Assembly (NCBI GenBank): GCA_964270895.1
Contig: OZ185435.1
Length of the DNA stretch: 64,000 bases
Strand: one strand, 5' to 3'
DNA from: Podarcis filfolensis
Lineage: Eukaryota
Each line of letters opens with the position of its first letter. Position 1 is the stretch's first letter. The notes under the pieces were generated by a model. That model saw nothing but the letters and a program-made list of their open reading frames with translations. It searched no databases and was not told where the DNA came from. The position numbers and the translations under genes were made by a program. Positions 1 to 64,000 of this stretch are shown here, piece after piece.

Positions 1-380
1 TGGGGCGGACGGATCTCAGCCTTTGGAGCAGATGTTCTGCAGTCCAGACGGTGGTCTAAAGCCAGCGATGAGGACGCATGCGAGCCCTGGTCCGCTTTTG
101 CGAGGGGAGGCGGTTCCCTTCTGACCCCTCCTTCATCTTCACTAGAGCTGCTGAGAATCTGGATCCGGGAGCGTTTCTTGAGCGGCGGAGCAGCAGCCCC
201 TGCCTCTTTCAGCTTCCTCCTGCGTCGGGTGGAATACTGCTTTCTCCCGTGCCCAAAGCTCTCCTGCAGCAGGTTGAAGTCAACACAAACTTCCTCATCT
301 TCACTGGAGCAGCTTTGGGGGTCCTCCACCTCCTCCACACAGAAACTGTCTGCCAAGTAGCTTTCGTCCTGCTCCGGAAC
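1..380 (-). CDS. FANCM: FANCM exon 20 (truncated by window edge)
   Basis: [15 protein letters not shown]...[10 protein letters not shown]...; acceptor TTTCCTTCCAG; open to position 1. Confidence 0.92.
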
Positions 381-3300
381 CTGGAAGGAAATGAAACCGC
401 TGAGGAGAACCCACGCCATGATTTCCGTATCCCCAAGGCAGGGCCACAGAACGTCTTGAGCCTCACTTGGGCTGTGGCTGCAGGCCTGGCCAGCTCCAGC
501 AGATGAAATGCAGGGGACCTTTCCAGTCAAGCCTGGAGGAGTTTTCAGCGCATGAGGCTGGCACAGTTTGTAATGACAAAATGACGTTGATGTGTCACTT
601 GGTTCTCAGGTTCACAGGTATGTATGGAATATGGCAGAAATCCAGAAGGCAAATGCCTTCATTTGCATGAGCCAGTTTATTTTGGCACGTCTACCCCGCC
701 CTTCCTATTGAAAAATACAGTAAGAACCTGGGACAAAGTGGCACAGATGTGCTGAGGAACCAAGCTCTTTCATTTTAACACCTGAGCCAGGTTTTCCCAG
801 GCCCCTGCACACTCCAAAAACACCCCCACCCCCACCCCAGTTCCTGGACTGTTCACATCTCTCCCTGAGCTGCTGCCTGGACTCATGTCGCAGGCTGAAG
901 AAGCGTTAGAAAGCAGTAGTTCTGTGCCTGGAGGCTGCCTGGGTTTAGGGAGAAGGTCAGTGTGTTCTAGATGTGTTTGCACTCCCCTGAAGGATCTGTT
1001 TTTTGGTTTGGGGTGGAGGATCCAGTCCTGTCCCTGGACTCCCAAGCGTTCTCAGTGACACCAAGGGAGTTCCCTCTCCCAGCTGATGCTGGCACATGAA
1101 CTGTGGCTTCACCGAGAGAGAGGCAGGCTGGCCAAGGGCAGCCATGCTCTGGGGACCTTTTGGCATGTGGGGCTGCCCTGGAACCTGCAGCTGGTATTGA
1201 CTTTTAATAGTGGCAAGATTTGTTCACAGCAACTTGGCCCAGTTAAAGGACCTTCACTGGCTACCAGTGTTTTCCCAAGCCCAATTCATGGTGGCATTGC
1301 TGTCCTTTGAGGCCAAACTTGCTTGACTCCCCAGTGCCGAAAGGAAGGCCAAGCTCCCTATCAAGCTACCTATATGATCAGGTCATTCTGCTCGTGGCTA
1401 TGAGGGGGGGGGGGAGACTTCTCAAGCTCAGCATCCCAACTAGGGACCACATTCCTAAAGAGAAGTCTGCCTGACACAGATTTTTCAGGGGATCATTAAG
1501 GTGGAATCAGAATCCTATTCTTAGGTTGTCCCCCCCCCCCATCATGCTGCCTTTTCTTTCTTGTGCCTTACAATAGCTCTGATTTGCGATATTTGTATTT
1601 TACATTGTTTTTAAACAATGTATTAAACAAACCCCGACTGTGATGAGGCAGCAGGTTCTGCCCTGCTAAGAAGTCAGCCCACCTTGAAACAATCCTTTTG
1701 GCCTTGTCCTTTAAGATGACACTCGCGAAAAGCGACCATTTGCTCTGATAAGGCTGTGAGAAACCAACAAGCAGCCTTTGTGGAGCAAGACCAGCCCCAG
1801 TTTGTGCTCTGGACACAGCCCTCCCTGCCTGCCTTCCTACCTGTGAGAAAACAGCCACCGAGTTGCATCCTTTCTGCATCTTATACCTGTTGCCAACAGC
1901 TGGGCTTCGTACAGATTTCAGGTAGACTGCATGCATCTCAGATTCTGAGCAGAGAGAAAAAAGAACAGCAGTCAGGCAGGCAGAAGAGGAACTGAAGCCG
2001 CAGTCAGCAACCGTTTGGGCAGGCTTCGCAGGCAGAAAGAGTCTCTGTATTCGTAATATTCGAATATTACTTGCTAAAAATTGGAAAACACAAGAGCTAC
2101 CAACAGTGGAAGATTGGCAGATGAAGATGATGGACTTTTTGGAGCTAGCTGACCTGACTGGAAGAATCCACGACCAGAAAGAAGAGGAGTTTCAAGAGGA
2201 CTGGAGGAAATTTAAGGACTATTTGAATAAATATTGTAATATAAAAAAATTAGAAATTACTTGAAAGAAACAAATAGGCCTAGGACAAATTAAGTTATAA
2301 TTAAATAAATGGGATTCAGAATGTTAAGAAAAGTGAATAAGATGACTATAATTGGAAATTGTTTTAGTTTAATAATGATATTGGAAAGCTGTTACTTTTA
2401 AATTACAAGGAAACTCAGAAGGGAGGGATCTGAGGAAGTCAAGTAAGATGTTTAAAAAGTTGGATTTGTGAAGAATTAAGTTTGTTATTAGTGTCTATTT
2501 GTTTATTGTTCCCCCCCTTTCCCCCTCTTCCCTTTTTTCCCCCCTTCTCTTTTTCCTTTTCTATTTTTGTGTATCATTTTGCTTTGTGGTTTGTGTTATT
2601 ACGGTGGAAAGTTTAATAAAAATTTATTCCAAAAAAAAAAAAGAGTCTCTGTAGGGTGGGGGAAAGTTGTGTTGTGCAGGGCAGCTTGTTTTGCGGATCC
2701 CGTTACAATTCCCACCACACAAACAGACTCCGCACCAATCAGGGGCCTGTTAGTAGCAGAGAAACCCTTCCCACAATGGCGCTGGGGGACAGGTTCCAAC
2801 ATGTGGCAACTGCTGCCACACAGAAGCAGTTCAGTGGCCTCCAAGCATCCATCTCAACATGCCATTCATTCTCTATCCATTTCCAGGCCTCGGTCCGAGT
2901 GCTGGCTATTCAAGCTCTCCTGCAGTTTGTGCCTCACCTTTCCACTTTGTTGATGATACTGCAGCATGGGCCGAAGGGTTAAGCAGTGCAGTCCTGATTT
3001 ACTGCTGCTAACTGATTTCCAAAACCTGACATGCTGGCTGCAATCACGGCCTTGTAGGAAAGCTACTGGGAGGACTGGTGCCAGTGGGAAAGGACAATTA
3101 GAGCCAAGGAAGTGCCAGCTAATAGGAAAAGGGCAGGGTTTTCCTTCACTTACCATTGAGATCTTGCATAATCTGTGTCTCATCATTTAAAAACTCGACG
3201 AGGGAAGAACTCTGCACATTTTCTGAGCCGACGCTCTCGTCGGATGAAACCTCCATGGCTCCTTCCTCAGAAAGTTCCGCCTCTTGGTCCAGGAAGTATT

Positions 3301-6300
3301 TGGCTGCGTTCTACACGAAGCAAAAGCAAGAGAGTTCCTGTCCAGCAGCATCCCACTTCGCAGACTCTGCTGTAGAACCAGCCATGCCAGGTGGCCGTGG
3401 ACTAGCCAACCCCCAACCCATGGCTGATCAGAACTGGGCTTCCTTTAGGAACTGGCCACGGGCAAGGACACGATCCCATGTTGCCAGCCAGTCCACGAAG
3501 CCCCACCACCACCAGCCATGCAGATCAAGTGATCTGAGGCCACAGCTTCACATGGAAAGAAGAAGCACCCCATTGCCGGGGGCCAAAGCCTCCCAGTGCA
3601 GAAACTGTTTGTCCATCCTCAATTACAAAACACAAGGCCAAAAGTACCTCTCCCCGAATTCCTTGGTTTGGTATTAGTTTCCTGCATTTGGGATTCAATC
3701 CCTGACAGCATCTCCAAGTAGGCCTGGGAATGACTCCAGCCTAAAACCCCGGAGAGCCCCTGCTGCCAGTCTGTGGACAATACTGAGCTAGATGGATCAA
3801 AGCCCATATAAGGCAGCTTCCAGTTTTATAATGACTTCTCAGGCAGAGAGAGGCCTCTCCTCCTTACCTGAAACCAGATCCTCTTCCTTAACTGGGGATG
3901 GGAGGGGCTGAATGACACACCAAGTATGTGTCGTCCTGCTCAGCTGAGCTGCATGGCCCTGCTCCAAAATTGAAATTTGGCCTAACAGAGGAGACTCTGT
4001 TTCCAGGCATGTTCCCCTCACGCGCACTGCCCCGTATTTCCTTCCTGTCTAAGGTTCCAGAGGGGGGAACGAAAAGCACAGTACCCCAAGCCTCACACCC
4101 ACCAGAAACAAAGAAGCATCGCTGTGTGTCATATGCGCACCTTCCTGGCAGCAGCGTCTGCCCTTTTCCGCCTCTTCACACCTGGCTTCTTGCTCCAGCT
4201 CTTCTCAGAGCAATCTGGGCTTGCGTCGCTAGACAAATCTGACTAAACAGAGCACAGACACCGGTCAACAGTGGCATCAGAGCCAGATTCCTCTGGCCTG
4301 AACTGCTGCTCAATGTTACCCTGGCAGGGATTTTATGGGTCTGGCTTAACCAAAACGTGCAGCCTTTGGCTTCAAATCTGGGATGCTATAGGCAGCCTGG
4401 TTCATGTTCCTTATGATTAATGTTGATGGTGAAATTACACTTAAGGGGTGGTTAAAGAATTCTGAAGGAAGAGTGGAGGAGAGGAAGGGGGTGACCTGTT
4501 CAGCCGTTCTTCGTGGGGACCCTGCAGGGGCAGCATTTGGGCAGGTGGCCAAGAGGACGAATCAGGGTAAGGCAGCCTACTGGTTTTCTGAGTACGTTTG
4601 ACTGAGAATGCTGCCCAAATATCTCTCCATCTGAAGAATAAACATTACCACATTTTACAGGAACTGCTTTGAGCACAGGTGTCATTGTGGGAAACGTAGT
4701 ATATAAATGAATTGACTATAAAAAAAAACCTATTTTACTTCTGCTAGATATCTCAAAACTAATCAGCTCCTGTCCTATTGCAGGTTAAAGCCATTTTAGA
4801 TAAAAATGGTAATAAACATTTCCTAACAATAAAGAGGGATGTTTAAGCCAACCGGAGCAAAATGTGTTTTATGTGTTTTTCCTGCCCTGACGGGGGTATT
4901 TACTCACTGTGACGAGCGGACGTCTCCGTTTCTTGACAGCAAATTCTGGCGATTCCAAGTCACAGTCATCATCAATCTTGGGAGAAGGAAGGAAGACGTC
5001 AAAACACATTTAGAAACCGCACAGAGAGGAGTTTTGTTTGGAGCTTGGTGGCCTTTAATTTTAACTGAGCTGACTCACATTTTGAGATGTGAAAACGTTC
5101 ACTTTCTTCTTATTTTTTCTGAGAAAAACAATTTCTTCTTCGCTTTCACTGCCGGCCCCAACTGCGAAGGAGTATATGGGTAACAATAATAAGAATGTGT
5201 GTGTTTTTCACCATACAATGTATTTGTAAGTCCGAGAGGAAAATGCTTTCTCCATTTTTTCTTTAAATAAGGCAATTCTGAATTGGCTTGGGAGGTTGCT
5301 ATTGTCAGCCTGTGACTCCCCATCCATCCAGGGTTCAGTTGGGGCAACTTAAACAGTATTTCCCAGCAGAGGAAAACAGCTGGCTGCACTGCCTTGCGGA
5401 GCTGGAAATTAAGAGTGCTACCGAGTGATAGGGATGAGGGGAAAGAGAAGGGGAAAACACTACGCCAACTTCACTTATCCTTTCTTGAACATGTTGTCAA
5501 CCCACATACAAGAGCTGTTGCTCCTCCTACACGTAGCCAGAGAGGTACCTGTGGAACAAGGTATCTCTAGCTGACTCCATTTCTCCCCTCCCTGCCACTT
5601 TTGCCCCATTTTCTAACTCTTCCCTACACATATTCCTCAAGGTTGTGTTGGTTTGTTTTTAATAGAAATCCAGCAGTCCCCCACGTGCTTTTACACAGAA
5701 TGAGGAAGGAGCAGGCCTTGAGAGTAGGACTTTTACATTTAAGCTAAAAATATAAAAAGGTAAAAGATGTAAGCTAAGGATGTAGAAACTTATGCTGATC
5801 CTGCAGCTGGATGAAGCCTGGGGGTCCTCTGAGCCAGCACCCTGTTCTCACGGTGGCCAACTGGGCGCCCACGAAGGGCACCTGAGCACAGCTGTGCTCT
5901 CCCCTCCAGCGCTTCACAGCAATTGCCATTCAGAAGCCCAGGCCTCCGGCAGGGAAATGGCCAGGGCAGGAGTGAGCAAAGGCATTACATCCACAAAAGC
6001 AGAGCCTCCAGATGCAATGGTGCTGCTTTATTCTACTTTGGCCAGGCCTCATCTGGCTTACTGTGTCCAGTTCCACAGTTTATTTACATTTCAATTTTTT
6101 AAATTGATTTTGTAATAAATTGCAGTATCGCTCTGTCTAAATCACATTGCATCTTATATAATACCACTCTTACTGCAAAATTGCTTACATCTGATTGGAA
6201 AAAAAGCTTACTGGATGAGGAACAGAAAAAGTTGGGGTTTATTCAGACATATTATGCCAAATTAATAAAGTTATCTTCCTTTTTAAAAACAAACAAGGAA

Positions 6301-9300
6301 ACAACTGTATTTCAATAAAGTGGCCTTGCCTGCACTCTTATTCCATGAACCTAAAAGTGTGCTATTTTAGCCACTAACCTCCCAGAGTTTAACGCTTTCT
6401 TTAAAGGTTGGTACAGCCACCAGTCTCCACTTCCCAACACAGAGAGTTCTAGCTGCTGCCTCTAACCGTTTAAAAAGGATACTGACAAAGTAAACTGCAT
6501 ACGAAGAAGTGTGACCTAGATGCAGGGGGACCGGGAGGCCCCTCACTAGGAGGAGAGGCTGCAGGGAAACAGGCTTAGATTGGAGAAGAGACAGTGAGGA
6601 GGCAAGGGGGCCAGGATCTCCCCTGACGTTGAGGATGGGCCGAGTAGGGCAGGGCATAAACCAACCCATTTCAGCAGGCCTTTAGGGGCATCAGTGCCAC
6701 AGCAGCGTTTTGGTCCTGTTTATTGTCACTACTGACTCTGCCATGGTTTTATCTGTTCCTGTTTTTATCTGACTGATGATCTGTAACTGAGGGAGATGGG
6801 GTTGCTTTTAATTTATTCCACTGTACCCCACTTTGGTACCCTCTTGTGTGGAGAGGAAGGCTAAAGAATATTTTAAATGCATCGCAAGAAAAATGATTTT
6901 AACGTTCCCAACAGCATAAACCATTCAAGAGAGAATGGCGGACTGACTCTCTTTCTACTTGAGGTTCTTAAGCAGAGGCAATATGGCCTCACCTATTGGG
7001 GATCCAGGGGGTGGGGGGGTGTTTCCTGCATCAGCTGGGGGGGCACGGTTGGTGTGGGGGTTTCCAACTCTAGGATGTTGCCTTCTGCAACCTGATGCTT
7101 AGCTTTGCCATAAACCGAGAGAGAGAACACCCCTTCATTGCTTAAAAGGCAGGATCTCAGTATCCAGTTCCCTTCTGCCTTCTGAAGACTGGAGGCAGAC
7201 TAAGTCCTCTCTGCATAATGCCTTATGCTATTTTAATTTTTAAAAAATCTTACCTTCAATGGGAAGCACGTTAGGGCCACTTAGGTTTCCGTTTTCCAGC
7301 TTCGCGATTTCCCGCAGTGCAAGCCCCTCCGTGCTGAAAATGGAGTTAGCCAAGTCTCTTTTCACTGTGCTGGCATTTCCTCTCCTTGGAACTGGTGCCT
7401 GTGGGCTTTCTTGCCTATTCCCGGAGAAAGAGCTCGTGAAAGTTCTTCTGGGGACGCCAGCGTGGCTCACCTGCCTACCTGTCGGTGTGGAAAATGCAGC
7501 GTGTGCAGAACTTGGTGACTGGCACAGTTTCCCTCTCGCTGGTGTCAAAGGAGAGACCAAGGGGATAACATTTTCAATTGCCGCAAGACAAGAGTCCCGA
7601 TTTTGTAGGTGTAAAGGTGTAGAAAACTTGGTTCCATTAAAGCATGCATTACCCCAGGTCAGTGGAGACTTCCTTGACATGTTGCTGTTTGAGAGCGCTA
7701 CTTCAGCGCTAGAGGAGCTAACTGCCGCGTGAGTTCCCCCATCTTTCACGGTGTCCACTTGCTCTGAGCACTCATCCTCCGATTCTTGAGTCAGGAAACC
7801 CAGATCAAAGTTAACAGAGAACAACTCCTGAGAAACATTGTAGAACTCTCCAGGATGCTGGGCTTCTTCTTTGCCTGCACGGACAGGATCAACAGAGGCT
7901 TCCAAACCTCCATCTCCTGGGATTCTCAATGACTTCATGGGGTTTCCTTGGCTGACCTCATGAAGCTCCTCCCCTGAGGGCTGCCTTCCAGAGGTCTCCT
8001 CTTCCTTGCTCGGGGTACTGGCTTGAGTAGCCCGCAATGATGGCTCTGAAAGCTCCCCTCCTTTTGTGTCTGGATGAGGGCCACTCTCTGCAAAATCCTC
8101 TCCTATAAAGAAACGCCCAGGCACTTCAGTAGGGCTTGCATTCCTCTCAGCCAGCTTCTGGGATCCTTGATAACGTCTGCAAGCCGCCTCCTTTCCTGAA
8201 TGGTTTGCTCCTGGATCATGATTTGCCACTGGTGGAGTTCTCCCTTGAATGCCCATCTGCTTTTCATCGTCACACTCAAATATTTCATCCCAATCAAAAT
8301 CATTTATCTTGCTAAAGGAAGCTTCAGGAATGCAGCTTTTTTCCAAAAGGTTATCCAAGGAACACTGTTCCTGAGCATCGGTGAGTTCAGACATGGTCCG
8401 AGGTGACATGGAAGGTGGTTTGAAAGGAGTCAGTTTTTCTCCTGAAGGACGTTTGCCTGCAAACACACCAGAAACACATTCTTGCACTGAGCTTAACTGC
8501 TGGGCTACATCCTCTGTCTCTTCTTCAGAATCAAATAATTCATTCAGAGAAGGGGGAGACTGTGACAGAAGCCTTGCTGCATTTGTTGGGATGCATTTTC
8601 CCCAAAAAGGATCCTCTTCGGCACTTGCACCAGGAAGCACAAACAAATCCACCACTGCTGCTGCTGGTGGTGCATAAAACAAGGAAGAAAGGGGAGAATT
8701 TTCTTCTGCAAAGCAGCCGTAGCCTGAGTCTGCACCGTGTCCATTCCATGAGCCGCACACTTTTGAGACGGGCTGACATTTTGTTTCTGCTGCGTTTTCA
8801 TGATCAGCAACACTTCTCTGGGCAGTGCTTATGCTGGCAGATTCCTCCATGTTTTCCTCATCCTTATCTGACATTTTTTTATATCCAGCACCTTCAACCA
8901 ACGGCAAAGTGCTTGCTGGAAAACCATCTGCAGGGCTGAGCCCCTCTGTAGCATGACTTTCAGAGTCTACCGTCAGAGCCTGAGGCCTATTCACAGATTT
9001 GAAGCTTGTTGCTTTAAAGAGAGATACACATTCTGCATCAAGCTCCACGGAGGAAGATGAGCGGTGTGTTGCTGCTTTTGGAGCCTCTGCCCGGGTTTTT
9101 CTAGAGAAAGGCGCCTTTTGAGCAGCTGCAGCATCACGACACCTCTTGCCCCGCTGAGCCCCCTCCGATGCCTCAACATCTTCCCAGTGAAAATAAGGAC
9201 GGGTATCCAGCTCATAGTGGCATTCTCCCTAGTTGAAAAAAAGAAAAGACACTATTTCGGATGTCTGCTTGACTCAAAGCTCATCGCACTCCTTATCCTC

Positions 9301-12300
9301 CCATCAACTGTGTTTACTAGACTGGCACGGCTTCAGTCTTGCAGAAGGGAAATGGACCAGGAGACCAACATTGCTCTTGAGGGCTCAAGGAGAAAATCAA
9401 GAGAGCCTGCTGGATCAGGCCAACAGCCCATCTAGCCCAGCTTCCTTTTCTCACAATGGCTTCTCCCCAGATGCCTGTGGGAAACCAGCAAACAAGATTC
9501 GAGCACGAGAGCCCTCTCGCTTTGTGCAACCTCCAGCAACTGGCATTCAGAAGCAATATGGCCTCTGACTCCACTTTCTACATCTCTCCATCCATAGATC
9601 TGTCCATTTATTCCTACTCGCTGGTTCTCAATCCCCAGTCCACAAGAGGACCTCTTCCATGACTGCTAAGCTTACTCAGCAGGAGTCTTTGGTGAGGTAC
9701 TTTGTCGAAAGCCTTTTGAAATTCCTAAGTATGCTATGCTTGTTGATACTCTCAAAGAACTCAAATATGTTCATAATGTAAGACTTGACGTTGCAGAAGC
9801 CATGCTGGTTCTGTTTCAGGAAGGCTTGTACTTCTATAGGTTTGGTTATTTTATCTTCTAACAATACTTTCCATCAGTTTCCCTCTACTGCTTCCAAATC
9901 CTGGACTGACTATATTCTGGAAAACAATGCCTGTGTGTATTGGTGCAGCCTTCCCTAAGTTCGCAGCATCATGGAGTCATTTAAATCAAAACAGAACGAT
10001 GCAGCTAGTTCATTTACCTGCCAATTTGGCCTACAAAAAAAGAAACAACATTAAAAATGACCTGATACATAAGTTACATAAAGCAACTCTCCTCCAGGGG
10101 TACCCAAGTCTGGCAGCTAGGATCATAGTGTGTGTCCTCATTTCAGGCTCACAAGGTCTTACATAAATGCTCTCCTTCGCTATGGAAAAGGACACTTGAC
10201 CCCAGGCAGGTGGGAAGCAAAGACACTCCCACACCTTCACACGTTGCTTAGTAGAGTAAAGCATCAAAAAACCATTTGAAGGAACTAACAAAACTTGAGA
10301 TTTGAAACCAGCTGCTCAGCAAAATAGGTCATGGGACAAAACTGCTCCTTTCCCAATACGATTGCATTAGCGCAACAGCTTTCATTAAGAATTATAGAAT
10401 TCTGCCAGACTTAACAATATTCACAACTTGGAAAGGTGACAGAAAATGTGGTGCCTAACAATTAAATGGGCTTCTGGCCTGCAAAAAAACGAACAACAGT
10501 TCTTTCTCTCTCTCTCTCCCAGGGGAGCAGGGCATCAATAAATGGGAGAATCCATATAACTCATTTCACAAACATCCCACCCGCAGAGTCACAAGGCAAC
10601 TCTGGCTTTGGGAGTACAGGAGTCAGAATAACAATACTGACACTCTTGGGCTCCAGTAAAGTGACTCCTTGCAATGCAAAAGAACCCCGTGGCTGGAGCG
10701 CATGAAGAATAAGCCTCCAAAGGGAAAATAAGGCACTAGGAAGGAAGGAAGGAAGGAAGGAAGGAAGGAAGGAAGGAAGGAAGGGCAAAGCCAACACAGC
10801 ATAATTTTGGAATGAACATCAGTTTCCCTGCTGTCATTAGGGGCAATGTGTTTTCTGTAACAAGCTGGAGAAGCAAGCAGGGAAAGCTGGCAAGCCTTTC
10901 AGATTGCTGAGTGCAGCTTTATCCTCTTAAATGCCCATATGACCCTTTAATGCTCCAGGGCAAAGTAGTGCAGGACCTGATTAGCAACAGAGTGTGTGTG
11001 TGCATGGGTATTAGTGGAAGCTCTCCGCACACCAAGCTTAGCTTTTCAGATGTGGGTTGAAAAGCAAACCATGCAAACAGAACTGCGCAGAACCACCCCT
11101 CCTCCAAGCACAGCTTCTGCAACCTCCCCCACGAACCTGCGCCTTTCTTGTCAATGTTCTGTGCTAAAAACTCCTCCCTAGAAGTTCTCTCAACTCCTGG
11201 GATCTTGCCCTCATTGCCACAGTCCCAGGGGTGACAGCAGGTGTGCCAGGAGACTCATGTGCATGGCTCAAGTGTGCCTTGAACTGTATGACCACCTGAC
11301 TGGAGCATTCCAACCTCCAATGGGCTTCTGCCTGGGGCTGCAGCAATGCTTCAAGCTAACTTGCTCACCTTCACCGCCCTCAGGCTCCCGTGGGGCCTCC
11401 AACAATCCTTGCTAACTCAGATGCCTGGCATGACCTTTGCAGTCATCCTACCCCTTCTCAATTTAGGGCCAACCAGCAAAGCTGAGCATTGGTCGATTCA
11501 GGACATATGAAAGGAAGAACTTCACCACGCATGGTTAAACTATGGAATTCACTCCCATGAGATGCAGCTGTGGCCACAAACTTGGATGGCTTTAAAGGGG
11601 AATTAGACAGATTCATGGAGGAGGATGAAGTCATGGCTTCTAGGCCAGGATAGCTCTGCTCTGCCTTCACAGTTGGAGGCAGTGATGCTCTCCTGAATGC
11701 CAGTTGCTGGAAGCCACAGGAGGGGAGAGAACTCGTGTTGAAATTGTGCTTTTGGGTTTATCTGGGTGGCCACAGTGAGGAGAGGACGCTTGCCTTTTGA
11801 GGCACAAGAATTCTCCACAACTGTAACTGTGCTCCTGAGTGGAAGTTCTTCTGCGGGCTTCCGCTGTGAAAAGGAGATGCATTTTCAACACTGTTGGAAG
11901 TATTCCAAAGAGGGAAAACAGACATAAATAAACAAAATTATCCAAGCACCGATTGAGGCTGCCTTGCATGGACAGGTCCCATCCTCCAGACATTTGATCC
12001 CAAGTGCTGAAGCTGCGACAACAACAGAGCATTTGCACTGCTCCTGCACGTGTGGGACTTGACTCCCTCCTCTGGATTCTCTGCAGGCTTCTAGCTGCAG
12101 TTTCCCACCCATGGAATCCCAGCAGCCATAAGTAGGAGTCGCACATGTGGGCAATTATAGCCTTGAGCCATTTTGTTGGCGTAGGAGTGTGAATTGAAGT
12201 AGGAGAGAAGAACCGACAAGTGTTAAATATAACACTCTGACGTTAGTGCAGGCCAAGAACTGCATAGTTACTGCGAGTGACTCAAGCTCCTGAACCCAAA

Positions 12301-15300
12301 GTGAGTTTGCTGCTTAAAACCTGCCTAAGTGTATCAACACACAGCATCACCTGTTCACTAGAAGCACGTTTGCATCCCTAGCTAAAGCAGAAGTGCCTGC
12401 AAGGAGGTCCTACAAGAGGGGGGTTAAAATCCACCCGGGGCACACTTTTTATTAAAGAATTCTCAGGAGTAGACCGACAATGCAATCCTTTTAATTTACT
12501 GCGCTCTGCATGGTAGTAAACACAGTGTTTGAAACTCCCATTGTTCTAGGCGCGTTTTGCAACAGGGAATTTCATTAGTGCAAGCAGTTTCTGAGCTCTG
12601 GGCGCAGTACTGAGCCTAAGATTTCAGATTAAAACTGCAGAATGAAGGAAAGGAGGACCTTTTCCTGCCTCCCCACTTCCAGCTACTCCCTGAAGACTGG
12701 AAAAAAGACCCTCTTAAGAATATTAGGGGGGTGGGCAGGGGAAGGACTAGACCATGTGAAAAATGGACATAACATTTCAGCTGCAATTCATTCATTTTCA
12801 GCTTTGCATTCTTGTTATTAAAAAACACACCTAGACGTTCTGTTGTTGCATCCATAACCTAGAGGTTTAAGGTGCTCCTAGCTTTCATATCTCACTTTCT
12901 AACACTGGGTAAACATTGTCCTCAAAGTTCAACCATTCACCATTTAATTATTATTATTATTTATTAATTAGTTACTTTTCTTCCAACAGTAGCTCAAAGC
13001 GACTTACAACAAGCAAACAAACAAAACATTTAAAACCGCATGAAACAAAATAAAATAAGAATCTAATAGACAATCATATTCTTAAAAGGCAGGATTAAAA
13101 CATCTCAGCCACTCGGGGCGGCCATGGATAATTTAAAATCAAAGGCTGGGCAGAAAAGAAATGTTTTTGCCTATTGCCTAAAGATATGTGATTATGGCAC
13201 CAGGTGAGCTTCTCTGGAGGGAGCATTCCTCAAATGGGGACCCACCTCTGCAAAGGCCTGTTCTCATGCTGCCACCCGCCAGACTTCTCATGGAGGAGGC
13301 ATAGGAAGAAGGGCCTCAGAGGATGATCAAAGGGTCCAGGTCAGTTCATATGGGGAGAAGCAGTCCAAGAAGTATTGGGGTGCAGTTGCATGAGGTGTTG
13401 TAGGTCAAAATGAGTGTTTTGAACTGGGCCCAGAAGCTAACTGATAGCCAACACAGTTGGGCCAGGATTACAGTTGTGTGCTCAGGCCGCCTTGCCCCGG
13501 TGAGCAGCCTGGCCACCAAATTTGGCACCAGCTAGTTTCTGAAATCTGAATTCACAATCTCTTATTGGTGTCAACATCTACAGAGGCTCCTGTTGTTGAA
13601 GCTACAGCTCCCAAAGCAAAAGCACAGCAGAAAAGCCTTGAAAGGGGTATTGCGCAAAAGCTGCGTTCCTTCTAATGAGCTGCGCCCAGCAAGCACACTC
13701 TCACTGAACAGAAAGTCATCTGCTGGGCTCTTCTGGAGCAGCTGTGCGGACTCCTCCACAGGATTCCAGAGCAGAGCAACTGGCTTCTCTCTAACAGAGG
13801 AGAGGTGGCCACCCATGGCCTGCAGGCCAGATCCAGCCTGCCAGGCCTCATCTTTATCTACAAGCGGACTGGGAGATAAGGCTCCGAGTCTGATCTTTAG
13901 GGCGGTGAGGGATCTTTTACCTCCAGTCTTAGGGCTAAGCACCACAGCACTGTGATGGGAGATAAGCCCACTGCCTGCTCTCAAAGCGCTGAAGGCAGCA
14001 CTGTGGAACCTGCAAACTCTAGCTAGGGGAAAATCCAATCCGTTTGGCCAAGCCTCCGTTGCCTTAGCAATGAAGCCAGGAAGGCATTAATAAAAAGCTC
14101 CTTTTATGGTTCATCTGTGTGCTGATGTGTGCATCTGCATGAAACAGAGGGTTGTTCCCCCCTTTTCTACAGCAGGACACAACTGTCTCCGTGGCTTTTT
14201 TGTGCTTGGAATAAAAGGCACACAGAGAAAAGCTAAAAAAATCCACACCTAGAATTTTCCAAGTTAGAATCTCATACATGTATTTGCTCAGAATTTACAG
14301 CAAACTAAAGCGTTTTTACGTTAAACTAAGTTGCTGAGATCAACAGGTCCTCAAACCTGAATGCAATGAACTCACTTAAGATACAGGAAGCATGACATTG
14401 CCCCAACCCCATTAGCAAATCAGACCTCCGAAGCTGAATTGTATGATTTGTGTGATTCACATGCCTGTCTGTGAGGAGTGTGAGAAGGGAAGACAGGCTT
14501 ATCTTTCTTCCGGCATGAGACTGTAAAACTGTACTTTCAATTTTACGCTATGGATTTTTCTGCTCTCGGAGCTGAGAGAGAGAACCATGATTGCTTGTCT
14601 GTATATTCTGTAAATAAATTACTAGTTTAGAACTACAATGTCTCCAACGTCTTGCTGTGTTAAGCCAGAAGGATAGTGTGCTTACACCAGCTGGTATAGG
14701 TCGCTGGGAGCGCCCTGGAGAAGAAAGGGATGCCTTTTCCAGAGCTACGCTCACCGGAGTACGTCCAGAGGAATGGGGGCCGCAGGCACCCCAGGGCCTT
14801 TTCTCCTAACTCCGCTTGGGCCTACAAAGGGTCGTACGCAAAGGCATTTGAAGATGCTTGCTTACTGGCAAAGGTCTTTCTGAAAGTGCTTTAGCAGCCC
14901 ATTACCTTATAAATGTTCTGAATGGCAGGCTCAAGCGGAGAGGTGCTTTTTCCAAAGCCACCTAGTGAGGTTTATGGCTGACCATAGACTGCCCCCTCCC
15001 CCGAGTCCATAATCCACTCCTACAAATTGCACTGCCTGGCCCCTCAGCCTGCTCAGCTTCCTTCAACAAAGGCACAACACAGTCTCATGAAAACTATAAA
15101 GTCTGACATGACTCTTATAGGGAGATAGTGTTTGTTCGGTGAGACTGTGAGCTTACTGACCTCTTCGTGCCTCATCTGCTCGATCATCTCCATCGTGCTA
15201 ATGAAGTGGTGGCAGCGATCCGAATGGTCCACCAGGTGGGTAGGGAAAGGGCGGTTCTGCCACAGCCTCCACTCTGACAGAGACAGCACATGGACCTCCT

Positions 15301-18300
15301 TGGCTTGCGAGTCCTGGGTTTCAAAACAGAGAGCAACACAGAGCTCATTCCAAGTACTGGCTGGCAAAATACAAAGCATCTCATGATCCAGATTGTACAA
15401 AAATAGTAATTCCAGTTACAGGGCTTGATGCTTAAATAAAACATTAAGAGTTATTGCAAGAAGACGACTCTCTCTTAAAATACTCTTTCTTTTTCACTCC
15501 AATCTGTTAGTTAAGAGACAGAGAGCACCAAAGTACTGTGCATGGACTGTGACACACGTTGTCTTCTATTCAACGGCCAGGGTTGCTGGCAGGAGTCTTT
15601 CCCAGCCCTGGAGATGTGGGGATTGAACAATGCAAAGCCGGTCCTCTGAGACTTGAGCTACAGCCATCCCCCGGCTGGTGTCTGAAGTTCACGGCAAAAG
15701 CAGCCCTTTGTTATGCTTGACAAGGGATCAGTCCACTTTCCTCCTGGCTGAGGCACATCCAGCAAGACAGAGCTTGGAATTCCTGCTCCAGGCCAGAGAA
15801 CACCCAACAAGCGCATTCAGGCCCCAACTTACTCTCGTCTCCTCATCTTCTAATGTTTCAAAGTGACTTCGAGGCATAACTGGGTTTCTTATTCCATCAC
15901 CAGCTTTGATTTTATACAACCTATTCCATCTTTCAAATTCTTCAGCTGTAAGGCACCAAGCTTCAGACGGACGGGTTTGCTTTGCATCTGGAAAGTGTTT
16001 GGAGGCAGGGAGGGAGAGAAGGTCGATATTTAGAAGAAAATTCTCTCAGGCACATAGCTTGTCAAACAGAAGATGCCTCTAAACTCCTGGAGCTCAGCAC
16101 AAGATTGCCCTCCCTTCGTGGATTTGAGCCCCACATTGGGCAAAAGATTCCTGCTTTGCAGGGGGTTGGACTAGATGACCCTCATAGTCCCTTCCAACTC
16201 TACAATCCTGTGATAGAAGCAGACCAGTTCTGAAAGCAGGAAAGCCAAGAGGGATAAGACACACACACCCCATTGCATGGGGCAGGAGCGAGATAATGTT
16301 GCACCGTGTGGCACGAGGGAGACGATAAAACATCTGGCAAAACACATCCGCACATGGAATGCCCTCGTGAAGGAAGGTGAATGAGGAATTTTGCGTTCAA
16401 ACAAGTGGTATGTCTGTTTCCTTCTCCTAATCTAGATGCTGGACAACACACATGGGAAAGCAGCAAAAGTGCCTCTCACCCGGAACAGGTCTGGATTTAG
16501 TCGCTACTGGTACCCCTCCAACAACTAAGCCAGGGTGCAATAATGCTTTTCCAAAGCCCTCACATATCCATGTATAGTTGGTGGAGCAGGGCCACTTCCA
16601 CGCCTGTGACCCTCCCCATCCCGTTACGGTCTGCCTCAGGCGACGTGCCAGCGAGATCTTTGTGCAGGGCTTCCTCAGTGGGGGCCCAGAGCTCTGAACT
16701 CCCTTCTGATTGGTTGGTGCCTCATCACTACGGTAGAAGCACTCAAGGAGGCCTTGAAAACTTTTCTCTTTTGTGCTGCTTGTTGGGACCTGGAGCAGCT
16801 TCCTTGCATTAAGCTGCTGACCCTTAAGGTGTGCATGGAATCGGCTGTATCTATTTTGCCATCCCTTTTCCTGTATGCCACCTTGTGAGTGCATGGCCCT
16901 AAAAAGCAGCCTTTAAATAACAGCAACGCCCCAAGAGGAGGAGAAAAAATGTTCTGCACATCTTACCTGCCCCAGTGGGATAGGGAAGCCACTTTTGCAA
17001 CAGCAGAGTGTGGTCTCTCCTCCCTTTTGAGGTGGGCTTGGAGGGGCTTGGCTCACGCTCCGCAGGCATGATTGGCATCCTGTGCATCTTCGGGTCGATG
17101 CCTTCCGGAATCATCCGTGGGCTGTGCTGGTATAAGTGGAGCCCTTTGTTTTCAGAAATAGCTTTGAGGAGGCTTCTTCTGTTTAACTGGCTTTGATTGT
17201 ACGTCTGCAAAACAAAGGAGAATTTTGGTGGTTTTTTGTTTGTGTGTGCGGGGGGGGGGGGGTGTGCAGTTTCCAATCCTATGCGTGTTTGCCTGAAAGT
17301 ACACCCCACTGCATTCAGCAGGACAGATTCCCAAGTAAGGATGGACAGACCTGCAGCTAAAGCAAGCTTGAAAACAAGTTGCTGAAAACGCAGGAGGGGA
17401 AGGTGATTCTCCTGAGCTCGAATGCTCCTGGGGGTTTCCCATAATGGGCATCTGGTTGGCCGCTGTGAGAACAGGATGCTGGACTAGATGGACCACTGGC
17501 CTGATCCAGCAGAGCTCTTCTTTTGTTCTTAGGCTTGCAGACTTTTGTAAACTTGGGTCAAGTGCCAATCCTTTCTGGGCCAGCAGCACTCTGGACCAGG
17601 GGTCAGTAACCTTTTTCAGCCGTGGGCCAGTCCACCGTCCCTCAGACCATTTGGTGGGCTGGACTATATTTTGAAAAAAATAATAAAAATGAATTCCTAT
17701 GCCCCACAAATAACCCAGAGATGCATTTTAAATAAAAGGACACATTCTACTCATGTAAAAACATGCTGATTCCTGGACCGTCCACGGGCTGTATTTAGAA
17801 GGCGATTGGGCCGGATCCGGCCCCCAGGCCTTGGTTTGCCTACCCATGCTCTGGACCAACTGCTATCATGTGATTACATGAGATCAGGTAATTTGGTAAC
17901 TTCCTCGGAACCCCTCTGTGAGGCATCCCTGGAGGCTCTCATTATTTCTTCCAGCTAACTCAGCCTGCCCACTCACCAGGAGGACATACCCCGGATCCAG
18001 TAAACCAGAGGAGACAGGAAAGAGAAAGCAAAAATAAGCACAGTTTCTACAGCCCACAGCTGCTGGATTGTTTAACTAACCCTTGTATGTTTAAAACCAG
18101 GATTCCTAGTTCACATGCAACAGTAACCCAAGAATCATTGGCAGAAGGTCTACTCCTGCCATGGCCAACAGAAGGAAGAGAGGAGGAAAAGGGAGCCTGA
18201 AGCCCAGAGCTTTGCTTGGGGCTACTGTGGCTCATCCATGGAACACTAAACCATGGTTTAATATTACAAACACACTAGTCCATGTTATCAGAGAAAGCTA

Positions 18301-19136
18301 TGTCCTCCTTGTCGATGGCTTTGTGGGAGACGGATACACAGAACATCTGGGCATGAGGATCCTAAATGTTTGCCACAGCAGACCTGTCCTGCCAAGCCAT
18401 GCAGCGCTGGGCCATTGGTTCATCTTACTCAAAGGACTTACTTTCAGGCACGGTAAGTCTTAGGATTTGGGTTCCCGTCTTTAGGAAATTTGGAAAAGCA
18501 ATAAAAAATTGGGTTATGTTGAGGAATGCAATGAGTTGGCTGCAGAATGGGCTCCTATTGGCTCTATGTCTTACTCGCTCTTCCCGTCCTTCAGAAAGGA
18601 TGACCACGATCCGCCCTTCCCGCTTGCGCCCGGTTCGGCCCATTCGTTGCACAAGCCGAATTGGACTTTTCTGAGCATCAAAACAAACGATGAGGTCAAC
18701 TTCTCCAATATCCAAGCCTTCTTCGCCCACACACGTGGAGACTAAAGTGTTGTAGCCACCCTCACGGAAACGTTTCACGACCTAAAGGACGATGGAAACA
18801 CTTGAGCATTTGCTTTGCAGAGAACCTGTCAATCACCTCTGGCTTCCTGCGGCCACATCTTACTGGAGCTAAGAAGGCCTGAGTCTGGCTGGTGTCTAAA
18901 GGAGTGACTCCCCTAGGAATCACATATTGAGTTCCTTGAGTTCCACAACAGAGGAAAAGCAGGATATGTAAAGGCGGCGGGGGGGGGGGCGTGTTTGTGT
19001 GTGGAGAGACATTTGCAGTTCTGGAAAAGATTAACTGCAAAATGATTTATTTCTTTATCAGCTTTGGCTGGTGAGTAGCTCTGGCTATTTGGTAGGGACT
19101 TACTCATAAAAATGATGCAGTGGCTTACAAAGAAAT

Positions 19137-19202
<66 letters not shown>

Positions 19203-22200
19203 CGCTTGCAAGGTCCCTTCCAGCTCTACAATTCTAGGATTCTATGATCAATAGCTACACCATATGTAAGGGGTTGGCAACCTAAGCCCCATGGGCCACT
19301 AGCGGCCCACAGGGGTCATTTAACCGACCCATGAGCCTCCCCCAAACCGAGCCACCCGCTTAGCAAATCGCCGCCCACTGCGCTAAACCAGCACAGTGTG
19401 GGGACTCGCTTTTGTGGCGCCAGAAATTGCATCTGCGCGTGCGCATACGCTGAAAATCATGTCTGCACAGATGCCAAAAATTGCATCTGCGCAGAAGCCA
19501 GAAATTGCAGGTCATGCGCTCACGCACACTCCGGCCCACGGAGGGATCTCCGCTATAGTGAACCGGCCCAGGCAAGGTAAACCTCGCCGGCCCCTGCCAT
19601 ATGTCTTTGTAAGCCACTGCATCATTTTTACGGGCAAGCCACTACCAAATAGTAGTGGTGGTAGTAGCAGCAGCAGCTGCAGCAGCAGCAGCCAACACAA
19701 TCCAAACGTACCTGGATACCAAACAGTAATTTTGTTTCTATAGACTTCTGCCACTTGGTTCATCCAGATTTAGGTATTGAGCCTAAGAGCCTTATGGGAA
19801 TCACACTGCATCATTTGAAAGAGGCAGGATTACTCTGGGCTTGTGCAACAGTGGCAGTTCTGCAGCCGGACCGTGATCATGCGCTTGCAACTGTGAGCAG
19901 TAGAGTTACACGCCCATTAATTCTATAAATATCAAGAGACTTAAGCACATGCTAAACGAGCAGAAGGTATGGACCATCATGAGTTCAGAGCATCGGCACA
20001 TAGCAGCCAAGTTCTAAATGGGCACCACTGTCTTGCAAAGAGCACTTTCTTGGCACCGGAGCTCTCCCTGCAACAACAGCTCGCTGATGACAACAAGCAA
20101 GACGTGCGCAGCATGACTTTGCCACGCTGGGCTCCCCGCCAGCCCCCGGCCCCTCCTTACCTCAAGCTGCTCCTTCTGCGTAAAGCCCTTGGTGCTCTTG
20201 CCGGTGGAGTGGCCCACAAAGGTCATGACCCTCACCTCCGGGTGGTGCTGGCTCAGCATTTCTGCAATTTCCTGCACACTGTCACGGAAGGAGGAGAAGA
20301 TCATGACTCTGGTCTCCCCAGGCTGGCCTTCAGGTGCACTTGGATCTGTTTGATGCAGGAGAAAGAGAGGGAGACCCCCATATCAGCAAATGCATAGTCC
20401 CGGCTCCAACCAGTTTTTTTAGATGGGCAGCGTTACCAAGGAGATAGTGGCTTAAACTGAGAAGGCCTTTAGCAGCCTCTTTACTATATTATACACCCTG
20501 AAATTTATCCAGTTCATTGAGTGCGTTATCCATGCATCTCCTTGCAGCAGAACAGGAGGCCACAATATTTCCTCCTCAAATTCAACTCTGCATTTTTGAA
20601 AACAAAAGCAGGCATTATCAGTGGGTGCAGTGATGGTCAGTTGGGTAACCACATTTCGTAAGGGGCTAACGAAGTCAAGTGATTATAAAGGCTAGGGAAT
20701 GAAGCTTTGTTAAGAGAAGAACAGTTGCTGTTGTTTTGGGAAAAGGCCGCAAACTCTGGCAATCAGAATGTAAAGTTACACAGAAGAAAGTCAAGGAGAA
20801 AACTCAACAGATAATTGGTAGTGACAAAAGCACAGAATACATATTTCCTAATACACGTCAGAAACAGATAAAGTTAGTGTGTAAATCAACGCATACTATG
20901 GATTAGCATTTTGATTACATCCGAAATGTACCTCCACGCTCCTTCCAGGATCTGAAATGTTCCACTACAACATCTTCTAATTTCTTTAACTTTGGGTGAC
21001 TGTAGATGAATGGCTTCCTGTTTCCATCTCCTGTAAGGCCAAAGGTTTTTGTTTTAAATCTGTAACTTCTAGGCAGCTTTATCTTTAATAGGAACCCTTT
21101 GAAACAATTACAATCAGACTGTTGTTATGACTATTACTATGGTCTAACACACTGTTAAGAAACAATGAAATTGTTCAAGTTAAGCCATATATTTAGGGAT
21201 TCGTTTTTATTCAACTTCAAAAAGGTCAAAAGCAAAGAACATTTATAACAGATAAAATGAGTAAATTTGTCTAAAACTAAATCATCACAGAGGCTTCAAA
21301 TTCTAGCAGAAGCAAAACACCTTGTAAAACCTGAAGATAATTAACCATTCTCCTGCCAATGCAGTGTTATTGTTTGCACAAGCAAGAGAGCTTCCTTTTG
21401 AATTTAATAGTCTTTATACCTCGGTAGTGTCAGTCGGGGTGTAGAAGGTCTTAGAGGAGGGGCAGCAACTCTGGTGGCAGACAAGTCATGCTCCTTCTGG
21501 GGTAGTTTGTCTACCTTTGGTTGCCCACCCTGCACTCAGCCCTCGGTGAGTTAGGAACTTCCCCTGCTTGTGAAGACGGGCTCTGGGGGACTGAGCAGAC
21601 AAGACCAAGAGGGAGTCCAATGGTCAAGAAGGAAGATTCTGCACATGCTGTACAGGGAAGTGAGGGGCAGATGGGACTTATCCACCTGGGAACGGAGCCC
21701 GTCTACAAGAATGAAAACTCTGATCCTAAACCTGTGCTGCTTTGTGGCACATATTTGGGAGAAGAAAAGGCTAAGGAGTGAATCCTACACAAATCCAGAG
21801 TGGAGCCCCTAAGCCGGCTGAATGGCGCCTTGCACGCCTCCTTCCAATAACTCCTGCAGCCAAGCTGGTGCCAAACGTCTTGCTCTGTTTTCCTAGACTA
21901 CATCAGCAAAGCCAAGAGGGGGGTCTTGTTGTCTGGGCAGCCCAGGACCTCCAGACCCACTGTCCAGGCTTGCACCCCGGAGAGGTCACTTTGGTGTAGA
22001 GGTTTGACTTAACCCCTGAAGGTACACTCCACTCTCTTGGGACATAAGGATGCCAGCAGCAAAGTGTCAGTTGGCAAAAATGGGCAAGGCCCAGTGTTGT
22101 GTTTTACTACTAAGAAGAAAAATGCCAGTCTAGCTTTGCTTTCTTACCATTTGCTGAGGTCACATTTGTGTCTGCAAACGTGTTTTCAAGCTGCCTATAC

Positions 22201-25200
22201 AACATCATGAAGTCTTCATTACGCCCAAGTTCATTTTTGGTACGAGTCATGCCTTTCGAGAGAGAGGTAAACCAGTTTAAAGATCTTGGGGGGGGAAATG
22301 ACGCGTGACTTACATAAATTGGACACAGGAACTGCCCTTTTAGAACTGCTTTCATGATCTGCAACAAGCGAGTCAATAAGCAATAATGCATTGTAACTGC
22401 AATGGGTTTTACACTACTTCAAAGGGTCTATTACTTTTCATACAAGTTGCAAAAGAACTTCAAAAGAACCTGGGTCATTGGAACTGGGCAAAAGTTAACA
22501 CAGGAGCTCCCCTGCCTCAGACAAGCCAGCAATTATGAGAAATTAGATGCAACCTGGTTTGACTCTGCCAAAGGACTTTCTTGGCTCCCCTCCAACCTGC
22601 CCAGCCCTGACACATCATGTGTTCCTTCCTTCCACGTTCTGGCCATACTTTATAGCTCTCTTACCTCTACTGATGACAAAATGACCCCAACCCTGTCTGT
22701 GGACAAAGGCCAGCTCCCTCGGCCTGAAAGAGGAGAAGAGCGTTGCACCCCATAGTCAAATTTGACTGGACTTAACCGTCCAGGGATCCTTTACCTTTAC
22801 CTATAAGTTAAATTGTATTATCCTTTGCTTCCCTGGGCTCCTTTGGGCGATGGCACAGGGTATAGATCTAATGAATAAATACTTTCCACAAGAATTGGAA
22901 ACTTTCATTAATTGTTGCATGCTTGTGATGAGCCAGCTAAACCTCAACCAATTATTAGCATCCACACTCCTCCGCAGCTAAACGGGGGAACTTCCTCTCT
23001 TGTCTGCCCCATCCGTACCCAAAGCCAGCTGGAAATTTGCCTGTCAGGGTGGAAGTGCTAAACCCCTTCCGACAATGAGAACTGTTATGCTCAGCTGAAA
23101 ACATTATGAATGTGCATTTTAAAATCTAGGATCTTCCATGTTACTGTCAAACCAATTTATTCTTAAAGCCATTTTGATTCTGAGATGCTTATTCCACATC
23201 GCAGATTTTACAGCCTTGATATCTAACAAAATATTATTTGTCTAAATGGAAATTCTCTCACACTGAAGAAATAAAACTTCAACAGTAAATCATTTTAGAG
23301 GACCCTAAAGGAATGCTTTTGTCATTAAGATAGAATCACAGAATTGCAGAGTTGGAAGGGATGCCAAGGGTCATCTAGTCCAACCCCCTGAAATGAAGGA
23401 ATCATTTGTCCAATGTGGGGCTAAATCCCACGACCCCAAGGTTAAGAGTCTCATGCTCTGCCAACTGAGTTATCACAGCAGGTGTGTGTATATATGTGTA
23501 TTTATTATTATGGCATATATAGAGCCACAGTGACTGAAGATTTAAGAGTGTGAAAGCAACTAAGCTCTGTTTCCCATGCCTTTTAAGATTTTTCTAGAGG
23601 TTATGTTAAATACATAATTTCCAGTTTTCTGATGGGGGGGGGTGAACGAGTCAGAGCATCTCTCTAAATGCCCTCAGCTGATCTGGGAAGATAACAGAAG
23701 GTGTTCCACATGCAAAGGAATACCTTACCTTTTGATCCATCCATAATTCCGCGTAAGAAGATATATAAGGATCGCATTCCCATTTGCAGCAGTAGCTCAT
23801 AACCATGATACAAACTAATACAAAGAGCAAAATCTCCTTCTATTGCGCCCTGTTGCATTCCCTGTGGAGACATCAGTTCCAGTGAGAAAGATTTACACCC
23901 AAAAGGACTTGTACCATCATCCTTCCTACCAAATGTAGGCAAACGATAAGGTGGAGGAACAGGAGTCTTTTCCTAGCCATGCTAGTGTGCTTTGTTGTTA
24001 AGGGTGATGGACCTGGGAGACCAGGGTTCAAAACCCCACTCAGCCATGAAGCTCACTGGGTTACTTTGGGCCAGCCACCAGCTCTCAGCATAACCTACCT
24101 CACAGGGTTGTTGTGGGGATTAAATGGAGAGAAGGGAGAACTATGTACGCCACCTTTAACTTCTTGGAGGAAAGGTGGGATCTGTATGTTGGCATCCTTC
24201 TGTCTCAAGAGGCCTCTGGGGGTGATGACAAACTGCTGCATTAGCCGCATCAAAGTGACCTCTCTGGGGCACGCGACCAGGCCCTGTGTCTGAAGTCCTG
24301 GGCTGCTCAGACAACAAGACCCCTTCTTGGCTCCAAAGGAAAGCAGAGCAATACATTTGGCACCAGCTGGGCTGCAGGAGTTGTCATAAGGAGGCGTGCA
24401 AGGCGCCACCCAACCGGCTTAGGGATTCCACCCTAGATTTGTGTAAGGTTTACTCCTGAGCCTTTTCTTCTCCCAAAGATGTCCCACAAGGCAGCAGAGA
24501 TTTAGGACCAGAGTTTTCCTTCTCCAAAGGTGGGATATATGAATAATAACCTTTAACTGTAGGTGCCAGGGGTTGAACACAGTGTGAACTGCCCTTTGCC
24601 CTTCCATGGAGCCAAGTCCCCCAAAGACACATGTGTCACTCTTTTCAAACTGCCTCCCTGCACCAGTGGCCCGGCTGAATGTCCTGCAGCTGAATCACTT
24701 CTGAGAAAACCCATGGCCCAGACAACTCTTAATCCACGTAGTATGTGGATCACTTGGATCCTCAAGCAAGTTTTCAGAATTAATTATTGCACGCTGTAAA
24801 CATATTCTAAAAGCGAGAGCAAGGAGTTCTAGACCTCACCGTTTTCCTCCCTCTTTCCTAGACAGACCCCTAAGAATAATTCTGAGAATGGTGCAGTATA
24901 TCGCTGCAGTGCCTTATTTTACAGGGATGCATGGAAATTAAGGTGGATATTCATTGGTAAGAAGTACAAACAAGCTGGCACAGGGTAGTGGCTAAGCAAC
25001 TGAGCTGTGCATTCAGATTAATCATATCTTTTTTATTTATTTAATTTGTATATCACTCTTCATCCAAGGGTCACAGGGCGGTTCAAAACATACAAACAAT
25101 ACCCAGGCTTAAACCTTGTCTGTCTAGTCAACCCACTGGGAGGTTCTTTTAGGTCAGCCACTTGCTTTCAGTCCAACAATGTGGGGATGCTGCTGACCTG

Positions 25201-28200
25201 TCTGGGAAAGGTGGTTGCCTAATTTATGAGAAAATGCACAGGAAGCCCTTCGAACACTCAAGATGTGCATTAAACAGAAAGAGACTCATGTGCTCAGATA
25301 GATGCTGCTTCACTGCTTTTACCTTGAACCAAACATTCTCTGATAAGAATATCATACTGCAGAGTAATATTTACCACAGTGCGTGAAGGGTTTTTCCTAA
25401 ACTGCTCCCGTGCTAGAATGAGCTGATACTTAGTAAGTGCAGGAATTTCACGTTTAGACAAAACCTGGAGCCTAATCAGTCGGCCGGCAAATGTTTCCAG
25501 GACCTAAAAGTAAAACAAAGGACAGAAAGGAAATTGGATGCGTGTCACAATCACAGCCACACTGGGACCCGTACAGAAGAGGAAAGCCACCCTATTTCTG
25601 CCCCATTTAAATAAAACTTGATTCATTCCTCAGAAATATATTGCTGCGTATTTATGTAAAAAGCTTACATAAATGGCATACATTAGATGAAACGTAAGAC
25701 TGTAAGACATTTTCTTTGGGAGGCAATTATTATTCCAGTTAAATAAGGTTATTGATGCAATCACACTGTGATGGCTTAGGAAGAAACTCTGATTCTAAGG
25801 TGTTATGCTGAGGTGACCCTTTTAATTTTCTCGTGTTCAATCTCTTGACCTGGTTTTACGTAAAAGATATTGATATGGCCAGAATTCACCCTGCGTGTAA
25901 CACTGTCTGCTCAAGTCATCTTTCACAAAACAAGCTAAAACGGATTATTAAAACAAACAGCAGGATCCAGTCACCTGGAGCTTCAGACTGGAACTAATGA
26001 GTTCAACAAACATAACCTACTTAGAAACAACACAGTGGCCATCTTCACTCCGCTATCTTTGGCAATCTCCTCATTATTTTTACAGAAAGAATAAATGATG
26101 TAAGGAGGGAGCTGCAGCCCAAGATAGGAAGAGAGGTAGTAAGGGGACACCTAGCCACTTTAAATGAATTCAAATCTCCAGGGCCTGATGAACTGCATCC
26201 TAGGGTACCAAAGGAGCTTGTGGATGTAATCTCAGAGCCTCTGTCTTATGATCTTTGAGAATTCTTGGAGAACAGGGGAAGTCCCTACAGACTGGAGATG
26301 GGAACATGCTGTCCCTATCTTCAAAAGGGGGCGAAAGGAAGACCCAGGTACCGTAACTACCGACCGGTGAGCTTGACACTGACACCAGGGAAGGTTCTAG
26401 AAAAGATAATTCAACGGTTGGTCTGTGAGCATTTAGAAAAGGATACTGTGATTACTAAGACCCAGCATGGGTTTCTCAAAAATATATCGTGCCAGACCAA
26501 TTGATTTCTTATTTCTTTTTTAAAATGGAATTACAAACTTGGTGAATCAGGGAAATGCTGTACACACAGTGTATCTTGATTTGAGTAAGGCTTTTGACAA
26601 AGTCCCCCATGATATTCTCGTGAGGAAGCTGGTAAAATGTGGGTTGAACGAGGTGGATTTAGGTGGATTTGTAGCTGGTTGACTGACCAAACCCACAGAG
26701 GACTCATTAATGGCTCCTCCTCATCCTGGGAAAAAGTGACAAGTGGGGTGTCGCAGGGTTCTCTGTCCTGGGCTTGTTGTTGTTCAACGTCTTTATAAAT
26801 GACTTGGATGAAGGAATTGAGAGGATGCTCATCAAATTTGCAGGTGACACCAAACTGGGAAGGGTAGCTAATGCTGCAGAAGACAGACCCAGAATCCAAA
26901 ATGGCCTTAACTGGGCGCAAGCCAACAAAATGAATTTCAATAGGGACAAATGTCAGGTTCTGCACTAAGGCAGGAAGATCCAGATGCACGAATATAGGAC
27001 GGGGGACACTTGGCTTACTAGCAGTACGTGTGAAAAGGATATAGGGGTCTTGGTGGACCACAAGCTGAACATGAGTCAACAGTGTGATGCAGCAGCAATA
27101 GGAAAAAGCTAATGCTATTCTAGGCTGCATCAACAGAAGTCTAGTGTCCAGATGAAGGCAAGTCATAGTCCCGCTCTATTCTGTCTTGGTCAGACCACAC
27201 CTGGAGTCCTGTGTCCAATTCTGGGCGTCACAATTTAAGGAGGATGTTGACAAGCTGGAAGGTGTGCAGAGGAGGGTGACCAAGATGATCAAGGGTCTGG
27301 AAACTAAGCCTTACAAGGAGCGCTTGAAGGAGCTGGGTATGTTTAGCCTGGAAGAGGCGAGACTGAGAGGAGATACGATAGACATCTTCAAATGTTCTGG
27401 GTTACAACTTGCATCAGGCCCCCAGAGTACCATAAAATCAGTCTAAGGACAGGATTCTGCCTGCATTTTACAAACCTTTTTTATGGAATGGAGGCAGGGA
27501 AATGGACACAGCATGGTGCCCAGCACCACCTTCTTCACATAACTGCACATGATTGATACAGGAGACTCGTGATTAAAAATGGGCTTTGTGCAGGACTTAT
27601 TCAAGGCCAAGTACCCTGTACTATTGAATTACTATTCTAAAAACAGCTATTCAGGTACAGTGGTACCTGTTACGAAAAAGGAGCAATGCTGCTGAGTGCT
27701 CCAGATGGCTGGAAAGCCAAACAGGATGTTGATGTTTTGGGACTGTACCGTGGGAAGAAGGGACAGTCTATTATGTGCTCTGAGCACCGGATGTTAGCTC
27801 AGAGTGTCACATGACCCTGTACTGGAAGTACATGGGTGGAGTTATTCTCTCTCTGCAGCTGGGTATCAGAGAGTGCAGACATGTTGTTCTCTGCACTGAG
27901 GAAAGACAGAAATAAAGGCATGTAAATACATTTCTGTCTGTCTCTTTCCCCTCCCTGGGGATGGCAGGGAGAGAGGGAGGAGGAGTGGCTGTGTTCTTCT
28001 CACGTTTGAAGAAGGATCGGCCGATAAAGACCTCGCCTTGTCTTGCCGGGAGTCGCTGACGGGGGAGGCCAACAAGGAATCAAGCCGGGCACCTGGAGAG
28101 TGGCCAAATTCCTCTGAAGATATGGCTTGATATCAACATATGGTAGCAGACGCTGCTGGTTATCTGATCCATGGGAATCAGCATGAGAGGTGAGAGGTTG

Positions 28201-31200
28201 ATGGATCGTGTGCCATCCTCTGCACCAAGGAAAGAAGATAACGTCTGCAATTGCAGCCAGAAGCTGAACAGACGGCTGGCCCCAAGAGGGGGTGTTTTCC
28301 AAGCAACGGAGCCCCAAAAAGGTATGCTGAATATCGGGCTAAAAGTGTGAATGCAGATTGATTTATTCTCTGGTTCACGAGAGAGCTGCGTTTGGAAAAA
28401 CAGCTCTGAAAGAAAGGCTTGCATACCAGAAATTCTTGTGGCGAGATAAGGATGAAAAGTATGCACAGTTGCTAAGCAACGACAGTCAGGGCAGTGGAAA
28501 ACTACTGACACCTGGGGCTGGCTCAGTCAGAGCCGGGAAAGCGAAAGTTGTTTTGACTTTGAGACAGCTTGGAGAATTGCCTGCCTGAGAGAGAGGCAGA
28601 AAGACAGCTCAAAAAGGAGCTTTTGGGATTTTAACTAGCTCGAGGGTGTAGAGCTGAGACTTGGATTCAAAATGGATCCCAAGAAGGGGGGAGCCTTGCC
28701 TTACCCGCCTCTCCTGACTAATGACAATTATTCATCTTGGTCTGTAAAGATGAAGGCCCTGCTGCAGAATCAGAGGATTTTTGGGGTGATTGAGAACCCC
28801 ATCCCTCAAGCACCAACCAGAGGTTGGGAATCACAGAATGTGAAGGCCAGGACGGCTATAATTCTGTGTGTCTCGGATGATCAACTTGTGCATATTCAGG
28901 ATTTGGAATATGCGCGTGAGATTTGGGAAACGCTGCGTAGAACACACCAGAGAGATGCTGGCTCTTCAGCGTTGTTGTATTTTGAGAAGCTGACCAATCT
29001 GAGGCTTGCGCCTGATGGAGATGTTCAAGCGCACCTGACGGAAATGAAATATCTGCGCCAACAGATGGTGGAACGCAATTTCCGTCTGCAGGAGGAAGTG
29101 TTTTGCTTCATGATGATTAACAGCTTAAATCGGACTTACAAAACCGTTGCCAGTCAGCTGGGTTCCCTCCCCGCGAACGATTTCACCGCGGAAAGGGTGT
29201 GTGCCGTTGTTTTGAATGAACACGACAGGCTTGCTGCACTGGAGGTGAAGGACAGGGGGAGGGAAGAACGGAGTTCTAATTCCCCCACTGATGTTGCTAC
29301 TGGAGAGGATGCTGTAGCTTTGAACGTTGTCCGATGCTACAATTGCGGACAGACTGGGCATCTTCAGCGGAACTGCAAGAAGCCACGCCAGCCGAAAGGA
29401 GCGAAGGGCCGCTCAGCAAAGCCTGAGGCAGCAGGCAAAGGTCATACCAAGTCTTCGGTGAAACCTGCAAAGGCCCTGATGGCGAAAGGAACCACGCCAG
29501 ATGTTGGACACTCTTTTGTAATCGATACGGGCTGTAATTTTCATATGTCCCCACACAAGGCGCTCTTTTCAACGTTTAAGAAGCAAAGCTTCGCTGTGGA
29601 ACAAGCCAACGGTCAGAAGCTGGAGGCGACCGGGGTTGGATCTGTGTATCTTAAGAGTCTGAACTTGACAATAAACAATGTTTACTTGGTTCCTGAACTG
29701 AAGTTCAATCTGCTGAGTGTTTCGCAGATTGCAAAGAAAGGACTGAGACTGTCCTATGATGATAAGAGCTGCGAGATCTTCAAAGATGGAGAGTTATATC
29801 TTTCTGCCAGACAGAAAGGTGGACTGTATTTGTTGGACTTTGAGCAAAGTGATTACATGGAATGTAATTCTGAGTCTAACATGATTTCTCTTGCAGGTGT
29901 GACCAAAACGAGCGCCAAGAAGGTGGCCAGGGTCGACAGAGCGTTTCAGCGGGTGTATGCTGATGTGATTGGTCCTCTAGAACCATCTAGAGGCAATGCA
30001 AGATTTTATCTTGTGTGTGTGGATCATTTCTCTAACTTTGTCTGGGTTTATGTGTTAGAGAAACCACAGGAAGCCTTGGAAAGGTTTCAGGAGTTTTGTG
30101 ACAAAGTTAAAGACATGCATGATGCTAACATTGATTGTCTTTTGACAGATGAGAAGCAGATTTTTCTTTTACAGGATTTCCAGAGGTTCCTGCAGAAGAA
30201 GGGGATCAGACACAAGATTGCTGTTTCAGCGGAAGCGTGGAACAGGGGTGTTTGTGAACGGGTGAACAAAGAATTGCAAAAGGGGATGAATGCGCAATTG
30301 CTTAGTTCACATCTGCCACATGAGTACTGGGCCGAGTCTCTAATGTCGTATTGTTATACGAAAGTGAGAAAGGTTTCAAAAGAGTTGGGAAGTTCTCCTT
30401 TTGAGAAACTGTTCCAGAGAAAACCTTCTGTTGCCCATTTCAAGGTTTTTGGGTCTCATGTGAGGACAGAAGCTCCAGGTGGAGTAAAGAATGCCAGAGG
30501 CATTTTTGTGGGATATGAAAAGGGTCTCTACAGAGTAATTTTGTCTGAATCTGGTCAGGTGATTCTCACAAAATTTCTAGAGAGTGCTCCTGAAAAGGAG
30601 AGAGTGATAGCACACACATTTCCCACAGAGGACGATTCAGATGATGATGATGATTTCACACAGTACAGTGGTACTGAGAGTGATGACACTGATAGCTCGG
30701 AGAGCTCAGTTGTCACAGTCATTGAGAGGAAATCTCACACAATGGATAGACCTTCACAGGTGAAGGATGAGCCACTGTTTGCTGTTGGAACTGGTTCTCC
30801 TAAGAGTCCTGAGACAGAACCAGTGAGCAGAGAGGACCAGCACCTCATACGCAGGTCTGAGAGAGTCACAAAGGGTGAACCACCCAAAAGGTACTCAGAA
30901 GAGTATGCTAATTTAGCTGTTGCATGTGTTGCTGTTGTACACAACCGAGGACAGGTTGGAGCTGTGTCAAAGTCAGAGACAAAGACACAACAGAGAGTTG
31001 CTAGCCAAGGTAATGCAGATGCACTCATTCCTTGGAAGCCAGACAACCAGAGAGGTACACTGGGGAAACCAGTGGCGGGTAGTTCCAAGGGTGGAACTGA
31101 AACAACAGGGGAGTGTTATGTGTATAACAACTGTTTGTTTTCTTCTCTGGATCACGCTTTGCTTGCCGCAACATGCATTGATTCTTTTGGGGGAGGTTGT

Positions 31201-34200
31201 TACGAAAAAGGAGCAATGCTGCTGAGTGCTCCAGATGGCTGGAAAGCCAAACAGGATGTTGATGTTTTGGGACTGTACCGTGGGAAGAAGGGACAGTCTA
31301 TTATGTGCTCTGAGCACCGGATGTTAGCTCAGAGTGTCACATGACCCTGTACTGGAAGTACATGGGTGGAGTTATTCTCTCTCTGCAGCTGGGTATCAGA
31401 GAGTGCAGACATGTTGTTCTCTGCACTGAGGAAAGACAGAAATAAAGGCATGTAAATACATTTCTGTCTGTCTCTTTCCCCTCCCTGGGGATGGCAGGGA
31501 GAGAGGGAGGAGGAGTGGCTGTGTTCTTCTCACGTTTGAAGAAGGATCGGCCGATAAAGACCTCGCCTTGTCTTGCCGGGAGTCGCTGACGGGGGAGGCC
31601 AACAAGGAATCAAGCCGGGCACCTGGAGAGTGCCAAATGCCTCTGAATGACAAGGCTTGATATCAACAAGTTCTCGGGTTAAGAACTTAATTCGTTCTGG
31701 AGGTCCGTTCTTAACCTGAAACTTTTCTTAACCTGAGGTACCACTTTAGCTAATGGGTCCTCCCGCTGCCGCTGCACCACTGGTGCACGATTTCTGTTCC
31801 CATCCTAAGGTAAAGTTCTTAACCCAAGGTACTATTTCTGGGCTAGTGGAGTCTGTAACCTGAAGCGTCTGTAACCCGAAGTACCACTGTACCAGCTATG
31901 AATATATTTTTTTCATTTACAACCAACCAGTTGATGATTTTTGACTGAAAAGGTTGAGCATGCAGAACTGGGAGAATTATGAGTATGACTCCAATTTGCA
32001 GTCACGGTAACAGATGAATGATGGTGCCCTCAGGCTAAAGGATGCCCTTTCTTCCATGGCAGCCACACAAGGAAAAACAGGGCAAGTCAACACTGGTTAC
32101 ATCCTTTTCCACCTTCGAACTGTGCAGCATCCTCCTTTTCTTCCTCCCTGGAAGCTGAGGCTGAGAAGAAGTCCAGTTGCACAGCGCAGATAACTGAGTC
32201 AGCTCCCTGTGTGATCAAGTTCAGCTTGGCAGCCTCCAAATGCCAGCAGCCTCCTCCACTACATTGATGAGTCAAGATGGCAGGATGCCATGTTAATTTC
32301 AGAGCAGCACACACATGTTGACACATTGCAAAACAGACTGAGGATCTACTTGTCAGTCTGATATGGCAACATGGACTATTTTTGTTTCTGCTCCCTCCAA
32401 CTTGCCTGGCTTTCTCTTTCCAGAGTTTGTGCAGAGGAGAACAAAAAGGGAAGAGCTGCTAAGTACCACTTTCCTATAAAGCATTCCACTCAGAAACCCA
32501 ATATTCTGTTCAGGAACCCCACATAGGTGAATCGCCCTGAGACCTCCGGGTATAGGGTGGCATATAAATTCTAACAACAACAATAACATTAGAAAGAGGC
32601 ATCTCTGCTTTGGAGGGAAATGAAGGAACTGTCAAATCCACTTCGCTAGAAAAATGCATATCTTGGCTGAGTGGGGATGTGAACCCTAATCTCCTAGCCT
32701 AACCACTCTCATCACTACACCACTCTGCCTCAAATTATTTGCATTTAAAGGGCAACTTTGCGAAGGACCATCACCAACCCCCGTCTTTAATCCTGGATAG
32801 GGTGCGTGGACAGGGACAGGGCGAGAGGCTCCCGCCAGTCAGTCCATTTCCTCCTGTGACCCCACAAACAAAGGGAGGTTTTCAAAAATAACAGAGGAGC
32901 TTCCTTCTGTCAAAGGAATGTCCTCTACCTCACCTAGGGAGAAGCAAAGCAAAGCAGAAAGCAAGGTAGCCAACAGAAAATGGGGAACAAGTACTCTGAG
33001 CACACACACACCTGCTTCCTTTCATTGCCTTTATTATTTGTTTATATTTATTTCATTTATATCTGGCTTTTTCCTCCAAAGAGCTCAAGGTGCCATACTT
33101 GGGTCTGCTGACGGAAGCCCAGGGGAAGGGCAGAGCCCTGGGCAGCTGACCCTGCTGCCTCTGCCTCCCTTTCACGGGACAAGCAAGAACAAAGGCTCAC
33201 AGTCCGAGCCCCGATCTGCCCAGAAGCAGCCGACTGAAATGCACATTGGAAGGGGGTGCTTTATTTATTGCGTTTTCCTCGGAGGCGGTGCACGCACTTC
33301 TTCCCCTTCTCCATTTCACCATCACAAGGGCCCTGCGAGGTAGGCTGGGGGTGGGGTGGGGGGCTTGCTGGGAGCCCCTTGGTACCGGGGAAGGGAGTGC
33401 CAGTCACCTGGTTCCCTGGGCAGCGGGGCTGCGGTGGGGGGCACAGGCTGGCGCCCTAGCCGGGCACCTGCAGGCTCCTCCCGGGTCCGACGTGCCTGGA
33501 GGGCGTCGCCGCGGCTGCCCGGGCCCCCTCCCCTCCGCTGGGCAGGGCAGCTTAAGAAAGCAAGCGCCGCCCCGGGCGCGGGCACTTGCCAGCGCCGCCT
33601 CCGCGCGATCCAGCCGGCCATGGAGAGCGAAGCGCGCACTTGCCACCTGAGCGGCGGCGGCGACCCGGCGCCCCCGGGCGCCATCACGCTGGAGGAGCTG
33701 GAGAGCGGCGGGGCGGCCGGCGGGGACGAGGCGGCGGGGGCGGCCGGCTGCCCGGACTCGGCGTACGGCAGCAGCCTGGAGGACAACGCCGGCGACGAGC
33801 AGGAGCAGGAGCGCCTGCTGAGCTACTGGCAGAGCGTGGGCCGCGGGCACCGCGTGGACGTGCCCCGGGGTAAGCCAGGGGGAGCCGGCCGCGCTCCGGG
33901 ACGGGCAGCGCGCTCTCGCCTTGGCGCAAAAGGCGCGGACTTCACTCGCGCCCCAGCCCGGCTAAGCCTCTCGCCGGCGGTTTAAGGGGCTTTCGGTCTT
34001 ACAAGGATTAGCTTGGGAAGGGGGGCGGGGGGGCTGCTGGCCGGCAAGCGCCTGCTCCGGGCTTCCGAAGGCGCTCGCCACTCGAGGGACAGGGAGCGCT
34101 TGCAAGGAACGGGCTCCGTGGAGCAGGAGCGTTAGGAAGGGATCCCTTCCCTGGCAGGCCGCCGTCTTCGCCAGCTGTTTCCCATTCACGATCAGGGGGA

Positions 34201-37200
34201 AGTTAGGGCTGCTTTCAGCTTTGGTAGAGGGAATCTAAGCAAGGGGATGGAGCCGGTGCCCTGCGGAAAGGAGGCAGAGCTTTCGTTTGTTTTTTAGTTT
34301 AGAGAAAAGGCAAGTGAGAGGCGATATGAGAGAAGCCTGCAAAACTAGGCATGGCAAGAGTGGACAGAGAGGAAAGTTTTTCTCCCCCTCCCCGTACAAT
34401 ATAATTCATGGGCATCCAATGAGGCTGAATGTTGGAAGGTTCAGTTCCGATAAAAGAGCACACAGTGCAGAGTTACAGCGTGGAACTCCCTCCCATAGGA
34501 CACAGGGAGGATTAGACAAATTCATGGAAGAGGAGAGGGCTACCCTGGCTACTAGCCACAATGAGGCAGCAGCAGTTCTGAATGTCAGCTGGTGGAGGCC
34601 ACAGGAGGGGAGAGTGATGCTCATGTGCTCAAATCCAGCTTGTGGGTTCCCCACAGGCCTCTGTTTGTCCACTGTGAGATGCTGGACTAGATGGTCCAAC
34701 CGCCTAATTCAGCAGGCTCTTCTTACGATTACAACAGGATGGGCACCTGCTTCCACAAAGCAGAGCATGGATACCATACTTTCTACCAAAAACCTTTTGC
34801 CACCTGCTCGTTTATGTTTGTCACTCAGCGTGTTTCCAAGCCATGAAATTAATTCCTCCCACCACGGAGTTTCCAGAGAGTTCATTCGATGGAAGGGCGA
34901 GGAGAGACGGTGTGCCAAAGTGGTTTTGTGTAGGACTGTGCACTGGCCAGTGTTGCCCTGCAAGTCTGCAGTAGGAATTGCCTTGCTGAGTAAGAGAACC
35001 ACCCAGTTTAGCCCAGTAATCTGCCTACAACGGGTGATGTCCTGCCCAGCTCTGTAGGAGGAACACCTCATACTAGTTGCCCAAGCTAATATGATCTACT
35101 GTGGCTGGCAGCAGCTAGCATGGTCTTAGGGTAAAGAAAGGTCTTTCACATCACCTTCCACCTGATCCTTTCAGATGCCATGGGGATTGAACTTTCTGCA
35201 CACAAAAGAGATGCTCTACGCCCCTCCCCAGAGATGATCATTGCCCCCAGCACCTGCAAATGTGATCTTTGGTGCTCCTGAAATTGGATGCTCCATCCTT
35301 GGCTATTACGATTAATATCCACTGACAGATACATCTCCCACTAATTGTTTAATCCTTTTTGAAAACCATCTAAGTACACACACCCCGGCTGACACTTAAT
35401 GCTATTATTGGTTTGACATCACAGAACTACAGTGAAGGCTGAAGCTGGCCAAAGGTTTCAAAAATGCTCTGCAAGGAAACCCAGCATGGTGCATTAGTAG
35501 TTTTGAGGGGAGTCTGGGGTGGCGGAAGCGCATCAAATTATGGCAATGGAGCAGGATACTCTGTCCATCACAACTTAAGACCACAGAAAGTAGTGGTGAA
35601 GAGAAACTAGAACTATTATCTACAGGGAAATAGCAGACAAATGCTCTAGCACATAATGGCAAAATCCTGCTTACCACACTGCAAGGGGACATAAGCATCA
35701 AAGCTACTTTGGGGTGGGAGGTGTTTACTACCTTCCACAAGGCAAAGACTGTCCAGCCACTTGGCCTCAAGAGATGAATATATTCTATCATAACATACCT
35801 ATGACATAAGTGTCGTCCTACAATGAAAGGTTTAATGGATGATCAGTAGCACTCTGATGGGGGGGGTGTCAGAGAAGTCTCCCTCCAAGCCATGCCCAAT
35901 TATTAAAACACCAATGAAAGGTCATACGGTGACAACAAACTGCTTCAGTGATGGTTGTAACATAGCCCACTCTTAAGCATTTGATGGCACAGCAAAAATC
36001 AGAACCAAACATGGGACCAACCACTGCTTCTCCCCAATGGAGATAGAGAAGTGGTTTGAAGTTGGTTTGGTTAGCAACACAATTGGTTATAGTAATTAAA
36101 GGTTAGTTAATGGAGCAATCTTACAACTAGGGTCCTGTGCAGAGATGTCATCCACACCAGTCTGTAATGTCTATGTCTTGTACACATTTGCTGTGCTAAT
36201 GCATTACATTGAACTAAAAGTCACATAGACCAGTCAAAATAAGTTATGCAAATATTGCAATTAATTTTACTTTGGCATCAAAACAAAATTAGTTGGTTGT
36301 TCTTAAGTCCAATAAATATCAGTGTATCTTGGAAACAAGCCTTTTCCAAACTGTGTTCTATTTCTTACTACCTGTGTTCTAGTCTCACCCACATAAGAAT
36401 TTTCATATGTGAATCAGGCATATTTACTTCTATAAACAATTTAATCACATTTTTACAGATATGGCAGAGCCAATCCAACAGCTGACCAGAAATAACCATC
36501 CTCAGGAGAGAGAAAGTGTTCCATTTGTTGTGATAGCCCGTAAAGAACAGGTATCATCTCTTCATTAAAATACACCTTCATGCATTATAGCAAGAGCGGG
36601 CAGAGAAACAGGCATGGCTTCTACTTTTGTATATCTAACAAGCAGTCAGATTTTAGTGAATGGAAAGTGGTCTTAAAACTAGTTTTTAAAAGCTCTCTTT
36701 GTTCCTTCCCAATTTTAATTGTGCTCTAAAAGGAAAAAAAATGTTCCCTACCTAACATGTTCTAACCCTACTGCAGAGGTCTAAAAATGTATTTTGTCAA
36801 TGGATGCACAAGTGGCCTCAAAGGCATGAAGTAATGGTCAGCTAATGCTAATATTCCCCCCTGCCGCTTCCTCATGGAGAAAGGTAGCCTAGCCTTAGCT
36901 GTAACCCCTGGGTTGGATGAGTTCTCCTCAGCCTAGCTGCATTCTGAAAGACCAAGAGGGCAGGTAGACTGTGTATATATGAACAAATTCTGTGTTATGA
37001 ATTACCCTATCCAGCCATCACAAATATTGATTATTTCTGAATGAATTCACCCCTTTCAGAGCCATACTCACAGTCTACAACAGTGGTGGATGTCAAATAC
37101 TGGTAGAAGTAAAAGCTTTCCTGAAGGCCCACCACCCGTGTGCCTTAGTCTTCCTTTTAACTCTTTAACTTGCCTTAGGGTGGTGGTATGTGGGTAATAA

Positions 37201-40200
37201 ATTATAACAGCAACTTTTGAAACTTTACAGCTTGGGAATCTTCTTTATGAAAAACGCCACTATGAAAAGGCGAAATGGGCTTGCGTCAAAGTGCAAGAAA
37301 AGCAGTATGAACAGAGCATATGCCTAGGATTCATGAAGATTATGAGATACATTTGTCAGCAGAATTCATCAGGTAAATAATTGTTAGACACACATTTTGT
37401 TCTGACTGCACCACATTAGTTATAAATGCGCCATTTGATCCTGCAAGAATTCCCAAATGCAAAATTCCCCAAGGCTGCAAAATTTGATTCCGCATGTGTG
37501 ATTTAACTTCACAACTAGCTGACGGGTAATGTCAGGAAATTACTAATGACGATATGCTTTTCTCAGGCCTATACTTGGGAATGACTGTTCCCATTGCAAC
37601 CATAGTTCGCACCAGTGAGAGCACTCCAGGCATCACAAGATTTGTGACTGTAGCATATTACCTCCCCAGTGGGCTGCAAGAACAGCCACCTGCACCCAAT
37701 GATCCGGATGTTGTCATTGAAGAGTGGCCTCCAACCATTATTTATGCCAGGTAAGAATCAAAAGTTGCCTATCTAAGTGCCAGGGTTGATTAGCTGAAAA
37801 TCTCACCATCATGACACATTCTTTTCCATGGATTCATTCCAAACACTGAACAATTCAAAACCTAAATCCTCTCATCCAAATACACCGGTACTCAGCATTT
37901 CATGTTTACTTTGTGCTATTTAACCTTGACTGTGAGTCCTGCAACAGCTGCTCCCTGCCTTGCTGGCGTTTTCCCACCTGGCCTGATGCCAAACCAAGGC
38001 TTTGCATGTTGTCTGAACTGGTGCACATGGTGAAACTCTCCTCACTAACCATGAGCTGTAACCATGGTTTTTTCATGCACCTGGAAAGGAGCAAAGCCCC
38101 TTTGACCTCACCCTCTGAGAACCCTCACACTCCCAGTAAGCCTAGTTTGGCTTAGTGTGACAAACCAGGCAAATGTGTGATTATAGATAGCTATTTAATT
38201 TTAATTAAGCAAGGAGCAGTCTGAGACAAAATCAAGCAAGTGTTAAGACCTTGTCAGGTATCTTGGCTCCAGCTACACAGTGCCTTCTGGATATTTCTTT
38301 AAGTTGATGAAAAAGCAGGATATGTTTGTTTAAGCACATTTGTATCCTGGTATTAGGCTTCTAAAGCAGCTTAACTATAACTACCAACACACACACCAAC
38401 TAAAATCTCGGTCTTGAAATCACTGGATTGTATCCAACTCACTCAACTAATTCTTTCTCCCTCTTCTTCCCTGCAGCCCCTTGCTACCCCCCCCCAGCCC
38501 CACTCAAAAGCCTCTCCAGAGGGTCAAAGGTGGTTGCCCAGACCCTTTGGAGGAGCTTTTTATGGGGGGCAGGAGGGGAAGGGGAAGATTGGTTATGCGA
38601 GCTGCCTTCTACTCACCCTAAATGTATTTAAAATTCTGTTTTCATTACTGAAATGTTTGCTATTCTGGGTTCCCATGGGAGCAAGGACACCAGACTACAA
38701 GTGCAGAATATCTGTATCCAATAGTTGTGTGGAAACAAACACAAAAATCAACAAGCACTGAGAATGATACATGGCATGCAGAATTCAGCCTCTAACAATC
38801 TCAACACTCTCCCCAGCCCACTTTTTATATGTGTGTGTGCGTGCACACACACACATATATAATATAAACAGAGAAATGGGTAGTTTCTAGCGTTTGTAAC
38901 TTCAGGGATCTTGTTGATGTCTTTCAATCTACACTTTCAATCTACAATCAAGGGGTTGCTGTAAGTCTAAAACGAATAAAATATTATTTTAAAATGGCTT
39001 GTTCACAGGGCCTTCAGAGGAGTCACCAACGAAACGTCCATTGCAAGAGAAATTAATATGCTGGCCGAACTTCTGGAGAGTCCTGAGCTGTGTTTGCAAG
39101 ATACCTTCATAGTTGCAGGATACACAAATCCAGCTGCTACAAATCGACAGAACGAAATATGGTTTCTTGAAAGACCATAGCTGGCTATTTTTGAGCTACA
39201 AGACAGCCAAGTTCCATTGACGGATCACCCATGAAACACGCAGGTGAACTCTAGTCAGCTAGCTGGAATGATCAAGAATGATATGTAGCCATTAACTTTA
39301 TAAAGCCTATTTCCTAAGAAAACACGAATATCACATTCCACCAGCATAGCCTGACAGACAAACCAGCTTCCTTCCTCAGCTATTAAGAAGGCAAACTTGG
39401 AGTGTCTGTTGCCAGTTTTGAAGGGTTTTTCCTAGCTGTTGCTTCAGTTATGTATAGTCACTAAGATTTCAAGCACTTTCACCAAAATTAAGACACAGGA
39501 GATATTCTGTATTAAGAGAAATAAAGTGTTCTGTTCCCTTGGCATCCCTCCCAACTCTACACTTCTGTGATTCTTCCCAGTATTTATTCTGACATGCAAG
39601 AGTGCTTCACTAACTCAATGGAAGTTGAAGTTGTAGGTAAAACTGCACAATTTCTGAACATTTTATCTGATGCTACACAATCGCCATTCATTTGAGAGAG
39701 GCTACAGAGGTAGATCCACCAAAATGAACTGCATTGTCTGTGAGCAAATAATACCCTAGCAGATGCTAACAGTAATTATTCCTCATTATTACACAAGTTT
39801 ATTTTTATAAATACAATGCTATTGACTATTTTCTTCTGAATATCTACTATAGGTGAACAGAAATTGCTACCTCCTTTATCAACAGAAATAGTGTTTTATT
39901 GTACAGTGGTACCTCTGGATGCAAACGGGATCCGTTCCGGAGGCCCGTTCGCAACCTGAAAAGAACGCAACCCGTGTCTGTGTGGGTCACGATTCGGCGC
40001 TTCTGCGCATAACGTCATTTTGCACATCTGCACACGCGCGAGCAGCGAAACCCGGAAGTAACCCTTTCTGGTACTTCCAGGCCGCTGTGGGACGCAACCT
40101 GAAAACGCGCAACCTGAAGCAAACGTAACATGAGGTATGACTGTATACATTGTTGATATCTTGGCTGTGAGTCCTGGAAGACTTGTTCCCTGCCCTGCAG

Positions 40201-43200
40201 GCCTTTTCCCACCTGCCCTGGTAGGGCGAGGCCCGGACTGACTCCAGCTGCAAAAGCTGAGGCTGCTGAACAGAGTCCAGAGGGTTTTGTTGGAGGTGGG
40301 GTGTTGCTGTTAATTTTTTGTATCTTTATTTTGGTTCATACAGTTTGTGCGGCAATTGTTCAGTTTGGTTGTGTACTTTTTGATGTTTTGTTTATGACTA
40401 CTGTTGTTTTGTTTGTAGCTATGTATTTTTTATATGTTGTAAGCCACCTTCAGCACAGTTTAAACTTTGCTGGCCCACAAGCAAATAAAACGATTGACTG
40501 GTATTTAATTTGAAGGATTATCAAAAGGAAATTTCACATTCTGAGAATACCATGTTTTTACTCATTTTGAAATTATCCACTTAGCCAGCTAGGATACAAA
40601 ATGAAATCTTTCGTAAGTCGTATTAAAAAAAAAACAAATTCAAGTCTAGAAATAATAAAGCTGGAATCCTAATTGCTAATTTACCTGTGAAAGATATACG
40701 TCATATATTGTTTACTGTTGGAAGTTGCCATGAATAAAAACTTTATTGCTCTGTGTTATCCCAAGTTTATTATTTATTTCATAAATTTACACACTATTTG
40801 ATTGCAACCTAAAAGCAATTTTGATATATTAGTTAAGTCACCGGCATCTTTTTCTAAAAAAAGTTAGCAAAGCGTCCAGGGGAACTTTTGTTGCTCTCAG
40901 TTTCCCCACTTGTATTGGATACTGTGATTTATCCCTCTATCTCACACGGACGGCAGGACCGCTGCAACTCTGTTTTCCTGCCCACGTCAGCCCCGAGCAG
41001 AGCTGCACAGGGGAAGCGCTGACTGGACGACAGGATCTATTTCAACACCACAGACAGAATTTTATAAAAATAATCAGTAAAATTACTTGTATTGGAAGAG
41101 GAATGCATTGTACAACCTGGATAATATGGAACAGAGACTTTAATTTCAGGAAGTCATATTAGATAGGAAATGGGCATAGGACTTGGCAATATAGTTGTCT
41201 AGGGTCACCTGGCCCTCCTCCCCAGTCAGGTGGGAGCATTGCAAAAGTTTCCTGCATTGCACTGGGTTCGACAAGATGACCCTCAGGGTCCCTTCCGACT
41301 CTACAATTCTATTATTAAGGAGCTCGGGTTATGGAGCAATCCTCAGAAACTATTTTCAATAGCCCACATGCCCCGGGCTTACAGAGCAGCTGCCACTATG
41401 TGCTTGTAAACTACCAACCTGGGGATGTATCATACCAATTCCATTTAGCACCCACAAGTACAAAAAAAATTGAACAACTGGCCTCTACAAGTTCTCTGAA
41501 AGGAACTGCTCCTTCTGCAGCTGTTCTCCCATCTGTCACAGCACACCCGTCTTTAACCCTACACAGACACAGAGCCTCAAGGTAGACTCCGCTAAAACGC
41601 ACACAGAAATCAAACAAACCTCTGTAGAAGACAGTAAAAGTGGCCTGAAATACCTCTGCATCACACTATTACTTGCTCAATGCACTTTTATGTTTTGTGT
41701 GGCTTTTCGACAATGATGGCTTCATTTCAAGACAGGCTCACCTGAGACTGAATTGAAAGCATTGCGACACCTCTGGGAAGCCACTCGCACACATAAAGCA
41801 ACAATACCACTTGCATTTTTTCACCACCTAAGAAAAACCAGGACAATGCCCATAATCCCTGCAGCCAGCAGAAGATCCCAACCCCAGTTCATGGCTATGT
41901 AATATACACTGGTCAGACTGGAGCTCCAAAGGCCACTTTCTCCTAGGGACAGGACCCACTTAAGGAAAACAGGACGACAGTTTCCTGAGGCTCCTTCACT
42001 GCATTCTTACAAGGAAGCCAACACTAGAATCGTCCACTCAGATGTCATTTAGCGAGAGACTAAAAACAACCGTCACGATCCGGTACCAGTGACATTTTTG
42101 AAAGATTAAAGCAGCACTTGGAAAACAAATCCAAAAACAAATCCAGTTTCACAGAACAAATGAAGACGCCTCTTTAGAAGAATAAAAACAAGCTGCTTTC
42201 AACAAATGTTTCGCCACCATTTCTGCTCTGAAGTCCTGCCTGCTGCCATTCTTACCCACGCAATACGAAGTTTCTGACTCACCTTGATGTAAGCATTACG
42301 AACTTCAGCCAGCTCCTTCCCAAGTGGAACAACACATTTTTCAACCTGCCGCTGGTGAGTGTAAGGCTGGATGTCAGGAGAATCTTCAGTACATAGTTCT
42401 ATGTGTGAAATCAGCAGGTTGGAAATAACTTGTTGCACAGCCTGCAAAGAAATGGTAAAAAGTCACCATCTGGCTGTATTTTACTTAGCATCATGTTAGC
42501 ACAGTAAAAATCGGGCATACAGTAGCGCCTCGGGTTACCTTGCCCTCGGGTAATGCAAACTTCAGGTTGCAAAAGCGGCAAACCCGGAAGTGTCCATCCC
42601 CCCGCGCATGCGCAGTAGTGCTCTACCACCACGCGCATGTGTGTAACAGTGATCCTCAGGTTGCGAAAACCTCGGGATCCAGCCGGACCTCCGGAACGGA
42701 TCCCGTTCGCAACCGGAGGTAGAACTGTCGTTTAATGTAGATACTATATGTTATTATATATTACACTGTATCAGGGGTGTCCAACTTCCAAGAGACTGAG
42801 ATCTGCTCCCACTATAAATAAACTGGCAGTGATGTACCCATTGGAATGACCAGAGTTGAGATTTTTTTGGAAAGAAGGACCAAAGTTGTTGAGCTGTTGG
42901 ACAGGCCTGCACTATGTCTTGTAACATTTACATCCCTAGGTTAGATTAATAATATTATCACAAGGACGCAAGTCCAGCACCCTGTTCTCACACCCGCCAA
43001 CCAGTTGTCCCAAAGGCCTTGAGCAGGACAGAAGCACTCTCCCAACTCGCAATTGCTAGCAGCTGGCATTCAGAGGTGCCACAGATGGTGCAAGTGGAAC
43101 ACCAGCTGACTGGGGGCTTCAGCGAGATGGGTGTCCATCAATATGCAGATGATACCCAGCTCTACCTCTCTTTCAAATCAGAACCAGTGAAGGCAGTGAA

Positions 43201-46200
43201 GGTCCTGTGTGAGTGCCTGGAGGTGGTTGGAGGATGGATGGCGTCTAATGGATTGAAGTTGAATCCTGACAAGACAGAAGTACTGTTTTTGGGGGACAGG
43301 AGGCGGGCAGGTGTGGAGGATTCCCTGGTCCTGAATGGGGTAACTGTGCCCCTGAAGGACCAGGTGCGCAGCTTGGGAGTCATTTTGGACTCACAGCTGT
43401 CCATGGAGGCGCAGGTCAATTCTGTATCCAGGGCAGCTGTCTACCAACTCCACCTGGTACGCAGGCTGAGACCCTATCTGCCCGCGGACTGTCTCGCCAG
43501 AGTGGTGCATGCTCTAGTTATCTCCCGCTTGGACTACTGCAATGCGCTCTACGTGGGGCTACCTTTGAAGGTGACTCGGAAACTACAACTAATCCAGAAT
43601 GAGGCAGCCAGACTGGTGACTGGGAGCAGCCGCCAAGACCATATAACGCCGGTCTTGAAAGACCTACATTGGCTCCCAGTACGTTTCCGAGCACAATTCA
43701 AAGTGCTGGTGTTGACCTTTAAAGCCCTAAACGGCCTCGGCCCAGTATACCTGAAGGAGCGTCTCCACCCCCATCGTTCTGCCCGGACACTGAGGTCCAG
43801 CACCGAGGGCCTTCTGGTGGTTCCCTCATTGCGAGAAGCAAAGCTACAGGGAACCAGGCAGAGGGCCTTCTCGGTGGTGGCGCCCGCCCTGTGGAACGCC
43901 CTCCCATCAGATGTCAAAGCGATAAACAACTACCTGACATTCAGAAGACATCTTAAGGCAGCCCTGTTCAGGGAAGTTTTTAATGTGTGATATTTTAGTG
44001 TTTTTTGGTTTCTATGGAAGCCGCTCAGAGTGGCTGGGGAAACCCAGCCAGATGGGCGGGGTACAAATAATAAATTATTATTATTATTATTATTTATTTA
44101 TTGAATTTATATACCGCCCTATACCCAGATGTCTCAGGGCAGTTCACAGAAAAGATCAACATAAAAACCACAAAATATATAATCAAAATAAAAACAACCC
44201 AATAACGCCCTCCTCCTAAAAAGAGCCACATTTTAAACAGGCATAGGATGCCAAAGCAAGCCCCTTCATCCCCAGGTCCTTGGATTAACAGGACTTGAAT
44301 TACCTTTGTGTCACTGCCAGGAGTAGCACTTAGAGCCAAAATACGGAACTGCCGCGTATATTTGCATAATTCTTTCACAACCTGAAGAAAGAAATAGCTT
44401 TCATCGCCACTGTTATGCTACTGTATCCGAATATTCTACAAGACAGGCTCCCAAATGACATGCAAAAGCCCTCCTAATTCACACCTAAAGCTCATCAGAG
44501 CAGCATTTTATTTATTTTTCATTGGCTTGCTGTTTCTGACATATGGGGGGGTGTTGGAGAGAACAAACAATATCTCCTGGCTTGGATGCAACGCTAATAC
44601 AGGGTTCATGGTTGGTTTCTTCTATATGCTAAGAGAAAGAGACCAGCAGCACAGAAAGCCATGTTGATTGCAATGCTCTACTTGTTTACGGTGACCTGTG
44701 AACTGGGGATTGAGACAGCTAGCTTTTGCTTCCCAGTTAAATCACAGGACCTCAGAGCCATCTAGAGGCACAAAACAGGCATCCATCTGATACTTCTGCT
44801 GCTAAACTTCTTGTAAATATTGCAATAAGAAAACCCCAAAGTACAGTGCTTTTTTCTGCATAATACAGCATATGAAAGACTTCAAGTTAAAAACAACCTT
44901 TCAGGACACAAACTTCACTTTCCCACTACTCTTCCACTTGTTCAGATTACTTGGTCTCCAAAACCTTATTCAGTTAGGAACCAACTAGGCTGGGAACTGG
45001 TTAGTTTTAACAAAATTAACAGTTTTCTTGAACCCCTTGCTTCATGGCATTTTTAATATCACTTTTAAAGTAAGGATCTGACATACATAAATCCTCAGAA
45101 AGTCATAATCAAACCCCTTACCACGAATCTAAATTTATAGTTAAAAATTTATGTTTCAAGTTGCAAACAGTCACCCTACCTGACAATAAGCATGATTTCC
45201 AAGAGCTCTGTGGGCTTCATCAATAACCAGACATTTAATTTTCACTGCAGGACACACTCCACGGGAAAGGTCATTTGCCATTATCTGAGGCGTAAGAAAG
45301 AAAACCCTCTTATTTTGCCAGATTTCTTTCCGATCAGCCACTTGGGTACCTCCTGAAACAACACAAGCAAGCATTTAGAAAGGCACCTAAAACCCCACAA
45401 TGGTTTCAGTGGCGATTCACAGAAAGGCCACGCTTCAGCAGTGTTTGCTGCCAACAGATCCATTCTTACACTTAAAACAAAGGGGTCCTTACATTTCTAG
45501 CCTGAAGCCAGTTTTCCATGTTAGAGCATCTTGGCGCAAAAGGCAAAATATGGCACATATCACATGTGAAAAGAAGACATTGGTCCAGATGCTTATTGTG
45601 AACTGCCCTAGAACTAAATCTGGCCAAGGGAAATTCCTTCTAGCTCTATAATTCTTTGATTATTATTTTTTAGCTGAGATTCCCTTGCCTACCTCTGCAG
45701 TGCCTGAAAACCATCAGGTCCTGCATCCGCAGCAGTGACCAGAGGAGGAATGATGCTGGGAGGAGTGCAGAGAAGAAACGCCCTGGTGCACCTGCAGGAG
45801 CGCAACTGTACGCCTTCCTCTGCCCCAAGTGTGTCTCTCCCGCATCAACCTCTGAAGCCATGACAGGTGCTGCAACTCTCCAACCACTTGTTTTTATTCC
45901 TCCACTGTCTCCCCAAGTTTTTAGCTGTTCTTAATCTTATCCGTAAACTGCCTTGAGCCCCTGTAAGGGGAATAAATTTTATTTATTTATTTATTTTTAT
46001 TATTAGGCTCCTAACCCCCACTGTTCATTATTACTATTATTGTTGTAAGCCAGAAAATAGCTTATCTCCCGAGTTTATTCCAATAAAACTCAGAAACGTG
46101 AGGAGTTAAGGCTCCAATGTTGTTTATTGCAAAGCAATAGGTTACAGTCAGATCGTTCCGCAAAACTGCAACCCTGCCCAGTGGTCCAGGCAGTGGTATT

Positions 46201-48093
46201 TATAAAATTTCAAATGAAGTATTTCATTTTTCACCAATCATACACATCATTACCTCATTTCATGTTTAACACACACACACAATTTCTGCTGATTAAGTTC
46301 TGATTCCCACCACGTGCTGTTACATTGTGTTAGTGTGCATGTTGGAAACCTGTGTTACCTGCAGCCATTTGCACCATGTAGCAACTTATGTTCTAGCTTA
46401 CAGCTGTATCTTTCTGATTCACATATTAGCTATATTTCTGCCCCAATTTTGGGGGGAGGCAACTTACAAAATCATCGGTTTCATAAAGCAACAGGTTGCC
46501 ATAACTTCTCTATTAGAAGCGCACTCAAGGATTTCTGGGGCTACACATTATCATATTTATTGTGGCCCTCTGGGTCACGGCCACATTATTGCGTAATTAA
46601 ATTGGTCAGAGTTTAACTAAATTAATAACAGTAACAACAGTAATAATAATAATAATAACAACGATAGTAATTCCTGGGATATGCGAGGAGGGTCATCCTT
46701 GGGCTCCCCTGTTGGGAATCTGAATACATGCAGCTACTCACACAGAGTCAATTAGGGTTTGGTCAACAGCCAAGGCAATGTAAAGGAGGAAAGTCTGCCT
46801 GGTGATACAGAGGCATGGAGACAGCTCCCTGATTGGTTAAGCTCTCTCATGGGAATAATGATTAATGGCCTACTAACTGGAATGTGTTTGTACGAATATG
46901 AGTACAAGTTTGAGTTCAGGAGTTGAGAGTCCTGTATGAGAGAAAACAAAAAATTTTTTTCCTTCCAGTAGCACCTTAAAGACCAACTAAGTTAGTTCTT
47001 GGTATGAGTTTTCGTGTGCATGCACACTTCTTCAGATACCTGAAGTGTGCATGCACACGAAAGCTCATACCAAGAACTAACTTAGTTGGTCTTTAAGGTG
47101 CTACTGGAAGGAAAAAAATTTTTTGTTTTGACTATGGCAGACCAACACGGCTACCTATCTGTAACTGTATGAGAGAGTTAGTCAAAGATCCGTGTTCTGT
47201 TCTGTTCCTGTAAATAGTCCACTGTATCTAATAAACACCTATAACTAGAAGTTCCTGCTTCCTGCATCCAAGTTGCCAATTGCTTCCGTGGATTCTGCGT
47301 TTACTCTGCTAGGTCGGGCTAAGGTCCTGCAACTAGCCAAAAAGTTGCAAACACCAATAGGTTTTGCCAATATCCCCCACCCACCTCTGGATAATAAATA
47401 ATAATAAAGCCGCTTATTATTATTAACAGTAACAACAACAACAACAGTAAATCCTGGGACACATGAGGAGGGCCATCCTTGGGCTCCCCCCCCCCGCCTC
47501 TTTATAATAAATAATAACAGTAATAATAATAATAATAATAATAATAGTAATAGTAATTCCTGGTACCCATGAAGAGGGCCATCCTTGGGCTCCCCCCCCC
47601 TCTTTATAATACATATTAATAGTAGTAGTAGTGGTAGTCGTTCCCGCTGCCCCCCCCCTTCCCCCTCACCGGTGAGGGCGGCCATGTGGCGGGCGGGGAT
47701 GGCCATGAGGGCGGCGCAGGCGTCCCTCTGCTGGGCGACGAGGGGCTTGGTGGGCGCCAGGAAGAGCGCCTTCCCTCCGGGGAACCAGCGGTAGAAGTTG
47801 CCCAGCACCACGGCCGCCACCAGGGTCTTGCCCAGCCCGGTGGGCAGGCACAGCAGCGTGTTCTGGAAGAGCGCCGCCCGCGCCGCCCGGGCCTGGTAGC
47901 CGCGCTCCTCCGCGCCGCCGCCGCCCGCCGGGAACAGCCACACCGAGCCCGCCGCGCCGCCCGCGAAGCCGCCCGGGGAGGGAGGCGGCTCCTTCTCCAA
48001 GGCTTCCTCGGGCGCCGCCTCGGCCCCGGCAGGCGGCGTCCCCCACACCTGGAAGAGCGTCGCTTGCCGGTCGCCCCGGCTGCCGCCCCTCAT
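1..48093 (-). CDS. FANCM: Fanconi anemia group M helicase/translocase, gene span, 3'-partial (exons 1-20)
   Basis: 20 GT-AG exons join in one open frame (about 1700 codons). Motifs: N-terminal QATLFQVW, Walker [43 protein letters not shown]2-like [11 protein letters not shown] and [11 protein letters not shown]. Head-to-head with FKBP3 as in other vertebrates. Confidence 0.97.
1841..1944 (-). CDS. FANCM: FANCM exon 19
   Basis: [14 protein letters not shown]...VFSQ; 104 nt. Confidence 0.93.
2050..2639 (+). mobile_element. 5'-truncated L1-clade LINE 3' end with poly(A) tail
   Basis: ORF2 C-terminal remnant (LLAKNWK...[16 protein letters not shown]), AATAAA plus A-tail, 14-bp TSD AAAGAGTCTCTGTA (2036-2049 / 2640-2653). 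Confidence 0.8.
3154..3310 (-). CDS. FANCM: FANCM exon 18
   Basis: [15 protein letters not shown]...[12 protein letters not shown]; 157 nt. Confidence 0.93.
4141..4242 (-). CDS. FANCM: FANCM exon 17
   Basis: [14 protein letters not shown]...[12 protein letters not shown]; AG/GT; phase fits but sequence is divergent. Confidence 0.75.
4908..4976 (-). CDS. FANCM: FANCM exon 16
   Basis: [23 protein letters not shown]; AG/GT; 69 nt. Confidence 0.87.
5079..5161 (-). CDS. FANCM: FANCM exon 15
   Basis: [27 protein letters not shown]; AG/GT; phase fits. Confidence 0.85.
5800..6080. mobile_element. CR1-derived fragments
   Basis: [17 protein letters not shown] motif on the plus strand plus a CR1 tail piece. 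Confidence 0.6.
7254..9228 (-). CDS. FANCM: FANCM exon 14 (large exon)
   Basis: Starts GECHYEL, open for 1975 nt, contains the MM2-like [10 protein letters not shown], ends PIE-G with donor GTAAGA. Confidence 0.95.
9660..9895 (-). mobile_element. CR1 LINE RT fragment
   Basis: [23 protein letters not shown]... CR1-type motif. Confidence 0.75.
10738..10783. repeat. (AAGG)n microsatellite
   Basis: Seen directly. Confidence 0.95.
11460..11730 (+). mobile_element. CR1 3' end fragment
   Basis: TGGAATTCACTCCC...GGCTTTAAAGGGGAATTAGACAGATTCATGGAGGA, typical CR1 terminus. Confidence 0.72.
12950..13545 (-). mobile_element. Old L2 LINE 3' fragment
   Basis: Degenerate [18 protein letters not shown]...FKTLILTY; TTA-rich tail at about 12950. 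Confidence 0.72.
15161..15313 (-). CDS. FANCM: FANCM exon 13
   Basis: [28 protein letters not shown]...MRHEE; 153 nt. Confidence 0.95.
15833..15987 (-). CDS. FANCM: FANCM exon 12
   Basis: [19 protein letters not shown]...EDEETR; 155 nt. Confidence 0.92.
16085..16215 (+). mobile_element. tRNA-head/CR1-tail SINE
   Basis: GGGGGTTGGACTAGATGACCC...CCCTTCCAACTCT tail; related copies at 23334-23476 (-), 41215-41320, 19205-19250 and 48715-48820. Confidence 0.65.
16967..17204 (-). CDS. FANCM: FANCM exon 11
   Basis: [16 protein letters not shown]...[16 protein letters not shown]...; 238 nt; donor GTAAGA. Confidence 0.9.
17597..17848. mobile_element. hAT-type MITE
   Basis: 8-bp TSD CTCTGGAC on both sides; imperfect CAGGGG/CATGGG TIRs. 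Confidence 0.78.
18575..18781 (-). CDS. FANCM: FANCM exon 10
   Basis: [29 protein letters not shown]...EGREER; 207 nt. Confidence 0.96.
19138..19202. repeat. (GT)n(AG)n microsatellite
   Basis: Seen directly. Confidence 0.95.
19266..19600. mobile_element. Probable hAT-type MITE with an internal AATTGCATCTGCGC repeat
   Basis: GGGGTTGGCAACCTAAG start, CCGGCCCCTGCC end, three copies of the internal motif. Confidence 0.5.
20161..20345 (-). CDS. FANCM: FANCM exon 9
   Basis: [21 protein letters not shown]...GFTQKEQLE; 185 nt. Confidence 0.95.
20932..21030 (-). CDS. FANCM: FANCM exon 8
   Basis: [32 protein letters not shown]; AG/GT; 99 nt. Confidence 0.93.
21430..22062 (+). repeat. Unclassified squamate interspersed repeat, copy 1
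   Basis: Homologous, in inverted orientation, to 24243-24620. Confidence 0.7.
22148..22252 (-). CDS. FANCM: FANCM exon 7
   Basis: [18 protein letters not shown]...; AG/GT; 105 nt. Confidence 0.93.
22690..22802 (+). mobile_element. Sauria SINE 3' fragment
   Basis: CTCCCTCGGCCTGAAAG...TGACTGGACTTAAC...TTTACCTTTACC, homologous to 59990-60070. Confidence 0.75.
23334..23476 (-). mobile_element. tRNA-head/CR1-tail SINE
   Basis: Box A-like AGTTGGCAGAGC head and ATTCTGTGATTCT tail. Confidence 0.68.
23729..23861 (-). CDS. FANCM: FANCM exon 6
   Basis: [24 protein letters not shown]...GIMDGSK-G; 133 nt. Confidence 0.95.
23975..24165 (+). mobile_element. tRNA-derived squamate SINE
   Basis: GGAGACCAGGGTTCAAAACCCC box B; CCTACCTCACAGGGTTGTTGTG core. 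Confidence 0.62.
24243..24620 (-). repeat. Unclassified squamate interspersed repeat, copy 2
   Basis: 77/88 identity to copy 1 over the stretch compared by eye. Confidence 0.7.
25375..25503 (-). CDS. FANCM: FANCM exon 5
   Basis: [43 protein letters not shown]; AG/GT; 129 nt; not in the ORF track. Confidence 0.95.
26100..27390 (+). mobile_element. CR1 LINE fragment (RT region, frameshifted)
   Basis: [61 protein letters not shown]...[16 protein letters not shown] spread over several frames. Confidence 0.92.
27668..28138 (+). repeat. 5' LTR of the copia element
   Basis: TGTTACG...ATCAACA, direct repeat of 31198-31668. Confidence 0.95.
28672..31344 (+). CDS. Copia-type Gag-protease-integrase polyprotein (890 aa, no RT/RH)
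   Basis: Gag ([21 protein letters not shown]), CCHC knuckle [14 protein letters not shown] (29335-29376), protease [11 protein letters not shown], integrase D(29962)..D(30148)-35-E(30256), [26 protein letters not shown]. The stop lies inside the 3' LTR. Confidence 0.92.
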   Translation: MDPKKGGALPYPPLLTNDNYSSWSVKMKALLQNQRIFGVIENPIPQAPTRGWESQNVKARTAIILCVSDDQLVHIQDLEYAREIWETLRRTHQRDAGSSALLYFEKLTNLRLAPDGDVQAHLTEMKYLRQQMVERNFRLQEEVFCFMMINSLNRTYKTVASQLGSLPANDFTAERVCAVVLNEHDRLAALEVKDRGREERSSNSPTDVATGEDAVALNVVRCYNCGQTGHLQRNCKKPRQPKGAKGRSAKPEAAGKGHTKSSVKPAKALMAKGTTPDVGHSFVIDTGCNFHMSPHKALFSTFKKQSFAVEQANGQKLEATGVGSVYLKSLNLTINNVYLVPELKFNLLSVSQIAKKGLRLSYDDKSCEIFKDGELYLSARQKGGLYLLDFEQSDYMECNSESNMISLAGVTKTSAKKVARVDRAFQRVYADVIGPLEPSRGNARFYLVCVDHFSNFVWVYVLEKPQEALERFQEFCDKVKDMHDANIDCLLTDEKQIFLLQDFQRFLQKKGIRHKIAVSAEAWNRGVCERVNKELQKGMNAQLLSSHLPHEYWAESLMSYCYTKVRKVSKELGSSPFEKLFQRKPSVAHFKVFGSHVRTEAPGGVKNARGIFVGYEKGLYRVILSESGQVILTKFLESAPEKERVIAHTFPTEDDSDDDDDFTQYSGTESDDTDSSESSVVTVIERKSHTMDRPSQVKDEPLFAVGTGSPKSPETEPVSREDQHLIRRSERVTKGEPPKRYSEEYANLAVACVAVVHNRGQVGAVSKSETKTQQRVASQGNADALIPWKPDNQRGTLGKPVAGSSKGGTETTGECYVYNNCLFSSLDHALLAATCIDSFGGGCYEKGAMLLSAPDGWKAKQDVDVLGLYRGKKGQSIMCSEHRMLAQSVT
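31198..31668 (+). repeat. 3' LTR of the copia element
   Basis: Identical to the 5' LTR except for 5 clustered differences at about 31632-31654. Confidence 0.95.
33380..34130 (+). promoter_or_regulatory. CpG island of the nested SOUL/HEBP-like gene
   Basis: Strong GC/CpG enrichment around exon 1 inside an otherwise CpG-poor intron. Confidence 0.78.
33620..33869 (+). CDS. SOUL/HEBP-like gene exon 1
   Basis: MESEART...AITLEELE...[21 protein letters not shown]; Kozak GCCATGG; donor GTAAGC. Confidence 0.85.
33620..39180 (+). CDS. SOUL/heme-binding protein family gene (HEBP1-like, resembling teleost soul4), nested antisense in FANCM intron 4; gene span
   Basis: Five GT-AG exons (33620-33869, 36459-36550, 37231-37372, 37567-37750, 39009-39180) total 840 nt, giving 279 aa plus TAG. 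SOUL-type motifs [40 protein letters not shown] and RQNEIWF. CpG island at the 5' end and AATAAA at 39520. Confidence 0.92.
34290..34725 (+). mobile_element. CR1 3' end fragment
   Basis: GAGAGGCGATATGA...GGAACTCCCTCCC...GATTAGACAAATTCATGGA...GCTGGACTAGATGG. Confidence 0.75.
36459..36550 (+). CDS. SOUL/HEBP-like gene exon 2
   Basis: [30 protein letters not shown]; AG/GT; 92 nt. Confidence 0.88.
37231..37372 (+). CDS. SOUL/HEBP-like gene exon 3
   Basis: [19 protein letters not shown]...[16 protein letters not shown]; 142 nt. Confidence 0.92.
37567..37750 (+). CDS. SOUL/HEBP-like gene exon 4
   Basis: [13 protein letters not shown]...[31 protein letters not shown]; 184 nt. Confidence 0.93.
39009..39180 (+). 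CDS. SOUL/HEBP-like gene exon 5 (coding part)
   Basis: AFRGVTNE...[21 protein letters not shown]-stop. Confidence 0.92.
39520..39525 (+). terminator. Poly(A) signal of the SOUL/HEBP-like gene
   Basis: First AATAAA after the stop codon, followed by GTGTTCTGTT (GU-rich). Confidence 0.65.
39904..40143. mobile_element. Tc1/mariner-pogo-like MITE (second subtype)
   Basis: TA-CAGTGGTACCTC...GAGGTATGACTG-TA; internal homology to 42520 and 53876. Confidence 0.8.
42283..42441 (-). CDS. FANCM: FANCM exon 4
   Basis: [16 protein letters not shown]...EVRNAYIK; AG/GT; 159 nt. Confidence 0.95.
42520..42727. mobile_element. Tc1/mariner-pogo-like MITE
   Basis: CAGTAGCGCCTCGGG...GGAGGTAGAACTG; shares CCGTTCGCAACC and AACCCGGAAGT blocks with the other copies. 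Confidence 0.72.
43105..44095 (+). mobile_element. 5'-truncated L2 LINE (RT C-terminal half plus 3' UTR and (TTA)n tail)
   Basis: Open frame [10 protein letters not shown]...LKLNPDKTE...LGVILD...SRLDYCN...LHWLPV to the stop at 43990. Confidence 0.93.
44304..44381 (-). CDS. FANCM: FANCM exon 3
   Basis: [26 protein letters not shown]; AG/GT; 78 nt. Confidence 0.95.
45180..45352 (-). CDS. FANCM: FANCM exon 2
   Basis: [11 protein letters not shown]...[16 protein letters not shown]; AG/GT; 173 nt. Confidence 0.95.
46044..46630 (-). mobile_element. Probable solo LTR
   Basis: TG...CA ends; on the minus strand a TATAAATA followed by AATAAA; no clear TSD (flanks are microsatellites). Confidence 0.5.
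46944..47164. mobile_element. Penelope-like element, short fold-back copy
   Basis: Inverted arms GTAGCACCTTAAAGACCAACTAAG...; 12-bp TSD CTGTATGAGAGA (46932-46943 / 47165-47176). Confidence 0.82.
47002..47039 (-). ncRNA. Hammerhead motif with a stem III substitution
   Basis: Same motif, but GAAAACTC instead of GAAAGCTC. Confidence 0.55.
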
Positions 48094-48370
48094 GCCGCCG
48101 CCGCCTTCCCCTCACCAGCGGCTCCCCTCAGGCAGCGGCCAGCGGAGCAGCCGCCATCTTGAAACGGCCGCTCGGCCGCCCTCAAAAAGCCGCGCCATCC
48201 CCGCCCCGGGCGGCTGCCAGCCGTGATTGGCCGGACGGCCGCCTGGGCGGGGTTTCCCCAGAGGCTCACGTGGTGAAGGGGAGCCCGGGAGCGCATGCGC
48301 CGAGCGCATCGTGACGCCGCCTGTTTCCCGACCCAGTTTGGTTTCAGTGGAGTTCGCCGCGTTTGCAAGA
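47640..48370 (-). promoter_or_regulatory. FANCM CpG-island promoter
   Basis: CpG-rich. YY1-like GCCGCCATCTTG (48150-48161), CCAAT (ATTGG 48226-48230), GC box (48245-48252), E-box CACGTG (48267-48272), NRF1-like GCGCATGCGC (48291-48300). Confidence 0.8.
47670..48093 (-). CDS. FANCM: FANCM exon 1 (coding part)
   Basis: ATG at 48093, [18 protein letters not shown]...LPTGLGKT...RHMAALT-G, donor GTGAGG. Confidence 0.93.
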
Positions 48371-48524
48371 AAGATAGAGCGAGATCAGGAAGGTAATGGA
48401 GAGCCGTAAGTTGAAACGTACGGGAGCTTGAAGCCGCAAGAGAGTAGGCTGAAACAAAGGAAAAATCATATGAACTTTCTCTTTTTAAAATAATATCTGC
48501 AATAGTGGTTCTTTTTTTTTTTAA

Positions 48525-48695
48525 TTGCTTTTTATTGATTTTCCAACACGACAAAAATTACACATTGCAATTAAAACACGCACACAAAAACAGATTTCCA
48601 AATAAACCAAGTCTGGCAAGGCAAATCCCCCTCTTTCCTTACTATCTATCAGTAATTTATGTTTTATCCTGTTTTTGCTTTTGCCTTGCCAGATA
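48525..48695 (-). mobile_element. Short L1-clade remnant with A-tail
   Basis: Translates to IWQGKSKNRIKHKLLIDSKERGGFALPDL, resembling the post-RT L1 ORF2 motif; followed by AATAAA and poly(A). Confidence 0.5.
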
Positions 48696-49185
48696 AGCAG
48701 GGGCCAGCATGGTTTCGAATTGGATGGGTGACCAAGGGCTGAAATCCCAGACGTGCATGGGGCTGGACTAGATGGCCCTTGGGTCCCTTCCATCTCCACC
48801 AATTCTTTGATTCTATGTACCTAGCAGGCACCGAAAAGAGGACAGTGGATGCACCTGCTTGACATTAATAGGAAGGAGTTGCAGAGTGTGCTACCTGCCA
48901 GACTGAATTATCTAGTTTTTACAAATCATCACAGAATTTTGTTTCCCACTTGGGTACTGAAAGGTGCAGCTAACCAGTGAAATAAAAAATCTAAGGTCTT
49001 ATATATTTAATAAATGTTCATAAATGTACCAAGCAAACACATACAGAAATATATAAACAACATGTCTGAAACAGCACAGGAAAACAGCCCTGGAACCATT
49101 TTGACTCCCAAACTGACCAAATGATTTTTCTGCAAGGTCAAGGAAAATGGAAAAGCCTCCCCATTGTCTTTTCATTCACAAATCC

Positions 49186-49660
49186 TGTCTTAAGGGTGTA
49201 TCTGTGTATGAATAGGGTGAGCCTGTGACCTGGCTCAGGAACTAAGTATTTATCATTACAAAAGACTGGCCAGGCTCCCCAGGGGACCCAATCCAGTAAG
49301 CATTAACAGGTAACCTGCCAGACCAGACAGGAGGTAAACAAGGCACTCGGATTTCTGTTGTAGACCGCCCTTTCCGTGATGTATGTATGATGTTTCTGGG
49401 GGTGGCAATTTAAAATGTCTATATAAGGGTGGACACACCTTTGTTCTGGGTCCTCCTTTCCTGCATGTGAGGGGAGCACCCTGTTGCAACAGTTCAATAA
49501 AGATCAGGCTTACTAGTTGCTTTGCTTCTCAATATTCTCTGGTTGGCCTCTGTTATTTTCTCCAACCGATGGAGATTTATGTTTATGACGCCAGCAACCT
49601 GGAAAGCTAGTTATTTAAAAGGTATGACCCTCTCTCTTGGTCAGGGGAGATCTTTCATAT
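49186..49660 (+). mobile_element. Possible solo LTR in the FANCM-FKBP3 spacer
   Basis: CTATATAAGG at about 49419 followed about 75 nt later by AATAAA; boundaries uncertain. Confidence 0.38.
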
Positions 49661-49819
49661 CTATCCAACATAACTAAAGGACAATTAGTCCTGCAGTCAA
49701 GAAAGCAGACGTGGGAATTCCTGCTCAGTCCACAACTGCCACAGGGCAGTTCAAGGGCAGACAGACAGGCTGTCATACTCTCTCCTTTGGTATGCATGGT
49801 TATTCTGATAGGGAGAGCA

Positions 49820-49857
49820 TGAACAAACTTAGTTGGTCTCAAAGGTGCTACTGGACA

Positions 49858-49862
<5 letters not shown>
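49820..49862 (+). repeat. Penelope terminal remnant (divergent subfamily)
   Basis: GAACAAACTTAGTTGGTCTCAAAGGTGCTACTGG resembles the hairpin-copy termini. Confidence 0.55.
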
Positions 49863-49894
<32 letters not shown>

Positions 49895-50849
49895 CTTTGT
49901 ATAAGAGCAGCTTTGTCTCATCATCAGAGTCTCCAGGAGGAATGTAAGAGGAGGGAAAGGAAGTGGGAAGTTCCAGTGCCAGGGAAAGGACCGGATTATC
50001 AAGCCTAAAGGGGGAGCCAAGTAAAATATCTTGAATAATAAAAAGGAAAGCCTGGTGCTGCTGTCATTGTTTTGGTTTGGCAAGAAACTTTGCAAGATCA
50101 GAGGTCCCACAACATAACCCAAGAGGATTCTTTTTCTCTCCCTTCAGCTTCTCCAGCAAAAGAGAAAACTAGCAGCCTTCTGGCATTTGCGAGAGATGAA
50201 ATGCGTATCTGAAATAACTGTACAGCGAAGGGTCAGCACTAGAATGCTTTTTACTGCTCTGGTGGGAGTGCTGTTACTGTTACCCATTTCAATAAATTTC
50301 AGAGGAGTTTCTGTTATCACCTGGCAAAGCAAAACTAAATGAAACAGGGATACAAAGTCCCCTTGAAGTATCTATTTACCTACCCACATCCTGCTATTTT
50401 TATAATTTAAATTTATATACCGTCATTTATCCGAGGATCACAGGACGGTTTACACTATAATATATTTTTATATATTTGCATACCACTGTGTCATAAAAAA
50501 TACAGCAGAGTGGCTTACACCAATGAAAGCAAAACCATAAAATAAAAACAGTAGAAAATTTAAAAAAACAATTATCAGTTACTGATTGTGGAAGGGTGCA
50601 TTATTAATTGTCCACATGGGTCAATTATATATATACATATATATATTCCATACCATTTAACCTATTAAAAATATCACTTAAACGGTTTACAAAAAACTGA
50701 AGGAACAACGGACAACTTAAACGAAATATCACAACAATGCACAGCCAGCCAAAAAAAGTTACATGGATCCAAAGCTTCCGATAGATCTCCATTCATTTTC
50801 CTTTTGACGCATCCCGTCTTCCTCCCTCGCAGCCCCCTCCATGCATTTT

Positions 50850-51277
50850 ATATCTATGGACCTCTGCAGAGAGAGCGGAGCTGCGCTAATAGCAGCAGAG
50901 GCGCAGCGAGCCCTACCCAGCATGCACCGGGGGGCCCCTTAAGAAGCTCCGCCATTGGCCGGTCGGTCTCCGCTCACCCCGCGCGGACTACATTTCCCAG
51001 CATGCCGAGCGGGCGAAGCGGCGGCGTAAGGCACCCGCGGGCGCGCTGGGAAATGTAGTCCCGGCTTCGTGAGGGAGCGCCGGCTCGTGTGAGGAGGCGA
51101 GGCCATGGCGGCCCCCGCGCGGCCCTGGAGCCCCGAGGAGCTCCGCGGAGACGCCCTGCCCAAGAAGGAGATCGTCCGCTTCCTGCAGGAGCAGGCGGCG
51201 CACAAGGTGGGCGCCCGCTCGGCCTCCCTTCACACGTTCGCGGGGACACGCGTGTCGGGCGGAGGGGCCGCCGCAGC

Positions 51278-51310
<33 letters not shown>

Positions 51311-51540
51311 GGCCAGGGCGGGAGACACGCGAGGAGCGGGCGGGGCCGCCTCCCGCCCGACACGCGTGCGGAGAGAACGTCTGAACGCGCGTGTCCCGCC
51401 AGCGCCTCCCGCCTCCCTTTTTCCTTCGACCTCGTGGCGCGCGGCATGGGCTTATCCACGGAGCAGAATGGCGAGGGTGTTCGGGGTCCCCCGAAGGTCA
51501 TCCAGCCGGCCGCCCCCTTGGCCAGCCCAGCTCCTGCCCT
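50850..51540 (+). promoter_or_regulatory. FKBP3 CpG-island promoter
   Basis: CpG-rich; CCAAT box; two inverted ZNF143/SBS-type motifs GGACTACATTTCCCAGC (50985-51001 and 51045-51061). Confidence 0.8.
51105..51206 (+). CDS. FKBP3: FKBP3 exon 1
   Basis: [34 protein letters not shown]; GCCATGG; GT donor. Confidence 0.93.
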
Positions 51541-54292
51541 CCACCGCCCAAGGGCTCTTTCTCATTGTGGGGCATTCAAATCATTTTTAAACATATATAA
51601 TCACATCATTATTATTACAAAAAAAAAATTTTTTCCCTTCCAGTAGCACCTTAAAGACCAACTAAGTTAGTTCTTGGTATGAGCTTTCGTGTGCATGCAC
51701 ACTTCTTCAGATACACTGAAACAGAAGTTGCCAGATCCTTCTATATAGTGAGAAGGTGGGGAGGGGTATTACTCAGAAGGGTGGTGGGAATGGGTGGTTG
51801 GCAGATAGCTGTGATGAGCCTGTTGACGACTCTTAACGACTGCAATAGGTCTTACAGGAAAAAGCAAGGGGTGAGAAGGTGAAAAATGGCTTTGTCATGT
51901 ATAATGAGATAAGAATCCAATGTCTTTGTTCAGACCAGTCGTTAAGAGTCGTCAACAGGCTCATCACAGCTATCTGCCAACCACCCATTCCCACCACCCT
52001 TCTGAGTAATACCCCTCCCCACCTTCTCACTATATAGAAGGATCTGGCAACTTCTGTTTCAGTGTATCTGAAGAAGTGTGCATGCACACGAAAGCTCATA
52101 CCAAGAACTAACTTAGTTGGTCTTTAAGGTGCTACTGGAAGGAAAAAAAATTTTTTGTTTTGACTATGGCAGACCAACACGGCTACCTATCTGTAACATC
52201 ATTATTATTATCCACTTGACTTCCTTGGCTCCTCAGAGCCTTTCGACTTCCTTCCCTCCCACCTCCTGGCTTTCAAAGCTAACCTTTATATCACAGCGTT
52301 TTATATGTTTTCCAATTCTAATATAACTCATTACTAAAAATTCAAATAAATATAGAAAGGTTTAAAAAATTCTCATTAGAAGTCTTCAGTCAACCCTACT
52401 AGCGTTGTTAATTGCTTACAATGATCTTTCAAATATTGTATAAATTTACTCCAGTCTTTTTGGAGTGCTTGATCATGTTCAGATTTTCCCCCGTCAGCTT
52501 TGCCAGCATTTTCACCTGCCCCTCTTCTTTTGTCTTTGTGGGGCATTCAAAGCTCCCCTCCGTTTATAATTGTAAAATAAAGATCACCCCCAAAAAGAAA
52601 TGAAGGGACCAAGTCCGCCTCCCCCCAAAGAGTTTTGGCAACCAGTTATGAGCCCCCACTTTGCAGACAGAAGGGCTGAGCGGCTGGGAAGGTTCCTGCC
52701 CGAAACCCTTCCGGGCTGTTGCTGCCGGTCAGAGTAGACATCAGTGAGCTGGTTGTGGGTCTGACTCTGGGCAAAGCAGCTTCCTATGTTCATGGATCTG
52801 CGCTGGCAAATGGAGTCGCCTTTGCTTTCATCTGTAAGCCCCCTGAATCGGCGACAGGGGAAAAGGCAGGGCGTAAATAAATGTCGAAGGAGAAGCAACT
52901 TTGGGGTTTTGTTTGATTGCAGGGCCGCCTTTTGTACCTATGTTGTTGTTGTTTAGTCGTTTAGTCGTGTCCGCCTCTTCGTGACCCCCTGGACCAGAGC
53001 ACGCCAGGCCCTCCTGTCTTCCACTGCCTCCCGCAGTTTGGTCAAACTCATGCTGGTCGCTTCGAGAACACTGTCCCACCATCTGGTCCTCTGTCGTCCC
53101 CTTCTCCTTGTGCCCTCCATCTTTCCCAACATCAGGGTCTTTTCCAGGGAGTCTTCTCTTCTCATGAGGTGGCCAAAGTCTTGGAGCCTCAGCTTCAGGA
53201 TCTGTCCTTCCAGTGAGCACTCAGGGCTGATTTCCTTCAGAATGGAGAGGTTTGATCTTCTTGTAGTCCATGGAACTCTCAAGAGTCTCCTCCAGCACCA
53301 GAATTCAAAAGCATCAATTCTTCGGCAATCAGCCTTCTTTATGGTCCAGCTCTCACTTCCATACATCACTACTCAGAAAATCATGGCTTTTACTATATGG
53401 ACCTTTGTTGGCAAGGTGATGTCTCTACTTTGTACCTATAACCTTGCAAGAAATACTCTGGATCCAAAGCAGCCTCCGGTTGAGGACTGCGACTGAGGCC
53501 ACCCTTGCAGGGGATCCCTCTGGGTTGGGGGTTGGGTGACAGCTGCTGATTCCTTCAGCTGGGTGGGGAGGGGGATCACAAGGGCAGCACTGGCTCTCTT
53601 TCCTTTTTTATTATTATATTTTTTATTAATTTTCCATTTAATAACATATATTCACATCATTATTATCCACTATACCTCTTTGACTCTTTAGAGCCTGTCG
53701 ACTTTCCTCCCCCCCCCCTCATGGATTTCTTTATTAACCTCCATATTATAGCATTTTGTACATTTTCCAGTTATAATTGCACACATTGCAAAATATCTCA
53801 AAATTTATATAAATATAAAATTTCTCATTACAAGTCTTCAGACAACCCTACTAGTGTTGTTAATTGCTTACAATACAGTGGATGCTCGGGTTGTGAATGT
53901 GATCCATGCAGGATGCACGTTCGCAACCTGCGTCTGCGCACACACAGGTTGTGATTGTGCACATGCGCAAAGTGCGATTTAGCGCTTCTGCGCATGCGCG
54001 ACCGCCGAAACCCGGAAGTAACCTGTTCCGGTACTTCCGGGTTTTGGCGGTCCACAACCCGAAAAGACGCAACCTGAAGCGGCTGTAACCCGAGGTATGA
54101 CTGTATTCTTAAATATTGTACAAATTTACTCCAGTCCATTTGGAATACTTGATCATGCTGGTTTCGGATTTTCCCCGTCAGCTTCGCCAGTTCTGCAAAG
54201 TCCATCATTTTCATCTGCCACTCTTCTTTCCTTGGTCCTTGTTTCCATTTTTTGGCTAGAAGAATTCTTGCCACTGTTGTTGCATACATGAA

Positions 54293-54336
<44 letters not shown>

Positions 54337-57300
54337 GTCCCCAGTACTGACTCTCTGTCCTGTGCCGCCACTGGGTTGTGTTCAGGGTTTATAGTTCACC
54401 CTCAGTGTGTGGCCACCAGGTATTACCTGTGAATGCCCACGTGAGATTTTTGAGCTTGGTTGGAAGAAGAGGCTTCAGTTGATTTCATTCATTGGATGTG
54501 GTCTGGTTCAAGCAGAGTATTCCACTCTGTAAAATGCACTTCCCATAATCCCAGTTGCATGGCAGGAGAGTGACGTGACTCCTTTCTTTCCCGGTATTGA
54601 ACTAACACTCTTGGTTTTGCTTTTAGTTCCTGTCAGAGCACAAACTACTAGGACAGATAAAAAATGTGGCCAAGACGGCCAGTAAGGAGCAGCTGATCGC
54701 GGCATATAACGAGCTCTTTGAGACCAAGGTAGGTACCCTGCCATGTCTGAGCAGATCTTATTACTAGAATCTTGGTGACTAAGGTTCATAATAATCAAAT
54801 TTATTACCTGCCCTTCACTAGCAGGTTCTAGGACAGCTTACAACAATTAACAAAATCAAAATTAAGAAACAGTTGCCTTGGGGACAGAACAAATGCTTTG
54901 CTTTTCTCCTGCATCTTGCAGGGCTAGGAGAGACCTCTGCCTTCAGTCCTGGAGAACTGCTGCCATTCAGAGAGGGCGGCATGAGGCTTGATCCCACCTA
55001 AGATGTTCATATATTACTGAAATGCTCTGTGTATCAGTTTTTTAACTGAAATGTAAGAGGTTTAACATCAGCTGGGGAAAGGTAGAAATGGGCTATTTAA
55101 AATAAGCTATGACACAAATCCATTTTCAGTAGCCATTGATAGTAGTGGGGAGAGGGAGATATGTCCTTTGCCATACAAGCTCCTACTTAAGTTCTCTAAA
55201 AACCTGGTAATTATTTGCTGTGGATCAATATAGTTAACCAAATGACTATGAAGGCCCAGGATAGGTGGAGCTCTCCAGGAAGCTCAGCCATCTGCTTGCT
55301 GGCTTGGTAGTCAGTGTTGTAGGATCTGTGGTTTGTGGCATTTTCCATAAGTCTTTTCCCTGTAAGTTAAAGCTCGGTGTGGCCTGTGTGACTCGGCTTC
55401 CTTCCTTTATAAGGTATACGAAATGATATGGATTGTATTTCCTTTACAATGAGTATGTAAGAAGAGTCTGCTGGATCAGGCCAACGGCATCCTGACCCAG
55501 CATCCTGTTCTCACAGTGGCCAACCAGATGCCTCTGGGACAGGAATTTCTTCACCGATGTAACACATATTCTTTCTAGAGATTTAAGGGTACTGAGAGTC
55601 CAGAGCATGTAGCAGAGCAAGTGAAAAATGTCAAGATTGATGAGGAGAAGCCCAAGGAGACAAAGCCTGAGGAAGCCGTGGATGAGGTAGGTGAGGAGAA
55701 CAATCAGGTATGATTTGCAGACTCTGGCTGGTGGGAAGAGGCAGCCCTTGCAGGAATGTAAGGGAGCAGGCAAAATGGGCAGGAGGGGGGGCGCACCTCT
55801 TCTGGACATAGAAGAGCCACTTCAGAATTTCAGGATCTTACTCACCGAGAAAATGCAGTGCTGTAATCGTGGGAACTGCTCTCCAGAAAGTGCAGCTGTG
55901 TGCCTAGAAGTCCCAGTTCATGCCCTCACGAAGGGTTTGAATATCTGGATTGGAACCAGCTGTCGGTTCCATTTGCAATTTCCTCCAGGGAACTCTGTTC
56001 CCTTGGAGATTTCTCAAATCTGTTGCAGCATTTTCTGGACAGGTGACCTTAAATCAGGCAGACTTCAGCACATATTCTAAGAGCTCAGAATTTAAGATCC
56101 TCCCTGAACATAGCCACAGAGTCTTAAGTGACTTACTTCGCAGTCTGACGCACATCCTCACAGAAATAAGTCCCATTGTATCTCACAGGGCTTACTCCCA
56201 GGGAACTGTGTGTAGTATTGCAGCCGTCACCCTGTTGTCCAGCGTAGGTCATGGCTGCACATCATTTTGTGATCTCATCTGCTAGCTGTGTGGAGCATTG
56301 TCCTCAGTCATATTGAAGCTTTAATGTTAAATAGCAGAGCTAATGGTTGGCTGTCTTTCCTTTCTGCCCTCAGAAGCCATTTCTTCATTGTCTTTTGTGT
56401 GATGCTTTGGTCAACTTCTGTACCTTTTGGAACAGTGAGAGCGGGAGCATGACCCTTGTTTCTTCCCTTGTTTCTTCCCTCTTCCCATTTCAGGGCCCCC
56501 CAAAATATACAAAGTCAGTACTGAAGAAGGGGGATAAAATCAACTTTCCCAAAAAGGGCGATGTCGTTCACTGTTGGTATACAGGGAAGCTGCAAGATGG
56601 AACAGTCTTCGATAGTAATATTCAGACAAGTAAGTGTTCAGAAAAGGTGGCATTTCTCTTCTTCACAGAGATGGAGAAGCTGTGGGCTTTAAAGACCAGA
56701 GTAGCTGTGACTGAAGGCACAGCTTTATTTTCTCTCATTTATACCCCACCTGTCTTCTGCCACGGAACCCAAGGTAGCTTCTACTTGTGGTTCCCAGTCA
56801 CTCACTAGACCCAGACCTGCCTAGCTTTAGCCAGGTGGTGGCCTTGTGCACCTACAGAGCATCTCCTGGGAACACGATGCAGCAGGTGTGTTGCCTGTGA
56901 AGTGAACGGGTCTTGCACAAGGCCACGCCTCTGCTTCTGGGCTGCAGTTTGCATTTTTTTTCTTTCCTTCTGGGGATTCCAGTTTGCATTCCCCATGGAT
57001 TCTTGAGGGCATGGTCTGTTTAGCACTGGGGAATCAAATTTTGCCTTCTGACAAATGGGTTGGATCTGAATGGACTTGAGTCTCATTGTCTGAATGAAAA
57101 AGAGATTTCTGTGATTTCTTCCTACTCCCGCACCCCCAATCTACAGCCCACATGCTGTCATGTTCCATGTGCTTCTAGAGGGTCCCTGACCTTCAGCATC
57201 AGCTCTCCCAGGAGCTGCAGTGGAGAGAAGGAAGCAGAGTCCCATTCCATGAGCAGTGTTCCACTTACAGTATTGTAGCCGATGCGATGTATTCAGTGTG

Positions 57301-60300
57301 TCTGGGTTGACACATGTACGTACAAATATGTACACACACACACACACACTCATGGGCACAGTCAGAACTTCTTCCTGAAGTCCTGGAGAACCACTGCCGC
57401 CTCTCACTATAGAAGACAGTTCAGACCTAGATGGTCCAGTGGTCCGACTCTGTATAAGGCAGGAGTTTCTTGTGGTCCCCTGTTGCCACCTCTGCATGTC
57501 TGCTTGGCCTCTGGCCTAGAAGTGTACTGTACCCAAAGACCTGGGTGTTTGGGCAGATCAGGGGTGCCCTCTTGCCCTCAGGGTTGTGGATGCCCGATTT
57601 GTGACATCACACACCCAATGTCTGCGGCTCCTCTTCCTCCTCCTCGCCACAGCGAGTGAGGCAACCTTTTCCATGTCTGAGTCCCCCACTCCCTGCCCGG
57701 AAAAGGGTGCCTCGCTAGCTGGCTGCGGAGGGCAGAGCTGAACAGCTTCTCCCTCAGAGGTAGTGCTGGCTTTTCTCAATGACTTTGTGGGTGCCCCACC
57801 CCCACAGTTGTATTATTGTGGGGTGCCCAAGCACCCACGGCCCCCTGGAGTTGGCTCCTATGGTGCAGATGTCTCTTTCTCAAGCCCAATTTAGGGAGCC
57901 TTTGTTCAGTGCAAAATGCCCTGAAATATAGTAGACGGAAGCTGTTTCACATGTCGCTTGCCTTCCAGTGCATCTTGCGCCAGGTTCCCCTCGTGAGGCT
58001 GCACCACCAGGCTTCCAAAGGAGAGTGGGATGGAAATCGCAGTGTTTCTCAGTCTTCCATGCTCCTTTTATACACTAAATATTTAGCAAACTAGCTTTGA
58101 CTGAGAAACTCCTTTCTTGGCAGTTACACAGAGGGGTGGGAGTTTTGTTGGCGTTCAGCAACTATCAAAACAGCTTCACTCCTTGGTTGGAATGGCTGCC
58201 TGCATGTGACCAGGCTAGTCTTGCCCCCTAGTTACCTAGTGAATTTGCGTGACCTGGAATGTGGGTGACTCCTCAGGAATCCTTTCCCAAAGCAGTGCCC
58301 TCCAGATGTTTTGGACTCCCAAAACATCACTCTTGCTCAGTGGGACCACCTTCTGGTATTATTGCTGCATGTTTTAAATATTAGTTTTGTATCTAAGTTG
58401 CCTTGAGACCTTTGGGCAGAAGGCAAACTTTCTCATCGCCCTTGACCACCAGCGATACTTTCCGGGTGGGGAGTTGTTGTCCAGAACATCTGGAGCGCGC
58501 CAAGTGGGGGGAGGCTGGTGTAGAGCAAGAAGCCAGCTGGGAGAGGGATAAGAGTTCCAGAATGTTGGTGTCGTTTCAGGTTCAAAGAAAAAGAAAGCTG
58601 CAAAACCACTGAGCTTCAAAGTCGGCGTTGGAAAAGTGATACGAGGCGTGAGTATGCTGGCGGAAGGGTGGGTGGGTGCATCTAGGATGTGTTTGGGCCT
58701 CCCACCTCCTGTGCCCATCCGTCAGGGAGGAGCTCCTGTTGCCAGGCAGCTGTCAGGCTATTTGCTTGAATCCTCCAAGAAGAGAAGCTGATGCATGTTG
58801 TCTGTCAGCCTTCCTCCATAGCACATCTGACAAAATTCATTTTCCTTTCCTGTGCTCGGTGGTCTTTGCATCAGAGCCCATTGAAACAGATTATGCTGCC
58901 CACCAAGATGGAGGGAGGAGGTGGGGGTGTTAAATGTTTTACCTGAGCGCAGGTTAGGATGATTGGCATTAAGATACCTAAGTGTATACAGTGGTACCTC
59001 GGGTTAAGAACCTAATTCGTTCTGGAGGTCCGTTCTTAACCTGAAACTGTTCTTAACCTGAAGCATCACTTTAGCTAATGGGGCCTCCCGCTGCCGGAGC
59101 ACGATTTCTATTCTCATCCTGAAGCAAAGTTCTTAACAGCGGAGTCTGTAACCTGAAGTGTCTATAACCCGAGGTACCACTGTATGCCGTTTTAAGGATT
59201 GCCAGGATTTATTTATTTCACTATTTGGCTGTTTCTGTGTGTCCTTTGTTACCTTTCCACACTCCCTGGGCTACTTGTCACATCTGACAAGTGCAGTGGC
59301 CAACAAGTTGCAGCGAGACCCGCAACTTTGGATGTCCCTGACCTCTCCCTTCCCTGACTCCTATGGCGTGTGCAGAGGGAGGGAGATGTGCCCTTGGGTG
59401 ATCTTCTGCAGAAGGTGCAAACTTTTGCTACAGCCTCCTGAAAAGGTTCCAGGGAATAGGAAACTGATTCCTTTATCTAATAGGGAGGAGGAGAAATGGC
59501 TTCCGTCATATCAGTTGTGCTTTTGGCAGAATATAGAAGCAGTATTAATGAGCCCCTAAGGAAGAGAGAGGCAGAGAAAGGGGTTGTTTATTTCCTTCCA
59601 ATTGGCATTTTGCAGGAGGCTCAAACAGTAGGGACAATGACAGTGGTGGCTTCTTCTGCAGAAACTTGTGGGATGGACATCACTTCTCCTTCGTATACAG
59701 CTGTGGCACTTTGGTCTAAACCACTGAGCCTCTTGGGCTTGCTGATCGGAAGGTCAGCGGTTCGAACCCCTGCAATGGAGTGAGCTCCCGTTGCTCTGTC
59801 CCAGCTCCTGCCAACCTAGCAGTTCGAAAGCACCCCAGTGCAAGTAGATAAATAGGTACCCCTGTGGCGGGAAGGTAAATGGCATTTCTGTGCGCTCTAG
59901 CACTCATCACGGTCCTCCGTGCGCCAGAAGCGGTTTAGTCCTGCTGACCACATGACCCGGAAAACCGTCTGTGCACAAACGCCGGCTCCCTCGGCCTGAA
60001 AGCAAGATGAGCACCACAACCCCATAGTCGCCTTTGACTGGACTTAACAGTTCAGGGGTCCTTTACCTTTTTTTACATATCCTGCATCAGTCTGTCTCTA
60101 CCTTTCTGATAATCTTAAAAGCACTAGAATGCATTCATTAAACATGATTTTGCAGTAATTCATCTGAACCAGATTTTCAATAAGACAGACATCTTGTAAA
60201 ACATTTAACCTAAAAATGCTGGCTCTCTAGTCCTCCTCAAAACACAAAGGTCTTAGCCTGCTGAGTTCATTAACTTTACCCAGCAGAGGGAACTTGCGCC

Positions 60301-64000: not shown

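What the first reader, a model, noticed from the sequence alone, without database searches (positions are those of the whole stretch)
33620..39525. Complete SOUL/heme-binding gene hidden antisense inside FANCM intron 4
Seen: five short exons, mostly missed by the ORF track, splice into an intact 279-aa protein with its own CpG island and poly(A) signal. Exon 1 adds an acidic Gly/Ala-rich extension with the motifs ITLEEL and [11 protein letters not shown] ahead of the SOUL fold. Known: the SOUL/HEBP family binds heme and porphyrins. From memory the protein resembles teleost soul4, and I know of no such gene in human FANCM. Inference: an ancient paralogue kept nested in a DNA-repair gene in reptiles and probably lost in mammals, with possible transcriptional interference between the two genes.
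Basis: partly seen in the sequence, partly recalled or inferred. Interest (0 to 1): 0.7.

Follow-up and report, generated by a model that had tools for sequence, protein, structure and literature searches.

The report
Lizard soul3 gene inside FANCM intron
This is a real, intact and transcribed SOUL/heme-binding-family gene lying backwards inside intron 4 of FANCM, but it is the already annotated vertebrate gene soul3, and it has sat in that same intron since before lampreys and jawed vertebrates split.

Summary
Five GT-AG exons on the + strand (33620-33869, 36459-36550, 37231-37372, 37567-37750, 39009-39180) add up to 840 nt, or 279 aa plus a stop. The gene has a CpG island over exon 1 and an AATAAA at 39520. 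Spliced contigs from four public runs, from related species, show all four introns removed exactly at these borders.

- **Not hidden or new:** Podarcis muralis has a near-identical annotated protein, called "heme-binding protein 1-like". Orthologues are annotated in lizards, turtles, crocodilians, birds, amphibians, lungfish, coelacanth, ray-finned fishes, a chimaera and lampreys.
- **Orthologue of soul3, not soul4:** soul4 is the sister paralogue. HEBP1 and HEBP2 are distant (26-29% identity).
- **Nesting is far older than reptiles:** the gene lies antisense, directly after FANCM exon 4, in ostrich, milkfish, elephant shark and sea lamprey. Gene calls also place it inside FANCM in reedfish and toad.
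- **Mammals:** no mammalian protein is among the 120 best hits. This fits loss in mammals, but I did not test it at DNA level.

The protein has a confident SOUL fold. Ahead of it lie about 108 disordered, acidic residues with conserved motifs that match no Pfam family or solved structure. Function is untested.

Verdict: an ordinary, already annotated gene with a notably ancient nested position.

The parts
33400..34100 (+). CpG island and presumed promoter over exon 1 of soul3
   Evidence: GC 0.77 and CpG observed/expected 0.92 over 33400-33950, against 0.16 in a control stretch. The transcription start was not mapped: contigs begin inside exon 1.
33620..33869 (+). soul3 exon 1, coding part: 83 codons plus 1 nt. 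It encodes the acidic Gly/Ala-rich N-terminal extension with ITLEEL and [20 protein letters not shown].
   Evidence: The first in-frame ATG is at 33620 and the donor GT at 33870. 77/83 residues match P. muralis P0001. The joint 33869|36459 is seen in contigs of X1, X5 and X10.
36459..36550 (+). soul3 exon 2, encoding (D)[30 protein letters not shown]
   Evidence: AG acceptor and GT donor. 30/30 residues match P0001. Joints on both sides appear in run contigs.
37231..37372 (+). soul3 exon 3: start of the SOUL domain, with the three invariant cysteines
   Evidence: 47/47 residues match P0001. The joints 36550|37231 and 37372|37567 appear in all four runs.
37567..37750 (+). soul3 exon 4: SOUL domain core
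   Evidence: Pfam SOUL E = 4.8e-11 on this exon alone. 60/60 residues match P0001. Joints appear in all four runs.
39009..39180 (+). soul3 exon 5, coding part: C-terminal SOUL domain, with the TAG stop at 39178-39180
   Evidence: Pfam SOUL E = 8.4e-9. 54/56 residues match P0001. The joint 37750|39009 appears in all four runs.
39181..39555 (+). 3' UTR with AATAAA at 39520-39525. Transcript contigs of relatives continue about 400 nt further, to about 39957.
   Evidence: Poly(A)-signal scan. Contigs cover 39006-39554 and run on colinear with the genome (tables 7 and 8).
42283..42441 (-). FANCM coding exon 4 (approximate borders): upstream border of the host intron
   Evidence: Conserved with ostrich, chimaera, milkfish and lamprey FANCM. 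Reading frame and GTGAGT donor seen.
25387..25503 (-). FANCM coding exon 5 (approximate borders): downstream border of the host intron
   Evidence: Conserved with ostrich and milkfish. The frame continues ...AYIK|VLETFAG... from exon 4.

Best explanation
The stretch holds the lizard orthologue of the vertebrate gene annotated in fishes as "heme-binding protein soul3" (in tetrapods it is labelled HEBP1-like or HEBP2-like).

**Shown**
- It is an intact five-exon, 279-aa gene with a CpG-island promoter region.
- It is spliced exactly as predicted in RNA-derived contigs of related species.
- It is under purifying selection.
- It lies antisense in FANCM coding intron 4, and it holds that position from lamprey to birds.
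- The C-terminal 170-175 residues form a SOUL/HEBP fold. The first 108 or so residues are acidic, predicted disordered, and carry short conserved helical motifs: I-T-L-E-D/E-L, and R-L-L[25 protein letters not shown]. These motifs are shared with soul4 and absent from HEBP1 and HEBP2.

**Inferred**
- The protein is probably a soluble cytosolic binder of heme or another tetrapyrrole or hydrophobic planar ligand. It would hold the ligand in the SOUL cleft, as HEBP1 does, without a fixed axial histidine. I put this at about 0.5.
- The conserved N-terminal motifs probably serve as docking sites for partner proteins or for regulation; this is not tested.
- The nested position is best read as an ancestral vertebrate arrangement kept by inertia and constraint on the host intron.
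- The gene was probably lost in the mammalian lineage.
For: - **Gene model:**
- **Splicing:** all four joints are GT..AG at the predicted borders. They are seen in contigs of X1, X5 and X10 (organism A, three studies) and X9 (organism B). Contigs of 1509 and 1549 nt carry the exon chain.
- **Orthology:** there are 276 hits. The top 120 are all non-mammalian vertebrates, and the fish ones are named soul3. A lamprey orthologue shows 49% identity over residues 8-285.
- **Tree:** gnathostome soul3 forms a clade with 97/95 support that holds the lizard sequence. Soul3+soul4 has 100/99 support. HEBP1 and HEBP2 fall outside.
- **Synteny:** soul3 lies inside the FANCM gene call on the opposite strand in ostrich, chimaera, milkfish, reedfish, toad and lamprey. 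It lies directly after FANCM exon 4 in all four loci that came with DNA.
- **Selection:** against ostrich, chimaera, milkfish and lamprey, third codon positions differ 2.4-4.4 times as often as second positions. 54 alignment columns are invariant across 35 orthologues.
- **Fold:** Pfam SOUL E = 7.5e-44 over residues 109-282. The AF2 model has pLDDT of about 85-93 over most of the domain. Foldseek gives TM 0.80-0.82, normalised to the target, against heme-bound mouse HEBP1 and human HEBP2.
- **N-terminal motifs:** they are conserved, sit in low-confidence regions with predicted helices at 28-33, 65-80 and 90-100, and have no Pfam, PDB or Atlas relative.
Against: - No ligand-binding data exist for any soul3 protein. 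Only one paper on the vertebrate gene turned up, a passing mention in a transcriptome list.
- The histidine at the position I recall as the heme ligand of SOUL/HEBP2 is His in lizards but Gln in birds, turtles and amphibians. Axial heme ligation through it cannot be a conserved feature.
- The RNA evidence comes from assembled contigs of related species whose library type is only guessed to be RNA. It does not come from stranded reads of this species. The transcript's 5' and 3' ends are not mapped.
- Loss in mammals rests on absence from a capped hit list and on my prior knowledge that human and mouse carry only HEBP1 and HEBP2. It does not rest on inspection of mammalian FANCM introns.
- The lamprey protein sits weakly (91/61) on the soul4 side of the tree. 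It may therefore be a pro-orthologue of both soul3 and soul4.
Confidence: 0.9

Rival explanations
1. The protein keeps the SOUL fold but is not a heme or tetrapyrrole carrier. It acts mainly as an adaptor or regulator through protein-protein contacts made by its conserved N-terminal motifs and its helix-loop surface. This would parallel HEBP2, for which Bcl-xL and ALG-2 interactions are described.
For: - The putative axial His is not conserved.
- The most strikingly invariant stretch outside the fold is a 45-residue N-terminal motif block predicted as short helices within disorder, which is typical of docking motifs.
- HEBP2 has documented partner binding: PMC3174058 and PMC6321638 (listed).
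Against: - The SOUL cleft region is itself highly conserved.
- HEBP1 binds heme without an axial ligand (PDB 7OON title), so loss of the His does not exclude heme binding.
- The BH3-like residues of HEBP2 are not kept: Arg163 aligns with Glu and the loop is one residue shorter.
Confidence: 0.35
2. It is a decaying or non-functional relic (pseudogene) carried along in the FANCM intron.
For: Its absence from mammals shows the gene is dispensable in at least one lineage.
Against: - The 279-codon frame is intact, with canonical splice sites.
- Spliced transcripts are seen in four runs.
- Substitutions are biased toward third codon positions.
- The protein is 57-78% identical to orthologues across gnathostomes.
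Confidence: 0.02
3. It is a recent duplicate of canonical HEBP1 or HEBP2, as the database names "HEBP1-like" and "HEBP2-like" suggest. Alternatively, it is the orthologue of teleost soul4.
For: - Automatic names in tetrapod annotations say HEBP1-like or HEBP2-like.
- Soul4 shares the N-terminal motifs.
Against: - Identity to HEBP1/2 is only 26-29%.
- In the tree, HEBP1 and HEBP2 fall outside a 100/99 soul3+soul4 clade. Soul4 (teleosts, a turtle, birds) forms a separate 100/99 clade.
- Fish orthologues in the same FANCM intron are named soul3.
Confidence: 0.02

Closest known systems
Vertebrate "heme-binding protein soul3". Annotated examples include Podarcis muralis A0A670HKN3, Chanos chanos, Callorhinchus milii and Petromyzon marinus.
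   Same: - The Podarcis protein is 96% identical (268 of 279 residues).
- The five-exon structure is the same.
- The N-terminal ITLE(D/E)L and RLLxYWQxVGRGH motifs are the same.
- The position after FANCM exon 4, on the opposite strand, is the same.
   Different: Only species-level differences: small indels in the Gly/Ala-rich part of exon 1 and two substitutions in exon 5, relative to P. muralis.
soul4: teleost "heme-binding protein soul4", plus bird and turtle proteins labelled HEBP1-like or uncharacterized
   Same: It is the sister paralogue. It shares the N-terminal motif block and the conserved FMKLMRYIC and NEIWF segments.
   Different: - Identity is only about 40%, and it forms a separate, well-supported clade.
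- Its genomic location was not examined here.
HEBP1 (p22HBP; PDB 7OON, 2HVA, 2GOV)
   Same: Same SOUL fold (TM 0.75-0.80). HEBP1 is the family member for which a heme-bound crystal structure exists.
   Different: - 28% identity.
- It lacks the roughly 108-residue N-terminal extension and the three invariant cysteines (Cys139, Cys152, Cys163 in P0001 numbering).
HEBP2 / SOUL (PDB 3R8J, 4AYZ, 5GQQ)
   Same: Same fold (TM 0.80-0.82). It is the best sequence match among solved structures, at E = 4e-22.
   Different: - 26-27% identity.
- It has no N-terminal motif block.
- Its BH3-like segment (Leu158, Leu162, Arg163, Phe169, Asp170; PMC3174058) is not kept: Arg163 aligns with Glu, and the loop is shorter.

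Membership tests
SOUL/HEBP superfamily (Pfam PF04832) | Pfam SOUL domain above the gathering score | tested here: met
   Window exons 4 and 5 alone score 43.4 and 36.1 bits against a cut-off of 27. The full-length orthologue P0001 scores 150.2 bits over residues 109-282.
SOUL/HEBP superfamily (Pfam PF04832) | Distorted beta-barrel with two helices, superposable on HEBP1/HEBP2 | tested here: met
   The AF2 model of P0001 has pLDDT of about 85-93 over most of the domain. Foldseek gives a target-normalised TM of 0.80 to 7OON and 0.80-0.82 to 5GQQ, 4AYZ and 3R8J. The model is of the 96%-identical orthologue, not of the joined window protein.
SOUL/HEBP superfamily (Pfam PF04832) | Binding of heme or porphyrin | not testable with these tools
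   This needs recombinant protein and spectroscopic or calorimetric titration.
HEBP2/SOUL subfamily | Histidine at the YE-x-R-H-Y position. I recall this as His42, the reported heme ligand of SOUL; that is from memory, not checked in a paper here. | tested here: not met
   It is His in lizards and teleosts but Gln in birds, turtles and amphibians and Arg in the chimaera. It is not a conserved feature of the clade.
HEBP2/SOUL subfamily | BH3-like segment with Leu158, Leu162, Arg163, Phe169 and Asp170 (PMC3174058) | tested here: not met
   In alignment A2 the two leucines align, but Arg163 aligns with Glu and the following loop is one residue shorter.
Vertebrate soul3 orthogroup | Falls inside the soul3 clade in a family tree, with soul3-named proteins as best hits | tested here: met
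   for hit names. In one search the gnathostome soul3 clade has 97/95 support and holds the lizard sequence in a species-tree-like order.
Vertebrate soul3 orthogroup | N-terminal extension with ITLE(D/E)L and [28 protein letters not shown] | tested here: met
   Both motifs are present in window exons 1-2. L31, L73, W77, Q78, R82, H84, M92, A93, P95, I96 and Q98 are invariant in 35 orthologues.
Vertebrate soul3 orthogroup | Located antisense in the FANCM intron that follows coding exon 4, with a five-exon structure | tested here: met
   For the window. The same order is found in ostrich L001, chimaera L002, milkfish L003 and lamprey L004. Gene calls for reedfish and toad agree.
soul4 orthogroup | Groups with teleost soul4 in a tree | tested here: not met
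   Soul4 forms a separate 100/99 clade, at about 40% identity.

The most novel reading that the evidence does not exclude
The soul3-in-FANCM arrangement has been kept for more than 500 million years because the two genes are functionally coupled. For example, antisense transcription or the intronic CpG island of soul3 could tune FANCM expression. Under this reading the soul3/soul4-specific N-terminal motif block is a new, uncharacterised interaction module, and its loss in mammals, together with both paralogues, marks a real change in vertebrate heme or stress handling.
Probability: 0.1. Interest if true: 0.6.

Novelty: already known. Interest (0 to 1): 0.25.

Why it matters
- **As an annotation:** it adds nothing new, because the gene is in public annotation sets under several misleading names (HEBP1-like, HEBP2-like, soul3).
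- **The nested pair:** soul3 has stayed in the same FANCM intron, on the opposite strand, from lamprey to lizards and birds. That makes it one of the older conserved nested gene pairs, and I found no paper describing it.
- **The protein:** soul3 and its sister soul4 carry a strongly conserved N-terminal motif block that has no known relative. They are functionally unstudied and appear to be missing from mammals, which may be why they have been ignored.
- **Naming:** the finding also shows that tetrapod database names for this gene are wrong by orthology.

Tried and rejected
- **N-terminal extension:** I searched it for any known relative. Pfam at E up to 10 gave no family for four orthologues. 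A profile of the motif block against PDB gave a best E of 0.24, which is chance level. An ESM Atlas feature search that excluded SOUL clusters gave no usable hit.
- **Literature:** "soul3" returns plant and algal papers plus one bass transcriptome list. FANCM with "nested gene" and "intron" returns 0 papers. A search for heme-pocket residues of p22HBP returned nothing useful.
- **Loci not obtained:** the Xenopus tropicalis locus was withheld, Hemicordylus was not on record, and the reedfish and toad loci came without DNA.
- **Representative search:** I ran it because the mammal-loss claim rests on absence. It carries no taxonomy and collapses orthologues at 50% identity, so it cannot prove absence in mammals. 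It was still useful, because it supplied lamprey soul3, soul4, HEBP1 and HEBP2 for the tree.
- **Readings rejected:** pseudogene, recent HEBP1/2 duplicate, and soul4 orthologue (see rival explanations).
- **Conserved block at 25903-26062:** I considered it as a possible extra FANCM exon and rejected that, because it has stops in all frames.
- Exons were searched one by one by reference. The 96%-identical P. muralis protein P0001 served as the full-length proxy for searches, folding and the tree.


Full report
**What is in the sequence**

On the + strand between 33620 and 39180 there are five exons bounded by canonical GT..AG introns:

| Exon | Coordinates | Length (nt) |
|---|---|---|
| 1 | 33620-33869 | 250 |
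| 2 | 36459-36550 | 92 |
| 3 | 37231-37372 | 142 |
| 4 | 37567-37750 | 184 |
| 5 | 39009-39180 | 172 (includes TAG) |

The ATG at 33620 is the first in-frame ATG of a stop-free stretch. The lengths sum to 840 nt, or 279 codons plus the stop. The phases (1, 0, 1, 2) are compatible, and the three split codons read D, G and R.

Exon 1 sits in a CpG island. The stretch 33400-33950 has GC 0.77 and CpG observed/expected 0.92, against 0.16 in a control kilobase. Exons 4 and 5 alone each pass the Pfam SOUL threshold.

**The host gene**

The minus strand carries FANCM.
- Its first coding exon is in the ORF 47245-48093.
- Blocks conserved with ostrich, chimaera, milkfish and lamprey define coding exons 2, 3 and 4 at about 45362-45177, 44396-44301 and 42441-42283.
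- Exon 5 is at about 25503-25387, and the reading frame continues ...AYIK|VLETFAG... across the gap.

The SOUL gene therefore lies wholly inside coding intron 4 (about 16.8 kb), antisense to FANCM. FKBP3 lies head-to-head with FANCM further right.

**Is it transcribed and spliced?**

Contigs of four public runs were laid on 33560-39555. X1, X5 and X10 are organism A from three studies; X9 is organism B.
- All four predicted introns appear as GT..AG joints at exactly the predicted borders: 33869|36459 (three runs), and 36550|37231, 37372|37567 and 37750|39009 (all four runs).
- Contigs of 1509 nt (X10) and 1549 nt (X5) carry the exon chain: pieces on all five exons are listed for X10, and for X5 the exon 2 piece is not listed but both joints flanking it are.
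- The contigs are 90-99% like the window, with small in-frame insertions in the Gly/Ala-rich part of exon 1. They therefore come from related species, not this one.
- Their library type is only guessed to be RNA, but intron-less contigs in four runs are hard to explain otherwise.
- They continue colinear with the genome about 400 nt past 39555, so the AATAAA at 39520 is not the only possible 3' end.
- The 5' end was not captured.

**What gene is it?**

A word search with exon 1 (by reference, scored on the coding part only) found annotated proteins with the same N-terminal extension in lizards, turtles, birds and tuatara. The best was Podarcis muralis A0A670HKN3, "heme-binding protein 1-like", 286 aa. 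The window's exon peptides match it at 77/83, 30/30, 47/47, 60/60 and 54/56 residues.

I used this protein (P0001) as the full-length proxy. Its search returned 276 hits.
- The 120 best (at least 331 bits) are all non-mammalian vertebrates.
- They cover squamates, turtles, crocodile, birds, salamanders, frogs, lungfish, coelacanth, bichir relatives, gar, bowfin, many teleosts and the elephant shark.
- The fish entries are named "heme-binding protein soul3".

The exhaustive representative search and cluster look-ups added a lamprey orthologue with 49% identity over residues 8-285; UniProt also names it soul3. They also showed that the next-nearest group is "soul4" of teleosts, plus bird and turtle proteins labelled HEBP1-like or uncharacterized.

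**Family tree**

I built a maximum-likelihood tree of 34 sequences, rooted on an algal SOUL protein.
- A gnathostome soul3 clade (97/95 support) contains the lizard sequence in a species-tree-like order.
- A separate soul4 clade has 100/99 support.
- A soul3+soul4 clade has 100/99 support on a long stem.
- HEBP1 is the weakly supported next relative (82/70), and HEBP2 lies further out.
- The lamprey protein attaches weakly (91/61) on the soul4 side, so it may predate the soul3/soul4 split.

Identity to HEBP1 and HEBP2 is 26-29%. The other refuting condition, a recent duplicate of HEBP1/2, is not met.

**Age of the nesting**

Gene calls around the orthologues place soul3 inside the FANCM gene range, on the opposite strand, in:
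- ostrich
- elephant shark
- milkfish
- reedfish
- common toad
- sea lamprey

In the four loci that came with DNA, the order is always FANCM exons 1-4, then the five soul3 exons in the opposite orientation. Where the flank reaches far enough, FANCM exon 5 follows. The arrangement therefore predates the lamprey-gnathostome split. It is not a reptile feature.

**Selection and conservation**

Against ostrich, chimaera, milkfish and lamprey, third codon positions differ 2.4-4.4 times as often as second positions in exons 2-5. Across 35 orthologues, 54 columns are invariant. These include:
- three cysteines (139, 152, 163 in P0001 numbering) that HEBP1 and HEBP2 lack;
- a block in the N-terminal extension: L31 of ITLEEL, and L73, W77, Q78, R82, H84, M92, A93, P95, I96 and Q98.

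Soul4 and the lamprey protein share this block; HEBP1 and HEBP2 do not.

**Structure and function**

- Pfam places the SOUL domain at residues 109-282.
- An AlphaFold2 model built on the 35-sequence alignment is confident over most of that domain (pLDDT about 85-93).
- The model is poor before it (pLDDT about 40-63). Short helices are predicted at 28-33, 65-80 and 90-100, which coincide with the conserved motifs.
- The best structural matches are heme-bound mouse HEBP1 (7OON) and human HEBP2, with TM 0.80-0.82 normalised to the target.
- The N-terminal block has no relative in Pfam, PDB or the ESM Atlas.
- The histidine at the position I recall as the SOUL heme ligand is not conserved in the clade.
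- The BH3-like residues described for HEBP2 (PMC3174058) are not kept.

My best reading has two parts. The first is a soluble binder of heme or another tetrapyrrole-like ligand in the SOUL cleft, HEBP1-style, at about 0.5. The second is a disordered acidic N-terminus whose conserved helices dock partners or regulate the fold. A non-heme adaptor role is the main rival, at about 0.35. Neither has been tested in any species. The searchable literature on vertebrate soul3 amounts to one mention in a transcriptome list.

**Mammals**

No mammalian protein appears among the 120 best hits, although mammals are the most densely annotated vertebrates and an amniote orthologue would be expected near 400 bits. 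The mammalian proteins recovered are HEBP2 orthologues, at 31-33% identity. This fits loss in mammals, and it fits my prior knowledge that human and mouse have only HEBP1 and HEBP2. The claim stays probable, not shown.

**Verdict**

The most interesting results are the correction to soul3, the more than 500-million-year conservation of its nested antisense position in FANCM intron 4, and the orphan N-terminal motif block shared with soul4. Transcriptional interference with FANCM remains speculation.

Noticed in passing
window 27668-31632: An LTR retrotransposon lies in the same FANCM intron. It has two 435-bp direct repeats that are 100% identical (27668-28102 and 31198-31632), which suggests a recent insertion. 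They flank an intact 890-aa ORF (28672-31344, + strand) with copia-type gag, zinc knuckle, Pol beta-barrel and integrase domains but no reverse transcriptase. The ORF runs into the 3' repeat.
   Followed up: partly
window 25903-26062: A block of about 160 nt is conserved between the lizard and ostrich (L001 5029-5188). It lies about 400 nt upstream of FANCM exon 5 and has stops in all frames, so it is probably a conserved non-coding element in intron 4 rather than an exon.
   Followed up: partly
L002 7547-7996 versus 13813-14262: The elephant shark locus carries a second copy of soul3 exons 2 and 3 about 6.3 kb upstream of the called gene. This is either a partial tandem duplication or an assembly artefact.
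   Followed up: no
window 34290-34700: A repeat in soul3 intron 1 attracts many unrelated contigs with loose ends and irregular joints in all four runs, at much higher summed depth than its flanks. It is probably a transcribed interspersed repeat.
   Followed up: no
window 43019-43990: A 323-aa ORF on the + strand in FANCM intron 3 matches the C-terminal part of a reverse transcriptase (RVT_1), and a similar element occurs in the milkfish locus. It is probably a LINE fragment.
   Followed up: no
window 47200-48600 and 50900-51700: FANCM exon 1 and FKBP3 exon 1 lie head-to-head about 3 kb apart, each in its own CpG island (observed/expected 0.90 and 0.98).
   Followed up: no
proteins P0093/P0100 (Myripristis) and P0054/P0118 (Megalops): Some teleosts carry two soul3 copies. 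Several tetrapod gene models (Zootoca P0020, Euleptes P0033, both 195 aa) start at the Met of exon 2 and miss the GC-rich exon 1, which is probably an annotation or assembly gap.
   Followed up: no
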